A DNA stretch of 64,000 nt from Dehalococcoidia bacterium (lineage in GTDB: Bacteria; Chloroflexota; Dehalococcoidia; Bin125): NCBI GenBank assembly GCA_965232875.1, contig OZ247431.1, positions 2,744,376 through 2,808,375 on the forward strand, written 5' to 3'. A model generated the notes under the pieces. That model worked only from the letters and a program-made list of their open reading frames with translations, was not told where the DNA came from and made no database searches. Position numbers and translations under genes: made by a program. This document shows positions 1 through 64,000 of this stretch, piece by piece (position 1 is the stretch's first letter; each line of letters begins with the position of its first letter).

Positions 1-391
1 TCGAGAGCGGCGGTCGGGCGGCCATCGTCGTCCAATGGCGCGTCGGCCAACTGTCGCTGCACTGTTCCCGATGTACGCAGACCCCGCCAGGCATCGAATG
101 TCGCCGCCAGCAGGATGGCCTGGATCAGGATTGATGCGGCTCGTCCGCTTCCGCCTGGGCGGGAGCGCTCGATCAGCGCTGCGGCGCGGATTGAAGCGGC
201 TGAGGCGGCGAACGGGGCAAAGACCCGTAGCCGCGGAGGCAAGGAAGCAAGGTAGCGGCTGCGGGACATCGCCCAGGCCAGCCAGGTCGGCCGCCCGTCG
301 GGCGGCGGGCCGAGCAGGTACTGCAGTGCGGCTTGCAGGATCAGCGCCAGAGCGAAGACAGAGAGTCGGTCGGCTGTGCGTCGCATTGAGC
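1..391 (-). CDS. possible 5' part of a gene running off the window start (hydrophobic N-terminus, membrane-protein-like)
   Basis: Hand translation of the reverse complement from an ATG near 389-391 gives MRRTADRLSVFALALILQAAL... with no stop before the window edge. It is absent from the ORF track because it runs off the edge. The translation was not checked independently. Confidence 0.2.
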
Positions 392-637
392 TTTGAGCAT
401 ATCCCTCAGTCTGGCCGGCTCGTGAATGTGTTGTAGAACACACTATGGGCGAGGCGAGGATGGATTTCGAGGGGCGCTTTTCCACGAACACCCGCAATTC
501 CCGATCGAGTTCGTGAAAAAGTTGACAAGCTAGGCCTCATGGGCACATAATGTGCATTGTTTCACAAACTCCCGTACGTGCGGAGATTCACAAGCGCAAT
601 CCGCCATCCAGGTTGAGTCAGAAAGCGAGTTGGACCG

Positions 638-847
638 ATGCCCGTTACTCCTCCGTCGAAATGCCCGCGCTGCTCAGGCATGATGCTCGTCGAATCCGAT
701 GCGCATAGCGTCTATTCCAGTTGCCTGTCCTGCGGGTATGTCTACGAGAACAGCATCATCTCGGTTTTCGAGCTCGAGCGCGAGCAGGCCGTCGAGGAAG
801 GCCGCCAGCGTCGCCGACAGCCGTCGCACGGCAAGCTTCGCCTGTAG
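638..847 (+). CDS. small zinc-ribbon-like protein (CPRC...CLSC)
   Basis: 69-aa ORF with two CxxC pairs. No family was recognised. It sits directly upstream of a second Cys-rich ORF. Confidence 0.3.
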   Translation: MPVTPPSKCPRCSGMMLVESDAHSVYSSCLSCGYVYENSIISVFELEREQAVEEGRQRRRQPSHGKLRL

Positions 848-1020
848 GCGCACACCAGTAGGCGAACATCAGCCAACTGGCCCCAACCGATCCCCTTCCC
901 GCGCGCGGCACAGACAGCTCTCAATGGGGTATGTCGCTGCGCTGCTCCCACGCTAGCCTGAGGCAAGAACGCGCCCCATTCGCTGAGGGGCGGGCAGCGC
1001 GCTGAGCGAGGACCGGTCGC

Positions 1021-1446
1021 GTGGAGATTCGCGAATACCACAAGGCGACGCGCTGCGCCCATCGCGGCCGGCTGCGCCGCTGCCGCGAACCGCTACTCGG
1101 TCAATGTCAGTACTGCGCCAAGGGATTCTGCGCCCGTCACGGACGCATCCAGGACGACGGTCAAGAGATCTGCATCACCGATCGCTGTGAGCAGTTGCGC
1201 GTTGATGTCGAGCAACACCTGATCTTCAAGGCGGCCGCGAAAGCGCTCAACCAAGAACAACGCTGCGGCGAGCCCGATTGTCCCCAGCCGCACTCACTGA
1301 TTTGCGACCGCTGCAGTTGCCGCTACTGCGAGGATCACTTGCGCCAGGTGATCATGACCCGTCCCCGGGGCGGGGAACTGATGACCGAGGCAGTGGCGAT
1401 CTGCGACCACTGTCGCGCGCGGCTACCGCTCTGGAGCGAGGAATGA
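1021..1446 (+). CDS. cysteine-rich (multiple CxxC) putative zinc-finger protein
   Basis: 141-aa ORF with at least 6 CxxC/CxxxC motifs (CQYC, CDRC, CRYC, CDHC...). Hypothetical. Confidence 0.45.
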   Translation: MEIREYHKATRCAHRGRLRRCREPLLGQCQYCAKGFCARHGRIQDDGQEICITDRCEQLRVDVEQHLIFKAAAKALNQEQRCGEPDCPQPHSLICDRCSCRYCEDHLRQVIMTRPRGGELMTEAVAICDHCRARLPLWSEE

Positions 1447-1905
1447 CTGCAGGATCTCAGCGTCGTGCGGAAAGACCGGCCGGGGCAGTCGATCAGACGG
1501 GACCATCGGAATCCAGGCGGCGGCGAGCGCTTCGGGACCGGGTCTGAGCGATCCGCCGGAGACGACGGCTCGGTAAGCGACGACGACAACCTGTTCTCCG
1601 CTGGTAGACCAGACACCAAGTAGCTCGCCAATTTCGGCTTCGATTCCCGTCTCCTCACGAACTTCCCGCGCAGCGGCGTCCTCGACCCGCTCGCCGGCGT
1701 CAACGAACCCCGACGGCCAGCTCCATTGGAACATGGCGGGTTCGTGGTTGCGGCGGATGTACAGCAGTCGACCCTGGTCATCGCTGACCAGCACCACGGC
1801 GGCGACCTTGGGATCGCGATAGTTGATCCAGTCGCAGGACGCGCAGCCCTCCGCCGACTCCAAGGGAGTGGCGCATTGGGGGCAGAATCGCGGGGGCGGC
1901 GGCAT
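1423..1905 (-). CDS. NUDIX hydrolase with N-terminal zinc ribbon
   Basis: N-terminal CPQC...CASC zinc ribbon. Nudix box GFVDAGERVEDAAAREVREETGIEAE (GX5EX7REUXEEXGU pattern). Confidence 0.85.
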   Translation of the reverse strand: MPPPPRFCPQCATPLESAEGCASCDWINYRDPKVAAVVLVSDDQGRLLYIRRNHEPAMFQWSWPSGFVDAGERVEDAAAREVREETGIEAEIGELLGVWSTSGEQVVVVAYRAVVSGGSLRPGPEALAAAWIPMVPSDRLPRPVFPHDAEILQSFLAPER

Positions 1906-1951
1906 CGTGTCGTGTTGCGTCGTGTCGACCGGATCGGTCCGCAGCCTACGG

Positions 1952-2704
1952 CTAGAAGACCGGCAGCGAGACTCGCTCGAAGTGCTCGTAGTAGCGGCCG
2001 TCGGCCGAGCTCCAGCGCTTTTCGACGTTGGCGATGAAGTCCTCGCCGCGGTCGCCGAACTGCGACACGTGTCGAGTCAGGGCGCGAATCTTGGTCTGGA
2101 TCACATCGGTGATGTCGATGTCGTAGTTGGCCTGCTGGCTGCCCCAGATGAACAGCTCGGCCACCTTGTGGCACTCGAGCCCCTCTTCAAGATGCTCAGG
2201 GTAGTTCAGGCGGTCGCGGGCCGTAGGGTAGACCGCATCGACGGTCATTTCACCGGTGCAACGGTGGTCGCGGTGATTGATGAAGCCTCGCCACTCGGAG
2301 AGCGGGTCGGACGGGTCGGCCTCGAGCGCTCGGCGATGGACGACATCCATTGAGTGCGTGAACACCGCGTGCGGCTGGAACTTGCGGATCGCTTTGACGA
2401 TGCCGCCCAGGTACTCGCGCGTGTACTCAAGCTCGCCGTCTTCGCCACCGAGGAATGTGCAATCGACGACACCGAGTTCTTCAGCGGCGTTGCGCTGCTC
2501 GACTTCGCGCATCGGGACGAGGCGCTCGGAGGTCATCTCCGGATCAGCCGTGCCCTTGGCGCCGTTGGTCACGACCAGATAGTGCATCTCCCAACCGAGG
2601 CTGGTCCACAACGCGGCGGTGCCGCCCGCACCGAAGTCGGGATCGTCGGGATGGGCGGCAACCACCAGGCCGACCTTGTTGTCGGTTTCGGGAGGCATGT
2701 TCAT
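1952..2704 (-). CDS. PIG-L/LmbE family N-acetylglucosaminyl deacetylase
   Basis: N-terminal VVAAHPDDPDFGAGGT (the HPDD motif of the LmbE/PIG-L family); about 250 aa. Confidence 0.85.
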   Translation of the reverse strand: MNMPPETDNKVGLVVAAHPDDPDFGAGGTAALWTSLGWEMHYLVVTNGAKGTADPEMTSERLVPMREVEQRNAAEELGVVDCTFLGGEDGELEYTREYLGGIVKAIRKFQPHAVFTHSMDVVHRRALEADPSDPLSEWRGFINHRDHRCTGEMTVDAVYPTARDRLNYPEHLEEGLECHKVAELFIWGSQQANYDIDITDVIQTKIRALTRHVSQFGDRGEDFIANVEKRWSSADGRYYEHFERVSLPVF

Positions 2705-2785
2705 TGGGCTGGTCTTTCAGAACGGAGCTGTAGCGCAGGGGGTTGACAGGACAAGCGTATACGCGCAGAATGAACAGGAACACGC

Positions 2786-2799
2786 AGAACGGACGTTCC
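2786..2799. promoter_or_regulatory. Cheo/Gram-positive-type LexA box candidate AGAACGGACGTTCC (GAAC-N4-GTTC) in the lexA/LmbE divergent promoter
   Basis: Read directly from the sequence. It matches the CGAACRNRYGTTYC consensus at 12-13 of 14 positions and lies about 110 bp upstream of the lexA ATG, consistent with autoregulation. Confidence 0.5.
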
Positions 2800-2829
2800 G
2801 CACACGTGCGCGGAGAGATGATATAATAC

Positions 2830-2844
2830 CTTATGTCACATAAG
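2830..2844. promoter_or_regulatory. perfect 7-1-7 palindrome CTTATGT-C-ACATAAG immediately downstream of a TATAAT-like hexamer (2822-2827)
   Basis: Read directly from the sequence. Its position relative to a -10-like box suggests an operator overlapping the lexA transcription start. The binding protein is unknown. Confidence 0.35.
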
Positions 2845-2910
2845 CTATCTCAATCGAACCGGCGCGCGTGACACGTGAATGGCGATAGAGAACGATCGGG
2901 GGCGAGAGCA

Positions 2911-3639
2911 ATGACAGACCAGACGACTCCCAGCAACGACCCGGACAGCACGCTGCCTCCGCGACGAGGAAAGCGTGGCCCGCGCTCGGACAAGCCCGAA
3001 CGCATCCTGGCCTTCCTCCAGGACTATTTTGCCCGCTATCACTATCCGCCCTCGGTGCGCGACATCGTTGAGGGTTGCAAGCTGTCATCGACATCTGTGG
3101 CCGACTACAACCTCAAAATCCTTGAGCGTGAGGGTCACATCCGCCGTGACCGCGAACGCGCCCGCACCATCTCACTGACTCAGCCGGTCGACCCCATTCA
3201 GCCAGCGCGGCTCGAGCCCAGCCTGACGCCGCTGAACATCCCTTTGCTCGGCTCGATCGCCGCCGGTACTCGCTCTCTGGTCCCCGAGGGTGTTGATGTC
3301 GACCACGCCGAGGGCCGGATCAGCGTCACCTCAGACATGCTGGCTGGTCGCGACCCGGAGCGCGTGTTCGCACTGACCGTGCGCGGCGATTCGATGATCG
3401 ACGCGCTGATCGCCGACAACGACACTGTGATCCTGGAAGAGACGCCAAATGTCTCCAACGGCCAAATGGCCGCGGTCTGGTTGCGCGAAGAGAACATCTG
3501 CACGCTCAAACGGCTCTTCTACGAGCAGGGACAGGTTCGGCTGCAGCCCGAGAATCCGACCATGGATCCGATCTTCACCGACGAATCGAACATGCAGATC
3601 CAGGGACGCGTGGTCTCAATCATCCGTCGGCCACACTGA
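2911..3639 (+). CDS. lexA: LexA repressor (S24 peptidase)
   Basis: N-terminal winged HTH (ILAFLQDYFARYHYPPSVRDIVEGCKLSSTSVADYNLKILEREGHIRRD). C-terminal S24 domain with the VRGDSM catalytic Ser motif and a Lys in CTLKRL. The ORF track starts at a GTG at 2875; the ATG at 2911 is preferred. Confidence 0.9.
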   Translation: MTDQTTPSNDPDSTLPPRRGKRGPRSDKPERILAFLQDYFARYHYPPSVRDIVEGCKLSSTSVADYNLKILEREGHIRRDRERARTISLTQPVDPIQPARLEPSLTPLNIPLLGSIAAGTRSLVPEGVDVDHAEGRISVTSDMLAGRDPERVFALTVRGDSMIDALIADNDTVILEETPNVSNGQMAAVWLREENICTLKRLFYEQGQVRLQPENPTMDPIFTDESNMQIQGRVVSIIRRPH

Positions 3640-3671
3640 TCGACAGAGCCGAGCCTGACACACAGTGTTTC

Positions 3672-3772
3672 TTCGTCATTGCCGCTCTCCGTCGCGGCAA
3701 TCTCGCGGCGTCCAGCACGGACGTCATTGCAGCACACTACGAGATACCCGCGACAAGCGCGGGTATGACGAT
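3672..3772. repeat. about 100-bp two-hairpin intergenic repeat (family R2: CGTCATTGCCGCG..CGCGGCAATCTCGC ... GAGATACCCGCGACAAGCGCGGGTATGACGG)
   Basis: Near-identical copies at 11486-11587 and 31602-31702. The second hairpin alone recurs at 36046-36102 and 40527-40559. Confidence 0.8.
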
Positions 3773-3823
3773 GGTCTGCGGCGCAGAAGGAGCGGTTGCG
3801 CCACATGTGCTTAGACTGAGTCT

Positions 3824-4816
3824 GTGCCTCCTGTTCTGAGCATTGACGATGTGAGCATTGAGTATCGGACTCGCGAAGAGCCGGTTCGTGCTGTTCGCGG
3901 TGCCTCGTTGACCCTGGAGCGCGGAGAGATTGTCGCGCTGGTCGGCGAGAGCGGGTCCGGCAAGACCACGCTAGGCCTGGCTATCCTCCGAATCCTGCCG
4001 CGTAACGCCGAGCAGACCACGGGCACGATCCGTTACGAGCATCGTGACCTCGGCGAACTGGACCGCAACGAGTTGCAGCGCATCCGCGGCGACCAGATTT
4101 CGATGATCTTCCAGGACCCGATCGCCGGACTGAACCCGATCATCACGGTCGGCCAGCAGGTCGAGGAAGTGATCACATCGCACCGAGACGTGAGCAAGCA
4201 ACAGGCACGGGAACGCGCCCTCGAGGCGCTCAATGCGATGCAGTTGCCCGACCCGGTCAGAATCGCCAAGTCCTATCCCGGAGAGCTCTCCGGCGGCATG
4301 TGTCAGCGCGTGATGATCGCGATTGCGACCGCGCTTGACCCTCAGCTCTTGATCGCCGACGAGCCGACCGCATCGCTCGACGTGACCGTGCAAGCGCAGA
4401 TTCTCTATGAGCTCGAGCGTCTGCGCGACGAACGCGGCACGGCGATTCTGCTGATTACGCACGACATGGGCGTTGTCGCACAAATTGCCGAACGTGTCGC
4501 CATCCTCTATGCAGGCAAGATGATGGAAGTCGACGACGTCATTCCGCTCTATCGGCAACCTCGTCACCCATACACCTGGGCGCTGCTCGACACGTTGCCG
4601 CGCCTCGACCGCCGCCGGCGCTCGCGTCTGCGGCAGATTCCCGGTGGGCTGCCCGACTTGACCAGTGAAGAGATCGGCGAGCACTGCGCGTATCTCTCGC
4701 GCTGTCCCAAGGCATTGACCCAGTGCCGAACCGAGGCAGAGCCGAAGCTCTCTGAGGTGGTCGGCGGACGCATCGGTCAACGCGTCGCGTGTTACAACCC
4801 GGTACTCGAGATTTAG
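3824..4816 (+). CDS. ABC transporter ATP-binding protein, oligopeptide/dipeptide (OppD/DppD) type, orphan
   Basis: Walker A GESGSGKTT, signature LSGGMCQRV, Walker B LLIADEPT. Cys-containing Opp/Dpp-type C-terminal extension. No permease or substrate-binding protein gene is adjacent. Confidence 0.85.
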   Translation: MPPVLSIDDVSIEYRTREEPVRAVRGASLTLERGEIVALVGESGSGKTTLGLAILRILPRNAEQTTGTIRYEHRDLGELDRNELQRIRGDQISMIFQDPIAGLNPIITVGQQVEEVITSHRDVSKQQARERALEALNAMQLPDPVRIAKSYPGELSGGMCQRVMIAIATALDPQLLIADEPTASLDVTVQAQILYELERLRDERGTAILLITHDMGVVAQIAERVAILYAGKMMEVDDVIPLYRQPRHPYTWALLDTLPRLDRRRRSRLRQIPGGLPDLTSEEIGEHCAYLSRCPKALTQCRTEAEPKLSEVVGGRIGQRVACYNPVLEI

Positions 4817-5817
4817 CGGCCCGCCGCGCCCGCGAGTTCGGCGACCAGCAACTCCACCGCCACGTCCTCGGGCAATCCACCAGCATCCGTGCGGTACTCA
4901 ATGATCGCCACCTCAGCCTCGAGGATTCGAGCTAGCGCGGCATCGGCCGACGCCTGTGTGTAGGACTGGGCCTGGCGGCGCACGCGCCGTGCCAGCCAGT
5001 CCATGTTTGTTTTCAATGCCGTCTGGATATCTTCGTTCGAGCCTTTCCGGTCCAGCACCTCGCGCGTGATCACGATCTGCCGGTACGTCCGAGCCAACAT
5101 CTGGATGATGCGGGTCTCCGGTTCTCCCTCGGCCCGCACACCGTCGAGCGCGCGCATGGCGTCGGCCAGGCGGCGTTCCGCCACCGCGTCGATGAGATTG
5201 AAGATGGTCACCGAACGCACGGCCGGGACCATCATCTCGACGACCGTCTCATCGACGTTGGCGTCGCCGGCATAGAGCGCCAGCTTGTCCACCGCCTGCG
5301 TCAGGGCTCCGCGATCGCCGCCGGCACGATCGACCAGCACCTGCGCCGCATTGCGAGTCAAGTGCAACCCGCGACGCCGTACCTCGCCGCGTAGCCACTG
5401 GATCGCTTCCTGTGGCTTCAGCCGAGCAAACTCTCGGACATCGGCCAATGGTTGAATCAGTTGCAGCATCGGATTGCCGCGCCGCAGCTCCTCCTCGACA
5501 AAGACCAGCACCGTGGTCGGCGGGAGCTGCTGCAGGACATCGGCTAATCCATCCCAGTCGCCGAGCTGTCTGCCCCGGCGTCCGCCGGGCTGGAAGCCGA
5601 ATCTTCCGCACAATCCGTCGACTCGGACCCAGCGAACTCCACCGAGAAACGGCGCCGCCGACACAGCCGCACCTAGCTCACCCAGCGATACGCGCGCTCC
5701 GTCGAACGACATGGAGTTGTTGCTTAGTGCTCCGTCGCTGTCGTGCTCACGACGCAGGGCCGCCACAGCCTCAAGTCGCGCAAACCGGTCCTCGCCGTGG
5801 AAGAGATATACCGCCAT
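4813..5817 (-). CDS. holA: DNA polymerase III delta subunit
   Basis: N-terminus MAVYLFHGEDRFA matches the HolA start motif (M.YL.YGE..F). The length and C-terminal helical domain fit. The start was moved to the internal ATG; the ORF track extends to 5862. Confidence 0.7.
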   Translation of the reverse strand: MAVYLFHGEDRFARLEAVAALRREHDSDGALSNNSMSFDGARVSLGELGAAVSAAPFLGGVRWVRVDGLCGRFGFQPGGRRGRQLGDWDGLADVLQQLPPTTVLVFVEEELRRGNPMLQLIQPLADVREFARLKPQEAIQWLRGEVRRRGLHLTRNAAQVLVDRAGGDRGALTQAVDKLALYAGDANVDETVVEMMVPAVRSVTIFNLIDAVAERRLADAMRALDGVRAEGEPETRIIQMLARTYRQIVITREVLDRKGSNEDIQTALKTNMDWLARRVRRQAQSYTQASADAALARILEAEVAIIEYRTDAGGLPEDVAVELLVAELAGAAGR

Positions 5818-5867
5818 TGGCTCAGAGCCTATCGACACCAGATTCGAGGTAGCACCGGACACAACAC

Positions 5868-5881
5868 GTGAATGGGTTCAC
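5868..5881. promoter_or_regulatory. GTGA-N6-TCAC palindrome (CRP/FNR-family-like site) about 70 bp upstream of nirA
   Basis: cGTGAatgggtTCACa read from the sequence; a second TTCAC half-site follows at about 5888. It is the only notable dyad in the nirA leader. Confidence 0.25.
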
Positions 5882-5949
5882 ATGACGTTCACGAAGGGCA
5901 ATCTGACGGCAACTCAGGAAGCGTAGCTTGGCATTGACAGGAGCTGACC

Positions 5950-7488
5950 ATGCCTGTGAACAAGATCGAAGTGCTGAAGACGGCCAAGGATGGCCTCGAC
6001 GTCCTGCCCGACATCCAACGCTATGCCGCCATGGCTGCGGCGGGCGAGGATCCGCGGATTCCCGCTGAGGACTTCGAGCGATTCAAGTGGTACGGACTCT
6101 TCCATCGCAAGCCGACGCCGGGCTACTACATGCTGCGCATGCGGATTCCCGGCGGTGTTCTGACTGCCGAGCAGATGGCCGCCATTGGAGAGATTGCCAA
6201 CCAGGTCGGTCGCGGCCATGCCGACATTACGACGCGTATGAACATTCAGCTCCGCTGGATCACCATTGAGGATGCGCCCTGGGTGCTGCAGCGGCTCTCG
6301 GCCGCCGGACTGACTTCTCAGCAGTCGGGGATGGACAACGTCCGCAACATCGTGACCTGTCCGCTCTCCGGCTTGACCGAGGACGAGGTGCTCGACACCC
6401 GACCCCTGGCCGTTCGCATGCAGCAGGCGATTGTCGGCGGCAAGCGATTCTCCAACCTCCCACGCAAGTTCAATCTCTCGGTCGTGGGTTGTCGAGAAGA
6501 TTGCGGCCACGCCCAGACGCACGATCTCTCGTTCGTCCCGGCCGAGCACGACAGCCAGGTTGGGCTCAATGTGTTCGTCGGTGGCGCGCTTGGCGGGATG
6601 TCGCCTGAATACGCGCGACCACTAGATGCATTCGTGACCGAGGACGACGCCGTCGACCTGGCCACCGCCATCCTTGATGTGTTTCGCGACCACGGACTAC
6701 GCGAGAAACGCAAAGAATCGCGGCTCAAGTGGCTGTTGCGCGAGTGGGGCATCGAACGATTTCGCGAGGTGGTGGAGCAGCAGTTCGGACGCAGGTTGCT
6801 GCGTGCCGGAACGTCACTGACAGAACGGCACGGCGGCGACCACATCGGCGTCACCACGCAGAGCGATCCTGAGCTGCGCACGATCGGTTGTCTTGTGCCG
6901 GTTGGCCGGATCACGGGCGACGACCTGATCGAGTGTTCGCAACTGTCCAAGGCTTACGGCTCGGCCGAGCTGCGGCTGACCGTGCAACAAAACGTGTTGA
7001 TTCCGAACGTGCACGCCGAACGCGTCCCGGCGCTGCTGGCAGAACCTCTGCTGCAGAAGTACTCGCCCACGCCGTCGGCGTTTATCCGCTCGATGGTGAC
7101 TTGCACCGGCAACGACTACTGCGCATTCGCGCTGATCGACACGAAGGGCGAAGCGCTGAAGCTGGCCGATGAGCTCGAGCAGCGATACAGCGTCGACCCG
7201 GACGCTGCGCCGGTACAGATCCGGATGTCGGGCTGCCCGCATGCCTGCGGTGTTCATCGCTCGGGCGAGATCGGACTGCTGGGCGGACGCAAGCGAATCG
7301 ATGGGCAAATCGTCGATGTCGCCGACATCTTCGCCGGCGGACGGCTCGGCGACGACCCGAAGTTTGGCGAGGCCGCCGAGCAAGCGGTCCAAACCACAGA
7401 GCTGGCCGATCACGTCGCCGAGCAGATTCGCGCCGTGCGCGGCGACGACGCGCTGACCGACCGTCGAGCGCCGGCACTCCTGGACTGA
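5950..7488 (+). CDS. nirA: ferredoxin-nitrite reductase (sirohaem/4Fe-4S NirA family)
   Basis: The nitrite/sulfite reductase ferredoxin-like half-domain and the 4Fe-4S-sirohaem Cys cluster (CTGNDYC...SGCPHACG) are recognisable. The narB and narK context favours nitrite over sulfite. Confidence 0.85.
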   Translation: MPVNKIEVLKTAKDGLDVLPDIQRYAAMAAAGEDPRIPAEDFERFKWYGLFHRKPTPGYYMLRMRIPGGVLTAEQMAAIGEIANQVGRGHADITTRMNIQLRWITIEDAPWVLQRLSAAGLTSQQSGMDNVRNIVTCPLSGLTEDEVLDTRPLAVRMQQAIVGGKRFSNLPRKFNLSVVGCREDCGHAQTHDLSFVPAEHDSQVGLNVFVGGALGGMSPEYARPLDAFVTEDDAVDLATAILDVFRDHGLREKRKESRLKWLLREWGIERFREVVEQQFGRRLLRAGTSLTERHGGDHIGVTTQSDPELRTIGCLVPVGRITGDDLIECSQLSKAYGSAELRLTVQQNVLIPNVHAERVPALLAEPLLQKYSPTPSAFIRSMVTCTGNDYCAFALIDTKGEALKLADELEQRYSVDPDAAPVQIRMSGCPHACGVHRSGEIGLLGGRKRIDGQIVDVADIFAGGRLGDDPKFGEAAEQAVQTTELADHVAEQIRAVRGDDALTDRRAPALLD

Positions 7489-7495
7489 GTGACAC

Positions 7496-9643
7496 ATGCC
7501 ACGTCTGCAGCTTTTGCGACGCGAGGGCTGGAAACGCTCCGTCTGCTGCTACTGCGGCGTCGGTTGCGGGGTCAAGGTGCAAACCAAAGATGGCGTCGTC
7601 TCGGCGGTCAGGGGCGACGAGGACCATCCCGTCAACCGGGGCAAACTTTGCGCCAAGGGTGCGCTGCTCTCGGACATCTTCGGTGAAGAGGGTCGCCTGC
7701 TCTATCCGCACGTGCGGGATGAGAAGGGCACGACCGAGCGGCGGACATCGTGGGACGAGGCGATCGAGCGAGCCAGCGGCGCCATTCGCCGGGCCGTTGA
7801 CGAGCACGGGCCGCATAGCGTCATGCTCTACGGCTCGGGACAGCTCGTGACCGAGGACTACTACCTGTTCGGCAAGCTGGCCAAGGGTTACATCGGTACC
7901 AACAACCAGGACACGAACTCGCGACTCTGCATGGCCTCGGCCGTGACCGCGTACAACCTCAGCTTCGGCGCCGACGCCCCGCCGGCCAGTTACAGCGACA
8001 TTGAACAGGCCAACACCATTCTGATCGTCGGGGCGAACATGGAGGCCTGTCATCCCATCCTGTTCGAGCGCATCCGCGCCCGCAAACGCGCCGCCCGGAA
8101 TCAAGTCAAGGTCATCGTCGTTGACCCGCGAGCAACGCGAACATCGGAGATCGCCGACATCCACCTGGCTCTACGTCCGGGCAGCGACGTGGCGCTGCTG
8201 CAATCGCTGCTCTTCGAGGTACGACTCTCGGGCGGCATCGATGAGCACTATCTGAGCCATCACACCAACGGCTGGGACGATGTGGCGGCATCGCTGAGCG
8301 GCTGGTCGGCTGAGCGTGCGGTCGAGGAGACCGGTCTTGACGCGGTCGACATTCTTGAAGCGGCGCGGGTCATCGCCCACAACGGACCGATGCTCACGTT
8401 CTGGACGATGGGCGCCAACCAATCGACATCCGGCGTCGACAAGAACTTCGCCCTGATCAATCTGTCGCTCGCAACCGGCAACATCGGCAAGCCGGGCGCC
8501 GGCCCGTTCTCGCTGACCGGTCAACCGAACGCCATGGGCGGTCGCGAGCAGGGCGGTCTGGCGACGACGCTGCCTGGACACCGGCTCGTCGCCAATCCCG
8601 AGCATCGTGCCGAGATTGAGCGAGCTTGGGGAGTTGAGTCAGGCGCGATCTCCGAGAAACCGGGAGTGACCGCGATCGAGATGATCGAGCGACTGGAGCG
8701 CGGCGAGATCAAGGTTGTTTGGGTGGCTGCGACCAATCCCGTCGCGTCGCTGCCCAACAGCGAGCGCGTCCGCGCCGCCTTCGAGCAGGCAGAAACCGTG
8801 ATCGTTCAGGACGCCTATCACCCGACTGAGACATCGCAGCTAGCCGACATCCTCCTACCGGCAGCGCAATGGTCGGAGCGGGACGGCACGATGACCAACT
8901 CGGAGCGCCGCATCTGCCTGCTCGAGCAGGTCTCGGAACCGCCCGGAGAAGCGCTGGCCGACTGGCGAATCATCGTCAAGATGGCCCAGGCGCTGGGTCA
9001 CGGCGACGGCTTTCGCTATGACAGCATCGAGGAGATCTTCTACGAGTACCGCGAGCTCTCGCGCGGACGCGACATGGACATCACGGGACTCTCCTATCCG
9101 TTGCTGGCGCAACATCGAGCGGGTGTGCAATGGCCTTATCCCGTTGCGTTGCGGTCGGGTCCGCCTGAAGACAATCGACGTCTGTTCGAGGATGGTCAGT
9201 TCCACACGCCCGATGGTCGGGCGCAAATGCATGTCCCGGCCTGGACGCCGCCGGCGGAGTCGCTGGACGACGAGTACCCACTGGCCCTGATTACGGGGCG
9301 AGTCAAGGATCAGTGGCACACGATGACCCGCACCGGTCGCTCGGCCAAGTTGATGAAGTCGGAGCGCGAGCCGTTTCTCGAGATCAATCCTGCCGACGCC
9401 ACCGGACTAGAGGTTCGGGATCGCCAACCGGTTCGGGTCACCTCAAGACGCGGCAGCTTCGAAGCGCCGGCCAGGGTGACCGATGCGATCCGAGTCGGCT
9501 CGGTGTTCGCACCATTCCACTGGGGATCCCTCTGGACCAGCAATGGAGTCTCCAACGCCTCTGCCAGCGAAGCCGTCGATCCACGCTCGAAGCAGCCGGA
9601 GTTGAAGTTTGCGGCGGTCCGGGTTGAGCCGGTCGTCGCGTAG
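7496..9643 (+). CDS. narB: assimilatory nitrate reductase catalytic subunit (molybdopterin oxidoreductase)
   Basis: N-terminal 4Fe-4S motif CCYCGVGCG followed by a KLCAKG box. 715 aa with a C-terminal molybdopterin-dinucleotide-binding domain. Translationally coupled to nirA (8-bp gap). Confidence 0.85.
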   Translation: MPRLQLLRREGWKRSVCCYCGVGCGVKVQTKDGVVSAVRGDEDHPVNRGKLCAKGALLSDIFGEEGRLLYPHVRDEKGTTERRTSWDEAIERASGAIRRAVDEHGPHSVMLYGSGQLVTEDYYLFGKLAKGYIGTNNQDTNSRLCMASAVTAYNLSFGADAPPASYSDIEQANTILIVGANMEACHPILFERIRARKRAARNQVKVIVVDPRATRTSEIADIHLALRPGSDVALLQSLLFEVRLSGGIDEHYLSHHTNGWDDVAASLSGWSAERAVEETGLDAVDILEAARVIAHNGPMLTFWTMGANQSTSGVDKNFALINLSLATGNIGKPGAGPFSLTGQPNAMGGREQGGLATTLPGHRLVANPEHRAEIERAWGVESGAISEKPGVTAIEMIERLERGEIKVVWVAATNPVASLPNSERVRAAFEQAETVIVQDAYHPTETSQLADILLPAAQWSERDGTMTNSERRICLLEQVSEPPGEALADWRIIVKMAQALGHGDGFRYDSIEEIFYEYRELSRGRDMDITGLSYPLLAQHRAGVQWPYPVALRSGPPEDNRRLFEDGQFHTPDGRAQMHVPAWTPPAESLDDEYPLALITGRVKDQWHTMTRTGRSAKLMKSEREPFLEINPADATGLEVRDRQPVRVTSRRGSFEAPARVTDAIRVGSVFAPFHWGSLWTSNGVSNASASEAVDPRSKQPELKFAAVRVEPVVA

Positions 9644-9659
9644 TCCGACACCCCCATTC

Positions 9660-9960
9660 ACGATTTCCTCGCTTCCCCCTGTGCGGGGGAAGCTGTCCCG
9701 TAGGGACTGAAGTGGGGCGTTGCGTAGCCAACGAAGGTTCAGCTTGCTGCGCCCCCCCCCCCTCTGCCTTCGGCATCTCCCCCCGCAAGGGGGGGAGAGG
9801 GGATTTGGTGGTTATGCATCTCCTCCGCAGAGGGGCTAGTAGGGAACCCAGCCCGTCGGGACATGCATCTCCGACGTAGCTGGAGATACACGACACCAAA
9901 CGGCAATCTTCGGTTCACCGGTGCGAAACATGCTGCAACCGACGTGTAACCGCGCCTCCA
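9660..9960. repeat. hairpin-rich intergenic block
   Basis: GCTTCCCCCTGTGCGGGGGAAGC (about 9671-9693), a C11 homopolymer (about 9752-9762), and R1-family palindrome TCTCCCCCCGCAAGGGGGGGAGA (about 9776-9798) read directly. R1 cores recur at about 27223-27252, 27350-27378, 30030-30053 and 31723-31760. Confidence 0.75.
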
Positions 9961-10011
9961 TAGCGTTCATCCCAGTGACAAGCCGACGCGTGCAGCTATT
10001 GGAGGTGCCCC

Positions 10012-11358
10012 TTGAACCAGAATGAACTGACCGGCAAAGCAACGTCGATCAATCTCAAGAGCTTTGCCGGTCCACACATGCGGACGTTTCACCTGACCTG
10101 GCTGGCGTTTTTTCTCTGTTTCTTTGGCTGGTTTGGGATCGCCCCGCTGCTCGGCGAGGTGCGTGAGGACCTGGACCTGACCAATTCCCAGGTCTTCACC
10201 TCGCTGATCGCATCGGTCTTCATCACGATCTTCGCACGCGTCGCGATCGGCTGGGTGCTCGACCGGATCGGGCCGCGACGCACGTACACCGGACTGCTGA
10301 TTCTCGGCTCGTTCCCGGTGATGCTGATTGGACTGTCCCAGAACTTCGAAACGTTCGTCATGTTCCGCCTGCTGATTGGCGTGATCGGCGCGTCGTTTGT
10401 GATCACGCAGTACCACACGTCGGTGATGTTTGCGCCCAACGTGGTCGGCACCGCCAACGCGACGACCGCCGGCTGGGGCAACCTCGGCGGCGGCGTGACC
10501 CAGCTCCTGATGCCACTCGTGATGACCGGCGTGCTGTTCTTCGTCGCCAACGAGGAGCTTGGCTGGCGGGTCGCGATGGTGATTCCTGGCGTCGCGCTGT
10601 TCCTGATGGGCATCGTCTACTACAAGTTCACTCAAGACGCACCGGAGGGCGACTTCGCCGAGCTCCGCGCTCAGGGTAAGGTGACCAAACACACCGAATC
10701 TGGCGCGTTTGCAAACGCCGCGCGCGACCCTCGAGTCTGGTTGCTGTTTGTGATTTACGGCGCCTGCTTCGGGATCGAGCTCACGATCAACGGCATGGCC
10801 TCGCTCTACTTCCAGGACCGCTTCGGACTGGACATCGTGCTCGCTGGCGTGATTGCGTCGCTCTTTGGCCTGATGAACATCTTCGCTCGCACGACCGGCG
10901 GCATGTTCTCCGACAGGTTCGGCATCCGCGCCGGACTGCGCGGGCGCACGCTGCTCCTGGGCGGCTTGCTCCTGCTGGAGGGCCTGGCGCTGATCGCCTT
11001 CTCGCGGATGGAGGTGCTGATTCTCGCCATCCCGATGTTGATCGTGTTCAGTATCTTCGTGCAGATGTCCGAGGGCGCGACCTTCGGCGTCGTCCCCTTC
11101 GTCAACAAGAAGGCGCTGGGCGCGGTGGCAGGGATCGTCGGCGCTGGCGGTAACGCCGGAGCGGTCGCTGCCGGATTCCTGCTCCGAGCGGAAGGCGTGG
11201 CCGTGGAAGACGCCTTGCTCTACTTCGGCGTCATCGTCGTCTGCATCGCACCGCTAGCCCTCTTCGTGCGCTTCCCCAAGCGGGTCGAGGCTATCGAGCG
11301 GCGCCGCATCCGGGAAGCACTGGAAACACCGACGGCGCCCGCCAGCGTGCTCGACTGA
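10012..11358 (+). CDS. narK: nitrate/nitrite transporter, MFS NNP family (NarK/NrtP)
   Basis: 448 aa with 12 predicted TM helices. N-terminus FHLTWLAFFLCFFGWFGIAPLL and Gly-rich NNP signature segments. Clusters with nirA and narB. Confidence 0.85.
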   Translation: MNQNELTGKATSINLKSFAGPHMRTFHLTWLAFFLCFFGWFGIAPLLGEVREDLDLTNSQVFTSLIASVFITIFARVAIGWVLDRIGPRRTYTGLLILGSFPVMLIGLSQNFETFVMFRLLIGVIGASFVITQYHTSVMFAPNVVGTANATTAGWGNLGGGVTQLLMPLVMTGVLFFVANEELGWRVAMVIPGVALFLMGIVYYKFTQDAPEGDFAELRAQGKVTKHTESGAFANAARDPRVWLLFVIYGACFGIELTINGMASLYFQDRFGLDIVLAGVIASLFGLMNIFARTTGGMFSDRFGIRAGLRGRTLLLGGLLLLEGLALIAFSRMEVLILAIPMLIVFSIFVQMSEGATFGVVPFVNKKALGAVAGIVGAGGNAGAVAAGFLLRAEGVAVEDALLYFGVIVVCIAPLALFVRFPKRVEAIERRRIREALETPTAPASVLD

Positions 11359-11372
11359 GGTCGAACGTCCCA

Positions 11373-11393
11373 GTCCCCGCTTTACGCGGGGAC
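11373..11393 (+). terminator. GC-rich hairpin GTCCCCGC-ttta-GCGGGGAC after narK, followed by a pyrimidine-rich tract
   Basis: Read directly, 15 bp after the narK stop. The T-tract is weak (CTGCTCCTTCTCC). Confidence 0.4.
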
Positions 11394-11485
11394 CTGCTCC
11401 TTCTCCGCAAGGGACTACACCACCAGGTCGCACGTGTCGCCCGAGCAGGTCCCCGCGCAAAGGAGACCCTTGCAAAACTACGCTT

Positions 11486-11587
11486 TCCGTCATTGCCGCG
11501 CTCCGACGCGGCAATCTCGCAGCATTCAGCACAGACGTCTGTGCACGAATCAGCGAGATACCCGCGACAAGCGCGGGTATGACGGAG
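11486..11587. repeat. R2 two-hairpin repeat copy
   Basis: See 3672-3772; over 90% identity read directly. Confidence 0.8.
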
Positions 11588-11630
11588 TTGTTAGCGCGTG
11601 CTTGATTCATATCTGCCAGCGCTGGCGGAA

Positions 11631-14600
11631 TCAGTGTTCGCTCTTGAGCAGACTCCGCACCTCACCAAGCGCCCCACGCAGGTCTGAAATCTCTCGTGCC
11701 ACCTGTGGATGCAGGAAGAGCAGCACACAGCGCTCGACAGTTCGCTGCAGCGATTCCTCCAACATCAACGCGTAGGAGGCGGCCTGCAATCGGTAGCGGC
11801 TAACGGCCGCGTCGAGCGCTTCCCCTTCTCGTAGGGCGTCGGTTTTGTAGTCGACGACCACGAGATTGCCGTTGGGCAACTCGTAGAGCAAATCGACAAA
11901 CCCATCGAGCAGCACACCGTCAATCTCCACGGCTGCGTAGAGCTCGCGCCAGTATCGATCCTCACTTACTGCTTCACGCACCGTGTCGCTGCTTGCTGCC
12001 CAGACCGTGAGCCGCTCCACCTCTGCGGATGCTTGAGTGCCGAGTGATTCCGCCGCAGCCTGCGCTCTCGCGGCGTTCCTGATCTCGTTGTCATCGGGAT
12101 GCTTCAGGTCCACCACCTGCAGCGCACCATGCGTCGCACGACCGATCGCCGTACCGGCCCGGCCTCGGCGCCAGGGAGGCAGATCGTCGTCGGGCTCGAA
12201 GTTGCGGTCGGCGCCTCGCTCGGGCGGTTCCGACGCGTAGCCTGCGGCTCGCTTCGCCACGCCGGTGGCCGACTCTCGCGGCAAGGATGTCATCCGTTTG
12301 ATCAGTTCCTCGCGTCGCTCGATCCATGTCTCCCGGTCTGCGGAGGACCCGGACCCGTTGTCCGGCTCTGTGACACGCTCCACAATCGGTGGATTGGGAA
12401 TCTCCTTGGTCAGACGGCGATATGGCACGATCGCTGTTTCCAGGACTGCATCGATCAGTTTGCCATCGCTCTTGCCTGTGCCTCGATAGAGGCTCAGGAT
12501 CAGGTGATCTCTGGCCCGCGTCGCACCGACGTAGTTGCGCCGCACATACTCGTCTTCCTGCAGCTTCCGCTCACGTTCCCACAGATGCGCAAACCCCGGC
12601 GTTGCCAGACCCTTGCGGAACTGGATCTCCGGCCGGCCGCCGATGTCCCAGAGCAGGGTGGGCGCGTCGTTTCGCGGGGCGGAGTTGAGGCCGGTGAAGA
12701 CGACGATGGGAAACTCCAGCCCCTTCGCCGCGTGGATGGTCATGATCCGCACGGCGTCGTGATCTTCCTCGGGCACGACCGACTCGATCACGCGCGTGTC
12801 CGCCTCGGCTTGGTGTTGCGCCCAGGCGAGGAACTCGCTCAAGGTCGATCCGCCGCGATCGCAGAAGGCGCGGGCCTGATCGTGCAGGAATCGGTAGCGC
12901 GCCCAGTGTTCGCGCGGCTGACGCTCGATGACTGCCAATTCCATCAAGCGGCGGTCGCGAATCGTGTGACCGACCAACTCGCTGACGGTCATTTCCCAGC
13001 GTCGCGCAGCAGCGTCGCGCAGCCACGCCAGTGAATCGGCGACCGGATCGTCGGTCGGGATGGCGGCAGGCGCAGGTTGTCGATAATCCCACTGTCCTCG
13101 CGACTGCCTCCATCGATAGAGCGCGTCATCGGGACAGGCGAACGCCGGCGACTTGAGCGCCGCCACCAGCGCAATCTGGTCGGTCTGATCGTCAATCGCA
13201 CGAAGCAGGTTGAGCAGGTCGCGGATTTCACGCGTGTGATAGACCAGCGAACGGCTCTCAAGCCGATAGGGGATGTCGCGTTCCTCGAGCGCAGGCAGCA
13301 AGTGAGTCAGACCCGTCCGCGTGGGCACCAGGACCGCGATGTCGGCGAAGTGAGCGTCGCGACACCGGCCTTCACCCTTATCGAACACTTGCGTGTGTGA
13401 TGCCGTGACGTCTGCGATCATTCGCACCAGCGTGTCGGCTTCCGCTCTTCGGGTGGCGCTGATGGGTCCTTCATACTCCTCTCCGACGACGGTGACCGCG
13501 TGCTCCACACCTTCCATCGCCTCGCGATGAGCGTTGAGATCGTCCCATTCCGCCTGACCTTCACCGCCGTCCAGCATCAATGGCTGAAACACGGCATTGA
13601 CGAACTCCGTCACGCCTGGCGTGGAGCGGAAGTTCTGACTCAATCGGGTGAGTCCTTGGGCCTGTTGGCGCTTGACCTGGTTGAACTGCTGGATATCGGC
13701 GCGGCGGAAGCGATAGATGGATTGCTTCGGATCGCCGACGTAGAAGACTCGGCCGGCTTCGCCCTGCGCGATTGCGTCGATGATCCTGGTCTGTAGCGGA
13801 TCATTGTCCTGGAACTCGTCGATCAGCAGCCGCTTGAAGCGATCGCGTAGGGACGCTGCAACCGACTCGTCCTGCTCGAGCAACCCGCTGGCGCGGACCA
13901 GCAAGTCCTGGAACTCCAGGCGTCCTGCTCGCCGTCGCTCCTCCGAGTACTCGACCACAAACCGTCTGAGTTCGTTGTGGATCGGCACAAGCACCGGCTC
14001 GAGCGCCGCAGCGGTTAGTCGGGCAGGGATGTCCGCGAGCAGCCTGATCGCGTCCTTGATCTCCTTGACCCGCTCCGTACCACCCCAGTTCTTGCCTGAG
14101 CCTCCACGTCCGGGTCCCACTTTGAACTCAGACCCTGCAAGAAACTGGCGCAGCATCTCGCCGCTCGGATCGGCGTCGGCAGACTGACGGACTCGGTCAA
14201 GGACTTGTTCTATCTGTTCGAGGTTGACTGCGAGCTTGTCTTCCGATTCGCTGCACTCATGACGCAGGGCGGTGATTTCTCGCAACGGCGCCGAGATCTC
14301 GGCGACTGTCTGAGACAGCTTCGGAGGCGGCAGTTCAGCCGCATCAGCGGCAGCCCGATCCCAGTCCGTATGCAGTGCCTGGGCCAGGTCGCGCAGGTGC
14401 TTCAGCTCCAGACCGGCGTCGAATGCCGCCAGCAGCGGTTCGGCGAGATCGTCGTCCTCGAGTAGGAGGTCGAGCTCCTCCTCCCATCGCTCCGCAAACC
14501 TCAGCAGCGCATCCGATTCATCGACGATCTGAAATCCCGGCGGCAATCCTGCCTCGATCGGATACATCCTGAGGATGCGACCGGCGAAGGCGTGCAAGGT

Positions 14601-14906
14601 TTCAATCGCGGCATGATCGAGCTGCTCGGCCGCTTCCGCGAACAGGCGCTGCTGAACTGGATCGGTCTCTGCTTCGCGACGCTGATCCAGACGCTCCAGG
14701 ACTCGGTCGAACAGGTCGGCAGCGGCCTTCTCCGTGAACGTGATCGCCGCAATCTCGTTAGCCGCGATGGCGCCGCTTGCGATCAGGTTGACGATCCGTC
14801 CAACCAGCGCCTCGGTCTTGCCAGTGCCCGCACCTGCCTCGACGAACAACGTCTCGTCAAGATTGTTCGCAATGCGATCACGATCCTGCTGGTCGGCGAG
14901 CGTCAT
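11631..14906 (-). CDS. addA: ATP-dependent helicase/nuclease subunit A (UvrD-like helicase plus C-terminal nuclease)
   Basis: Helicase motif I AGAGTGKTEALV, UvrD/PcrA-like core, 1091 aa. Overlaps the upstream addB-like gene by 4 bp. Confidence 0.85.
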   Translation of the reverse strand: MTLADQQDRDRIANNLDETLFVEAGAGTGKTEALVGRIVNLIASGAIAANEIAAITFTEKAAADLFDRVLERLDQRREAETDPVQQRLFAEAAEQLDHAAIETLHAFAGRILRMYPIEAGLPPGFQIVDESDALLRFAERWEEELDLLLEDDDLAEPLLAAFDAGLELKHLRDLAQALHTDWDRAAADAAELPPPKLSQTVAEISAPLREITALRHECSESEDKLAVNLEQIEQVLDRVRQSADADPSGEMLRQFLAGSEFKVGPGRGGSGKNWGGTERVKEIKDAIRLLADIPARLTAAALEPVLVPIHNELRRFVVEYSEERRRAGRLEFQDLLVRASGLLEQDESVAASLRDRFKRLLIDEFQDNDPLQTRIIDAIAQGEAGRVFYVGDPKQSIYRFRRADIQQFNQVKRQQAQGLTRLSQNFRSTPGVTEFVNAVFQPLMLDGGEGQAEWDDLNAHREAMEGVEHAVTVVGEEYEGPISATRRAEADTLVRMIADVTASHTQVFDKGEGRCRDAHFADIAVLVPTRTGLTHLLPALEERDIPYRLESRSLVYHTREIRDLLNLLRAIDDQTDQIALVAALKSPAFACPDDALYRWRQSRGQWDYRQPAPAAIPTDDPVADSLAWLRDAAARRWEMTVSELVGHTIRDRRLMELAVIERQPREHWARYRFLHDQARAFCDRGGSTLSEFLAWAQHQAEADTRVIESVVPEEDHDAVRIMTIHAAKGLEFPIVVFTGLNSAPRNDAPTLLWDIGGRPEIQFRKGLATPGFAHLWERERKLQEDEYVRRNYVGATRARDHLILSLYRGTGKSDGKLIDAVLETAIVPYRRLTKEIPNPPIVERVTEPDNGSGSSADRETWIERREELIKRMTSLPRESATGVAKRAAGYASEPPERGADRNFEPDDDLPPWRRGRAGTAIGRATHGALQVVDLKHPDDNEIRNAARAQAAAESLGTQASAEVERLTVWAASSDTVREAVSEDRYWRELYAAVEIDGVLLDGFVDLLYELPNGNLVVVDYKTDALREGEALDAAVSRYRLQAASYALMLEESLQRTVERCVLLFLHPQVAREISDLRGALGEVRSLLKSEH

Positions 14907-17900
14907 GCCTCGGCGTCTGCTTCAGCTTCGTCCACGTCCTCGTTCTTGTCGGGACCTTCGCTGAGGCGCACATAATCGGTCAGACGCGGATCAAGCTTGA
15001 TCTGCTGCCAGTGCGTGCGGCGGTCGGCGGGACAGATTGCGTCGAAGCTGCAATAGGCGCAGTTCTCGGCCACTGCGCGGTAGTGATCGCCTCCCGGATT
15101 CGCCGGGAAGTGGCCTGCCCGTATGTTCTCGACGATCAGATTGATCGCGTCTCCAAAACTCTGAACGTTCTCCTCGTCCCAGTCCACAGGGCTGTACTTG
15201 AACTCACCCCGGCTTGTGATGTACCAGTAGGCCGATTGCACGGGCGACTCGTCATTCCGCGCGTACAACTGGCGAGCCGCATGAGCGTAGATCGGCAACT
15301 GCAGGAACCGGCCTCCGACGATGGCGTCCTTGTTCAATTCGCTGCCTCTGGGAAACTCGCCGCCGGTCTTGTAGTCGATCACGATCAGTTGCTGGCCCTC
15401 ATTCGATCTGTCGATCCGATCGATCATGCCGCGCAACTCAAGCGTGCTGCCATCGTTCAGCGTGAACGCGACCCGACCTTGGCTCTCCTCCAGTGCGCCA
15501 AAGACCAGTTCGCTGGCGATCTGCTCCGCCTTGAATCTCGCCCGATGCGTGTCGTCCTCGTCCAGCAACGTCTCCAGGTCGTCGAGGATCCGACGACTGT
15601 CACGCTGCCAAAGCAGATCGCGCCCGGTCACCCCTCGATCATGAGCCTGTTTCAACTCGGTTTCGGCGATGCCTTTGAGGCGTGTTCGAGCTTCGTCCGA
15701 CCAGCGCTGACCGGGCGCTGGTTGGTCATTGCCTTGCTTGAAAAAATGCTCAAGGATTCCGTGGATCAGCGAGCCCTTGTCGAGCGGCGTGATCTGTAGA
15801 TCATCGCGAGGTTCGTCGCGCTCTTCAATGCGCAACACGCGACCAAGGAAGTACCGATACGGGCAGGTCGCCCAGTCCTGTAGGGCTCCGGCAGAGTGCG
15901 GACGAGCAGTTGCTCCGGCTGCGCCATCGGCGATCAGTCCATCCCAGCGGGTCATCTGCCCTGTCCAACGTTCACGTCTCTGGATGAATCCCCGCTCCAA
16001 CGAGGGGTGTCCGTTGGTCAGATAGTGGGTGAAGACACTCTGGCTCGACCGAATCTGCCGTAGGTCATACTCGTGGATATCGGCAGACACTCCGGGACGC
16101 ATCACCGCCGATTCGAACGACGGCGTCGGCTGCAACACCTCACCGGCGGCCTCATCGACCTTTGATGCGTAGACCCGCTCGCCGGCGTTCAACGCCGTCG
16201 CCGATTCGAGTAGCCATCGGCCCGGCAACCTAGCCTGTTGAGCTCGGACATCGGCTCGCGGATAACTGAGCACTCGGTGTTCCGCGGCGTGCATGGCGAT
16301 CAGGTAATCGGACCGCTCGCGACGCAGATGGTCGCTGCCCACCGGCAGCGACGCCCGACGCCGCAGCTCATCGGGCAACAGCGGATCGTCGCTCCGTGTC
16401 TGGGGCAACGACCGCTCGGCCGCGCCGACGATATAGACCGCGTCCCACTCCATCCCGACGGCCGATCGCAGCGAACCCACGTAGACGCCGTCGCCGACCC
16501 GACCGTGGTGTCCGGTCGGCCGTTCGAGTCGCCGCCGCAGGGCGGAAACGAACCGATCGCGCGGAGCTTCTCCGAGTTCGTCGAGCCACTCGAGCGAGTC
16601 GAGCAGAGACTGGACATCATCCCAGCGCGCCAATTGCAGATCGTTCTCACCGGTCTCGGTTGACAACGCAAATCTGGTCCGGTCGCCAAGCAGCAAGCTC
16701 AGTTGCCGACGCAGTCGTTGCGCATAGTCGGACCAGAGCGCCCGCTCTGGGGTCTCGTCGATGAACTGGTTCAGTTGATTCGTGAACGCCATCAGGTCCT
16801 TGACCTGCTGGACCTCGGCCCGGACCCAGGGCAACCGACCGGGCTTGTCGTCGTCGGGCACTCGCGAGAGCCGCTGAAGATCGTCTTCACAGGTGGACAG
16901 ATACTGTCGCAGCCGCTCATCCCAACGATCGGATCCTCGATGCAGGTTGGCCCGGCGCGCCAACTGATTCCATCGAGCCGTGGGCGATGGTTCGCCCTTG
17001 GCATCCAGAATCGGCGCTGCGGCAAGCCAGGGCGCGACATCCACAAGCCAACTCATTGTCGACCCGGACATCAGCCCCAACAGCCCATCGAGCGTGCGGC
17101 CGGCGATCGATTGCTTCAGCGTTTGCGCATTGACGCCGTTCCAGGGAAGGCCTGCGGCATCGAGCTGCTCGGCGCAGATCCGGGCATACGGGTGTTCCTG
17201 TCGATAGAGAATCGCCGTGCGATGCAGCGGTGTCGGCGGAACCGAGTGCAGCGCCGAGACGATCGCACGGATCGCTGAGCGAACTTCCTCCTCGGAATCG
17301 GGCGACTGCACGATGTGTTGGGCAGTTGGAACCTGTTCCCTGTCTCGGTCACTTTGTGGGTCACTGGGCGGTTCATTGGGCGGGTCAGGGGGCTGGTCCC
17401 AACTCTGCAATGCGTGCTCGTCGACCGCCTCAGCGTCGCCGGTCAGCCCCAGGATGACCTCGATAGCAGCGTGCCCCGACAATGCGTCGAGAAACTCACG
17501 CTGCGCCGTTGTCAGGTCAGCAGGCAGATAGACGATGACCGAGCCAATGTCCTTGAGCACACTGGGCTGGGAGTCGAGCGCCATTCTTGCCGATTCAGCC
17601 AGGTCTTGGTTCGTGTAGAACTTCGCCGTGCGTCGCTGGTACTCGCGATATCTGTCGACCAGGTACGTGGCGTTTCTGCCACCGGCTGCTATAGCTGCCA
17701 GATCATCATTCTCGCAGCGATCAAACTCATCAAACGCCGACTCCAGCGTTTGCAGGACCGGTCCGTCGATAGGAACGTCACCAAAGATCGAACCCCCAGC
17801 CTCGGCCACATCACGAATCGCCTCTGAGCGATACGTCTCGGGCAGTGGACGGCGGCCGGCATTGGCCAGCGACGCCGCACCGATAAGCTCCAGCAAGGCC

Positions 17901-18112
17901 TGCAGCGGTTTGAACTGCACATTGACAATGCCGCCGCGCTGTCGGCCCAGCGTGCGTCTGATGTGATAGCCCGCCAAGGAGGACGGAACCACAATCGTGA
18001 CCGGCGCGAGCGGATCGTATGTGCCGCCGGCAGACTTGACCCGGCGCACCGCTTCCGACAGCGCCGTTTGCGCTGCGTTGCCATAGAGATGCGCCGACAC
18101 GTTCAGAGACAT
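14903..18112 (-). CDS. addB: helicase/nuclease subunit B with C-terminal PD-(D/E)XK nuclease and Fe-S cluster (AddB/AdnA-like)
   Basis: 1069 aa. C-terminal LIVIDYKTG (PD-D/ExK) and CAYCSFDAICP Cys cluster typical of the AddB iron-staple nuclease domain. Gene order addB-addA as in Bacillus. Confidence 0.8.
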   Translation of the reverse strand: MSLNVSAHLYGNAAQTALSEAVRRVKSAGGTYDPLAPVTIVVPSSLAGYHIRRTLGRQRGGIVNVQFKPLQALLELIGAASLANAGRRPLPETYRSEAIRDVAEAGGSIFGDVPIDGPVLQTLESAFDEFDRCENDDLAAIAAGGRNATYLVDRYREYQRRTAKFYTNQDLAESARMALDSQPSVLKDIGSVIVYLPADLTTAQREFLDALSGHAAIEVILGLTGDAEAVDEHALQSWDQPPDPPNEPPSDPQSDRDREQVPTAQHIVQSPDSEEEVRSAIRAIVSALHSVPPTPLHRTAILYRQEHPYARICAEQLDAAGLPWNGVNAQTLKQSIAGRTLDGLLGLMSGSTMSWLVDVAPWLAAAPILDAKGEPSPTARWNQLARRANLHRGSDRWDERLRQYLSTCEDDLQRLSRVPDDDKPGRLPWVRAEVQQVKDLMAFTNQLNQFIDETPERALWSDYAQRLRRQLSLLLGDRTRFALSTETGENDLQLARWDDVQSLLDSLEWLDELGEAPRDRFVSALRRRLERPTGHHGRVGDGVYVGSLRSAVGMEWDAVYIVGAAERSLPQTRSDDPLLPDELRRRASLPVGSDHLRRERSDYLIAMHAAEHRVLSYPRADVRAQQARLPGRWLLESATALNAGERVYASKVDEAAGEVLQPTPSFESAVMRPGVSADIHEYDLRQIRSSQSVFTHYLTNGHPSLERGFIQRRERWTGQMTRWDGLIADGAAGATARPHSAGALQDWATCPYRYFLGRVLRIEERDEPRDDLQITPLDKGSLIHGILEHFFKQGNDQPAPGQRWSDEARTRLKGIAETELKQAHDRGVTGRDLLWQRDSRRILDDLETLLDEDDTHRARFKAEQIASELVFGALEESQGRVAFTLNDGSTLELRGMIDRIDRSNEGQQLIVIDYKTGGEFPRGSELNKDAIVGGRFLQLPIYAHAARQLYARNDESPVQSAYWYITSRGEFKYSPVDWDEENVQSFGDAINLIVENIRAGHFPANPGGDHYRAVAENCAYCSFDAICPADRRTHWQQIKLDPRLTDYVRLSEGPDKNEDVDEAEADAEA

Positions 18113-18140
18113 GAGCGACCAATGTTCACTCAGTCGTTAG

Positions 18141-18401
18141 TCAACATGGTGGAAGTTGCGGCAATAGATCGTCGCCGACGCTGGGATCGGAGCGAATGAT
18201 CTTGCCTCGTTCGGAGACTTCGGTCACGACCTCGACGCGTTGCCCATATGCGCCCGTCACAAAATAGGTGTGACGCCGACCCTCGATGTCGTCGATGATG
18301 TCGTGGATCCACACCGTCCAGCGAAACGGATCGTCGCCGCGATAGGCCAGCGCATTCCCGGCAGGATCACGGGACACACACTTGATTTCCCAGTCACCCA
18401 T
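18141..18401 (-). CDS. DUF3892-like small protein
   Basis: 86 aa. The pattern ...HDII..IEG...YFVTGAYGQRVEV...DDLLPQLPPC resembles DUF3892 family members. The family assignment is from memory. Confidence 0.45.
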   Translation of the reverse strand: MGDWEIKCVSRDPAGNALAYRGDDPFRWTVWIHDIIDDIEGRRHTYFVTGAYGQRVEVVTEVSERGKIIRSDPSVGDDLLPQLPPC

Positions 18402-18431
18402 TGCGCGACCTCAGATCGACCTCAGGCCGTC

Positions 18432-19580
18432 CTAGGCGTCCTCCCACTGGACGAACATCGGCATCAGCACATGTACGTAGTTGTCGCGGCCCACGACCCG
18501 GAAGACGCCGGGATTGCTGGGCCCGCTGGTCTCCATGGCAATCTCGGCCGCCGCCGGACCGCTGGCAATCTGCAGTACATCTTGCAGGTAGCGCACGTTG
18601 TAGGCGATTCTTGAGGTCTCGCCTTCGATCACCGCATCAACGCGGCCTCGGTGATTGCCTAGCTCCTCGGCACGGGCCGTCAGCGTGATGCTCTGGTCGG
18701 AGGCTTCGCCGCTGAAGATCAGCCGGATAATCCCGCTCGACTCGCGAGCAAAGACCGCCGCCGAGCGGACGCCGCCTTGCAGGACCGCACCTGGCAGAAT
18801 TGCCCGCGTCTGGTACTCGGCGGGAATCAGTTGGTCGTAGCTGGGGTAGTTGCCCTGGATCAACTGCGCCGTCATCTGCACTGATCGGATGTGGAATCGG
18901 ACGTAGGTGCGGTCGGCGTGGATGTACATCTCGACAGCGGAGTCGTCGTCGGTCAGCAAGCGCTCGAGCTCTGTCAGCGCCCGAGCCGGAACCGTGATCT
19001 CCAGCCGCTCGGTCAGCTCGGAGGCGACATTCATGTCGTACACCGCGAGGCGGAAGCCGTCGGCTGCCGCCAGCGTCATCTTGTCCGCCTCAAATCGGAA
19101 ATGGACACCGGTCAGCACCGGACGACCATCGTCGGTCGCGGCGGCAAACACTACGTGACGCAGGGCGTCGCGCAGATCGCGCGCAACAATCTTGATCCAA
19201 TCGCCGTCGCCGATGCCGGGGATGTTAGGATACGTCGTTGCCGACATGCCGTGAATCGACGACTCATTCGCATCCGAGGCGCGGATCTGTGCGACGAGCG
19301 AGTTCTCGGCAACGTCAATCGTGATCTCGGCGGAGGACAACGCCGAAACGAGGTCGTTGATGAACCGGTGCGGAATCGTGATCGAGCCGGGCTCCGAGAC
19401 CACGGCATCGATACCGCAGATCATCGCGATCTCAGTATCGGTTGCAGTCAGGCGCACGCCGTCGTCGTCGGCCTGCAAGTGAACGTGGCGAAGTTGATCG
19501 AGCGAATGACGAGCCGCCACTGCCCGCGAGACAACGCTGAGCCCATGCTGCAGCGCCGCCTGAGATGTTTGAATACGCAT
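18432..19580 (-). CDS. dnaN: DNA polymerase III beta subunit (sliding clamp)
   Basis: Three-domain clamp, about 380 aa. The start was moved to MRIQTSQAALQHGL (the ORF track starts 17 codons earlier). Typical clamp segments (LTATDTEIAM, LAAADGFRLAV, NVRYLQDVL) are present. Confidence 0.9.
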   Translation of the reverse strand: MRIQTSQAALQHGLSVVSRAVAARHSLDQLRHVHLQADDDGVRLTATDTEIAMICGIDAVVSEPGSITIPHRFINDLVSALSSAEITIDVAENSLVAQIRASDANESSIHGMSATTYPNIPGIGDGDWIKIVARDLRDALRHVVFAAATDDGRPVLTGVHFRFEADKMTLAAADGFRLAVYDMNVASELTERLEITVPARALTELERLLTDDDSAVEMYIHADRTYVRFHIRSVQMTAQLIQGNYPSYDQLIPAEYQTRAILPGAVLQGGVRSAAVFARESSGIIRLIFSGEASDQSITLTARAEELGNHRGRVDAVIEGETSRIAYNVRYLQDVLQIASGPAAAEIAMETSGPSNPGVFRVVGRDNYVHVLMPMFVQWEDA

Positions 19581-19848
19581 CGCGCCGCTCCGCTCCAATG
19601 TCGATCCTGCGATCCTGTGATCCGTGTTCAAGTATTGATCACTTAGGTTATCGATATATTTTCATTTTAGCTGATACATGCGCTACGTCAGCTTTCAGGG
19701 CCGTCCTCGGTTGATGCTCGGTGGACAGGCTGTGGAAATGCTGGCTGCAGCCACACTTCGCTCACCCGATTTGCGACAAACTCGCGAGAAACTTGCGAGA
19801 AACTCGTCGGCAGCCGGACTGGGAGTGCAACTGCGCTCCGATGTTGAC

Positions 19849-20661
19849 CTACGCCGGAGCCTGTTCCGGCAACGCCTCGAGGATTCCCGTCAGATCGGGA
19901 CCGCTCCATGTGGGATGCGAGCGCATCATCTTCTCGCGGTCGGGATCGGGATAGCGCGAGACCCAATAGACCGGCAAGCCGGCGTGATTGGCTCCGGTAA
20001 CGTCGGCCCAGGGGCTGTCGCCGACATAGAGCACTTCGCAGGGCTCAAGTTCCAGCCGCTCGCAGAGCTGCTCGAAGAACGGCTTGCGCGGCTTGTAGGA
20101 CTGCGCCTCTTCCGAGGACAACACCATTTCAACTTCAATGCCGGCTTGCTCGAGTGCATGTTCCAGGTGGTCATCGTCGGCATTGCTGCCAATCGCCACG
20201 CGGTAGCCGCGCTTGTTCAGCTCCGAGAAGACGCCATCCACTTCGGGATATGCCGGCGCCATCGAGAGCACATCCCAGAGATGCTGGAATGCCGTCGCCG
20301 GCGGGATCGTTTCGACCGAGTGATGCTTGAAGGCTTCGCCGAAGAAGTAAGGCCAGGTCTCGGAAAACGGACGGAATGTAGGCTCAGGACCCTCTAGCGG
20401 GCGCTCCGGATTGCGGCCTTCGCGCTTGGACATTTCTCTTGAGGCCTCGAGCCAGGCCGCCCAGACATCCTCACCGGTCGCGTGCTCGACGCCGTGCTCG
20501 TGCAGCATCTCCTGGATCAGCGAGGCGAACTCGCGCTCCTCGAGCTTGAGCAACGTCCCATAGCAGTCGAATGCGACGGCGCGGACCGTGCTCACCGCCT
20601 CATCGGGGCCGACCGACGGCGCAGCAGGTTCGGCAGGCGTTTCGGCGGTTGTTTCGCTCAT
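19849..20661 (-). CDS. HAD-superfamily hydrolase
   Basis: Motif I VAFDCYGTLL (DxYGT), a later K, and motif IV YVGDSPWADVTGA. Confidence 0.75.
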   Translation of the reverse strand: MSETTAETPAEPAAPSVGPDEAVSTVRAVAFDCYGTLLKLEEREFASLIQEMLHEHGVEHATGEDVWAAWLEASREMSKREGRNPERPLEGPEPTFRPFSETWPYFFGEAFKHHSVETIPPATAFQHLWDVLSMAPAYPEVDGVFSELNKRGYRVAIGSNADDDHLEHALEQAGIEVEMVLSSEEAQSYKPRKPFFEQLCERLELEPCEVLYVGDSPWADVTGANHAGLPVYWVSRYPDPDREKMMRSHPTWSGPDLTGILEALPEQAPA

Positions 20662-20717
20662 GACGAGTCCTCAGAGTGTGCTGTGTGTAGGGGGTCGAAG
20701 TGTCGGTGAATGATGGC

Positions 20718-21746
20718 TCAACCCGCATGACGCGCGAGCCAGCGGGCGGCATCCTTGGCGTGATAGGTCAGAATCAGGTCTGCGCCGGCCCGGCGGATGC
20801 CGGTCAGGGTTTCCAGCACGACCCGCTCTTCGTCGATCCAGCCATTCTCTGCTGCCGCCTTCAACATCGCGTACTCACCGCTGACGTTGTAGGCCGCCAA
20901 CGGCGCGTCGAAGCGTTGCCGCGCCTCTCGTACCAGGTCGAGATAGGCAAGCGCCGGCTTGACCATGATCATGTCCGCGCCTTCGGCCAGGTCGCGCTCG
21001 ATCGCGCGCATCGCCTCGCGTCCGTTCGGCGGATCCATCTGATACGCGCGACGGTCGCCAAACTGCGGCGCCGAGTCGGCGGCGTCGCGGAAGGGACCGT
21101 AAAACCCCGAGGCGAACTTGGCGGAGTAGGCCAGCAGCGTGCGATCGTCGAATCCGCTCTCATCGAGCGACTGGCGAATGACGCCGATTCGGCCGTCCAT
21201 CATGTCGGAGGGAGCGATCACGTCTGCGCCGGCCTCGGCCTGACTCAAGGCCGTTGTGGCCAGCACCTCGACCGACGCATCGTTGAGCACCGAGCCGTCA
21301 TCGGCCAGGACGCCGCAGTGCCCGTGGTCGGTGTACTCGCAGAGGCAGACATCGGTCACGACGACCAACTCCGGTTGTGCGTCCTTCAGCGCGCGGGTCG
21401 CCTGCTGAACGATCCCGTCGGTAATCCACGCCCCACTGCCCTCTGCGTCCTTCGTTTCGGGGATGCCGAACAGGAGAATGGCGGGAACATCGAGGGAGCG
21501 CAGCTCGGCGGCTTCCTGCGCGAGCTGATCGACCGACAGGCGGGATTGTCCGGGCATCGAGGAAATCGGCTCGCGCACGCCCTGTCCGGTGGTGACGAAC
21601 ACGGGGTAGATGAAATCGGTCGGAGCGAGCCGCGTTTCGCGCACCATTCGTCGCAAACCATCCGAGCGCCGCAAACGGCGCATCCGATGAGCCGTCGAGA
21701 TGCGACTCGTGTCGGCGGAGATTGAGGGGGGTTGAGCGCTGATCAC
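20718..21746 (-). CDS. hemB: porphobilinogen synthase (delta-aminolevulinate dehydratase)
   Basis: Metal-binding Cys triad region [14 protein letters not shown]; ALAD family length (342 aa). Confidence 0.9.
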
Positions 21747-23287
21747 GCGGACTCCAGTCGGGAATCACCTAGTGGTGGCAGGCTCGCCAGATATCGTCCG
21801 ACAGCCTGCGCCAATCCTTCAATCGTGTGCGTGTCGGCAGTCGCGACGACGCGAAATCCGAGCTGCCGCGCGGCGTCTGCCGTGACCGGGCCGATGCACA
21901 CCGTTTGCAACGAGTCTAAATCGACCGCCGCGCCGACTATGTCGGCCAGGCCGCGAGCGGTCGATGGCGATGTCAACGTCACCACATCCACCCCGCGTTT
22001 CAGTTCCGACAGCGCCATCTCGTCAACCGGCGGCGTGACAACGTCGTACAGGGCGAGATCCTCGACGGTTGCGCCGTGTTCCTGCAATCGTTCTCTCAAT
22101 AGTGGGCTGCCTTGCGCCGCGCGTGCCAGCAACACGCGCTGCCCACCGAGGCCATCCGCGATCAACGCATCGGCTAGAGCATCAGACGTGAACACCTGAG
22201 GCACAAGATCCGCGCTGATGCCATGCAGCTCAAGCGCGCGAGCGGTCTCGCTGCCGATTGCGGCAACTCGCACATCCCCTAGCGCTCGAGCGTCGAGGCC
22301 ATGGTGTCGCAGCGCCTCCCAGAGCTGATGCACGCCGTTGACGCTGGTTAGAGCGAGGATGTCGTATGCGCCCGACTGGAGTCGCATGATTGCCCGGTCG
22401 ATTGGCTCTGGATCGGCCGACTGGACCACGATCGTGGGCAGCTCAATCACTTCGGCGTGCAGGGCTCGAAGCCGTTCGACGAGCGGTTTCGCCTGAGCCG
22501 CTGCACGAGTGACCAAGACGCGGCGGCCCATGATCGTCCAGGACAGTTCAGGCGTGGCCAGCAATGTGGTGTGTCCAATGACGACCGTCACCGGGGGACG
22601 CATGGCTTCGGCGCGAACTCGCAGGAGGTTCAGCGGCGCGAAGACAGCGCGTTGCTCGGGCGTCCAGGCCTGTTGAATGGCAGCCGCCGGTGTCTCGGGC
22701 GACAGCCCGCCTGCGATCAGACGCTCGACGATCTCATCCAGGCGCCGCCAACCCATCATCACTACGATTGTCCCGCCGACAGTTGCGACGGCATTCCAGT
22801 CGATCTCCGCTGCGTCGCCATCGCCTTCGGAACCGGTGACCACGGTGACGGCCGAGGCTGCGCGCCGGTCGGTCACTGCAATACCAACAGCGGCGGCCGC
22901 AGCGGACGCGCTCGACACGCCCGGGACGAGCTGAATGGGAATTCCAGCCGCGACCAAGGCCGACGCCTCTTCGCCGCCGCGTCCGAAGACCAACGGATCA
23001 CCACCCTTGAGACGAACGACTCGTCGTCCCGATCGCGCCAGGTCGATCAGACGCGCATTGATATCCGCCTGGGAGGTCGACGGGCCGCCGGGCGTCTTGC
23101 CGACCGCGATCAGCTCCGCATCCTTGGCCAGCGACAGCAAGGCCGGAGACACCAACCGATCATGGAGCACAACGTCGGCTGTTTGCAGTGCTTCGACGCC
23201 GGCGACCGTGATCAGTCTTGGATCGCCTGGTCCTGCCCCCACGAGCAGCACCGGAAGAATCTTGGGCGAGGACTGTGTCACGACCAT
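21743..23287 (-). CDS. cobA/hemD: bifunctional uroporphyrinogen-III C-methyltransferase / uroporphyrinogen-III synthase (CobA-HemD fusion)
   Basis: N-terminal SUMT domain (VGAGPGDP...[13 protein letters not shown]) followed by a HemD-like domain. The start was set at MVVTQSS (internal ATG); the ORF track extends to 23581. Confidence 0.85.
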
Positions 23288-24183
23288 CGATCCGCTTCCA
23301 TCAGCCGCGCCCCGCCGCGTTCGAGCAGTGTCTCGGCTACCTCGGCACCAACCTCTTCGGGATCTTCGCTCGTTCGCTGCAGTTCGATCCGTTCGCTTCC
23401 ATCTGCGCTCATCAGCCGGCCCGCCAGGATGATCTCGCCGAAACGCACCCCGCCAAGCGCGGCCAGCGGCAGCGAACAGCCTGCACCGAGCGCGCGCAGC
23501 ATGGCCCGCTCGGCGCTCACGGCCTGAGCTGTGGACGGGTGATTGATCAGGCCAAGCAAATCGGCATCCTCGACCCGACACTGGATGACCAGCGCTCCCT
23601 GCCCCGGCGACGGCATCATCAGGTCAATCGGAATCAGTTGCGACGGAGCGCGCCCCAGCCGCTGTAGGCCGACTGCAGCCACGATGACGGCGTCGTACTC
23701 GCCTCGCCCCATCTGTTCTAGGCGAGTGTCGACATTGCCGCGTATGTCGGCGAGCTCCAGGTCGGGACGCAGATGTAGGGCCTGCGCCGCCCGACGCCGC
23801 GAACCGGTGCCGACTCGCGCTCGCTGCGGCAGCTCCAACAGCCCAGCCCCTGACCTGCTGACCAGTGCGTCTCGGACATCGCCGCGCGGAAGATACGCAG
23901 CCAGAACTGTTCCGTCGGCGATTTCCGGTGGCACGTCCTTGGCTGAGTGCACGGCCAGATCAATCTCCCCAGTCAGAAGAGCCGATTCGACCGCTCTGAC
24001 GAATACGCCCTGGCCGCCGATGGTGCGCAGGCTGGATTGCTGGTCGCGGTCGCCTTGCGTCGTGATCGGAACGAACTCCGTCTCGATGCCAATCGTCGAC
24101 AGAGCATCGGAAGCCAGTTGCGCCTGCACTCTCGACAGTGCACTGCCACGCCCACCGAGTTTCATCGAGCGGGACACGGTCAT
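23278..24183 (-). CDS. hemC: hydroxymethylbilane synthase (porphobilinogen deaminase)
   Basis: KLGGRGSALSRVQA...HSAKDVP, the characteristic HemC N-terminus; 301 aa. Confidence 0.9.
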   Translation of the reverse strand: MTVSRSMKLGGRGSALSRVQAQLASDALSTIGIETEFVPITTQGDRDQQSSLRTIGGQGVFVRAVESALLTGEIDLAVHSAKDVPPEIADGTVLAAYLPRGDVRDALVSRSGAGLLELPQRARVGTGSRRRAAQALHLRPDLELADIRGNVDTRLEQMGRGEYDAVIVAAVGLQRLGRAPSQLIPIDLMMPSPGQGALVIQCRVEDADLLGLINHPSTAQAVSAERAMLRALGAGCSLPLAALGGVRFGEIILAGRLMSADGSERIELQRTSEDPEEVGAEVAETLLERGGARLMEADRWS

Positions 24184-24836
24184 GCCCCTGTAGCCCTGAT
24201 TGGCTGACCCAACCTGGACATCAGCAGCGCCTTGGCCTGACCTCGGCGTCGTTGGGCCAGGAGAATCCGCACCTGTCCGTCCATCGCCGCCTGCCAGGCA
24301 TCCGCCGGAATCGGCTGGAACACGTTCAGCCGGCGCAGATCGGCGCGAACCTCAGCAACCAGCTCCGCCAGCGTGGACGTGTCGGCATCGAGGTAGTCGG
24401 TCAACTCCTCACGCACCCTTCGGGCAACCGCCGGGCTGCCGCCGCCGGTGGAGATCGCGAGGGTGAGGGGCGGCTGGCGCACGACCGCAGGAAGGATGAA
24501 ATCGCAATGAGCCGGATCATCGGCGGCATTGAGCAAGACGCTGGCCGAGCGCGCGTCCGACCGAAGACGCGCATTGTCTGCAGGATCGTCGTTCGCTGCC
24601 ATCACGACTGCGCGTCCGAACATATCGCCCGACTCATACGCACGCGCCAGATGCTCAATCCGGCCGCAATCGCGCAATGATGCCAGTTCCTCGTTCAGCG
24701 TCGGCGCGACGACGGTGATTCGAGCCTCAGCGGCGAGCAAGCCGGTGACCTTCTCGAGCGCCAGGCGCCCTCCACCGATCACCAGTACGGGCCGATCGCT
24801 GAGGTCGAGAAAGACCGGGTAGTACGGGCGCGTCAC
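24180..24836 (-). CDS. precorrin-2 dehydrogenase / sirohydrochlorin ferrochelatase (SirC/CysG N-terminal type)
   Basis: Rossmann motif VLVIGGGRLALEKV. 218 aa. 4-bp overlap with hemC. Confidence 0.7.
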   Translation of the reverse strand: MTRPYYPVFLDLSDRPVLVIGGGRLALEKVTGLLAAEARITVVAPTLNEELASLRDCGRIEHLARAYESGDMFGRAVVMAANDDPADNARLRSDARSASVLLNAADDPAHCDFILPAVVRQPPLTLAISTGGGSPAVARRVREELTDYLDADTSTLAELVAEVRADLRRLNVFQPIPADAWQAAMDGQVRILLAQRRRGQAKALLMSRLGQPIRATGA

Positions 24837-24855
24837 GTCGACTCTGGGGCCTCAA

Positions 24856-25800
24856 CTATCCATGATCGAGGGACGCGATGCCGATGCCAAACTCGCCCTG
24901 CACGGTGTACAGCAAGTAGGCGTCGCCACCGTCCTCAAAGATCGCTGGGTCTCTCAGCTCATGCACCGGAACGGGCGAGTACCCCCGGACGCTGGGCGCG
25001 ATTGGCAAGGACGTGCCCTCCCACTCGTAGGACGGACGCAACACCTCGCGGTGCTCACCGGCGGTCCATGATCGCCAGTCTCCGCTCAGCTCAATCGGTG
25101 AAACATAGATGCGTTCGGGGGCGTCGCCGACGTTGGTCCAGAACACCCACAGCGTGTCGCCACGACGAAGCAGCGCACAGTGACGCATCGTGTCGGGGAA
25201 GAGCTGCGGCCCTTGCTCAAATCCGCATAGACCGTCCTCGGACCGATAGATGATGCCCGGCATCGACATGCCGTACCAGCCGGGCTGCTCGACATCGTCC
25301 AGTTGGATCACGCGCAAATAGCTGGTCGAGAGGATCTCCTCGTCCGGCTCGAACCTAACGCCGTCGTTGGACGTGGCCACCCTCGAGACCTGACGACCGT
25401 CATAGAGCTGGCCATGAAAGTAGAGCCGAATCTGTTGCGCTTCATCGTCGACAATCGCGTCCGGGGAAGCGATATGTGGATAGACGCGCCCCTGTTTCTG
25501 CGCCGGACCCAGTTTGGGATCAAACTCACCATCGGACTTGGAAAAGACCGTCTGCGATAACTGGAGCGCGCCCGGCTCGTGCATGCGCCAGGGTCCGAGC
25601 AGGTCGTCGGCAGCCGCCAGCCGGATGTAGGAGCCCTTGTGGTCGGCGAAGTAGAGATAGAACTCGCCCAACCGGTTGGGCAACCACTCGGGCGCGCGGA
25701 TCAACGATGGACCGTTGATGTTGTCTCCCATTCGCTCATCCATGTGGGGCCGGATGATCGGACCCTCAGTCGACAGCCGGACAGCTCGCATCTCAAACAC
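24856..25800 (-). CDS. hypothetical protein, possibly a beta-propeller glycosidase-like fold
   Basis: 314 aa with no signal peptide. Repeated W/Y-rich blade-like segments. No catalytic motif was assigned with confidence. Confidence 0.4.
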   Translation of the reverse strand: MFEMRAVRLSTEGPIIRPHMDERMGDNINGPSLIRAPEWLPNRLGEFYLYFADHKGSYIRLAAADDLLGPWRMHEPGALQLSQTVFSKSDGEFDPKLGPAQKQGRVYPHIASPDAIVDDEAQQIRLYFHGQLYDGRQVSRVATSNDGVRFEPDEEILSTSYLRVIQLDDVEQPGWYGMSMPGIIYRSEDGLCGFEQGPQLFPDTMRHCALLRRGDTLWVFWTNVGDAPERIYVSPIELSGDWRSWTAGEHREVLRPSYEWEGTSLPIAPSVRGYSPVPVHELRDPAIFEDGGDAYLLYTVQGEFGIGIASLDHG

Positions 25801-25823
25801 TCCGTAAACCTTGGGGCGTCGTC

Positions 25824-26486
25824 ATGCAGCGCCCACGCTTGCTCATGGTAGAGGCGGATAAGCTCGATCTTATGAGGCTGCAATACGGGGCGCTGCGGGA
25901 GATCATCGAGACCGCCATCCTGGGCCTGATCGTCTTCCTGCTGGCTCGTGAAGCCGTGCAGAACTTTCAGGTCGAGGGCCGCTCGATGCAACCGACCCTG
26001 GCCAGTTCCGAGCTAGTGTTGGTCAACAAGATCGGCTACTGGGAAGTCGATTTGGGACCGTTCGACGCCCTGCTGCCCGGCCGCAGCAACGGCGACTTCC
26101 TGCTTTCGGGGCCGCACCGGGGTTCGGTGATCATCTTCCGTCCGCCGTATCAGAGCGCGCACGATTTCGTCAAGCGAGTGATCGGTCTGCCCGGCGACAC
26201 GGTGGAGGTGATTCGCGGGCGCGTCTTCATCAACGGCGTGGAACTAAACGAACACAACTACATCTTCGAGCCGCCCAGTTATCAGTGGGGACCGGCAGTG
26301 ATCCCGCCTGAGCACTATTTCGTCCTTGGCGACAACCGCAACAGCAGCCAGGACTCGCACGCCTTCGGGCCGATCCATGAAGATCAGATCGTCGGCGAGG
26401 TCATGCTCCGCTGGTTCCCATTCGACAAGATCTCCAGCAACATTTCGCTCCAGACCACCGACTACGAGGGGAACATCCTGCCATGA
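25824..26486 (+). CDS. lepB: signal peptidase I
   Basis: N-terminal TM helix, catalytic GRSMQPTL (Ser), KRVIGLPGD (Lys box) and GDNRNSSQDS (box E). Confidence 0.85.
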   Translation: MQRPRLLMVEADKLDLMRLQYGALREIIETAILGLIVFLLAREAVQNFQVEGRSMQPTLASSELVLVNKIGYWEVDLGPFDALLPGRSNGDFLLSGPHRGSVIIFRPPYQSAHDFVKRVIGLPGDTVEVIRGRVFINGVELNEHNYIFEPPSYQWGPAVIPPEHYFVLGDNRNSSQDSHAFGPIHEDQIVGEVMLRWFPFDKISSNISLQTTDYEGNILP

Positions 26487-27067
26487 GCGACCATCCTTCA
26501 GATCCTTCCGGGGCGCTGACGTTGTTGGAAGAGGCGGGAGCGGTGTTGAAGGGTCACTTCCAGTATGCATCGGGACGCCACGGCGACACCTACATCGAAA
26601 AGTTCCGCCTACTGGAGAAGCCGCGCGTGACCGAAGCGCTCTGCTCGCAGTTGGCTGACCATTTCCGGGAGTTGCAACCGGACCTCGTTGTGGGTCCGAC
26701 GACCGGGGGCATTCTGCTCGCGCACGAGACGGCCAAGCACCTCGGCGAGGGCATCAATGCATACTTCGCCGAACGTCGCGAGGACGGCGGGCGCTACATC
26801 GGTCGAGGATTCGCCGTCGAGCCGGGCCAGTCCGTACTGGTCGTCGACGACGTGCTGACCACCGGTGGTTCGGTCAGGGACACGCTGGACGCCGTCGTTG
26901 AATCAGGTGGTACGCCGATCGGGGTCGGGCTGGTCGTTGATCGCACGAACGGCGCAACCGGCTTCGGAGAACTTGAGACCTTCGCCTGTCTCGAAATCGA
27001 CGTGGCCAGCTACAGCCCCGACGACTGCGCACTCTGCGTCGAGGGCGTCGAATTGACTGTGACGTAA
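26483..27067 (+). CDS. pyrE: orotate phosphoribosyltransferase
   Basis: PRPP-binding motif VLVVDDVLTTGGS; 194 aa; OPRTase family N-terminus. 4-bp overlap with lepB. Confidence 0.9.
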   Translation: MSDHPSDPSGALTLLEEAGAVLKGHFQYASGRHGDTYIEKFRLLEKPRVTEALCSQLADHFRELQPDLVVGPTTGGILLAHETAKHLGEGINAYFAERREDGGRYIGRGFAVEPGQSVLVVDDVLTTGGSVRDTLDAVVESGGTPIGVGLVVDRTNGATGFGELETFACLEIDVASYSPDDCALCVEGVELTVT

Positions 27068-27222
27068 GGGAAACTCACCTAACGATACTCACGTTACGCC
27101 CCCGCACCATCGCGGAGCCTGCCCCAGCTTGAACGGGGGTACTCGTAGCGCTCTACATGAAGGCCTCGGGCCGGATGCATCCCAGTCCCCGCGTGAAGGA
27201 GGCCTTTGCAAGACTTCCAAAT

Positions 27223-27378
27223 CCCCTCTCCCCCCCTTGCGGGGGGAGATGTCACGGAGTGACAGAGGGGGCGGCGGCGAATGATGAGCAGATAGGGCTC
27301 CCGAACAGCAGACCCCCCTGCCCCCGGGTCAAGCCCGGGGCAGGCTTTCGGCATCTCCACCGCAAGGGGGGAGAAAGG
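27223..27378. repeat. cluster of palindromic REP-like elements (R1 core GGCATCTCCCCC..GCAAGGGGGGAGA twice, plus CCTGCCCCCGGG-tcaag-CCCGGGGCAGG)
   Basis: Read directly in the pyrE 3' intergenic region. The same core occurs at 9776, 30030 and 31740. Confidence 0.75.
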
Positions 27379-27453
27379 GAGTTCTTCAATGCTTTCCATG
27401 AAGCGGGGACTGGAACTTGCGAAATCTGGGGCACACTCGCCCGATACCTGAGA

Positions 27454-28155
27454 CTAGCCCAGCCCGTGGACGAAGATACCCGAGCCGACACCGGTCAGAT
27501 CGGCCAACAGCGACATCAGCAGCGCGTAGACACCAAACCCGATGCCTACGCTGATCACGGCGGCTCGCTCGTCGGCCTGAGCTGTGGCCGCCCGAACAGC
27601 AATGACCGCGAGCAGCACGCCCGCGATGGTCACCAACAACCCCACTGCGAAACTGGCTGGCCCGGCCAGCATGAAGAACTGCCAGACAGCGAATCCGCTG
27701 GCGATGGCCATTGAACGCATCAAGGCCTTGATTGGCACCGACACCTCAAAAATCGCACGCAAGGTGTGCCAGGTCAGGCCAACCATCAGCGCCCAGCCCA
27801 GGATCGACGCGACTGATCCCAGAAGCAGGACCTTCAGGGCCAGCTCACCGAGTAAGGCGCCGCGTGAATCGATCACCAGCCAGAGCCACGCGCCCAGGCT
27901 GGCCAGCAACACGCCGAGCACCATCACCGCTAACGAGGGCAGCATGTCGCTCTCGTTCTCACTGGCCTCGCGCATCACGCCCAGCTCGCCTGCAAGCAGT
28001 CGTCGATGCAGGCTCAATGATCGCCGCCAGTCGAATGGCGCATCGAGCTTCGGTAGATAGTCGGAGATCGATACCCGCTCCCCGCGCCCGAAGGTGCGAG
28101 AGAAGATTGCCGCCGGCTGCGGTCTCGTTTGAGTCATAGCTCTACCTCTGGACAT
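27454..28155 (-). CDS. integral membrane protein (Yip1-like topology?)
   Basis: 233 aa. Hydrophilic N-terminus followed by about 5 hydrophobic helices. Family uncertain. Confidence 0.5.
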   Translation of the reverse strand: MSRGRAMTQTRPQPAAIFSRTFGRGERVSISDYLPKLDAPFDWRRSLSLHRRLLAGELGVMREASENESDMLPSLAVMVLGVLLASLGAWLWLVIDSRGALLGELALKVLLLGSVASILGWALMVGLTWHTLRAIFEVSVPIKALMRSMAIASGFAVWQFFMLAGPASFAVGLLVTIAGVLLAVIAVRAATAQADERAAVISVGIGFGVYALLMSLLADLTGVGSGIFVHGLG

Positions 28156-28183
28156 CGCTTCGCCATGGCTTCACTATGGGCCA

Positions 28184-28891
28184 ATGGCCCAATTCGACAA
28201 TCGGCAAGTCAGTAAATTAGACATCGGGGAGCTTAACGATCTCGCCCAGGTCGTCTCAGAGTGCCGCCTGTGCAAACGACTCGTCGAATGGCGCGAACAG
28301 GCGGCGACCGAAAAGCGCGCATCGTTCCGCGACGACTACTACTGGGGCCGCGCCGTTCCATCGTTTGGTCCAGCGGACGCGAGCATCCTGGTCGTCGGCC
28401 TGGCGCCGGCCGCACACGGAGCCAACCGCACCGGTCGGATGTTCACCGGAGACCGCTCCGGAGACTGGCTCTATCGAGCGGTCTGGCAGGCCGGGCTGGC
28501 GAATCAACCCGAGTCGACGGCGGCGGACGACGGCTTGGAACTGATCAAGACGAGAATCACATCAATTGTCCGCTGCGCCCCGCCGGCAAACAAACCCACC
28601 GTGCAGGAGCGCGACCAGTGTCTGCCCTACTTCAGGCGAGAAATTGAATTACTGGCCCAGGTTCGGGTGATCGTCTGTCTCGGTTCGTTCGCCTGGGAAA
28701 ACTGCGCCCGTGTACTCGGCGTCCGGCCGCGACCCAAGTTCGCCCACGGCCTGGAGCACGAAGTGGGCGGTGTCACGCTGCTCTGCTCATACCATCCAAG
28801 CCAGCGAAACACCTTCACCGGTCTCCTGACCGAGGAGATGTTGGGCGAGGTCTTCCTGCGGGCTGAAGAGCTGGCGAGAACGAGCGGCTAG
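28184..28891 (+). CDS. uracil-DNA glycosylase superfamily protein (family 4/5-like, Fe-S type)
   Basis: CRLCKRL Cys cluster, GLAPAAHGANRTGRMFTGD (GLAPA motif of UdgB-like enzymes), C-terminal HPS motif (SYHPSQRN). The stop codon lies inside the left IR of the adjacent IS. Confidence 0.8.
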   Translation: MAQFDNRQVSKLDIGELNDLAQVVSECRLCKRLVEWREQAATEKRASFRDDYYWGRAVPSFGPADASILVVGLAPAAHGANRTGRMFTGDRSGDWLYRAVWQAGLANQPESTAADDGLELIKTRITSIVRCAPPANKPTVQERDQCLPYFRREIELLAQVRVIVCLGSFAWENCARVLGVRPRPKFAHGLEHEVGGVTLLCSYHPSQRNTFTGLLTEEMLGEVFLRAEELARTSG

Positions 28892-30021
28892 AGTGTCCTA
28901 TCCCCGAGTTGTGGCGACAGGTATGGGTCTGGTGAAGTGAGGGGCCAGGCGACGATCCTGCTGTGTGTAGGAGCACAGGAGGGACAGGCGCCATGACCCC
29001 GGAGGACGCAATCTACCGCTTTCGTCTGCGCACGTTGGCCTTGGCCAAGGAGCTGGGCAACGTGCGCGCGGCGTGTCGCGCGATGGGCATTCACCATTCG
29101 ACGTTCTACCGCTGGAAACGGCAGGCGGAGCAGTACGGTCCGGAGCTGCTGCGCCCGCGCGAGCGACGCCGACCGCAGATGGCCAACGCGACCAGTCCAT
29201 TGGTCGAGCAGCGGGTGGTCGCGTTTGCGTTGGGCCAGCCGGGCTTCGGACCGGCGCGGATCGCGGCCGAGTTGGCGCGGCCGAAGTGGGGCGGCATCCG
29301 GCTCTCGGCGAACGGCGTCTGGCGCGTGCTCAAGCGTCACGGGCTGAACACCCGGGCCAAGCGTCTGGGCCTGGTCGCCGGCTACGCCGCGGCGCCTGAA
29401 CCGGCGCCCCGCGAGCCGCAGCCGGAGCGCCACCTGGAGGTCGCTCGACCAGGTGAGCTGGTGCAGTTCGATTGCTTCCACGTGGGCCGGCTCTCGGGGA
29501 CCAAGGGCACCGTCTGGCAGTACACCGCGATCGATGTCGCCTCGGCCTACACCTGGGCGGAGCTGCACACCACGCCGCGCAATCCGGCAGCCAAGTGGAC
29601 CTCGCAGCTGGCCCGCCGTGTGGCCCGCGACTTGGCCGAGCGCGGCTGGCAGCTGGAGCCCGCGATGAGCGACAACGGCTCCGAGTTCCGCTCGCGCGAG
29701 TTTGGCCGGACGGTGCAAGCGTTCGGCGCCCGCCAGCGCTTCATCCACGCCGGCCGGCCGCAAACCAACGGTTGCGTCGAGCGCGTCCAGGGCACGATCC
29801 TTGAAGAATGCTGGAAGCCCGCCTTCGCCCGCTACCTGATCCCCAAGCAAACTGGCCTCAAACGCGAACTCGAACGCTATCTCCGCTACTACAACGAAGA
29901 CCGCGCTCACACCGGTCGCTGGACGCGCGGCCGCACCCCCGACACCGTGATCGGCAAGGCCAAGCTATGGTCCTAACGCAGAGCAGGATGAGTCGCCAGA
30001 TCTTGGGGATAGGACACTCTA
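28889..30021 (+). mobile_element. complete IS481-family insertion sequence (about 1133 bp) with 17-bp terminal inverted repeats
   Basis: IRL TAGAGTGTCCTATCCCC (28889-28905) is the exact reverse complement of IRR GGGGATAGGACACTCTA (30005-30021). A single DDE transposase ORF lies inside. Confidence 0.85.
28963..29976 (+). CDS. IS481-family transposase (rve integrase-core DDE)
   Basis: N-terminal HTH (AACRAMGIHHSTFYRWKRQ). DDE residues in FDCFHV ... SDNGSEF ... TNGCVERV. Typical IS481 length of 337 aa. Confidence 0.9.
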   Translation: MCRSTGGTGAMTPEDAIYRFRLRTLALAKELGNVRAACRAMGIHHSTFYRWKRQAEQYGPELLRPRERRRPQMANATSPLVEQRVVAFALGQPGFGPARIAAELARPKWGGIRLSANGVWRVLKRHGLNTRAKRLGLVAGYAAAPEPAPREPQPERHLEVARPGELVQFDCFHVGRLSGTKGTVWQYTAIDVASAYTWAELHTTPRNPAAKWTSQLARRVARDLAERGWQLEPAMSDNGSEFRSREFGRTVQAFGARQRFIHAGRPQTNGCVERVQGTILEECWKPAFARYLIPKQTGLKRELERYLRYYNEDRAHTGRWTRGRTPDTVIGKAKLWS

Positions 30022-30029
30022 GCGCTCCC

Positions 30030-30053
30030 CATCTCCCCCTTGCGGGGGAGATG
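30030..30053. repeat. R1 palindromic element CATCTCCCCCTTGCGGGGGAGATG directly abutting the IS481 right end
   Basis: Read directly. Confidence 0.7.
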
Positions 30054-30101
30054 CCGGAGGCAGAGGGGGACACGTCAGAGCGCGGGAACAACGATCAGCA
30101 G

Positions 30102-31496
30102 CTAGCGAGATTTCGTCGCCTGAGGCTTTGTCACCGAGTTCAATGTGATAGCAAACGCCGCCTGCTCCCGACCGTGCAGCCGACGCCAAACCATTGCGAA
30201 GACGCCTCCGGCAACCAGGAGAATCAGCAACAATGAGCCGAACGACGCCTGAAAGCCGACCATATCTGCAACGGTGCCTGCGATCGGCATGATGATGGCG
30301 ATCATCAATGCGGTCGAGAGTTGGAACATCGACAGTACCGTCGCGCGCTGGTCTGATGGAATGCGGCGATTGATGTAACCCGTCGCGATCGGGCGGGTCA
30401 TGCCCCGGATCGCTGCCAGCATGCCAAATCCGACCACGACCCAGAGCGAATCCCAGAGCGCCGGCGCGAGGAACAGGACCGCTCCCGCGAACAGCAGGAC
30501 CATGAGCGAGCGCCGTTCGCCAAATCGGCTCGCCACCCAGGCTGCCAGCAGCGAGCCCACAACCATCCCGGCGACCGGCGACATCAGCATGCCCGAGTAT
30601 GTGAATCCGGTCGTCACGCCGGCAGACGGGTCAACGCCGTGCTGAACGACGAAGGGTTGCAACAGGAACTCGGTAATCGTGATGACCGCGACAATCACCG
30701 TGCCAAAGAGGATGTACCAGAAGAGCGTCTTGCGTCGCCAGACCACCATGACACCTGTCAACATGTTGGCCAGCAATCCGCTCCGGCTCGCAGCGATCTG
30801 ACCTGTACGGCCGGACTGGTCGCCAGTCCCATTCGTCCCAGCCTCGCTGACCTGCAGCGAGGAAATCTCCGCCTCACTACGCGGCGGTTCACGTAGCAAC
30901 AGGGCGATACAACCCGCGACTCCCATAGCGATCGCGCCCAGAAGGATCGTGACCGAATAGCCAACCAACGCGACCAACGGCCCGCCCAGCAACGTAGCGA
31001 TCAACATTGAGCCAAAGGCCATTGCGTCAGAGCGTCCGATGTGTTTCTCGTAGTCCCTGGTGCGGCCGGTCTGTCGCAACGTGTCATAGATCAACGCATG
31101 TCCAGCGCCGGAGTACAACGTAATAGCAATCGCAACCATGACATAAGCCGCCAACAGTACAACATAGGTCGAACTAAACGCAAAGACGACCGATCCCAGG
31201 CAGAAACACGCGCCGCCCATCACCAGCGAGGTACGACGCCCCCAGCGGTCGGCCACTGCTCCTGTCGGCACTTCAGCCAGCACGACCGTCAGCCAGAAGA
31301 GCGACTCGATGGTCGAAATCTGGGTCAGGCTCATGCCCCGGAACTCCTGCAGGTAGATGACCCAGATCGGCATCCAGATCAGAAAGCCGCTGACGCCATT
31401 GAACAGGTAGTAGACGGGAATATTCCGGGCAAAGCGTCGGCGGATCAGGTGAACATCATCGGGACCGGCGTTCACGCCGTTCGAGGCAATCGCCAT
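30102..31496 (-). CDS. MFS transporter
   Basis: 464 aa with 12-14 TM segments. MFS signature-like GAVADRWGRR between TM2 and TM3. Confidence 0.8.
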   Translation of the reverse strand: MAIASNGVNAGPDDVHLIRRRFARNIPVYYLFNGVSGFLIWMPIWVIYLQEFRGMSLTQISTIESLFWLTVVLAEVPTGAVADRWGRRTSLVMGGACFCLGSVVFAFSSTYVVLLAAYVMVAIAITLYSGAGHALIYDTLRQTGRTRDYEKHIGRSDAMAFGSMLIATLLGGPLVALVGYSVTILLGAIAMGVAGCIALLLREPPRSEAEISSLQVSEAGTNGTGDQSGRTGQIAASRSGLLANMLTGVMVVWRRKTLFWYILFGTVIVAVITITEFLLQPFVVQHGVDPSAGVTTGFTYSGMLMSPVAGMVVGSLLAAWVASRFGERRSLMVLLFAGAVLFLAPALWDSLWVVVGFGMLAAIRGMTRPIATGYINRRIPSDQRATVLSMFQLSTALMIAIIMPIAGTVADMVGFQASFGSLLLILLVAGGVFAMVWRRLHGREQAAFAITLNSVTKPQATKSR

Positions 31497-31601
31497 AGCG
31501 TTTCGAGTCTACGCGGTGCCCACATCAGTTCCTTCAGCCCAATCGAACCACATTTGACCTCCGTACTTTCCCTTCCGGAGAATTTGGCAAGAGCACCTAT
31601 T

Positions 31602-31760
31602 CCGTCATTGCCGCGCTCCGACGCGGCAATCTCGCAGCATCCAGCACCAACGTCTGTGCTCGTATCAGCGAGATACCCGCGACAAGCGCGGGTATGACGG
31701 AGCTGCTCCCGCGGACTTGACTCTCTTTGCGGGGTCTCGGCAAGGGGGAGAAGGGGAGTT
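31602..31760. repeat. R2 two-hairpin repeat (31602-31702) followed by a degenerate R1 element (about 31723-31760)
   Basis: Read directly; over 90% identical to the copies at 3672 and 11486. Confidence 0.8.
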
Positions 31761-31870
31761 AGGCATCAGCCCCTCGCAACGAGACTTGCCCAACGCTGAG
31801 GTGTCCCGCTTCTCATCGGCGCAGCTCAGGAACGTCCATCCGCTGCTCGGCCGCGTCAAACGAGCACGCC

Positions 31871-33064
31871 CTAGGCCCGGTCAGAGCTGAACCGATCCCG
31901 ATCAGGTATCGCGTTGCCCCGAGTCAGCGGGGGCAAACCGAGCATGTGGCGGGATCCTGCGTCCCAGTTGAAATCGAGTCCCGCGTTGTGACGGCGCGCG
32001 ACTTGCAGATCGCGGAAGCGACGCTCAAGCGTCCAGCGTCGATGAATCGCATTGGTGCCCGCGGCCGGAAAGAGCATCTCGACCGCTTCGGTCGCAGCAT
32101 GGACGGCGTTCACATTGGCCAGACGCCATTGCGCGACGGCATCGAGGTCCGGATCGCCGGCAACGACCGACTCCCAGGCCCGAGAGCCCATCTCGCGAAC
32201 ATACGAGCGCGCCGAGCCAACCCGAGCCTGCGCTCGGCCAACCGCGACGCGGAAGTGCTCGCGGTCGGCAAGCGAGCGCGAGTCGCTCTTGCTGTCGACG
32301 TGCTTGGCAAACCGGACGACTTCGTCGATCGCACCCTGAGCTGCCCCGACCGCCTGCCCGCCATTCTGCAGCCAACTGGCGATACCACCGTCGGGAATTC
32401 GCCAATTCGGACCAGGAGCGACTGGTCTGGATCCGAACTTCATCGTCCGCTGATCGGCAGCAAAGACGTTCTCGTTGCGATAGTCGTGCGAGCCGGTGCC
32501 ACGCAGGCCCATGGTGTCCCAAGTGCGTAGGATTTCGCCCTGCTCCGGGTCGACGAACGACATGTACTGGTCGCTCGGATTCGCCTCATCTTTGAATGCA
32601 ATCACAACGTGAGTCGCATGATCGATACCGCTCGCGAAGGTCGAGATCCCGTTGACCAACCATCCGCCTTCAACTCGAGTGCCCAGATTGGTGGGACGGC
32701 TCGATCCGGCAATCCGACAACGCGGGCCGCCTGGCTCATCTGAACCAATCATCTCACGCAAGTGCTCGGTCTCCAGGAATCCGCTGACTAGCGAGAGTTC
32801 GGACGCCAACATCACGACCCAGCCGGTCGAGGGATCAGCGGCAGCCAGCGCCTCGATCGCATGGAACACGACCAGCGGCGGGACTTCCTCGCCTCCGGCG
32901 GCTTTGGGGATGAACAGTCGGTACAGCCCGGCGTCGGTGATGGTCTCAATCAGGTCGGGCGGCGGACTTCCGTTCGCCTCGGTTTCGTCCGCGCGCGCAG
33001 CGATCTGCGGTTGTAGCGCTCTCGCGCGTTCGACCATCGGGTGCTCGGCGGGATCAACTTGCAT
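31871..33064 (-). CDS. acyl-CoA dehydrogenase family protein (possibly DszC/SfnB-like flavin oxygenase type)
   Basis: 397 aa, ACAD three-domain layout. The C-terminal helical domain has the conserved R..N dyad. No substrate assignment is possible. Confidence 0.7.
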   Translation of the reverse strand: MQVDPAEHPMVERARALQPQIAARADETEANGSPPPDLIETITDAGLYRLFIPKAAGGEEVPPLVVFHAIEALAAADPSTGWVVMLASELSLVSGFLETEHLREMIGSDEPGGPRCRIAGSSRPTNLGTRVEGGWLVNGISTFASGIDHATHVVIAFKDEANPSDQYMSFVDPEQGEILRTWDTMGLRGTGSHDYRNENVFAADQRTMKFGSRPVAPGPNWRIPDGGIASWLQNGGQAVGAAQGAIDEVVRFAKHVDSKSDSRSLADREHFRVAVGRAQARVGSARSYVREMGSRAWESVVAGDPDLDAVAQWRLANVNAVHAATEAVEMLFPAAGTNAIHRRWTLERRFRDLQVARRHNAGLDFNWDAGSRHMLGLPPLTRGNAIPDRDRFSSDRA

Positions 33065-33133
33065 TGGAACAGGCTAGGGCTTGAACGCCAGCTATGGCTG
33101 CTGTTCAGCGGGCGGGGAAATCTGTGGCGGGCG

Positions 33134-33515
33134 ATGGTTAGCCAACCTTTTTTTCCTAGCCGAAAAAATGAATGGCGGCGACGATCTTCAGCGTACTGCT
33201 GAGGATCGTGTGGTTGGGGTGGTTGGAAGTGGTTAGGTTTGGACGGTTTTGGACGGTTTGGGTTGGACGGTTTTGTTCGGATTTGTTCGATCCTGGGGGG
33301 ATATGCGCGGGTGGGGACGAACGTGGAGGATCGGGGGTGGGTCTGTGCGGGGGGTTGGTGCGTGGTCATCGGGGTTGCTTTCGGAAGTGGGTTGTCGGCG
33401 GGGCGCGACCGATTATATCCGGACAGATGTTCTGTCAGGGTTGGCTGTGGGTGTCGGGAGTGACACGTTGGTTGAAGGGAGAACGGTCATACGGAATAGG
33501 GAGTGTCTTGGCAAC
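33134..33515 (+). repeat. long GT-rich direct repeat A1 (about 385 bp). Partner A2 at 37506-37896
   Basis: Shared blocks: TTTTTTCC-N-GCCGAAAAAATGRATTGGCGGCGACGATCT, TGTTGGGGTGGTTGGAAGTGGTTAGGTTTGGA, GGTGGTCATCGGGGTTGCTTTCGG..GTGGGTTGTCG and GGACRGATGTTCTGTCRGGGTTGGCTGTGGGTGTCGGGARTGACA. Roughly 75-80% identity overall. Strong G+T strand bias. ORF-track ORFs inside (33172-33534 and others) look non-coding. Confidence 0.8.
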
Positions 33516-33707
33516 CGCCGCCCGGGCAAAGTGATCTCGCGGTACGTCGGCTGGACCGAAATTTACCGCCCCGCCTCTAAGAAGAAGACCCAGCTCGGCT
33601 CGACGGGCATCCTGCGCGACCGCCGAGACACTGCCAACGCTGAACGCCTCAACCGCCGCCTCCAGTTGGCCAGCGCGCACTGAGCCAAGCGGAATTGACG
33701 GCTTCTG

Positions 33708-34232
33708 TTAGTCAGGAAGGCTCTGGCCAGTTCGCTCGAGCAAGGCGTCCCTCAGAACCACCCTCAGCACGTCGCGGACGCCTTCTTTGTTGATTCCGAA
33801 TTCGAAGGCACACTCGGCCATCTGTTGATCCATATGGCCGTCAAGGTTCTCTTTGGTGTAGCGCTCCGCGACGGCGTCGAGTTGGAATGGTTTCTCGCCA
33901 CCGGCCAGCGGCACGGTTGGAGCGACACTAGCGGCCCAAGCATGGGCATTGATCCAGGCTGACAGTTCCTCGCCGAACTCCGTAAGCCGCAACGGGCTTG
34001 AACCTGCTACAGGGACTGGCGGCATACGTCGAAGAATCTCCTTAATGTCGGCCCGCACCTCAGTCATGAACTCACGAAAATTGCCACGGTCGGTGTCCAC
34101 TTTGGATTGCCATCTGATGAAGGCCGCGAACATTGTGAGGATGAAAATTGCGCCGACGATGATCGGGGCCCACATCCAATCATCCAACGTGACAGCTAGG
34201 AACATGACAGACATCCTTCCTAGTCCCTGCAC
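33708..34232 (-). CDS. hypothetical membrane-anchored protein
   Basis: 174 aa. N-terminal TM (MSVMFLAVTLDDWMWAPIIVGAIFILTMFAAFI). No family recognised. Confidence 0.4.
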   Translation of the reverse strand: MQGLGRMSVMFLAVTLDDWMWAPIIVGAIFILTMFAAFIRWQSKVDTDRGNFREFMTEVRADIKEILRRMPPVPVAGSSPLRLTEFGEELSAWINAHAWAASVAPTVPLAGGEKPFQLDAVAERYTKENLDGHMDQQMAECAFEFGINKEGVRDVLRVVLRDALLERTGQSLPD

Positions 34233-34353
34233 GGATAGCGTACGCCTCAGCGACGCACACTGGTGGCACTGTGGATTGAGTCTCTCCTCAACGCAATGCT
34301 GACCACATGTTCTCTCAACCGTTTATCAGGACTGACGGCAAGATCTTCTTCGC

Positions 34354-35562
34354 CTAGCTCACCAACTGCAGCTTCGACTTTAGGTACTCCATCCCGCGGT
34401 TGCCCTTGATGCTGTTGCAGTGGCCGCAGAGGAGCTGGAGGTTCTGGATGTGGTCGGTACCGCCTTTGGACTGGGCGATGATGTGGTCGACTGTCAGGTG
34501 CTGGGGCTGGAAGTGTGTGCCGCAGCCGGCGCAGTCGCCGCCTTGCTGACCGTAGAGCTGCTGCTTGTTGGCGGCCGAGTTGTAGGCAGGCAGCGGCCCG
34601 AGGTCGGTGCGCTGGGGGATGTCCTCGCGGTGCACGATGTTGCGCCACAGGCCCTGGTCGGCCTCGACGCGCTCGACGACCAACTCGGCCGCCTTCGCTG
34701 ACAGGTCGATGCCGACCCAATGCCTGTCGATGCGGTCGGCGGCGACCAGCGTCGTCGCACAGCCGCAGAACGGGTCCAGCACCATGTCGCCCTCGTTCGA
34801 TGAGGCCCTGATGATGCGGTCAAGTAGAGCAAGTGGTTTCTGTGTTGGGTAGCCGACGCGCTCTTTGGCAGAGGGCATGATCGGCTGCATGACCCACCAA
34901 TCCTCAGGGTGCTTGCCCCTCTGGTTCGGCCTATAACCGCTGTACACCTTGTTGGTTCGGTACGATTTGTCATATCGGCTCGGTAGTGAGTCTGTGACTG
35001 AGTCCGAATAGGGAATCCTCACGTCGTCAACGTTGAACGTCGGATCGCTGAGGGAGTATCGCAAGATGACATCGTGCTTCCGTGCGAAGTCGCGTCGCGG
35101 CACTCCGCCGCCTCGGTAAGCCCAGATGATCTCATTGCGGAATCTGCGCCGCCCAAAGATCGCGTCCATGAGTAGCTTGAGGTAGTGGCTCATCGTTGGG
35201 TCGCAGTGCAGGTAGATGGAACCTGTGGGCTTGAGCAGGCGGGGCATCTCCAACAGGCGGGCCGCCATGTAGGCCAGGTAGGACTTGTCTGAGTCGGTCA
35301 TCGCGGCCAGCAATACTCGATGCACGGTGGGGTGCTTCTGCTCGATCAGGTTGATCCACTCGGCGTCGACGTCGGAGAGCGACCAAGTGTCCTTGAACGC
35401 GGCGCCGGCGGCGGCCGAGCCGATCGGCGCGGCGTAGTTGGCGTTCGAGTTGAACGGCGGATCGAGGTAGATCAGGTCGACGGTCTCGGAGTTCATGCCT
35501 CGCATGATTTCGAGGCAATCGCCCGTCCAGACCGTGTCGGAGGCGAAGTTTGGTGTTGCCAT
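34354..35562 (-). CDS. DNA methyltransferase (N6_N4_Mtase, beta-class, DPPF motif IV then FxGxG motif I) fused to C-terminal HNH endonuclease; copy 1
   Basis: LIYLDPPFNSNANY (motif IV), VLDPFCGCATT (motif I), C-terminal CAGCGTHF...DHIIAQSKGG...NLQLLCGHCN (zinc-finger HNH). Central residues about 150-240 differ completely from paralog 2. Confidence 0.85.
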   Translation of the reverse strand: MATPNFASDTVWTGDCLEIMRGMNSETVDLIYLDPPFNSNANYAAPIGSAAAGAAFKDTWSLSDVDAEWINLIEQKHPTVHRVLLAAMTDSDKSYLAYMAARLLEMPRLLKPTGSIYLHCDPTMSHYLKLLMDAIFGRRRFRNEIIWAYRGGGVPRRDFARKHDVILRYSLSDPTFNVDDVRIPYSDSVTDSLPSRYDKSYRTNKVYSGYRPNQRGKHPEDWWVMQPIMPSAKERVGYPTQKPLALLDRIIRASSNEGDMVLDPFCGCATTLVAADRIDRHWVGIDLSAKAAELVVERVEADQGLWRNIVHREDIPQRTDLGPLPAYNSAANKQQLYGQQGGDCAGCGTHFQPQHLTVDHIIAQSKGGTDHIQNLQLLCGHCNSIKGNRGMEYLKSKLQLVS

Positions 35563-36045
35563 AGGGGTTAGGCTATCGGGCGATGCTCTGGCGGGGCCGG
35601 AGAGGGAATCGGATTCTTTCCGCTGCTATTGCCAATTATCGAGCGCAGCACCCACAAGCGCCGCTGCGTCGCCGTCCGTCCCTCCACGCTGGTGTGCCAC
35701 ACCGGGGTTTGGACACGACGTTGGTTGGATCGGATACGCTGTCGGTGGAACCTGGGCAGGACTAGGGGGACGATAATGCTAATTATCGAGCACCTGCCCT
35801 TCCAGGACTCCAAGGGCGGGCGAGCGGACGTAGGTTGCGGTTGCGCCGTCCACTCGCCCTAGCGCGGGATCGTCTGTTACCGATTCCCGCGCTGCGCCCT
35901 ACCTTACCGACGCTCGCTGGCCCCACGCCACTTTCTTGACATGCCCACAGGCCGTTGACCCACTGAGCTGTCGTCGGCATACTTCCGGCTGCTCTGGGGA
36001 TGGCTGGTTGTTTGCTTGGTTCCAGTCGGTAGTCGTGGACTCGGC

Positions 36046-36102
36046 GAGATACCCCCGTTCAAGTCGGGGGCAGGCTCCGCGGCAAGCGCGGGTATGACGG
36101 AG
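36046..36102. repeat. partial R2 element (second hairpin) with an inserted CCCCCG-ttcaagt-CGGGGG hairpin, in the leader of MTase-HNH copy 1
   Basis: Read directly. The same GTAGTCGTNGNCTCGNCGAGATACCC context precedes copy 2 at 40500-40559. Confidence 0.7.
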
Positions 36103-36236
36103 GGAGAGGCAACATCCAGTAACTGCCGCGGTGCAGCCGCAGTTCTGCCGCAGTTCAGCCGTGGGGCACTCGCTACCAACTCTCTACGTTGAGGCGGGAA
36201 TAGACTCGAACGCAGAGACCTGTTGGTTCGCCGGGA

Positions 36237-37454
36237 GTGTTCGACTTGCCGCCTGCGTTCGTCTTCAACTGGCTGCACGAGGCCGTCATTGGGATTGAGG
36301 TCTGGCAGTTCGTCGGGCTGGGCGTGATGGCGGTGATCATCGTCGTCGCGCGGTTTGCGATTGTCTGGTCGCTCAACCTGGCCATCATGCGACGCACGGT
36401 TCCCGAGCGTCATGAGTTCTGGCGATTTGAGCTCAGTCGGCTGCAACGTCCGCTCTTGCTGATGCTGGGCGCTGTGACGCTGGCGATCGGTTTTCCCGTG
36501 CTTGACTTCGATTCCGATGTCGAGGATGTGGTCGCGATCTTCGCCAACTTCGCCTCGACCTTCGCCGGCGTACTGGTCGGCTTCCGCCTGGTCGACGCGG
36601 CCGCCGACTACTGGCGCGAGATTGCGCTGGAGACCGACTCCAAGCTCGACGATCAGTTGGTCCCGCTGGCGCGAACTACGGGCAAGATTTTCGTCGGGGC
36701 CATCGGCGCGATCTTCGTGCTGCAGAACCTCGACATCAACATTACGTCGCTGATCGCGGGGCTCGGCATCGGCGGCGTGGCCGTTGCGCTGGCGTCGCAG
36801 GACACGCTGAAGAACTTGCTGGGCGGCGCGACCATCCTGGCCGACAAGCCGTTCCAAGTTGGCGATTGGGTGATCGTCGGCGACATTGAGGGCACGGTCG
36901 AGCAGGTCGGATTCCGCTCGACCAGAGTGCGCACGTTTGCCGACTCGTTGATTACCGTGCCCAATGCGCGGATGACCGACACCGCTGTCAACAACATGGG
37001 ACAGCGCACCTGGCGGCGGTACTACACGACGGTCGGGCTTGCGTATCACACCGACCCGGACCGGATCCAGGCGTTCGTCGAGGGCGTGCGGGCGATTGTG
37101 CGCTCGAACTCGAACATGCGGCATGACTACTACATCGTCGAGTTGCATAGTTTCGGCGACTCGGGCTTGAACATCATGATCTACACGTTCATCGCGGCGT
37201 CGACGTGGAACGAGGAGCTGCGCACCAGGCACGTGTTCAACATCGACATCATCCGCCTGGCGCAGGAGCTGCAGGTCGAGTTCGCCTTCCCCACGCAGAC
37301 GCTGCACATCGCTAGTCAGCACCAGGGTCCCGAGCAGATTCCCCCGCCCAGAGATCGGGACGACCTGAGCAACACCATCGAAGACTTCGCCCCCGAGGGA
37401 TCGGCCGGCCAACGCCAAGACAACCCCATCACCGGCGGCTACGACAACGGCTAG
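36237..37454 (+). CDS. mscS: small-conductance mechanosensitive channel (MscS family)
   Basis: Three N-terminal TM helices followed by the conserved MscS core (LLGGATILADKPFQVGDWVIVGDIEGTVEQVGFRSTRVRTFADSLITVPN). Confidence 0.85.
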   Translation: MFDLPPAFVFNWLHEAVIGIEVWQFVGLGVMAVIIVVARFAIVWSLNLAIMRRTVPERHEFWRFELSRLQRPLLLMLGAVTLAIGFPVLDFDSDVEDVVAIFANFASTFAGVLVGFRLVDAAADYWREIALETDSKLDDQLVPLARTTGKIFVGAIGAIFVLQNLDINITSLIAGLGIGGVAVALASQDTLKNLLGGATILADKPFQVGDWVIVGDIEGTVEQVGFRSTRVRTFADSLITVPNARMTDTAVNNMGQRTWRRYYTTVGLAYHTDPDRIQAFVEGVRAIVRSNSNMRHDYYIVELHSFGDSGLNIMIYTFIAASTWNEELRTRHVFNIDIIRLAQELQVEFAFPTQTLHIASQHQGPEQIPPPRDRDDLSNTIEDFAPEGSAGQRQDNPITGGYDNG

Positions 37455-37505
37455 CGCGGAGCGCCGGAGTCGCCGTTGGCGGGAGCGGTCGCGTGAATTT
37501 CGGGC

Positions 37506-37896
37506 CGATGGGTGGTTGGTCAACTTTTTTTCCGGCCGAAAAAATGGATTGGCGGCGACGATCTCACGCGTATTGCTGGAGATCGTGCGTGTTGGGGTGG
37601 TTGGAAGTGGTTAGGTTTGGAAGATTTTGGAAGGTCTTGGTGTTCAGATTTGTCCAGGTTTGTCCAGGAACGTCTGGATTCGTCCAGCTTTCGGCGGTGT
37701 GATTCTGTGCGGCTCCAGGTTGATCCAGAGGATGTCGGGACGGGGTTGGTGGTCATGTCGGTCGCTTTCGGGTGTGGGTTGTCGATTGGGCGCGACTGAT
37801 TGTATGCGGACGGATGTTCTGTCGGGGTTGGCTGTGGGTGTCGGGAATGACAGTCGGTTCAGCGGAGTACTGTCAGAGGGAACAGGGAGTGTGTGA
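37506..37896 (+). repeat. long GT-rich direct repeat A2, partner of A1
   Basis: See A1. It ends at the start codon of the phosphotransferase gene. Confidence 0.8.
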
Positions 37897-38891
37897 TGTC
37901 CGACGCGACGGTGCCTTCCATCCAGGTCGATGGCTGGAACGATTGGATTCGGATCTACAACGACGCCTCGGTCTGGCGGCCGCTGATTGACGCGATCTGT
38001 GCGAGGGAGGGGATCGGCTATCGGCAACTGCGCGCTGCCAGTGCCAACACCAACGCCGTCTTCCTCCTGGACCGGGCCTACGCGCTCAAGATCCACAGCC
38101 CGTTCTGGGACGAGTTCGAGTTTGAGCGGACGCTGCTCGAAGCGCTCAACGATCATGAGGAGATCCCCGTATCCGATGTCTTGGGCTACGGATACATCGC
38201 GGACGGTGGAGGAGGCTCCTGGCCTTACCTGATAACTCGCTACTGCGAGGCGCGGCCTTTCTCGGAGATTCGCGGCGAACTCTCCGACGAGGACGCCAGG
38301 TCGCTGGCAGCGCAACTCGGCGGAATCGTGCGAGCGCTTCACGACCTGGATGCAGGGCAGTTGACCAGCGACACGACTGAGCGGGTCTGGACCGATGTCG
38401 TATCAGAGCGGCGGCGGAAGGCGCTCGCAGAACTGACCGAGGCCGGGGTCCTGGAAGACGGCCTCGTTGAGCCGCTTGAGTCCCTGTTGGACAAGGCGAT
38501 TGCGGCTGACGTCCCAGGGTCACGGATCGTCGTGCATGGAGACCTCGGCGCGGATCACGTGCTCTGCGCGCGGGTCGAGGGCGGTTGGACGATTGACATG
38601 CTGATCGATTTTGGGGATGCCAAGATCGGGGTGTTGGAGTATGAGTGGATGCCGGTCTGGATGGGGTTTTGCGGGCGCGATCCTGCTCTCGCTCGCGCTG
38701 TGCTCGAGGGATGTGGGCCGGGCTTGCTTGTTGACGGTGACTTCCCGACACGGGCGGTCGCCTGGACTCTGTTGCATGACTTCGGCGCCGATGAGCTGAT
38801 CAGCCAATGGCGAGAACGGGGTCAGCCGACGCCCATCGAGACGATGGAGGAGCTTGGAGCATTCCTCTGTCCAGCGTCGATCTTGCGATGA
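37893..38891 (+). CDS. aminoglycoside/choline-kinase-like phosphotransferase (APH family)
   Basis: Catalytic loop VVHGDLGADHVL (HGD motif) and IDFGDA (DFG). 332 aa. The start is either GTG 37893 or ATG 37896. Confidence 0.75.
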   Translation: MMSDATVPSIQVDGWNDWIRIYNDASVWRPLIDAICAREGIGYRQLRAASANTNAVFLLDRAYALKIHSPFWDEFEFERTLLEALNDHEEIPVSDVLGYGYIADGGGGSWPYLITRYCEARPFSEIRGELSDEDARSLAAQLGGIVRALHDLDAGQLTSDTTERVWTDVVSERRRKALAELTEAGVLEDGLVEPLESLLDKAIAADVPGSRIVVHGDLGADHVLCARVEGGWTIDMLIDFGDAKIGVLEYEWMPVWMGFCGRDPALARAVLEGCGPGLLVDGDFPTRAVAWTLLHDFGADELISQWRERGQPTPIETMEELGAFLCPASILR

Positions 38892-39103
38892 CTCAGGCCA
38901 GCCTCGCGATGGTGGTGATCTCGGGGCTGGTCTCAGTGAGCGGCTGGATGTGTTCTGCAGCATCGAGCAGTTGCCTGAGTCGATTTCGCGAGACGCTCTT
39001 TCAAGGCAGCCGCAATGACGACGGCGAGTTCGGTGACCATGGCAACACGGACAGCAGTTGAGCCGGCAAGCTGGCGAATCCCGTTAGTGAGCGCGTTTCA
39101 CAC

Positions 39104-40492
39104 TTAGGCCGTTGCCAGTTGCAGTTTCGACTTCAGGTACTCCATCCCGCGATCACCCTTGATGCTGTTGCAATGACCGCAGAGGAGCTGGAGGTTCTCG
39201 ATGTGGTCGGTGCCGCCCTTTGATTGGGCGATGATGTGGTCGACTGTCAGGTGCTGGGGCTGGAAGTGCGTGCCGCAGCCGGCGCAGTCGCCGCCCTGCT
39301 GACCGTATAGCTGCTGCTTGTTGGCGGCCGAGTTGTAGGTAGGCAGCGGCCCCAAGTCGGTGCGCTGGGGGATGTCCTTGCGGTGCACGATGTTGCGCCA
39401 CAAGCCCTGGTCGGCCTCGACACGCTGGACGATTAGCTCGGCTGCCTTGGCCGACAGGTCGATGCCGACCCAGTCGCGCTGCAGGCGGTCGGCGGCGACC
39501 AGCGTCGTCGCGCAGCCGCAGAACGGGTCAAGCACCATATCACCCTCGTTCGATGATGCCTTGATGATCCGTTCAAGCAGTGCGAGCGGCTTCTGTGTCG
39601 GATAGCCCATCCGCTCCTTGGCCTGTGCGCTTACCGGGTTGATATCGGTAATCACGTCGCCAGCCGCTCGTCCTTGTTGTTCATCAAGGTAGCGCTTCAG
39701 TCTTGGCCGTCGGTCCGTAGATGCCGGATACCAGATGCGCCCTTCGTCGTGGAGGCGCTGCATCGTTTCCCGCTCATAGCGCCAGCCCTTCTCCGGGGGC
39801 GGGAAGCCGCGCCAGGTGTAGGTCATGTTTGGTCTTGGGTTGGGGCTGGTCATATTGTCCAGCATGTAACGCCTGCCAGACTCATCGCTGTGGCGATAGA
39901 ACCGATTCACGTACTCCTCGTCGTGAGGTTCCCACGCTCCGTTCCAGGTCGCCTCCGAACCGCGAACGTAGTACAGCAGCGTGTCGTGGATTCGGCCATA
40001 TCGTCTGGCGTCAGATCGACTGCTCGTCCGTTTCCAAGAGATCTCATTCTTGAAGTTCCGACGTCCGAACACAGCGTCCATGAGCAACTTGAGGTAGTGG
40101 CTCATCGTTGGGTCGCAATGCAGGTAGATCGAGCCGGTCGGCTTGAGCAGGCGGGGCATCTCCAACAGCCGCGCCGCCATGTAGGCCAAGTAGCTTTTGT
40201 CCGAGTCTGTTAACGCTGCCAACAGCACGCGATGCACGGCAGGGTGCTTCTGCTCGATCAGGTTGATCCACTCGGCGTCGACGTCGGAGAGCGACCAGGT
40301 GTCCTTGAACGCGGCGCCGGCGGCGGCCGAGCCGATCGGCGCGGCGTAGTTGGCGTTCGAGTTGAACGGCGGGTCGAGATAGATCAGGTCGACGGTCTCG
40401 GAGTTCATGCCTCGCATGATTTCGAGGCAGTCGCCCGTCCAGATCGTGCCGGTGGCGAAGTTCTGCGAACTGCTGTGGGGGTTGCTGGTCAC
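39104..40492 (-). CDS. DNA methyltransferase (N6_N4_Mtase) fused to C-terminal HNH endonuclease; copy 2 with a different, longer central segment
   Basis: The N-terminal about 150 aa and C-terminal about 160 aa are over 90% identical to copy 1 at protein and DNA level. The central segment of about 140 aa is unrelated. The start was set at GTG about 40492 (MTSNPHSSSQNFATGTIW...); the ORF-track ORF extends to 40729 through a non-coding R2 repeat. Confidence 0.8.
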   Translation of the reverse strand: MTSNPHSSSQNFATGTIWTGDCLEIMRGMNSETVDLIYLDPPFNSNANYAAPIGSAAAGAAFKDTWSLSDVDAEWINLIEQKHPAVHRVLLAALTDSDKSYLAYMAARLLEMPRLLKPTGSIYLHCDPTMSHYLKLLMDAVFGRRNFKNEISWKRTSSRSDARRYGRIHDTLLYYVRGSEATWNGAWEPHDEEYVNRFYRHSDESGRRYMLDNMTSPNPRPNMTYTWRGFPPPEKGWRYERETMQRLHDEGRIWYPASTDRRPRLKRYLDEQQGRAAGDVITDINPVSAQAKERMGYPTQKPLALLERIIKASSNEGDMVLDPFCGCATTLVAADRLQRDWVGIDLSAKAAELIVQRVEADQGLWRNIVHRKDIPQRTDLGPLPTYNSAANKQQLYGQQGGDCAGCGTHFQPQHLTVDHIIAQSKGGTDHIENLQLLCGHCNSIKGDRGMEYLKSKLQLATA

Positions 40493-40526
40493 TTGTCCGG
40501 TTCCTGTTAGTAGTCGTCGTCTCGTC

Positions 40527-40559
40527 GAGATACCCGCGGCAAGCGCGGGTATGACGGAG
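40527..40559. repeat. partial R2 element (second hairpin) just upstream of MTase-HNH copy 2
   Basis: GAGATACCCGCGGCAAGCGCGGGTATGACGGAG read directly. Confidence 0.7.
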
Positions 40560-40613
40560 CGTGGGAGGAAAACGACGAGAAGACAGACCTTCCTGCCGAA
40601 CCTCGCTTTGAGG

Positions 40614-41363
40614 CTAGCCAGCAGCATCCGGAGCGGCGTCAGCCACGGACTGATGCGGTGGATCGGCGATGCGGGGCGGGGCGACCATCTTCTGCGCGTC
40701 CAGCAGCTTCTTGATGACCTCGAAGTCATCTTCGGTCAACGGCTTGACCGAAGTAAGGGTGAACGAATTCCCGTCGTACAGCGCACCCGAGATTGGTGGG
40801 GCAATAGTCGTGTCCCTACCAATACTGTTTGGCTCCTGTTGGGGTGCCACCGTCTCTGCTTTCTCTTCGGGGCTCGGAGCGGAGCTTCTGTGAGCCATTC
40901 TTGACGCCATGAAGCGCTCCGTCTCAAGATATACACGAGCGCACTTGGGCGCAGAGCTCGCGGTGAAATTCTGGCGCACCAGCCAAGCCTCCAGGCTCTT
41001 AGGTTGGGGCGTCTTGGAACCAGCGAATTGCTTGCGAATCCTCTGGAACAACGGAGGCGAGTCCGCAGCGCGCACCAAAGCTTCCCATTGTTCCTCTCCC
41101 TCCGCGAGGAGTATGTCCTTGGCAAGGTCGCTCACCCGATACGATCCTTGGCTGGGTGTATCGATCAGTGCATACTGCCTCAAGGTGGAGATCCACGCTA
41201 GAGCTGCCCCACCTCGGGGCGAGTCGTAGCCTGCCGCAGCCGCCAGCGCTGGCGCGTCGATCTCGATAGAACTGTGAGACTGGAACACTTCGTTGATCTT
41301 CGCGATCGAAGCCTCGAGGCTATGACTCGGGTGCTTTGGGCTGCGCGGTCTCTTGCTTGGCAT
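40614..41363 (-). CDS. hypothetical protein immediately upstream of (same strand as) MTase-HNH copy 2
   Basis: 249 aa, Pro/Ala-rich low-complexity stretches, no recognised domain. May or may not be real. Confidence 0.35.
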   Translation of the reverse strand: MPSKRPRSPKHPSHSLEASIAKINEVFQSHSSIEIDAPALAAAAGYDSPRGGAALAWISTLRQYALIDTPSQGSYRVSDLAKDILLAEGEEQWEALVRAADSPPLFQRIRKQFAGSKTPQPKSLEAWLVRQNFTASSAPKCARVYLETERFMASRMAHRSSAPSPEEKAETVAPQQEPNSIGRDTTIAPPISGALYDGNSFTLTSVKPLTEDDFEVIKKLLDAQKMVAPPRIADPPHQSVADAAPDAAG

Positions 41364-41717
41364 GTTGCTCTCCTTGTGCTTATGCCGTCCTGGATATTGT
41401 GCCTACAAGTTAGCCACAAGTTCAGGATCTTGTCAAGAGCACACGGGCGCAAATCAGAAAATCAGTCAGAAAGCAGGCTAGGTCGGCACAATCCACTACT
41501 CGTCACTATCCGCCGCGATGGGGGTCGGTCGTGGATCTCCAACGTTGCATTGGTGGGCCCTCGAAGACCGTGTTGCGAACTTTTTCTTGGGACGCGACTC
41601 TCTGACGGCCCTCGCCTGAGGACCGTTGCCTCACCGGCCGGGTAGGTACTCCCTGAAGCGAGCGTACACACGTAGTCGCCGATTGCGATGTGCGTCGGAG
41701 TGGCGTACATTGCCTGC

Positions 41718-41996
41718 ATGAAAACTGAGACCAAGGTGGAACGTTGGACAATCCGAGTCTCGCCGTCCGACGACATGATTGTCCGCAGAGTCGTGGCGGA
41801 GAGCGGAATGTCGCTCAGTGAGTACGTGGTTCGTCACACGGTGTCAGCCGCGACCGCAGACCTTGCGGACCGGCGCGTCTTCGCGCTGTCGGCAGAGTCC
41901 TGGTCAGAGCTTCAAAACCTCCTCGATCAGCCGGTGTCGCCCAAACCCCGGCTCCGCACGCTGCTTGCACAGCCCTCCATCTTGGAGTCCGAGTGA
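41718..41996 (+). CDS. tacA: DUF1778 (TacA-family, RHH) type II antitoxin
   Basis: ERWTIRVSPSDDMIVRRVVAESGMSLSEYVV...ADRRVFALSAESWSELQNLLDQPVSPKPRLRTLL matches the DUF1778 family pattern (RxxxFxLxxxxWxxFxxxLdxP....LrxLL). 4-bp overlap with the downstream GNAT stub. Confidence 0.7.
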   Translation: MKTETKVERWTIRVSPSDDMIVRRVVAESGMSLSEYVVRHTVSAATADLADRRVFALSAESWSELQNLLDQPVSPKPRLRTLLAQPSILESE

Positions 41997-42262
41997 GCGG
42001 CTACCGCGGGCCTGTACTCCTCACGCCAAACCATCTGCTGGATCGTTTCGACTGCGACGACGACGCGCCGGTGCTTACGATCTCGGGCGGTAGCGCGATT
42101 ACGGCCAGAAAGGCGGTTCGCTCCCGTTGTGCGGGTCGGCGCTCCGATGGTGGGGCGACGGTTCCTCAGTACAGATCGCCCGAAAGAAGCCGACTTTCCC
42201 TCCGCGTCGCTGCTACCTTGGGTGTCCTTGAACGCGATATCGGGTCCTTGGGTCTTGCTTGA
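41993..42262 (+). pseudogene. truncated GNAT-family (TacT-like) toxin gene; only about 30 N-terminal residues remain recognisable
   Basis: VLLTPNHLLDRFDCDDDAPVL resembles a TacT N-terminus (...H..s.FDCG...L). The remainder has no GNAT acetyl-CoA motif, and the ORF collides with the convergent CD-NTase gene. Confidence 0.4.
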
Positions 42263-43856
42263 ATCGCTTGATCTCTCCGAGATGGCAACGTTTGTACTTT
42301 CGTCCGCTGCCGCAAGCGCAGGGATCATTCCTCCTCAAACACTGCATGGCGATATCGGCAAGGGAAGACAGATACTGCTGGAAACCGAGCTCGCCATGGC
42401 CGTACTCGTCCCAGAGGTGCTGCCTGGCAGCCTGAATGCCGTATCGGTCGGTGTACCCCAATCGGTAGAAGAATGGGGTCACCATTTCATCCATAAACTC
42501 CCTGAGCGTCGTGCGACGGTCCGCCAACAGCTGAAGGCCCAGACAGCAAGAGCCGTCCCGATAGACGTGGAGATCGAAGCTGTCAATGCGTTCCCTTACA
42601 GCGATTCGCTCATGATCTCCGCCAACCTCGTAGACCTTCGGCCAACCATTCTGGTCAAAGGAGTCCAGGTCGATCCGGATCGAGAATGAGTCGCAGAGGA
42701 ACGTTTCCATTCTCTCGGTTGCATCGTCGCAGCCAATCAACAGCTTCCCTGCTTCCCCGTCGTACGCGGCACGCAACTCCAACTCACCTTCGATGAGCGC
42801 GGCCTCCGAGTCGCAACTGAGGCCGGGGAATTCCGAAGTCAACCACTCGAGCTCAACAGGGCTCAAGCTGAGCCGCCCTCGGGATGGAATGGCGCCCACA
42901 GCGGCATACGGCCTGCTCGGCGTGACTGTTCTCGGTGCCGTCTTCGCCACGGAGCGGTTTGCTGAGACAGCCACGCTGCCGAAGCCGTCCCCGAAGAGCG
43001 CCCGCCACTTTCTGACGCTCGACTGCTCGTCTTGGTCCTCGTATGCCTCCCTTACTCTCGTGGCATAGCTGGAGATCATGTCCCTGAAGCGGTCGTACTT
43101 GTCCTGATCCCAGTGCCGCGTGAAGGTCTCGCTTGGCAGAACGGGATTACGGATATCGGGCATGAATGGATGAGACTGGAGATATCTGTCGAGCCGTGTG
43201 ATCACGGTCAGCAGCGCATCGGGAATGGTCTTGAACTCTGTGTCGTCTTCCCAGTCGTAGACCGTGCTGCCAATCAGCATGGTGAGCAGGATCGACGGTG
43301 CCGTGAAGGTCTTCTTGTGGTCTCTCAGGTACTTCAGCAATCGCGTGACCAGCTTGAGATTGCCGTTGGTGATCCGGTTCTTCTGGTTGAACCAGTCGCG
43401 GTATCCGTTACCGTCCGTTGGCTCGAACCCGTTGGTCTTGCGGTTGCAGATGAAGTGGCTGCCGTTGAGGGTGATGCAGGGAACTAAGTCGATATTGAAA
43501 TCGTCCGCATAGTTGACGGTGATGCACCTAGTCTTCCTCTGAGCTTTGTCGGTATAGTTGCCGTTGTCCTTGAGACACTCGTACACGTCGTCGATGTAGT
43601 CCTTCGCTGACTTGGTTTCATCGAACTCCAAGTAAACGAGGCGGTCCACATCGAACTCGTCGCTGTCTTTGACCGGTCTGATCGTTGTGCGGAGGGCGTA
43701 TGAGCCTTGCCTCTCGGTCGTCTCGAACCCGACCAGATGCTGGGCCAGGTAATCGCTGACGGCCTTGTCGCTCCTCTTCAACCGCTCGTACCGAGTAGGG
43801 TTGAGATTCACGTGTCCGCTCATGAATTGACGGAAGTCGTCGACTCGCCTTGTCAT
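42213..43856 (-). CDS. CBASS cyclic oligonucleotide synthase (SMODS/CD-NTase-type nucleotidyltransferase) with about 250-aa unrecognised Cys-rich C-terminal extension ending in a SEC-C-like motif
   Basis: NTase signature GSYALRTTIRPVKDSDEFDVDRLV (GS...SDxDxxV) plus the downstream acidic residue in NYADDFNIDLVPC. 547 aa against a typical 300-400. C-terminal CACGSGRKYKRCH. 4-bp overlap with the patatin gene upstream. Confidence 0.7.
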   Translation of the reverse strand: MTRRVDDFRQFMSGHVNLNPTRYERLKRSDKAVSDYLAQHLVGFETTERQGSYALRTTIRPVKDSDEFDVDRLVYLEFDETKSAKDYIDDVYECLKDNGNYTDKAQRKTRCITVNYADDFNIDLVPCITLNGSHFICNRKTNGFEPTDGNGYRDWFNQKNRITNGNLKLVTRLLKYLRDHKKTFTAPSILLTMLIGSTVYDWEDDTEFKTIPDALLTVITRLDRYLQSHPFMPDIRNPVLPSETFTRHWDQDKYDRFRDMISSYATRVREAYEDQDEQSSVRKWRALFGDGFGSVAVSANRSVAKTAPRTVTPSRPYAAVGAIPSRGRLSLSPVELEWLTSEFPGLSCDSEAALIEGELELRAAYDGEAGKLLIGCDDATERMETFLCDSFSIRIDLDSFDQNGWPKVYEVGGDHERIAVRERIDSFDLHVYRDGSCCLGLQLLADRRTTLREFMDEMVTPFFYRLGYTDRYGIQAARQHLWDEYGHGELGFQQYLSSLADIAMQCLRRNDPCACGSGRKYKRCHLGEIKRFKQDPRTRYRVQGHPR

Positions 43857-44821
43857 TCGTTGTCCTCCAAACTGGTCAATATGGTCTCGCCGTACAGGCT
43901 GAAATCTCGGTTGGCTAGCGCTTTGAGGGTCTGCAGGTGCGTCGTGTCATCCAGCCTCCAGGACTGAATCTCTGGGTCGAGCCGTATGTGGCGATCGCCG
44001 AGCAGCAGCTTTGCCATGTTGGTTGACGCCTGAGACTGCAGGCCCAGCACGTAGCCGACCAGTTTTTCGCCGCCCCAGCCGGTCAGCAAGCCCCAGGATC
44101 TGCCCTCAGTGAAGAAACTGGCAGTGCGCCCGGTTCCGAGAGAAAGCACGCGTATCTGCCCGAGCGGTCGGCCGAATCTGGACAGCGCCTCCGTGACCGC
44201 AATGATCGTGGGGTTATTGGCCCAGAGTCCGCCATCTGCGAGGAGGTATTCGCCGACCTGCCTGGGGTCGAAGTATGCTGGCGCGGCGCAGGACGCCAAG
44301 ATTGCGTCTCTCAGTCGAACATCACCGTCCCGCAGGTAGGGACCGCCCAAGTCCTTCAGGTACCGAGACTTGAAGACATGCGCATTGCCGGTCGAAATGT
44401 CTGAGCTGGTGATCATCAGAGGGGTTGTGATTTCCCCCATGGTGACTGACGGCAGGTATTCGCCGATTGCATTGTGAAGGGGTTCAGTCGAATAGCGGCT
44501 GCGCAGAAAGGGAAAGCAGCTGAATCTCTTCGTCTTGAAAATGCGGTCGGCCTGACTCTCGAAGAGCTCGACGACAGTCCGCATCGGGATCTCTGTCGCT
44601 GCTGCGCCCGCCAATATCGATCCGGTGCTGGTTCCCGCGATAAGGTCGAAGCACTCACTCACGGGCGCCATGAGCGCGTCTTCCAGTTTCGCGAGTACGT
44701 GCGCGGCATACACCCCTCTGATGCCGCCCCCGTCTAACGCAAGAATGCTGAACGAGTCGTTGCGTCGCATCACGAGCCACTCGTTCTCCGATTCGCTGCC
44801 GGTAGCCGGCCGAGCATCCAC
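43853..44821 (-). CDS. capV: patatin-like phospholipase (CBASS effector CapV-like)
   Basis: LALDGGGIRG (oxyanion), GTSTGS (GxSxG nucleophile), DGG (catalytic Asp). Alternative starts GTG 44821 or ATG 44770. Confidence 0.85.
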   Translation of the reverse strand: MDARPATGSESENEWLVMRRNDSFSILALDGGGIRGVYAAHVLAKLEDALMAPVSECFDLIAGTSTGSILAGAAATEIPMRTVVELFESQADRIFKTKRFSCFPFLRSRYSTEPLHNAIGEYLPSVTMGEITTPLMITSSDISTGNAHVFKSRYLKDLGGPYLRDGDVRLRDAILASCAAPAYFDPRQVGEYLLADGGLWANNPTIIAVTEALSRFGRPLGQIRVLSLGTGRTASFFTEGRSWGLLTGWGGEKLVGYVLGLQSQASTNMAKLLLGDRHIRLDPEIQSWRLDDTTHLQTLKALANRDFSLYGETILTSLEDNE

Positions 44822-44908
44822 GAAGGATTTTCCTCTCGTCTACTCTGGGCAGATCGCGGCAAGAATCCGGTGATTCCGACATAATCCAGAAGATGGGCGG
44901 GCTCGATC

Positions 44909-44947
44909 GGTTTACACATGTTGAGAGTGTACCATGATTTGTAAACC
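44909..44947. promoter_or_regulatory. 8-bp inverted repeat GGTTTACA-N23-TGTAAACC in the capV / regulator divergent promoter, just upstream of the regulator RBS
   Basis: Read directly. A GGAGGAA RBS and the ATG at 44964 follow. Confidence 0.45.
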
Positions 44948-44963
44948 GAATGGAGGAACTCCA

Positions 44964-46016
44964 ATGTTCAGTGAACGTCTCAAGCTCGCCCGAAGACGCA
45001 GTGGCCTGTCGTTACGCGCACTGTCCTCGGTCGCAGGGGGCATCGTCTCGGCCCAAGCAATCGGCAAGTATGAGCGGGGAGAGATGATGCCGAGTTCGAC
45101 CGTGACGATCGCCCTCGCGGAAGCCCTCGACGTACCCGTGAGCTATCTCTTGAGTCCGACGAAAGTCTCTTTGAACTCGGTCGAGTTCAGAAGGCCGACC
45201 TCAATCAAGGTTCGGGAGAGCGCGTCAGTGGAGGCAGAGGTCCTCGATCAGGTGGATCGTTACTTGCAGGTCGAGGAGATCCTCGGGATTGACACCTCCC
45301 GGCACGACAACCCAGTTGGTGCTCCATTTCCGATCGCCTCCGTGGAAGAGGTGGAAGTGGCCGCCCAGCGTCTTCGCGACGCATGGAACCTTGGTGGCGG
45401 CCCGATCCCGGATATGCCTGAGCTGCTGGAGGAACGCGGCATTAAGGTGTTCAGGCTTGACCTGCCTGGATCGGTAGATGGCCTCAGTTGCCGAGTGCGT
45501 CAAGCGGACGGAGACGACATTCCTGCAGTGGTCTACTCGACGGGAACCTCCCTCGAACGAGAACGATTCACAATCGCGCACGAACTGGGTCACATGGTCA
45601 TGGATATCCCGTCCTCATTGGACAAGGAGCGAGCCTGTCAGCGCTTTGCCGGTGCGTTCATAGCGCCCGCAGAGGAGTTGGTTCGCGAGCTCGGACGCCA
45701 CCGGCACAACTTCGGATTCGCCGAGCTCATCGAGATCAAGCACATGTTCGGCATCAGCGCCGCCGCGCTCGTCATGCGGATGCGGGACCTGCGGATCATC
45801 ACGGACACCACCGTTAGCGCCATTTTCGACGGCATCGGAAGCAGTTGGAGAACAGATGAACCGGCGCCACTAAAGGAAGCCGAGAGCCATTCACGGTTCC
45901 GGCGCCTGTGTCTCAGAGCTCTTGCTGAGAATGAGATTTCTCAATCCAAGGCTTCGGAGCTGTTGAGGCTCAAAGTCAGCGAGATCGAGAAGATCATGGC
46001 TGGCTCGAACATCTAG
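44964..46016 (+). CDS. fused XRE-family HTH / ImmA-IrrE zinc metallopeptidase (CapH-CapP-like CBASS regulator)
   Basis: N-terminal HTH (RLKLARRRSGLSLRALSSVAGGIVSAQAIGKYERGE), HEXXH in FTIAHELGHMVMD. Divergent to the capV-NTase operon. The ORF track starts at 44934; the ATG with an RBS at 44964 is preferred. Confidence 0.8.
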   Translation: MFSERLKLARRRSGLSLRALSSVAGGIVSAQAIGKYERGEMMPSSTVTIALAEALDVPVSYLLSPTKVSLNSVEFRRPTSIKVRESASVEAEVLDQVDRYLQVEEILGIDTSRHDNPVGAPFPIASVEEVEVAAQRLRDAWNLGGGPIPDMPELLEERGIKVFRLDLPGSVDGLSCRVRQADGDDIPAVVYSTGTSLERERFTIAHELGHMVMDIPSSLDKERACQRFAGAFIAPAEELVRELGRHRHNFGFAELIEIKHMFGISAAALVMRMRDLRIITDTTVSAIFDGIGSSWRTDEPAPLKEAESHSRFRRLCLRALAENEISQSKASELLRLKVSEIEKIMAGSNI

Positions 46017-46024
46017 GCGAACCG

Positions 46025-46525
46025 ATGAAAGTCCTGGTCAGCGACAGTTCCATCTTGATTGAGTTCTCGAAGCGGGACATCTTGCACAAGATGTTCGAGC
46101 TGGAGTTTCAGTTTGCCGTGCCTGATCTGCTGTTCCACGAGGAACTGATTGACCTCGGTTCCTACAGCCGACAAGACCTGCTGGGTTTCGGACTGAGGGT
46201 GGAAGCGCTGGGTGCGGACGGCGTGGCGATGGCCGTTGGCTACCAAGCAGAACGAGCGGCACTCAGCCTGGTAGACGCATTTGCGCTCGCGCTTGCCGGA
46301 ACTCATGGATGGCGCATCCTGACCGAAGACAGGACCATGCGTCGCTTCGCAGAGACTAAGAGCATTGCGCACTTGGACGCGCTCTGGGTCTTCGACAGGA
46401 TGCTTGACACGAGTGTGCTATCTGGTCCTCAAGCCTTGGTTGTGTTGGAAGCGATGCTCAACGATCCAAGATGTCCTGTGCCCAACCCTGAACTAGCCAG
46501 CCGCATTGAGACTCTTCGAGATTGA
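46025..46525 (+). CDS. PIN-like domain protein (DUF4411-like partner of ImmA/IrrE regulators)
   Basis: N-terminal MKVLVSDSSILIEF (PIN-like acidic residue in a beta-strand). 166 aa. 9 bp downstream of the regulator stop. The DUF4411 assignment is from memory of the family pattern, not an alignment. Confidence 0.45.
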   Translation: MKVLVSDSSILIEFSKRDILHKMFELEFQFAVPDLLFHEELIDLGSYSRQDLLGFGLRVEALGADGVAMAVGYQAERAALSLVDAFALALAGTHGWRILTEDRTMRRFAETKSIAHLDALWVFDRMLDTSVLSGPQALVVLEAMLNDPRCPVPNPELASRIETLRD

Positions 46526-46945
46526 GTTGCTAGAGCGCGATCGAAGCGCGCAAGAGGATGTTGCGAAATAATCTCCGAGCCGTTGCCCCTAACGCGGAAG
46601 ATGACCGAGGAGCCATTTGGTTGGAATCAGGCTGCTTTACAGGGCATCGCTCGCTCGCGGGTTGCTCGCCACATCGCTTGCGCCGCTCAACACACCTCCC
46701 CACCAAACTGGACAAAATCAAGAACCTTCGAGATTCGATTCGCGCTGGAACGTTGATTCGCTGCCGACGTCAGGTCCCCAGATTCGTCCGGATCAGGCTC
46801 CGGTGCTCCTGGCACACGATTACGCAGCGTCGCAATACCGCCATTTGGGCGACCCAAGAGCGCAAGGCCCTGAGTGCTTCTTCGAAGTCTCGATTTAGCC
46901 TTTCAAGAGGTTCTCGTCCGAAGAACATCGAAGAAGAGGCGCCGG

Positions 46946-49240
46946 ATGAAAATAGAGCGGATTGACAAACTCCACGGGTGCGGAGTGTTTCGAGACTTCA
47001 CATGGTCGGACGTTCCAGACCTGCAAGAGTTCGGCCGATTCAACCTCATCTACGGATGGAATGGTTCTGGCAAGACCACCCTCAGCCGCATCCTCCGGAG
47101 CCTGGAACTGCGGAGAAGGCCTCAAGGCGAGGACGTCGCGCTGCGCGTCACTGGGCGCAGGATCGAAGGCTCGGAATTCGGCGAAGTCCAGCCGGAGACA
47201 ATTGCCTTGAAGGTCTTCAATCAAGACTTCGTCAAAGACAACGTCTTTCGTCCTGACGACGATGGTATGACCCCCATTGTGGTGCTGGGCAAAAGGAGCA
47301 TTGAGGCACAGCAGAAGATTGACCAGCTCAAAGCAGAGCTCGAGACATTGAATCAGGAACTGGCCGCCTCCGAAAGGAAAGAACGCGACTTCCTGCGTGA
47401 CCTGGACAATCACTCCAAGACAAATGCGCGCACATTGAAGGATCTGCTCGGCAACCAACCGAAGAGCGCTTACCGGAACTACAACCGGGGCCATTACGAG
47501 ACGCGCGCCGACACAATGATCGCCGCTGGTGCTCCTGAGATTCTTCGACTCAGCGACGAGGAACGCATCGCGCTCGTTCAACGCCAGGCTGAGACACAGA
47601 GGGACACAGTCTCCCTGCCTGACTTCGACCCAGTCGATCTTGCTGAATCGGAAACAGAGGCCTCCGTCCTTCTGGCGACGACCGTAACGTCGACAGCACT
47701 AGATTCACTCGCTCGCGATCCGGCCCTCGCTGAATGGATACGCGACGGTCTTCACATCCACGCCGATCGATCTGCCGGCGAATGCTTGTATTGCAGCCGC
47801 CCCATGCCAAATGAGCGCTTAGAGACTCTGCGAGACTACTTCGATGGCGCTCACGGAAAACTCATGAGGGACATCGAGTCCGCAATCTCGAAGTGTCAGG
47901 CCGAAGCCGAAAGGATGAGGGCGCTTCGCTCTGCACTGCCAATTGCCGACCAGCTCTATGCCGATCTGTCAGAGCCTTTTGAGGAAGCAAAGGAGCGACT
48001 ATATGCGGAAACGGATCAGGCTGACTCCTTCTTGCACCGGCTGACCGATGATCTGGGCAGCAAGAAGGAGCGGGCGTTCGAGTCGCTCAGTTTGGGATAT
48101 CAGGCACCCTCGAGTGGTGTCGACAGTTTTGCGTCGGTTGCAGGGATCATCGAAAAACACAACGAGGTGTGCGCCGAGTTCCAAGCCAGCGTCGAGCGGG
48201 CACGGGAGTCAATTGAATCGGATTTCATTGCCGAACGTCTTGACGCCTACAAGAGCCTCAAGTTTGGACTCAAGACGACTCAAGTCACCCAAGAACGGGT
48301 CAATCGACGAGTGAGAGAGATCCGAGAGGAAATCGCTCGGCTCGAATCCGACATCTTGGACCATCGCCCTCCCGCAGACGACTTGAATGCTGATTTACGC
48401 AACTACCTGGGTCCTGGAGCGATGCAACTGGCTGTCAATGAACACGGGTACACGCTCATGCGCGACGGCTGGCCGGCGGAAAACCCGAGCGAAGGGGAGA
48501 TGACCGCCATTGCGCTCTTGTATTTTCTCAGATCGTTGAATAGCCATGGATTTGACCTCAAGCAGGGGGGCGTCGTTCTCGATGACCCAGTGTCGAGTCT
48601 CGACGAAAACGCGCTCTTCACCGCGGCTTCTTACATACGTCGGAGGACTCAGGGCGCCGGGCAACTCATCATTTTGACGCACAACTTCGCCTTCTTTCGT
48701 GAGATGCGGAACTGGCTCAGGAATGTCAAAGAACCACGCAAGAAGGGCCCAGCGAAGCGGCCGGCGCGGTTCTACATGTTGAGGTGCAGCGTCATTGACG
48801 GAAAGAGGGCTGCTGTGTTGCGGCCGTTAGACCGGTTGCTAGCGCAATACGAATCCGACTATCACTATCTCTTCAGCCGCATCTATCGCGCGGCGAACAC
48901 TCCCAGCAATATTCTAGAAGACAACTACGCTCTACCGAACATGGCGCGTAGGATGCTCGAGGCGTTTCTGGCATTCAAGCACCCGCAGTCGGACAGCCTG
49001 TGGAACAAAGTCAACAGGTTGAGTTTCGACGAAGTCAAGAAAACGCAGGTGTTGCGCTTTCTGAATGTCTATTCCCACGACGAGACGATTGGAACCCCGC
49101 AGCATGATCCCACCCTGTTGGCGGAGTCAAACACAGTATTGGGGAATCTTCTGGAGCTTATCCAAGCTGTAGACCGCGAACACTACGACGCGATGATCAC
49201 ATTAATCGAGCAAGCAGGCGCAGGAGATGTCGACAGTTGA
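46946..49240 (+). CDS. AAA_13-family ATPase (PrrC/RloC-like, Rad50-like coiled-coil insert with CxxC hook)
   Basis: MKIERIDKLHGCGVFRDFTW...FNLIYGWNGSGKTTLSRIL (AAA_13 N-terminal hallmark plus Walker A), CLYCSRPM (CxxC), Walker B-like VVLDDPVSSLDE, C-terminal LPNMARRMLEAFLAFKHPQ. The start was moved to the ATG with RBS at 46946. Confidence 0.7.
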   Translation: MKIERIDKLHGCGVFRDFTWSDVPDLQEFGRFNLIYGWNGSGKTTLSRILRSLELRRRPQGEDVALRVTGRRIEGSEFGEVQPETIALKVFNQDFVKDNVFRPDDDGMTPIVVLGKRSIEAQQKIDQLKAELETLNQELAASERKERDFLRDLDNHSKTNARTLKDLLGNQPKSAYRNYNRGHYETRADTMIAAGAPEILRLSDEERIALVQRQAETQRDTVSLPDFDPVDLAESETEASVLLATTVTSTALDSLARDPALAEWIRDGLHIHADRSAGECLYCSRPMPNERLETLRDYFDGAHGKLMRDIESAISKCQAEAERMRALRSALPIADQLYADLSEPFEEAKERLYAETDQADSFLHRLTDDLGSKKERAFESLSLGYQAPSSGVDSFASVAGIIEKHNEVCAEFQASVERARESIESDFIAERLDAYKSLKFGLKTTQVTQERVNRRVREIREEIARLESDILDHRPPADDLNADLRNYLGPGAMQLAVNEHGYTLMRDGWPAENPSEGEMTAIALLYFLRSLNSHGFDLKQGGVVLDDPVSSLDENALFTAASYIRRRTQGAGQLIILTHNFAFFREMRNWLRNVKEPRKKGPAKRPARFYMLRCSVIDGKRAAVLRPLDRLLAQYESDYHYLFSRIYRAANTPSNILEDNYALPNMARRMLEAFLAFKHPQSDSLWNKVNRLSFDEVKKTQVLRFLNVYSHDETIGTPQHDPTLLAESNTVLGNLLELIQAVDREHYDAMITLIEQAGAGDVDS

Positions 49241-49274
49241 ACGAGGCAGTTTCCGTTGAGCATTGTGGGCGAAC

Positions 49275-51125
49275 TCAATGCCAGTCGTGGGCGTCGGGCA
49301 GGGGGATATCGGCGCCGACGGCTTCGATGCGTTCGGCGGCGAGGTTGGTAGTACCGTCCCAGCGGTTGATCCGGCCGCTGATGATGATCAGCGGATTTGA
49401 GAGGGCTCGGCGGCACTGGGCAAAGACCTGGGGGCGGATGATCGCCTGGACATCGCCGGTCTCGTCTTCGATGGTGACGAAGACGATGCCGTCCGCGCCT
49501 TGGGGGTGCTGTCGAGCGATCACCCAGCCGGCGACGTGGATGCGCTCGCCGTCCCCGGCTTGGTAAGTATCGGACGTCGTGAGCACATCGGGGTCCAGCG
49601 TCGGACGGATGAACTCCATCACGTGGCCACGGGGGTAGATGTCCAGCGCCTGGTACTCGCCGACCATCTTGTCGTAGTCGCTGAGGTCGTCGAATCTGGG
49701 CGGCGGCTCCGCTCCGATCACGGGGAAGGCGCGTTGACCGTTGCGCGCGGACGGAATCGAGAGACCGGCTTCCCAGAGCGCCTCGCGTCGGTTGGGTGTG
49801 AGCGCTTCGAACGCGCCCGCCTCGATCAGCGAGCGCACGGCCCGCGGCTTGAGTCCGGTGCGGCGCACGAGCTCGCCCGCGTCGGCGTAGGGGCCGTGGC
49901 GCTCGCGCTCTGTCACGATCAGCTTGGCCGACTCTGCGCCGATGTCCTTGATCATGCCCAGTCCGAGCCGCACTGCGCCGTCCTCAGGCTGCGCCCGCAC
50001 GTCGCTGCGGTTGACGCAGGGATTGAGGAAGGGGACGCCGAAGCGGCGGGCGTCCTCTTTCAGCGTCTCGACGGGATAGAAGCCCATCGGCTGTTGGTTG
50101 ACCAGCGAGACGAAGAACTCCAGCGGGTAGCGGCGCTTGAGCCAGGCGGCCTGATAGGCGGTGATTGCAAACGCGTGCGAGTGCGACTCGGGGAACATGT
50201 AGTGACCGTTGATCTTGGCGAAGATGCGCTCTGCCGCGTCCGTCGGGACGCCGTTCGTTTGCGCCCCTTCGAGGAATCGCTGGCGGTGCATCGCGAGCGG
50301 ATGCTCATTGTTCTGCCGCGCGAAGGCGCGGCGCACCTCGTCGGCTTCGGCCGCGGTCATCCCGGCCACATCCATGATCAGCTGCACGACCTGCTCCTGC
50401 CAGACGATGATCCCGTAGCCCCGCTCCAACGCGCGCCGCTCCAGCGGATGGTCGTAGTCCCACTCGGCCCCGTGTCGGTAGCGCTCGACGAACTGCGAGA
50501 CGGCGCTGCCCTGCGTGCCGACGCCGGGTCGGATCAGCGCCACCTGGTAGGCGAGGTCGCGCAGGTTGCGCGAGCGGAGCCGCTGGCCCATCTTCAGTTG
50601 GGCCGGCGACTGGAGCAGAAAGACGCCTTTCGACTGGCCCGCGTTGATCAGGTCGTAGACGCCGTCGTCCTCGGGGTCGATCCGGCTGAGATCGGGCCGC
50701 TGTCCCGTGCGCCGCTCGATCAGCTCCAGCGCCTCCTCAAGCTGGTCCAGGACCGGTAGGGACAAGAGGTCGATCTTGGCGAAGTTGGCGTCGGCGACGC
50801 TGTCCTTGTTCCAGTCCATGATCTAGCGGCCGTCCATCGCGGCGGCGCGGATGGGAACCAGTTCGGGGATCGGCGTGTCCGAGAGGATCATCCCGCCGAC
50901 GTGCTGGCCGAGTCCGCGCGGCGCGTTCATCAAGTCGGGCGCCAGCGCGATCAGGTCGCGCCAACCGTGCGCCCCGACCTTGTCGCGGAAGTCGGGCAGG
51001 AAGCGCTCGAGCGTCAGGTTCCACTTGAGCGGATCGATGTGGCTGATGCCGATCAGGTAGCCGACCAGCAGCGCCACCGAGGACCCACGCTCAGCCGAGC
51101 AGCCAGGGGCAGATGATCGACGACC
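49275..51125 (-). pseudogene. dnaE2: decayed dnaE2-type (error-prone) DNA polymerase III alpha gene: C-terminal about 515 aa intact, upstream part frameshifted, internally deleted and 5'-truncated
   Basis: ORF 49275-50819 carries DnaE finger/thumb/OB regions (KIDLLSL, GYGIIVWQEQV, ...). The adjacent ORF 50823-51350, in another frame, carries LLVGYLIGISHIDPLKWNL..ERFLPDF and then, after only about 30 aa, HVGGMILSD..PIPELVPI. These segments are about 200 aa apart in intact DnaE. No PHP domain is upstream. Confidence 0.7.
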
Positions 51126-51371
51126 ACCGCGTGGCGGCGCGAACGATCCACGACCAGGCCCGGGCAATCCGCCAGCTCGGGCCGTCGCGCCAGCTCCAGA
51201 CGCGCCCGGAAATGATTCACCAGGACGCAGCCGATCGCGCGGTCGCCGGTCATCTCCCTCTCCTGTTCTCGAGTCGAACGCGAAGTACATAGTACAGATG
51301 TTCCCATCGCGGTGCCGCACTCGCCCGGGAATGAGGTGGTAGGCTCCCATGACACCGCGAAAGGCTTCACG

Positions 51372-52337
51372 ATGGCGGCAAGATGGCGGAGATTGCGACC
51401 ACGGGACGTCGCGCTGTTCGTGGCTGTCGCTGCGGTCGTGGCGGTGCTGGGTGTGATGATCGGCCGTGAGTTGGGCATCGGACAGCAGACCGGTGCGAGC
51501 GTTGCGTCTTCTCCGGCCGACGAATCCCCTCCGCTCCCCCAGCAGCAGTCTGAAGAAACCACCGCGCTGACCCTGACCCTGTCCGCACCCGAGATTTGCG
51601 AAACGGAGCGTGGGCGAGGCTACGCCGGAGACGAGTTCATTTACGATGACGATGGCAAGGCAATCGGCACCCGGGACATCAGTACAGGTTGGGATGGCGT
51701 CGCCGAAATCCCTGTCAGGTGGGAGGTGACCGGCGGAACAGCGCCATTCACCCTAGTAATCGACAACGAGAGCCGCGATGGCGATGGTCCGTATGAGGGA
51801 GCATCTGGCATAGCTTCGGTCAGTTGCGCCGTGACCTCGGCTGAGGTGTTTTACACCTCCTACAACGAGCGTCGCTTCCGCGGCGACCCAGAGATTGATT
51901 CCGGACCAAAGACGATTCGCGCCACTGTGACCGACGCGAACGGCGTCACTGGGGAAGCATCAGTGCACATCTACGCGATCCTGGTTATCGGCGGTGGGGT
52001 GTATGAGCGTGGAGGGGAGGATGTTGCACATCGACTCCTTCCTGGTAGAACATACCGCTACGATGGTCACCTATTCACCATTCCCGAAAGCATCACGCTT
52101 GTGGCGAGCCATGCTTGGGATGCAGATGGAGGTGGGTCTGCCCAAGTCCTGCTCATCGAGGGCACTGAGTCCAGACTTGCGATCAACATCCATGGCGAAG
52201 AGGTTCAACGTATTATCCGCGTGCCTGCTGATGCTGTCTTCGGGTCATCTACGGAAGCGTCATCAACAATAGACGATGCTCTCAATGAATTCTTCGCGTC
52301 GCGCGGTAAAGCGCCGAGCGTCGGCCGCAACGAATAG
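51372..52337 (+). CDS. secreted or membrane-anchored protein with a domain related to the repeats of the downstream giant protein
   Basis: Signal-anchor AARWRRLRPRDVALFVAVAAVVAVLGVMIG. Segment WEVTGGTAPFTLVIDNE resembles the (V/W)TGGSG..VTVDG repeats in the 52343-59755 protein. Confidence 0.5.
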   Translation: MAARWRRLRPRDVALFVAVAAVVAVLGVMIGRELGIGQQTGASVASSPADESPPLPQQQSEETTALTLTLSAPEICETERGRGYAGDEFIYDDDGKAIGTRDISTGWDGVAEIPVRWEVTGGTAPFTLVIDNESRDGDGPYEGASGIASVSCAVTSAEVFYTSYNERRFRGDPEIDSGPKTIRATVTDANGVTGEASVHIYAILVIGGGVYERGGEDVAHRLLPGRTYRYDGHLFTIPESITLVASHAWDADGGGSAQVLLIEGTESRLAINIHGEEVQRIIRVPADAVFGSSTEASSTIDDALNEFFASRGKAPSVGRNE

Positions 52338-52342
52338 TACGC

Positions 52343-55300
52343 ATGACGCTCCGTCTCTTCCTCTTTGCTGTAGTGGTCGGTCTCGCCACGGCGCTAGGCG
52401 TCTTGGGCGGCTTCGCGCACAAGATCGAAAGCAGGGTGACTCTTGGGCCCAATCGCAGTGAGACCTTGTCGCAACCCCACCAACCTGCCTGGCATGCCGA
52501 CGCCAGCACCTGGACTGGTGCCAAGCGCTTACTCAATCCAAATGTCATAGAGGGTAGGTCAACCACAATCTGTACCGAAGACGCGACTTTGGTCGGCGCT
52601 CTCAATACCGCCGCACAACGTTGGAAAGACGCCCTCAAACAATCGTACATCCTCCTCGCAGTGGTGGACGATGGATCCGATGGCCCTCTCACGCCATGCA
52701 CATCAAGCGTGGACTTCGACGTGTTGCTCCGTCGTGCGGATGACTCCGACATGGATTGCATAGAGGCTCCCGCGTGCTACGTGTATATTCCCAAGAAGAG
52801 CAAACATCGACGGCTCTTCTCGCACGAAGGCAGCAGCGAATATTCGCTGCTCCTATGGCGGCGTGCCGACGCATCGGTTTCGACGATGGTGCACGAACTG
52901 GGCCATGTGCTCGGACTTGACGACTATGCAGAGTCCGACAAGGTGGAAACGAACAATTGCGACCACTTTCGTGATGTAGCTGTCGATTCGCTTGGAGATC
53001 ACTTTTCGGTGATGACCTACAGCGGAGACACACCGGAGTGCCGCACCCATGGCGTGATCACGGGCCGTGACCTTCGGGACTTCTATGAGGCCTACCATGT
53101 TGGGCCCTTGACTGGGGTGAAGATGAAGGGAGCGGTGACGGTGACATCGAGCAAACGTGTCAACGCCACCTTCTATTGGGGCGAGACGGGCGCACTGGAA
53201 CTCAGTCACAATGCGAAGTACGTTTTGGCTCAGCGCAAGCGCGGAGAGGGCTGGGATACTGTGGGGTCGGCCGAGGCATTCAAGAAAAATGGCGAACCAC
53301 GAGAGATGATTAGTATCATCCACTGCGATGGAATTGCGAGTCAGTATCGGTTGGTCGGCGCCTCGGCATTTCGTATGGGGCTGAAGAGGTTCGTAGACCA
53401 AGACTCGCTGGCGGCTCCGTTGGCCACGCTGGTCGAAGATCCACCATCAAGTTGCGGTACCAGCTTGGAGTCGGATGAGTCCAGTACCGGAGCGCAGGTG
53501 GCGATCGGTGACGCTTCCTTTGTCGTTGGCGTTGCTGCCTGGAACGGGAAGGATGACGGTGATGATTGGTGTACAGGCAAAGATAACTGCCCACTGGTGT
53601 TGAGCGCCAGCGTGACACGATCCTACTGCTACACAGGTGCGGTCAGGCCAAAGATCATTTTCACGCCGTCCGGTGGGGAGAGCGACAGCGACCCGTATAT
53701 TGCGATTACCGGCGGGCATGTGCCTCCTCCGACCCTGAAGGCTCCTCCTCCAGTACCGCAGTGCCATCTCACGGAGGGCACTGCGAGTTTCACAGTGACC
53801 GCTCGCTGGGGGCTCAAAGCGGACGATCCTTCACGTTCGATTGTCCTACCGGTGCGAGTGATTGCAAGACCTAAGCCTATAGGGGCGATCAACGAGAGTG
53901 GCGGAATCGGCGTTTCCGTATTGACAGTGCCTGCGCACGAGTCGCCGAGCGGTGAGGACGTACTGCTGAGGACGACTTACTGCCTAGCAGGTGAGGAGGT
54001 CAGAATCGTCAATAGCGAACACGCTATGTCGCTGTGGCTCGACGGTGATTTGCAAACGGGGACCTCCGTTGTCACTCAGTGCCCTGTCCAGGATGCGAGT
54101 CTGGACATTCTGTCGCTGAGACGCGATGGAGGCGGACGAGAGGTTCAAGTACCGAGCTTGGAACAGCTAGGTGCTCCCTTCCTCAATTCGTCAGTGACCT
54201 GCATGGCCGGCGGGATGACCACTGCGGTGTTCACCATCTCTGGGGGACAACCTCCCTATGGTGTAACACTTAGGGGCGGGCTGGCTGAAGTCGTTCGCTC
54301 CACCCAGAGAGATGGTCTCACTACTGTGCCAATCGAATGTCCACGACGCTCAGTGAGTGGCCAATCGCTATCCGTTCATGTAGTCGACAACGGCAGCCGA
54401 TCGGCAAGGGCTGATACTCAGCTGAGGGTGAGTTGCCCTGGAACGATTGGTATGCCCTCAACGCCTTCCGTGGAACCTGGGACGATAAAGTCCAGCAGTG
54501 TAGCTCTCTCTTGGACGGAGGTGCTGTGTGCTGAAGAGTACGAGGTGAGCTACGAGAAGGTCGGTGGAGACGGCCAGCTGATGACGAAAAGGACAGCGCA
54601 CTTGTCTGTCCCAGTGGACGGCTTGCTGGCGAACACGGCGTATCGGTTTGTTGTGCGAGCTCGCGTTGGCTCCAGTTGGAGCGCACCAAGTGCTGGCGTG
54701 AGCGTCCAGACGGCCCCTGCTGCGCCCAGCTTGAAAGTTGATTTTCGGAGCTGGGCGGGGGATGAAGGCGGCAGTTATAGGGTCGATGTGTCCTGGCCGC
54801 AGGTACCGGGAGCGACTTCGTACTCGGACGTGTCCGATGTGAGTCCCGGCGAGGTGAGTCCTGCACGCATCGGGGCATCGCAGGGGCCAAACTGCCGCAA
54901 AGGAGCGTCTGACGTCGAGTGGATATGCGAGAATCTCGCGCCGGACCAGATGTATGAGATTGCGGCGCGGGCGGTCAACAGCAATGGCGATGCGTCGGAC
55001 CCGGGCACGGTGGCATTCTGTCTCGGCCCGTGCGAAGTGCGGGTGAGCGAGATCTCGGCGAGCGGCGTTCGGGTGGATTGGGAAGGGCTGTTCGACCCGG
55101 CGTACTTCCAAGAGGTGCGGATTTTGGAGAACGGCGGCGCGGTCGCCAACCACGGGGGGCGGAGCATCGGGATCACGATTCCGAGTTCGAAGATCGATAA
55201 GGGCAAGGGGCTCAAGGCGGAGACCACGTACCGGGCCGAGGTGCGCACCTGGTACACGCCCAAATCGGGCTGGGGGGCGTGGGCGGGCGTCGAGTTCACG

Positions 55301-58300
55301 ACCCCGGCGGCGCCTCCGCCGGAGCCGCTCATGTTGAGCGTCACTCCGAGCGCGACGACCTGCCTGACGGGCGGATCGGTCACAGTGGATTGGAGCGTGA
55401 CGGGCGGCTCCGGCAAGTACGAGGTCAGCGTCGACGGCGATCAGCAGTCGGGCGCCTCGGCGGAGGTGACGTGTCAGGCGACGGCGGGCGAGCAATCAGT
55501 CACGGTGGTAGCCAAGGACAAGGAGCACGCGACGCTGACCGATACGCAAACGATCACGCTGACCGTGACTCAGCCCACGGTGGAAGCGCCGACGATGCTC
55601 AGGTTCGTCGCGGAAGCGACCAAGTTGACGCTGACATGGGAGGGTCCGGACGATGCGACCGGCTACGGCGTGCGGATCGACGGCGGCGCAGAGATGAAGG
55701 TTTCGGCGAAGACCAAGAGCCATCCGTTCCGAGATCTGACGCCGAGCACGAAGTACCAGCTGGAGGTGCGCGCCTACATCGACGCCGACTATTCGGTCTG
55801 GTCGAGCATCGAAGAAACGACGCTGGCGCCGCCGCCGCTGGTCTTGACCGCTAAAGTCAAGCCGACCAGTTGCGAGACCGGAGGCGAGGTCACGGTGAGC
55901 TGGACGGTGACGGGCGGCTCGGACTCGTACACGGTGAGCGTCGACGGCAAGAAGAAGTCGGGCGCCTCAGCGAAGGTGACGTGTCAGGCGACGGCCGGGA
56001 CGCAGAGCGTCAAGGTGAAGGCGACCGACGCGACCTATCTGCAGCTGACGGCGACCCGGACGCTCAGTCTGACGGTGACGAAGCCGGCCCCGCCGACCAC
56101 GGCGACGGCGCAGATTCAGGCGCGTCGGCTGACCGATCACCGGGTCGAATTCCGCCTGCGCCTCGCGGACGGCACGGAGGAGACAACGGCCAAGCGGTAC
56201 CTCAAGCTGCCTGAGATTACAGCGGGACGTTGGTACTTGAGCAGCGCCTTCACCACGTCGATTGAAGGGGTCGAGTACGCGCTCGGCGTGGTCTCAGCGA
56301 GGCTGGACAACACGGTCTGTCCGGCGTTCGTTGCAGTGACATTCATCCCCACGGGCGGCGAGCGGATCACGCCGACGCAGTACAAGCTGCCGGTCAATCG
56401 CGCGGCGGACCTGTGGGGGAAGACATCGGAGTTCGCCGTGCCGCTGAAGCCCGCCTCGGCAGCGCTCCAACTCGCTCAGTCGGACGCGGGTTACCGGATG
56501 GTTGCAGCGCCCGAGGAAGCCAAAGACGGTCCCGGCCGCGAGGGCGGACTGATGCTGGGCGACGCGCCCGATGCGCTCACCGCCGCTCAAGGCGACAAGG
56601 CCGAGACCATCTGTACCGCTCAGCCGACGGGTCTACAGATCGGCGCCCTGACCAGCAGCAGTGTGCGGCTGAGCTGGCAAGCGGTCAGCGGCGCGAGTGA
56701 GTATGACGTTGCAGTCGATCAGGAAACGTCACAGATGGTGGCATCGACTCAGCGATATCACGACTTCACAGGACTGGCCGCCGATACGGATCACATGCTG
56801 CGGGTGCGCGCTCGCAGTTGGCGGGGTTCCTCGGAGTGGAGCAGCAAGGCCATCCGCACAACAGTGTCGAGTGTTCCGGTGGTCACGATCACGAGTGGCG
56901 CATCGCCGATCGATGAAGGCGACAACGCGAGCTTCACGGTCGCGACTGACCGAGCGGCAACGACGGCGTTGACGGTCAAGCTGTCAGTCACCGAGAGCGG
57001 GGCGATGATCAGCGGCGCGCCGCCAGCGGAGGCGACGATTGCATCTGGTGCGCGCACCGCGAGCGTAACGGTTGCGACTGAGGACGATGAACGAGACGAG
57101 TCCGACAGCGTCGTCACCGCGAAGCTGGTCGCGGGAAGCGGCTACCGTCCGGGTTCGCCCAGTAGCGCTGCGGTGACGGTGAGCGACGACGATGGCCAGG
57201 TGTCCGCGCTCACGCTGACCATTTCCGCGTCGCCAACTGGTTGCGAGACCGGCGGTGAGGTGACGGTCAGTTGGGCCGTGACCGGCGGCTCCGGCTCGCA
57301 CGTGGTCACGGTCGACGGCGATGCGCAAACCGGCTCGTCAACCAAGGTGACTTGTCAGGCGACGGCGGGCACGCAGACGGTCACCGTACAGGCGACCGAT
57401 CAGACTCACACCGATTTGACTACGACCGAAACGCTCACGTTGACGGTAACGGACCCGCTCACGCTGACTGCTACGGCGTCGCCGACCAGTTGCGAGACGG
57501 GCGGCGAGGTGACGGTCAGTTGGACCGTGAGCGGCGGCTCCGGCTCGCACGCGGTGACGGTCGACGGCGATGCGCAAACCGGCTCGTTAACCAAGGTGAC
57601 GTGTCAGGCGACGGCGGGCACGCAGACGGTCACCGTACAGGCGACCGATCAGACTCACACGGATTTGACTACGACCGAAACGCTTACCTTGACAGTGGCG
57701 GACCCGGTCACGCTGACCGCTTCGGCGTCGCCGACCAGTTGCGAGACCGGCGGTGAGGTGACGGTCAGTTGGACCGTGAGCGGCGGTTCGGGCTCGCACA
57801 CCGTGACCGTTGATGGTACGGCGCGGAGTGGTTCTTCAACCAAGCTGACCTGTCAAGCGACGGCGGGCACGCAGACGATCACGGTGAAGGCAACCGATCA
57901 GACTCACACCAATCGATCCGCCACGAAGACGCTCAACTTGACCGTGACGAAGCCAGCGCCGCCCAGCACGGTCGAGGCCAAGCTGTGGGCGCGGCGGCTG
58001 TCGGACAATCGGATCGAGCTAGATCTGCGCGTTGCGCGCGGCGCCCTAAGCGCTCTGAGCAAGCGTTTCGCCCAGCCTCCCAAGATGACCGATCTCAGGT
58101 GGAAGCAGGGCGAGACGCTGAGCGTCACGATCGACGACCGCGAATATACGCTCGGCCGAATCTCAGCGCGGCTGCAGAATGACCGCTGCCCGTCCCGGGT
58201 GGAGGTTGGATTCTTGCCGACCAGCGGCGCGCGGCTGCTGCCGGGCATGCGATTCATCGAGACCAACTCGACCGTGAACGCATGGCGGTCCAGCGCCGCG

Positions 58301-59755
58301 TTCGAGATCACGCTGGCGGCTCCAGCGTCGGACTCGTTGGTCGACGCCGCCGATGATCAGGGGCGTGCCGGCGACTGGCTCGACGACACGCCCGATGCGA
58401 CGAATGCGGGACCGGGCACGGACGGCGGACTGATGAGCGGCGAGGCGCGGAGCGATGAACAGGTCGAGCGCGCGAGGAGCGAGGCGCAGGCGAACGGGAC
58501 GCCGGTCTGTCCGTCGGCGCCGGCCGGGCTGAGCGCGAGCGACGTGCAGACCGACCGGATCACGCTGAGTTGGACCGCCGTCTTAGGCGCGAGTCAGTAC
58601 GACGTTCAGCGCGACGGCGTCGGCATCGGTTCGGCGACGACGAACTCCATTGAGTCCACCGGGTTGCGTCCCAACCGCAGCTATAGCTTCCGGGTGCGGA
58701 CGCGGGACGCCTGGGGCGCGTCCAGCTGGAGCAGCTGGTCCGAGACGACGCTTCCGTTGGCTCCAGCAAAGCCGTCCGGCCTGCAGGCGACGGAGACGAC
58801 CGACAGCATCACCCTGACGTGGAGCTCGGCTCTGCGCGCGACTGGCTACCAAGTACGACTTGAGTCGGGTAGCGCCAAGTCGCCCAGCGATCCTCCCCGC
58901 CGTCACACGTTTGGCGGACTGAATCCCGACAAACAGTACAGACTGTACGTTCGGGCCACGAATCGCGGCGGCGAGTCGGGCTGGGTTCCGATAGTAGGAA
59001 CGACCAAACCGACCCCGGTATCACTCTCCGCTTCGGTCAGTCCGACCGGTTGCGAGTCTGGCGAGTCGGTCACAGTGCAGTGGAGCGTCTCCGGCGGTTC
59101 GGGCTCATACCGGGTGACGGTCGGCGGGGTCGCGAAGACGGGTGGTTCGGCCAAGGTGATCTGTCGGCAGACGGCGGGGACGCAGACGATCGCCGTCGTG
59201 GCGACCGATACCAAGCACACGACCCTGAGCGACTCCGAGAGCTTGTCCGTCACAGTTAAGTCTCCGCCGACGGTGACCGGGCAGGTCGCAGCGAGGTTGC
59301 TGAGCTCGGGAAGAGTCGAATTGGCCTTCAGACCGACGGGCGGCAGCCGGATCTTACCGACGTTACGGTTCTACACGCCCGACACGACGAAGCTGACCAA
59401 GTGGACGTCGTCCAGCGACGTCAATGGCCCGGCGGGGACAGAAAAGAACCGGCTGCTGGGCCAGATCACGGTCAAGCACATTAAGACGACGAGCAGCTAC
59501 TACGTGGATGTCTGCTTCCGGCCGGCCGGTTCCAGTCAGCGCATCTGTCCGTCCAAGAACAACTTCTACTACAAGACGGCAACCGTAGATCGTTGGTTGT
59601 ACACGGGCACGGTCACATTCAAGCCGCTGCGAGTGTCCGCCATCAGCGTGGAGAGCGTCCAAGACGGCGCGGCGGACGCGCAAATGCAACCAATTGCCGA
59701 CGGCGAAGCCGACAGCGTAGGCGCAGAAGGCGGCTTGATGTCCGACGAAGAGTGA
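52343..59755 (+). CDS. giant (2470 aa) secreted multidomain protein with metzincin-like HEXXHXXGXXD motif, fibronectin-III-like domains and tandem Ig-like repeats
   Basis: N-terminal TM/signal (MTLRLFLFAVVVGLATALGVLGG). HELGHVLGLDD (snapalysin-type HExxHxxGxxD). FN3-like segments (LSASDVQTDRITLSWTAVLGASQYDVQRDG...). Three near-identical 83-aa tandem repeats plus three diverged copies. Three copies of a second about 110-aa module. Confidence 0.85.
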   Translation: MTLRLFLFAVVVGLATALGVLGGFAHKIESRVTLGPNRSETLSQPHQPAWHADASTWTGAKRLLNPNVIEGRSTTICTEDATLVGALNTAAQRWKDALKQSYILLAVVDDGSDGPLTPCTSSVDFDVLLRRADDSDMDCIEAPACYVYIPKKSKHRRLFSHEGSSEYSLLLWRRADASVSTMVHELGHVLGLDDYAESDKVETNNCDHFRDVAVDSLGDHFSVMTYSGDTPECRTHGVITGRDLRDFYEAYHVGPLTGVKMKGAVTVTSSKRVNATFYWGETGALELSHNAKYVLAQRKRGEGWDTVGSAEAFKKNGEPREMISIIHCDGIASQYRLVGASAFRMGLKRFVDQDSLAAPLATLVEDPPSSCGTSLESDESSTGAQVAIGDASFVVGVAAWNGKDDGDDWCTGKDNCPLVLSASVTRSYCYTGAVRPKIIFTPSGGESDSDPYIAITGGHVPPPTLKAPPPVPQCHLTEGTASFTVTARWGLKADDPSRSIVLPVRVIARPKPIGAINESGGIGVSVLTVPAHESPSGEDVLLRTTYCLAGEEVRIVNSEHAMSLWLDGDLQTGTSVVTQCPVQDASLDILSLRRDGGGREVQVPSLEQLGAPFLNSSVTCMAGGMTTAVFTISGGQPPYGVTLRGGLAEVVRSTQRDGLTTVPIECPRRSVSGQSLSVHVVDNGSRSARADTQLRVSCPGTIGMPSTPSVEPGTIKSSSVALSWTEVLCAEEYEVSYEKVGGDGQLMTKRTAHLSVPVDGLLANTAYRFVVRARVGSSWSAPSAGVSVQTAPAAPSLKVDFRSWAGDEGGSYRVDVSWPQVPGATSYSDVSDVSPGEVSPARIGASQGPNCRKGASDVEWICENLAPDQMYEIAARAVNSNGDASDPGTVAFCLGPCEVRVSEISASGVRVDWEGLFDPAYFQEVRILENGGAVANHGGRSIGITIPSSKIDKGKGLKAETTYRAEVRTWYTPKSGWGAWAGVEFTTPAAPPPEPLMLSVTPSATTCLTGGSVTVDWSVTGGSGKYEVSVDGDQQSGASAEVTCQATAGEQSVTVVAKDKEHATLTDTQTITLTVTQPTVEAPTMLRFVAEATKLTLTWEGPDDATGYGVRIDGGAEMKVSAKTKSHPFRDLTPSTKYQLEVRAYIDADYSVWSSIEETTLAPPPLVLTAKVKPTSCETGGEVTVSWTVTGGSDSYTVSVDGKKKSGASAKVTCQATAGTQSVKVKATDATYLQLTATRTLSLTVTKPAPPTTATAQIQARRLTDHRVEFRLRLADGTEETTAKRYLKLPEITAGRWYLSSAFTTSIEGVEYALGVVSARLDNTVCPAFVAVTFIPTGGERITPTQYKLPVNRAADLWGKTSEFAVPLKPASAALQLAQSDAGYRMVAAPEEAKDGPGREGGLMLGDAPDALTAAQGDKAETICTAQPTGLQIGALTSSSVRLSWQAVSGASEYDVAVDQETSQMVASTQRYHDFTGLAADTDHMLRVRARSWRGSSEWSSKAIRTTVSSVPVVTITSGASPIDEGDNASFTVATDRAATTALTVKLSVTESGAMISGAPPAEATIASGARTASVTVATEDDERDESDSVVTAKLVAGSGYRPGSPSSAAVTVSDDDGQVSALTLTISASPTGCETGGEVTVSWAVTGGSGSHVVTVDGDAQTGSSTKVTCQATAGTQTVTVQATDQTHTDLTTTETLTLTVTDPLTLTATASPTSCETGGEVTVSWTVSGGSGSHAVTVDGDAQTGSLTKVTCQATAGTQTVTVQATDQTHTDLTTTETLTLTVADPVTLTASASPTSCETGGEVTVSWTVSGGSGSHTVTVDGTARSGSSTKLTCQATAGTQTITVKATDQTHTNRSATKTLNLTVTKPAPPSTVEAKLWARRLSDNRIELDLRVARGALSALSKRFAQPPKMTDLRWKQGETLSVTIDDREYTLGRISARLQNDRCPSRVEVGFLPTSGARLLPGMRFIETNSTVNAWRSSAAFEITLAAPASDSLVDAADDQGRAGDWLDDTPDATNAGPGTDGGLMSGEARSDEQVERARSEAQANGTPVCPSAPAGLSASDVQTDRITLSWTAVLGASQYDVQRDGVGIGSATTNSIESTGLRPNRSYSFRVRTRDAWGASSWSSWSETTLPLAPAKPSGLQATETTDSITLTWSSALRATGYQVRLESGSAKSPSDPPRRHTFGGLNPDKQYRLYVRATNRGGESGWVPIVGTTKPTPVSLSASVSPTGCESGESVTVQWSVSGGSGSYRVTVGGVAKTGGSAKVICRQTAGTQTIAVVATDTKHTTLSDSESLSVTVKSPPTVTGQVAARLLSSGRVELAFRPTGGSRILPTLRFYTPDTTKLTKWTSSSDVNGPAGTEKNRLLGQITVKHIKTTSSYYVDVCFRPAGSSQRICPSKNNFYYKTATVDRWLYTGTVTFKPLRVSAISVESVQDGAADAQMQPIADGEADSVGAEGGLMSDEE
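57205..57960 (+). repeat. three near-identical tandem copies of an about 250-bp (83-aa) domain-coding unit inside the giant gene
   Basis: The units start at about 57207, 57458 and 57707 (..CACGCTGAC..GCGTCGCCRACYGGTTGCGAGACSGGCGGYGAGGTGACGGTCAGTTGG..) with over 90% nucleotide identity. Diverged copies lie at about 55320-55570, 55830-56080 and 59020-59280. Confidence 0.85.
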
Positions 59756-59811
59756 GCAACCGACTTTTCGCATCGTCCGCAGGCACGAAAAAAGACGGTC
59801 ACATATGGACC

Positions 59812-59857
59812 GGGGGAGGCCGCCGCGCATCGGTTGATGCGCGACGACCTCCCCCCC
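59812..59857 (-). terminator. GC-rich hairpin (GGGGGAGGCCGCCGCGCATC-ggtt-GATGCGCGACGACCTCCCCC) between the convergent giant gene and the SNF2 gene
   Basis: Read directly. On the minus strand it is followed within about 15 nt by TCTTTTTTCG. Likely terminator for the SNF2 gene and possibly bidirectional. Confidence 0.45.
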
Positions 59858-59887
59858 GATCAAGACGGGGGCAGCCTTCCCTCCCAG

Positions 59888-62251
59888 CTACCCGCCCGCA
59901 GCGGCGAGGCCGGCCTGCTGCTCGCGTTCGAGCGCCCACTCGAAGAGTGAGGTCGAGGGTTGGGCCTGCTTGCGCGCGCGACGCCTGGTCGGCTGGGGCT
60001 TGTCGGCGAGGAACTCGGCCCAAGAGAATAAGTCCTGCTGCTGCGGTCCGTTGCCTGTGTGATGCTCGCATGGGATGACCGCGACGCTGGACTCTGCGTC
60101 GACCGTTGCGCCGACCGGCGGCGCGAGCGGTTCCGGCGTTGGTTCGACCGGTCGCCAGGAATCGTCGACCAGCAGCGCATCAGCGTCCGCCGCGACCTGC
60201 TGCGTTTGAGCGAAGATCGACTCGACCGATTCCGAGTCGTCCTCTTCCCCCGAGACCAGCTTGCGGGCCAGGGCCATCATCAGGTCGTCGCCGGTGTCGC
60301 CGTAGGCGGCCAGCCCGTCCTCGGGCAGCTCGCCCTCGACCGCGAGCGAGGATTGCAGCTTCTGCGCCACGAGCTTGAGCGCGTCGGCCTGCAGCGTGTT
60401 GCGGTAAGCCATGAACACGACCTTGACCGGTCGCGTCTGGCCGATGCGCCAGCTGCGGCGCGAGGCCTGGCGCATGGTGTAGACCGAGTAATCGGTTTCG
60501 TACCAACAGATGGTCGGAAACGCGATCAGGTCGAGCCCGGTCTGAACCAGCCTGGGGTGGCAGATGAGGACATCGACGCCTTCGGCGACCCGCTTGGCGA
60601 CCCAGGCCTCGCGTTGCTTCGGCTCAACCCGGTCGGCCTTCATCACCGCCGTCTTGAAGCCGTGCCGGGTGAGCAGCGTCTCCAGCCGTCCGCTGATGTC
60701 GCGTGTCCCGGTGTGGGTGGCGTAGACGAGCACACGTCGCCCGGCCAGACGCTCCTGGGCGACCAGATCAATCAGCTGCTGCTCCTTGGGATAGACGCGC
60801 TCGGCGTCGAGCGGCGGCAGTTGCACGATCAGGTCGCCCGTGTCGGGGTCGAACACCGACTCGCCCCTGGCGCAGCCCTCGGGATAGGCGAGCAGCGCCT
60901 GCAAGTAGGTCGAGAGCAGCCGCGCCGAGCCGCGCTCGATCGCCTGCAGCAACGCCCGCTTGAGGTCCGTGGCGAGGAGCCGGTAGGCCGAAGCCTGTGA
61001 GAGGCCGTGGACGCCTGCCTCGGTGTCCATGCTCGCGACCTGGATCTGCTCCTCGTAGGCGGGCAGCGCATCGGCGACGTCGGCCAGCCTGAGGAAGAGC
61101 GAGTGGCCGATGATGTGGAACAGCGCCGCCGGCGCCATCCCCGGCCGCTCCTTGACCTGCTTGCGGTAGTTGCGCCGCCGCGAGACGGAGCCGTCTTCGG
61201 TCGGGTCGTCGTCGCGGTCGTGGCGCACGCGCTGCTCGAGGAAGCCGTATCGCTCGACCCACTTGCGCTCCTCTGAGTGTCCGAACTCCGAGCGGATCTC
61301 GGGCGAGAACCGATAGAGCAGGTGGAAGAGGGTGGAGGCGTAGCCGCCCATCAGGGTGCCCGACAGGGCCAGCGACTTGCCGCAGGCGTCGGCCAGGATG
61401 CCGGCCGAGACGCCCTGGGCCGAACCGCGACCCTTGTGTTCGTGCACCTCGTCCACGATCAAGAGGTCGAAGTAACCGCGCATGCGCTGCTTGACGTAGT
61501 CGGCCAGCGGGTACTTGCGCGGACCCTGGCCGGGTGTTCGGCGGGCGATCAGACCGGCGTTGTCGTCGGTCGTCACGGTCTGCGCCGGCCGCGCCTCCGC
61601 CGTCCACAGGGGCGTCCCACAGTTAGGACAGGTGTGACGCTTCTTGTCCAACTGCTTGTGCGGGACGGGGACGCCTTCGGCGTCCACGATCTGCTGGGTG
61701 CAGTCGGGGCAGGCCGGAGTCATGATGAACTCCCCGGTCTCCTCGTCGTGGACGAGGTTGCCGTCTTCATCCTTGAGCCGGCGCATCCAATAGGCGGGAC
61801 GGAAGCGGTGCCCGAGCTTGGCCCGCGAGTGCGACATGACCACATACTGAGGGCCGGAGCCCTCTTGGCGCTGCAGCTGCTCCAAATCGGTGATCGAGTC
61901 GGCAATGCCGGTGCGGACCAACGGGATGGTCTCTTCGATCTCGCGCTGCCACTTGCCGACCAAGTGCGGCGGGCAGAGCACGAGCACACGCCGGAAGCCG
62001 GCCAGCTGGGCGGCGGCGATGGCGATGAACGTCTTGCCCACGCCCATCTCGCCGACCACGGTGGTGCCGCGCTGCTCGGTCAGGCTCAGCGCGGCGCCGC
62101 GGATCGCGGTCTCCTGGGCGCCCATCGGCCGGCGCTTGAGTTGGGGCATCGGGCGGTCGTCGGCCGCCGGGCGGTACTTGGGTGGGTAGCTGTGGACGAT
62201 CCGCTTCGTGATCGCCTCGCGGTAAGTGTCGATGAACTCTGAGAGGTTCAC
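59888..62251 (-). CDS. SNF2/RAD54-family helicase with a zinc-ribbon insertion
   Basis: Motif I GEMGVGKT, motif II DEVHEHKG (DExH), C-terminal helicase domain, and an inserted CPDC...CPNC zinc ribbon between motifs Ia and II. The exact start is uncertain. Confidence 0.8.
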   Translation of the reverse strand: MNLSEFIDTYREAITKRIVHSYPPKYRPAADDRPMPQLKRRPMGAQETAIRGAALSLTEQRGTTVVGEMGVGKTFIAIAAAQLAGFRRVLVLCPPHLVGKWQREIEETIPLVRTGIADSITDLEQLQRQEGSGPQYVVMSHSRAKLGHRFRPAYWMRRLKDEDGNLVHDEETGEFIMTPACPDCTQQIVDAEGVPVPHKQLDKKRHTCPNCGTPLWTAEARPAQTVTTDDNAGLIARRTPGQGPRKYPLADYVKQRMRGYFDLLIVDEVHEHKGRGSAQGVSAGILADACGKSLALSGTLMGGYASTLFHLLYRFSPEIRSEFGHSEERKWVERYGFLEQRVRHDRDDDPTEDGSVSRRRNYRKQVKERPGMAPAALFHIIGHSLFLRLADVADALPAYEEQIQVASMDTEAGVHGLSQASAYRLLATDLKRALLQAIERGSARLLSTYLQALLAYPEGCARGESVFDPDTGDLIVQLPPLDAERVYPKEQQLIDLVAQERLAGRRVLVYATHTGTRDISGRLETLLTRHGFKTAVMKADRVEPKQREAWVAKRVAEGVDVLICHPRLVQTGLDLIAFPTICWYETDYSVYTMRQASRRSWRIGQTRPVKVVFMAYRNTLQADALKLVAQKLQSSLAVEGELPEDGLAAYGDTGDDLMMALARKLVSGEEDDSESVESIFAQTQQVAADADALLVDDSWRPVEPTPEPLAPPVGATVDAESSVAVIPCEHHTGNGPQQQDLFSWAEFLADKPQPTRRRARKQAQPSTSLFEWALEREQQAGLAAAGG

Positions 62252-62257
62252 GGTCGG

Positions 62258-62443
62258 TTACTCCTCGATGTGGGCCCGCGCGCCTCTGACGCAGTCGGGC
62301 AGGCTCTCGTAGTCGTCTTGGCTGCGGTTGCAGGCGCACCACCAGGAGAAGGCGCCCCTGCCGGTCTCGTTGCCGTGCTCGTCGATGGGCACGGTCTTGT
62401 CGAAGTAGATGTGGCAACCTTCGTCGTTCAGCCAGGGGTTCAT
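62258..62443 (-). CDS. small hypothetical protein (61 aa), immediately upstream of the SNF2 gene
   Basis: ORF only. Contains Cys and His residues. Plausibly translationally coupled. Confidence 0.3.
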   Translation of the reverse strand: MNPWLNDEGCHIYFDKTVPIDEHGNETGRGAFSWWCACNRSQDDYESLPDCVRGARAHIEE

Positions 62444-62502
62444 GGTTGTGGTTCCGTTCTAGCCCGACCCGCGCGGAGGCGGATCGGGCGGGTTGTGATG
62501 GT

Positions 62503-62694
62503 CTAGGCCGTGAGCGCCAGCGTCAGCTGCCGCTCGGGGGCGACGGCATCGAGGCGTTGGGCCAGGAGCTGGGCGTCCTTGCGATCGGCCAGGTCGTCAG
62601 GATCGATCCACTCGAGTGCGAGCAGTTCGGTGATGACCTGGCCGATCGTGACGTAGGCGTTGAGGTCCGGTAGCGACGGCGTGCGCTCAGGCAT
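62503..62694 (-). CDS. small hypothetical protein (about 64 aa from internal ATG)
   Basis: Only the C-terminal part of ORF 62503-62844 looks protein-like (MPERTPSLPDLNAYVTIGQVITELLALEWIDPDDL...). It overlaps the upstream small ORF by about 8 nt. Confidence 0.25.
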   Translation of the reverse strand: MPERTPSLPDLNAYVTIGQVITELLALEWIDPDDLADRKDAQLLAQRLDAVAPERQLTLALTA

Positions 62695-62920
62695 CGGCGG
62701 CCAGCCAGACCAGGTCGCTGGGCTGCCAGTCGACCAGTTCGACGCGGTCGTCGGGCCGCCAGTCGAACATTGGGCGCTCGCGCTCGCGGCCGCCGCGGGC
62801 CTCCTGCCGCGCGCAGGTCGCGCACTGGTCGAGGGGCAGGGCATCAGCGTCCGGCGTGTACGTCTGGTCGCCGACCTCGTAGGTCTCGCGGCAGAAGCCG
62901 CACTGGGTAGTCTGGGTCAT
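62687..62920 (-). CDS. small Cys-containing hypothetical protein (77 aa)
   Basis: ORF; CGFC...CATC pairs. Confidence 0.3.
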   Translation of the reverse strand: MTQTTQCGFCRETYEVGDQTYTPDADALPLDQCATCARQEARGGRERERPMFDWRPDDRVELVDWQPSDLVWLAADA

Positions 62921-62982
62921 GTCAGGTCTCCAAATCTGACTAGAGCGGGCGAGGGGTCACATCCCTCGCCCGCTCGCTTGGT

Positions 62983-63273
62983 TCAGTGGTTGCAATCGCA
63001 GGGGTCGGGCGACGCCAGCGACTGTTCGATCCGGCCGCAGTCCGAACACTCCCAGCGGGTGAATCCGTGCTGGTAGAACTGCCGCCAGGACTGGCGCTTC
63101 GGTTCGTCGTCCGTGATCCGGTCGACACTGCTAGGCGTGTGCTGCGTCATGTAGCCGCAACCGCCGCAGGGCGCTCGGACGACCTCGGTCTCGTGATAGC
63201 GGTAGTCGAAGTACTCGGCGGACGACTGGCGCCCGCAGCGGTCGCAGGCGTAGTGAACTCTGAGTCGGGGCAT
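62983..63273 (-). CDS. small multi-CxxC zinc-ribbon protein (96 aa)
   Basis: CDRC, CGGC, CSDC and CDC motifs. Typical of small phage/plasmid-borne zinc-binding proteins. Confidence 0.35.
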   Translation of the reverse strand: MPRLRVHYACDRCGRQSSAEYFDYRYHETEVVRAPCGGCGYMTQHTPSSVDRITDDEPKRQSWRQFYQHGFTRWECSDCGRIEQSLASPDPCDCNH

Positions 63274-63365
63274 GGTCGGTCTCCATTCAGGTGTGGGCGG
63301 TGTGGGCGGCTACGTGCGTCCGCCCGGCCGCGCTGAGGTCGTGAGCTTGGGTTCGTTCGGTCCCG

Positions 63366-64000
63366 CTACGCCTCGATCCGTTCGATCCGGCCCGAGTCGA
63401 GGTCGAGCGTGACCACGCTGGTCTGCAGCTGCTCGCGGTAGACGTCGTGCGTTTCTCCCTCCTCGACCAGGACCATTTCTTTGGTCGTGCGTCCCTTGAC
63501 CAGGACGCGGGACTCCGGCGTCTCCAGTTCGAGGTTGTCGAGGAAGCCGGCCGCGACCAGCATCGCCAGGTGACCCTTACGCAAGGGCATCAAGGGGCGC
63601 GTCGAGCGGTCCGTGGGCGGCCAGAAGGCCTCGGTGATCTCGTCCTGGGTCCAGAGCCCGCGCTTGCGAGCCTCGGCGACCGCCTTCGAGAAGTCGATCA
63701 CCCGGGTCGTGAACATCACCGGACCCGGCGCCGACATACCGATGTCGTACTCAGGCCGTAGGTCGTGGCGCAGCGGTTCCAGCTCCTGGATGCTGGCCAG
63801 CAGATCGTTCATCGCCCGTGCGTCGGGCCGCGGTTGCGGCTTGCGCACACCGAGCACGACGACCTGGTCGAACTGGTCGCGCTCGGGCTCGGGGAAGGCC
63901 CAGGCCCGGACGCGCCGGTAGTTGGTCGTCAGGAAGCGCGCCGAGGTCGCGATCTGCGCGCGCGGGATGATGTAGACCAGCACCCCGTCCGGCTCCAGGT
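63366..64000 (-). CDS. C-terminal part of a larger hypothetical protein whose 5' part lies beyond the window end
   Basis: The reading frame stays open to the window edge (..LEPDGVLVYIIPRAQIATSARFL...). The ORF-track ORF 63366-63983 is its tail. No domain was assigned with confidence. Confidence 0.5.
   Translation of the reverse strand, partial: LEPDGVLVYIIPRAQIATSARFLTTNYRRVRAWAFPEPERDQFDQVVVLGVRKPQPRPDARAMNDLLASIQELEPLRHDLRPEYDIGMSAPGPVMFTTRVIDFSKAVAEARKRGLWTQDEITEAFWPPTDRSTRPLMPLRKGHLAMLVAAGFLDNLELETPESRVLVKGRTTKEMVLVEEGETHDVYREQLQTSVVTLDLDSGRIERIEA

Follow-up and report, generated by a model that had tools for sequence, protein, structure and literature searches.

We consider it probable that positions 44907-46525 of the window (the whole analysed stretch of DNA, 64,000 nucleotides) form an autonomous, horizontally mobile two-gene cassette, which would act as a self-cleaving repressor-toxin switch and would probably gate CBASS. 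The cassette would be composed of (i) a promoter/operator dyad, (ii) a single-chain XRE-HTH/zinc peptidase regulator and (iii) a PIN nuclease of the COG2405/DUF3368 group.

The regulator and its PIN partner gene

The genes of this region and the motifs predicted in the regulator protein are listed below.

42213-43856, minus strand: CD-NTase carrying a fused E2-like domain with a SEC-C motif; gene of a Type II-short CBASS; 4-nt overlap with capV
43853-44821, minus strand: capV, patatin-like CBASS phospholipase effector; divergent to the regulator gene; start 85 nt from the left arm of the dyad
44964-46016, plus strand: regulator gene; 350-aa protein with the order HTH, linker, M78 peptidase and helical C-terminus; RmrA type or 'CapH-CapP fusion' type
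44964-45158, plus strand: HTH module (residues 1-65), N-terminus of the regulator
45186-45191, plus strand: F75-R76 in the HTH/peptidase linker of the regulator; candidate cleavage site
45579-45593, plus strand: HELGH (H206-H210), zinc-peptidase motif of the regulator
46025-46525, plus strand: PIN-like nuclease gene (COG2405/DUF3368), 166 aa; predicted toxin; 8 nt past the regulator stop codon

The original prediction of an HTH and a peptidase module within one 350-aa protein, encoded divergently to capV, was confirmed. The reading frame is open from 44934 to 46016, and the protein has 350 aa when the ATG at 44964 is taken as the start codon. Domain profile searches identified HTH_3 at residues 6-62 (E 9.7e-13) and Peptidase_M78 at residues 156-273 (E 1.1e-10). 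Residues H206, E207 and H210 are invariant in 48 homologues of the regulator (46-80% identity). The HTH part has PDB matches to C-proteins, BswR, P22 c2 and ImmR, and the peptidase part to IrrE, PprI and PrpR; the top Foldseek matches of the peptidase model are IrrE (3dti) and PprI (8sln). The peptidase is followed by about 75 residues (281-345), which are all helical in an AlphaFold model of moderate quality (pLDDT 75.8), built from a shallow alignment of relatives with at least 69% identity. A Pfam search detected no GAF domain in the regulator.

From these sequence comparisons, the protein is predicted to be a one-chain XRE-HTH DNA-binding repressor with an IrrE/ImmA-type peptidase, belonging to the RmrA-type antitoxin family. 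Its best PADLOC match, RmrA PDLC03949 (E 2.6e-53), extends over the full length of the protein (residues 3-348), and 13 more RmrA profiles of this collection also match (14 in total). The closest NCBIfam model is the 'spr1629 family repressor/antitoxin'. The expected similarity to CapP and CapH was also detected with PADLOC profiles (capP, E 1.7e-12, residues 150-276 only; capH, E 1.3e-3), but is far weaker. The initial description of a fused CapH-CapP-like CBASS regulator was thus accurate with respect to the two modules and the divergent CBASS, but the protein is of the RmrA type and lacks a GAF domain, and the PIN gene had been overlooked. The family is large and of uniform size, with 2203 matches at E<=1e-10, the best 120 of which are all 347-354 aa long, and 788 clusters at 50% identity (E<=1e-30).

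Residues F75 and R76, located in the linker, are invariant in the alignment of the same 48 homologues; residues 61-90, which comprise the linker in the AlphaFold model, have a pLDDT of 66-68. CapH is cleaved at F82-R83 (Calloji et al. 2026, bioRxiv 10.64898/2026.05.16.725639), and VapB52 of M. tuberculosis, which combines HTH and peptidase and serves as the antitoxin to a PIN toxin, undergoes self-cleavage stimulated by single-stranded DNA at an FR motif bearing the identical residue numbers, F75/R76 (PMC13273310). Since the invariant F75-R76 pair matches both of these sites, self-cleavage of the regulator at this position, as anticipated for the single chain, is plausible. Residue C225, 15 residues past H210, is possibly a cysteine switch. 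It is located where CapP has the cysteine-switch loop, present in one third of CapP proteins (10.1101/2022.04.27.489752; 10.64898/2026.05.16.725639), and it is invariant among relatives with at least 69% identity, but replaced by Ala in those of 46-51% identity.

The product of the downstream gene matches a PIN domain (E 2e-5, domain profile search), and PF11848 (DUF3368) was found on a homologue with 84% identity. The protein had no match among the PADLOC RmrT models and no meaningful match by sequence in the PDB. Its acidic residues are kept in 54 homologues (E40 in 98%, D84 in 100%, D102 in 98% and D124 in 94%), and D7, which sits in a conserved VSDSS N-terminus, is present in every PIN N-terminus compared. 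We also inspected 80 species loci, which are the best matches to the regulator protein and are phylogenetically related, so that counts among them do not represent independent events. The PIN gene lies immediately downstream of the regulator homologue in about 69 of them; the gap measures 3-13 nt in most of the 80 loci, which represent many phyla and extend down to 45% identity. As judged from the 8-nt gap, the regulator and PIN genes are co-transcribed. The conservation of the PIN gene 8 nt downstream of the regulator identifies the unit as a toxin-antitoxin-like pair, in which the nuclease is the predicted toxin partner of the regulator.

The dyad and the promoter of the regulator operon

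Upstream of the regulator gene, the following elements were distinguished.

44907-44949, no strand: predicted operator dyad, TCGGTTTACACAT-N17-ATTTGTAAACCGA; left border of the two-gene cassette
44907-44912, plus strand: -35-like TCGGTT in the left arm of the dyad; 17-nt spacing to TACCAT
44911-44916, plus strand: -35-like TTTACA in the left arm of the dyad; promoter-scan prediction TTTACA-16-CATGAT
44930-44935, plus strand: -10-like TACCAT (TAnnAT) within the dyad spacer; conserved
44952-44957, plus strand: ribosome-binding site GGAGGA, 6 nt 5' of the ATG at 44964

An 8-bp inverted repeat at 44909-44947 had been put forward as the operator. This repeat is exact (GGTTTACA at 44909-44916 and TGTAAACC at 44940-44947) and in fact constitutes the core of arms of 13 nt (44907-44919 and 44937-44949), which are complementary at 12 of 13 positions and separated by a spacer of 17 nt. 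The 8-mer of the core has exactly two exact copies in the whole 64 kb. Without reference to relatives, the dyad stands out only modestly in the window: repeats of equal quality arose in 6 of 2000 shuffled versions of the intergenic region and are present in 7 of 450 window tiles of the same size (1.6%). It is its conservation across the loci of relatives that makes it significant. In 63 of the 80 species loci, the pattern GTTTAC-N11-29-GTAAAC occurs in the 120 nt that precede the homologous gene, compared with a background of 2 matches per 976 kb elsewhere in those loci, and most of the 17 loci without an exact dyad carry a copy with one base altered. The dyad ends at a near-fixed distance, 11-25 nt 5' of the ATG, across the related loci. 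The only clade that lacks it completely (L058, L068, L073 and L074) is also the one with an altered recognition helix (AQAIG to AQSIG).

This conservation bears on the possibility that the dyad binds no protein, and consists of promoter sequence (the -35-like TTTACA) combined with a chance or structural palindrome. Such an origin would be compatible with the -35-like hexamer in the left arm and with the proportion of tiles holding repeats as good. It is nevertheless very improbable: the right arm, which has no promoter role, is conserved as well as the left one; the arms remain complementary across phyla, despite a spacer of variable sequence, whose length differs by 3 nt; and the excess of the pattern over the background is as given above.

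We infer the regulator promoter from the following sequence features. The promoter scan chose CATGAT as the -10 element, but TACCAT is preferred, being conserved: most relatives have TA(C/T)CAT at this place. The distance between TTTACA and TACCAT (13 nt) is too short, so the -35 element is probably TCGGTT/TTGGTT. The predicted transcription start of the regulator operon falls in the right arm of the dyad. The dyad, which had been placed between the two divergent promoters, thus overlaps the predicted promoter of the regulator itself. Further downstream, GGAGG is kept when the intergenic regions of CBASS-linked relatives are aligned, and the ribosome-binding site is enclosed in a small hairpin, TGGAG-GAA-CTCCA (44951-44963).

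Because the dyad brackets the conserved TACCAT just upstream of the regulator gene, it is best read as the cassette's own candidate autoregulatory operator first of all. The centres of its two half-sites lie about 31 bp from each other, a long distance for a simple HTH dimer. The proposal of an operator is credible, given the conservation described above, but the element belongs to the regulator/PIN cassette, since 43 of the 63 dyad-bearing loci contain no CBASS.

Association of the cassette with CBASS

The capV product scored 237 bits with the NCBIfam model CBASS_lipase (cutoff 200), and the intergenic region between capV and the regulator gene is 142 nt long. In the related loci, neighbouring genes were called on the basis of tblastn and profile matches; ORF lists were not used for this purpose, because ORF calling is noisy in high-GC DNA. 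The HTH clade of the regulator does occur with CBASS, which is located upstream of and divergent to the regulator homologue in 23 of the 80 loci and is of several types. The back-to-back arrangement is also seen in plasmid relatives, with a CD-NTase+SLATT pair or with a multi-ubiquitin/E2/E1 '6e' operon. Given that the pair is found back-to-back with several types of CBASS, putative control of CBASS by the regulator is plausible on the evidence of gene arrangement.

These observations could be taken to mean that the regulator is dedicated to CBASS, its main task being a CapH/CapP-like repression of the capV/CD-NTase promoter through the dyad, with the PIN gene as an accessory or a passenger. 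The upstream-divergent geometry is constant over unrelated CBASS types and the 6e operon, as described for CapH/CapP, and the genes for the CD-NTase, CapV, the regulator and the PIN protein travel as one 4.4-kb block among close relatives (from about 42105/42255 to 46500/46757). Moreover, one locus (L026) has lost the PIN gene while keeping the regulator and CBASS, and Lau et al. (2022) listed 15 CBASS systems with a CapH-CapP fusion, Type II-short systems with a phospholipase among them (10.1101/2022.04.27.489752, Table S1). The one-chain form, regarded in the original prediction as a departure from the norm, was therefore already known.

A dedicated role is nonetheless unlikely. No CBASS is present upstream in 57 of the 80 loci, many of which have a co-directional or a housekeeping gene there, and the dyad is still found in 43 of these 57 (compared with 20 of the 23 loci with CBASS). 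The DNA homology of four CBASS-free relatives (L004, L009, L010 and L011; blastn) starts at 44903-44909 and ends at 46482-46529, so that its left border coincides with the left arm of the dyad. In the window, the dyad is nearer to the ATG of the regulator gene (14-56 nt) than to the capV start (at least 85 nt). On the capV side, the promoter scan of the intergenic region gave no minus-strand site resembling a sigma-70 promoter, and the alignment of CBASS-linked relatives revealed no second conserved element in this region, the dyad being the sole conserved block. The PIN partner, finally, is kept in the great majority of the loci.

The same data bring into consideration a pure toxin-antitoxin or abortive-infection module, whose adjacency to CBASS would reflect mere clustering in defence islands. 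In accordance with this, the cassette has borders and an operator of its own, which makes it autonomous, and it is also found on plasmids and beside transposases, recombinases, R-M genes and housekeeping genes. The PIN gene is broken in about 15 and absent from about 10 of the 80 loci, with an intact partner, as expected of a toxin, and RmrA-type pairs have been described as defence systems in their own right. We find this explanation somewhat unlikely too, since random clustering would not favour any side or orientation for CBASS, whereas 23 loci with an upstream divergent CBASS, of unrelated types, contrast with only 2 loci in which it is downstream. In addition, the short intergenic gaps mean that in some loci the promoters must lie near or over the dyad. 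The unequal decay of the two genes partly reflects ascertainment, since a full-length regulator match was the criterion by which the loci had been selected.

The non-CBASS neighbours were compared as well. Among 20 divergent upstream genes of this kind, PADLOC yielded only LmuA, a PRTase, PDC-M51B and weak E1-like matches, and a bulk scan of 99 neighbour genes gave a heterogeneous set, with housekeeping genes among them. The idea that the cassette always controls a divergent defence operon was rejected because of these heterogeneous, partly housekeeping neighbours.

Related systems, proposed mechanism and significance

Our preferred reading, that of a mobile cassette which probably gates CBASS where it is docked, was compared with several known systems. 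The regulator shares with CapH/CapP (i) the modules of an XRE HTH repressor and an IrrE-type HEXXH peptidase and (ii) a divergent position upstream of a CBASS operon of matching type (Type II-short with phospholipase). It differs in forming one chain instead of two proteins and in having a conserved PIN partner gene. It also lacks the C-terminal GAF domain of CapP, whose architecture is peptidase, HTH and GAF; CapP (7t5t) matched the regulator family profile with an E of 0.046, in the peptidase only. The CapH-CapP fusions listed by Lau et al. are actinobacterial and given by IMG accession numbers only, so they are likened to the regulator by description. The same authors reported a DISARM operon with a vapC-like gene and a fusion protein (10.1101/2022.04.27.489752), an arrangement comparable with the PIN gene beside the regulator here.

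In VapBC52 of M. tuberculosis, the antitoxin is likewise composed of an N-terminal HTH, a CapP/IrrE-like peptidase and a C-terminal domain, and has a PIN toxin as its partner (PMC13273310). The HTH of VapB52 is structurally similar to the controller protein C.Csp231I and to BswR, both of which are also the best PDB sequence matches in our case. PDB chain 9vzy_A (393 aa), which we take for VapB52 judging by its length and by where its HEXXH motif lies, matched the regulator family profile in the peptidase domain only (E 1.5e-5), and gave no match with the single regulator sequence. Given the weakness of this match, the analogy with VapB52 is a distant one. In addition, the toxin encoded here is of the COG2405/DUF3368 PIN-like group, and VapBC52 has not been described beside CBASS.

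The RosmerTA (RmrT/RmrA) defence systems (Millman et al. 2022; Ernits et al. 2023, PMC10440598) have an 'antitoxin' gene for an HTH and ImmA-type peptidase protein directly upstream of a variable toxin gene, as in the cassette. Ernits et al. (2023) reported diverse RmrT toxins and PIN-like partners for the RmrA antitoxin node (PMC10440598), whereas the PIN protein encoded here matches none of the PADLOC RmrT models. The closest precedent in gene content is that of Matelska et al. (2017), who predicted a three-component toxin-antitoxin class with an HTH-DUF955 (COG2856) fusion and a COG2405/DUF3368 PIN protein, with an example from Geobacillus (PMC5499597). This is exactly the gene pair and order found in the window, although that work was purely computational and described no operator, cleavage site or link with CBASS.

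More distant parallels are provided by two-protein systems of the DNA-damage response. In ImmR/ImmA (ICEBs1, phage phi105) and DdrO/IrrE (Deinococcus), an HTH repressor is inactivated by an M78 peptidase upon DNA damage. The regulator combines the same two modules, and IrrE/PprI are the best structural matches of its peptidase. In contrast to the cassette, these systems consist of two proteins, control mobile-element excision or a repair regulon, and have no toxin partner.

On the basis of these comparisons, we propose the following mechanism. The HTH module would bind the half-sites GGTTTACA and TGTAAACC around the -10 element and the transcription start, as suggested by their conservation and position, and would thereby keep expression of its own operon low. 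By analogy with VapB52 and RmrA, the remainder of the regulator may hold the PIN nuclease inactive. Single-stranded DNA arising from phage attack or DNA damage would activate the peptidase, which would then cut its own chain at F75-R76, as the motif and the cleavage sites of CapH and VapB52 suggest. This cut would both derepress the promoter and free the toxin. Where the cassette is docked to CBASS, as in this window and in about 30% of the related species, it probably gates CBASS expression too, which is the least supported step.

We also advance, tentatively, a broader possibility, which is that the pair is a portable two-output DNA-damage switch, in which one cut at F75-R76 would free the PIN toxin and derepress the docked defence operon. 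The operons meant are those of CBASS types I-IV or of ubiquitin-like '6e' systems.

Since an RmrA-type or fusion-type regulator beside CBASS has already been described, the locus is an addition from the Chloroflexota (Dehalococcoidia-like) to a catalogued class. Its analysis nevertheless joins three literatures, in which the CapH-CapP fusion, the RmrA antitoxin and the VapB52-type antitoxin are the same kind of protein. The subfamily gains a precise, conserved candidate operator (GGTTTACA-N~23-TGTAAACC around a TAnnAT -10 element), together with an F-R site that is invariant. In this subfamily, fusion regulators that adjoin CBASS are nearly always accompanied by a PIN toxin gene, which raises the possibility that toxin release is coupled to the induction of CBASS. 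If the two-output reading is true, CBASS regulators of the 'CapH-CapP fusion' kind would be toxin-antitoxin modules that have been recruited as sensors, and CBASS would have in the PIN partner either an integral second effector or a fail-safe.

Regulator and PIN partner gene

The reading frame of the regulator is open from position 44934, and the ATG at 44964, which lies 6 nt past a GGAGGA ribosome-binding site, yields the 350-aa product of the original prediction. As also predicted, a single chain carries both modules: Pfam places an XRE-type HTH_3 domain at residues 6-62 (E 9.7e-13) and an IrrE/ImmA-type Peptidase_M78 domain at residues 156-273 (E 1.1e-10), with HELGH at H206-H210. A small hairpin (TGGAG-GAA-CTCCA, 44951-44963), located directly 5′ of the ATG, contains the ribosome-binding site; it was flagged as terminator-like on the minus strand by a scan and is kept only partly among relatives.

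Features of the locus
42213-43856, minus strand: CD-NTase gene
43853-44821, minus strand: patatin phospholipase gene (capV)
44907-44919 and 44937-44949: left and right arms of the inverted repeat (dyad)
44964-46016, plus strand: HTH-peptidase regulator gene
46025-46525, plus strand: PIN gene

The best match of the regulator in the PADLOC library is RmrA, which covers its whole length (residues 3-348, E 2.6e-53), and 13 more RmrA profiles also match; the capP profile matches the peptidase core only (E 1.7e-12), and capH gives no more than a marginal match (E 1.3e-3). RmrA is the RosmerTA antitoxin, composed of an HTH and a Zn-peptidase. Among NCBIfam models, 'spr1629 family repressor/antitoxin' comes closest. 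The regulator family is both large and homogeneous in length, with 2203 matches at E<=1e-10, the best 120 of which are all 347-354 aa long, and 788 clusters (50% identity, E<=1e-30), nearly all of ~350 aa.

The original prediction overlooked the adjoining gene, which begins 8 nt past the regulator stop codon and encodes a 166-aa PIN-domain protein; an 84%-identical homolog is recorded as DUF3368/COG2405. For comparison, we fetched 80 species-level loci (Chloroflexota, Pseudomonadota, Nitrospirota, Thermodesulfobacteriota, Spirochaetota and others) encoding regulator relatives with 45-96% identity. A PIN homolog lies directly 3′ of the regulator in ~69 of them, typically after a gap of 3-13 nt, and its acidic residues E40, D84, D102 and D124 are conserved, as is D7 within the N-terminal VSDSS. 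The PIN gene is intact in at least 51 loci, broken by frameshift, stop or truncation in ~15 and absent from ~10, whereas the regulator is intact in 79 of the 80. This is the asymmetry expected for a toxin and its antitoxin, and it is partly an ascertainment effect, since the loci were picked by their match to the regulator.

An alignment of 48 sequences (46-80% identity) shows the F-R pair (F75-R76) and the HEXXH residues (H206, E207, H210) to be invariant among these relatives, together with E222. C225, 15 residues past the second His of HELGH, is invariant in close relatives and replaced by Ala in distant ones. In the AlphaFold model (pLDDT 75.8), residues 1-63 form a five-helix HTH, followed by a short strand that ends with F75, then by a long helix and the peptidase; the C-terminal region is helical, with no GAF domain in the model. 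The top Foldseek matches were IrrE (3dti), PprI with ssDNA (8sln) and M. tuberculosis PrpR (6cyy) for the peptidase part, and P22 c2 and R-M controller proteins for the HTH. Searches of the PDB with the regulator family profile gave the following matches.

PDB sequence matches of the regulator family profile
4o8b, BswR: E 5.5e-07, HTH region
3lfp, C.Csp231I: E 3.9e-06, HTH region
9vzy, 393-aa 'HTH cro/C1-type' chain, presumably VapB52: E 1.5e-5, peptidase only
3dte, IrrE: E 4e-05, peptidase region
7t5t, CapP: E 0.046, peptidase only

Several known systems share parts of this organization. In Micromonospora, Frankia and Mycobacterium, CapH-CapP fusions accompany Type II-short CBASS with a phospholipase (Lau et al., Table S1; 10.1101/2022.04.27.489752), and the cleavage site of CapH lies between F82 and R83 (10.64898/2026.05.16.725639). 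An HTH-DUF955 fusion followed by a COG2405/DUF3368 PIN gene has been described as a three-component TA system (Matelska et al. 2017; PMC5499597). RmrA-type Zn-peptidase antitoxins are paired with diverse toxins, and PIN partners were noted (Millman et al. 2022; Ernits et al. 2023; PMC10440598). VapB52 of M. tuberculosis, the antitoxin of the PIN toxin VapC52, is composed of an HTH, a CapP-like peptidase and a C-terminal domain (NAR 2026, PMC13273310).

The dyad and the borders of the cassette

The position predicted for the inverted repeat was exact, and its arms can be extended to 13 nt (TCGGTTTACACAT and ATTTGTAAACCGA, complementary at 12/13 positions). The only exact copies of GGTTTACA in the 64-kb window are the two dyad sites. 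On window statistics alone the dyad is only modestly unusual, its quality being equalled in 6/2000 shuffles and 7/450 tiles. In 63 of the 80 loci (20/23 with CBASS and 43/57 CBASS-free), the 120 nt preceding the regulator gene contain GTTTAC-N11-29-GTAAAC, always with 11-25 nt between the right arm and the ATG; elsewhere in the loci the pattern was matched twice in 976 kb. Most of the 17 loci scored negative contain a copy with one base changed. Only one clade (L058, L068, L073, L074) shows no trace of the dyad in the ~100 nt before locus position 6001, and its recognition helix (residues 29-34) reads AQSIG instead of AQAIG; this suggests possible operator-protein covariation, but it is a single evolutionary event.

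Homology borders were mapped by comparing the window with the loci using blastn. CBASS-linked relatives share a four-gene block (~42105/42255 to 46500/46757), whereas the homology of four CBASS-free loci (L004, L009, L010, L011) is limited to 44903/44909-46482/46529, starting at the dyad left arm and ending at the PIN stop codon. The dyad therefore marks the left edge of an autonomous cassette with two genes, which argues against its original placement as a feature of the CBASS promoter. Comparison of the loci shows a portable cassette composed of dyad/promoter, HTH-peptidase and PIN genes, the dyad belonging to it and overlapping its putative core promoter.

A TA(C/T)CAT hexamer (TACCAT at 44930-44935) is conserved within the spacer, 4-5 nt before the right arm, so the half-sites bracket a -10-like element together with the probable start of transcription. 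In an intergenic alignment of CBASS-linked relatives, conservation was confined to the dyad, this hexamer and the ribosome-binding site. The half-site centers lie ~31 bp apart in the window (44909-44947) and 28-31 bp apart among relatives, i.e. three helical turns. This spacing is unusually long for a simple HTH dimer, and suggests either widely spaced HTHs on a dimer joined by its peptidase/C-terminal parts or two dimers.

CBASS and other neighbors

As predicted, the regulator is divergent to the CBASS genes, which lie upstream on the opposite strand. The phospholipase matches the NCBIfam model 'CBASS cGAMP-activated phospholipase' (237 bits, cutoff 200), and the C-terminal half of the CD-NTase matches PADLOC E2 models, with a SEC-C motif at its end; the system is Type II-short. 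The E2 of such systems is usually encoded by a separate gene. The E2-like part of the fusion spans residues 337-534 and the SEC-C zinc motif 509-526; relatives retain the fusion (547 aa in the additional Chloroflexi contigs L081-L086).

In 23 of the 80 loci, clustering of adjacent ORFs and profile searches identified a CD-NTase system immediately upstream and encoded on the opposite strand; in 2 such a system lies downstream.

CD-NTase systems of the comparison loci
L001, L002, L007, L008, L014-L016, L026: CD-NTase-E2 and CapV, as in the window
L017, L018, L020, L022, L023, L025, L029: TGT/cyclase/Cap17-like, Type IV
L028, L060, L061/62, L076, L078: other CD-NTase/CapV combinations (21-39% identity, different gene orders)

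The constant upstream-divergent geometry is common to these loci and to CapH/CapP as described by Lau et al. On annotated plasmids, the pair (a ~355-aa 'XRE family transcriptional regulator' and a ~166-aa 'hypothetical protein') is divergent to two kinds of operon: nucleotidyltransferase and SLATT in Rhizobium and Agrobacterium, and multi-ubiquitin/E2/ThiF in Neotabrizicola. Its neighbor on a Bradyrhizobium plasmid may, tentatively and from sparse annotation, be a Type III CBASS. At the level of gene order, the association of the cassette with CBASS is real, and their back-to-back docking is recurrent. The other 57 loci have mixed neighbors, many co-directional or housekeeping, including KdpD, a sulfatase, a phosphoglycerate-mutase domain, transporters, transposases, a serine recombinase, R-M genes and LmuA; the cassette thus needs no divergent defense operon.

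Cassette and CBASS also decay independently: L026 (regulator 96% identical; 7051-7300) kept CBASS and lost the PIN gene, while L003 (5077-5871) and L010 (4336-4524) kept the regulator/PIN pair with capV reduced to remnants. In L081-L086 (sponge-associated or marine Chloroflexi, regulator 92% identical), whose downstream flank is unlike that of the window, ~10200-17050 holds two more CBASS-like operons downstream (QueC/TGT/SMODS/Cap17-like and bacHORMA/AAA/Cap17-like/exonuclease).

Other genes of the window
34354-35562 and 39104-40729, minus strand: fusions of N6/N4 DNA methylase domains with an HNH endonuclease at the C-terminus, 402 and 541 aa long
46874-49240, plus strand: 788-aa AAA_13 ATPase, full-length match to PADLOC PDC-S06, a candidate defense family (E 1.1e-227)
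49275-50819, minus strand: 514-aa ORF whose domains are confined to the C-terminal portion of DNA polymerase III alpha (finger, HHH, OB) and which lacks the PHP/polymerase core, perhaps a split or truncated dnaE
52343-59755, plus strand: ORF of 2470 aa containing multiple fibronectin type III repeats and probably encoding a large surface protein

The location of the AAA_13 ATPase just downstream of the PIN gene marks the region as a defense island.

Proposed mode of action

We propose that (i) the HTH would repress its own operon via the dyad, (ii) the regulator would neutralize the PIN nuclease, (iii) ssDNA would activate the peptidase, (iv) the activated peptidase would cut between F75 and R76, either in cis or from one protomer to another, and (v) cleavage would lift repression and free the toxin. 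That the same cleavage event might raise CBASS transcription is the least supported step. The capV start is 85 nt from the dyad, a promoter scan found no promoter-like site for capV on the minus strand, and the intergenic region holds no further conserved element; if CBASS is controlled, this must occur through the same dyad. Overall, what was originally observed is confirmed, and its interpretation as a CapH-CapP-like fusion controlling CBASS is partly supported. As a starting point for experiments, the locus provides a well-defined candidate operator and cleavage motif.
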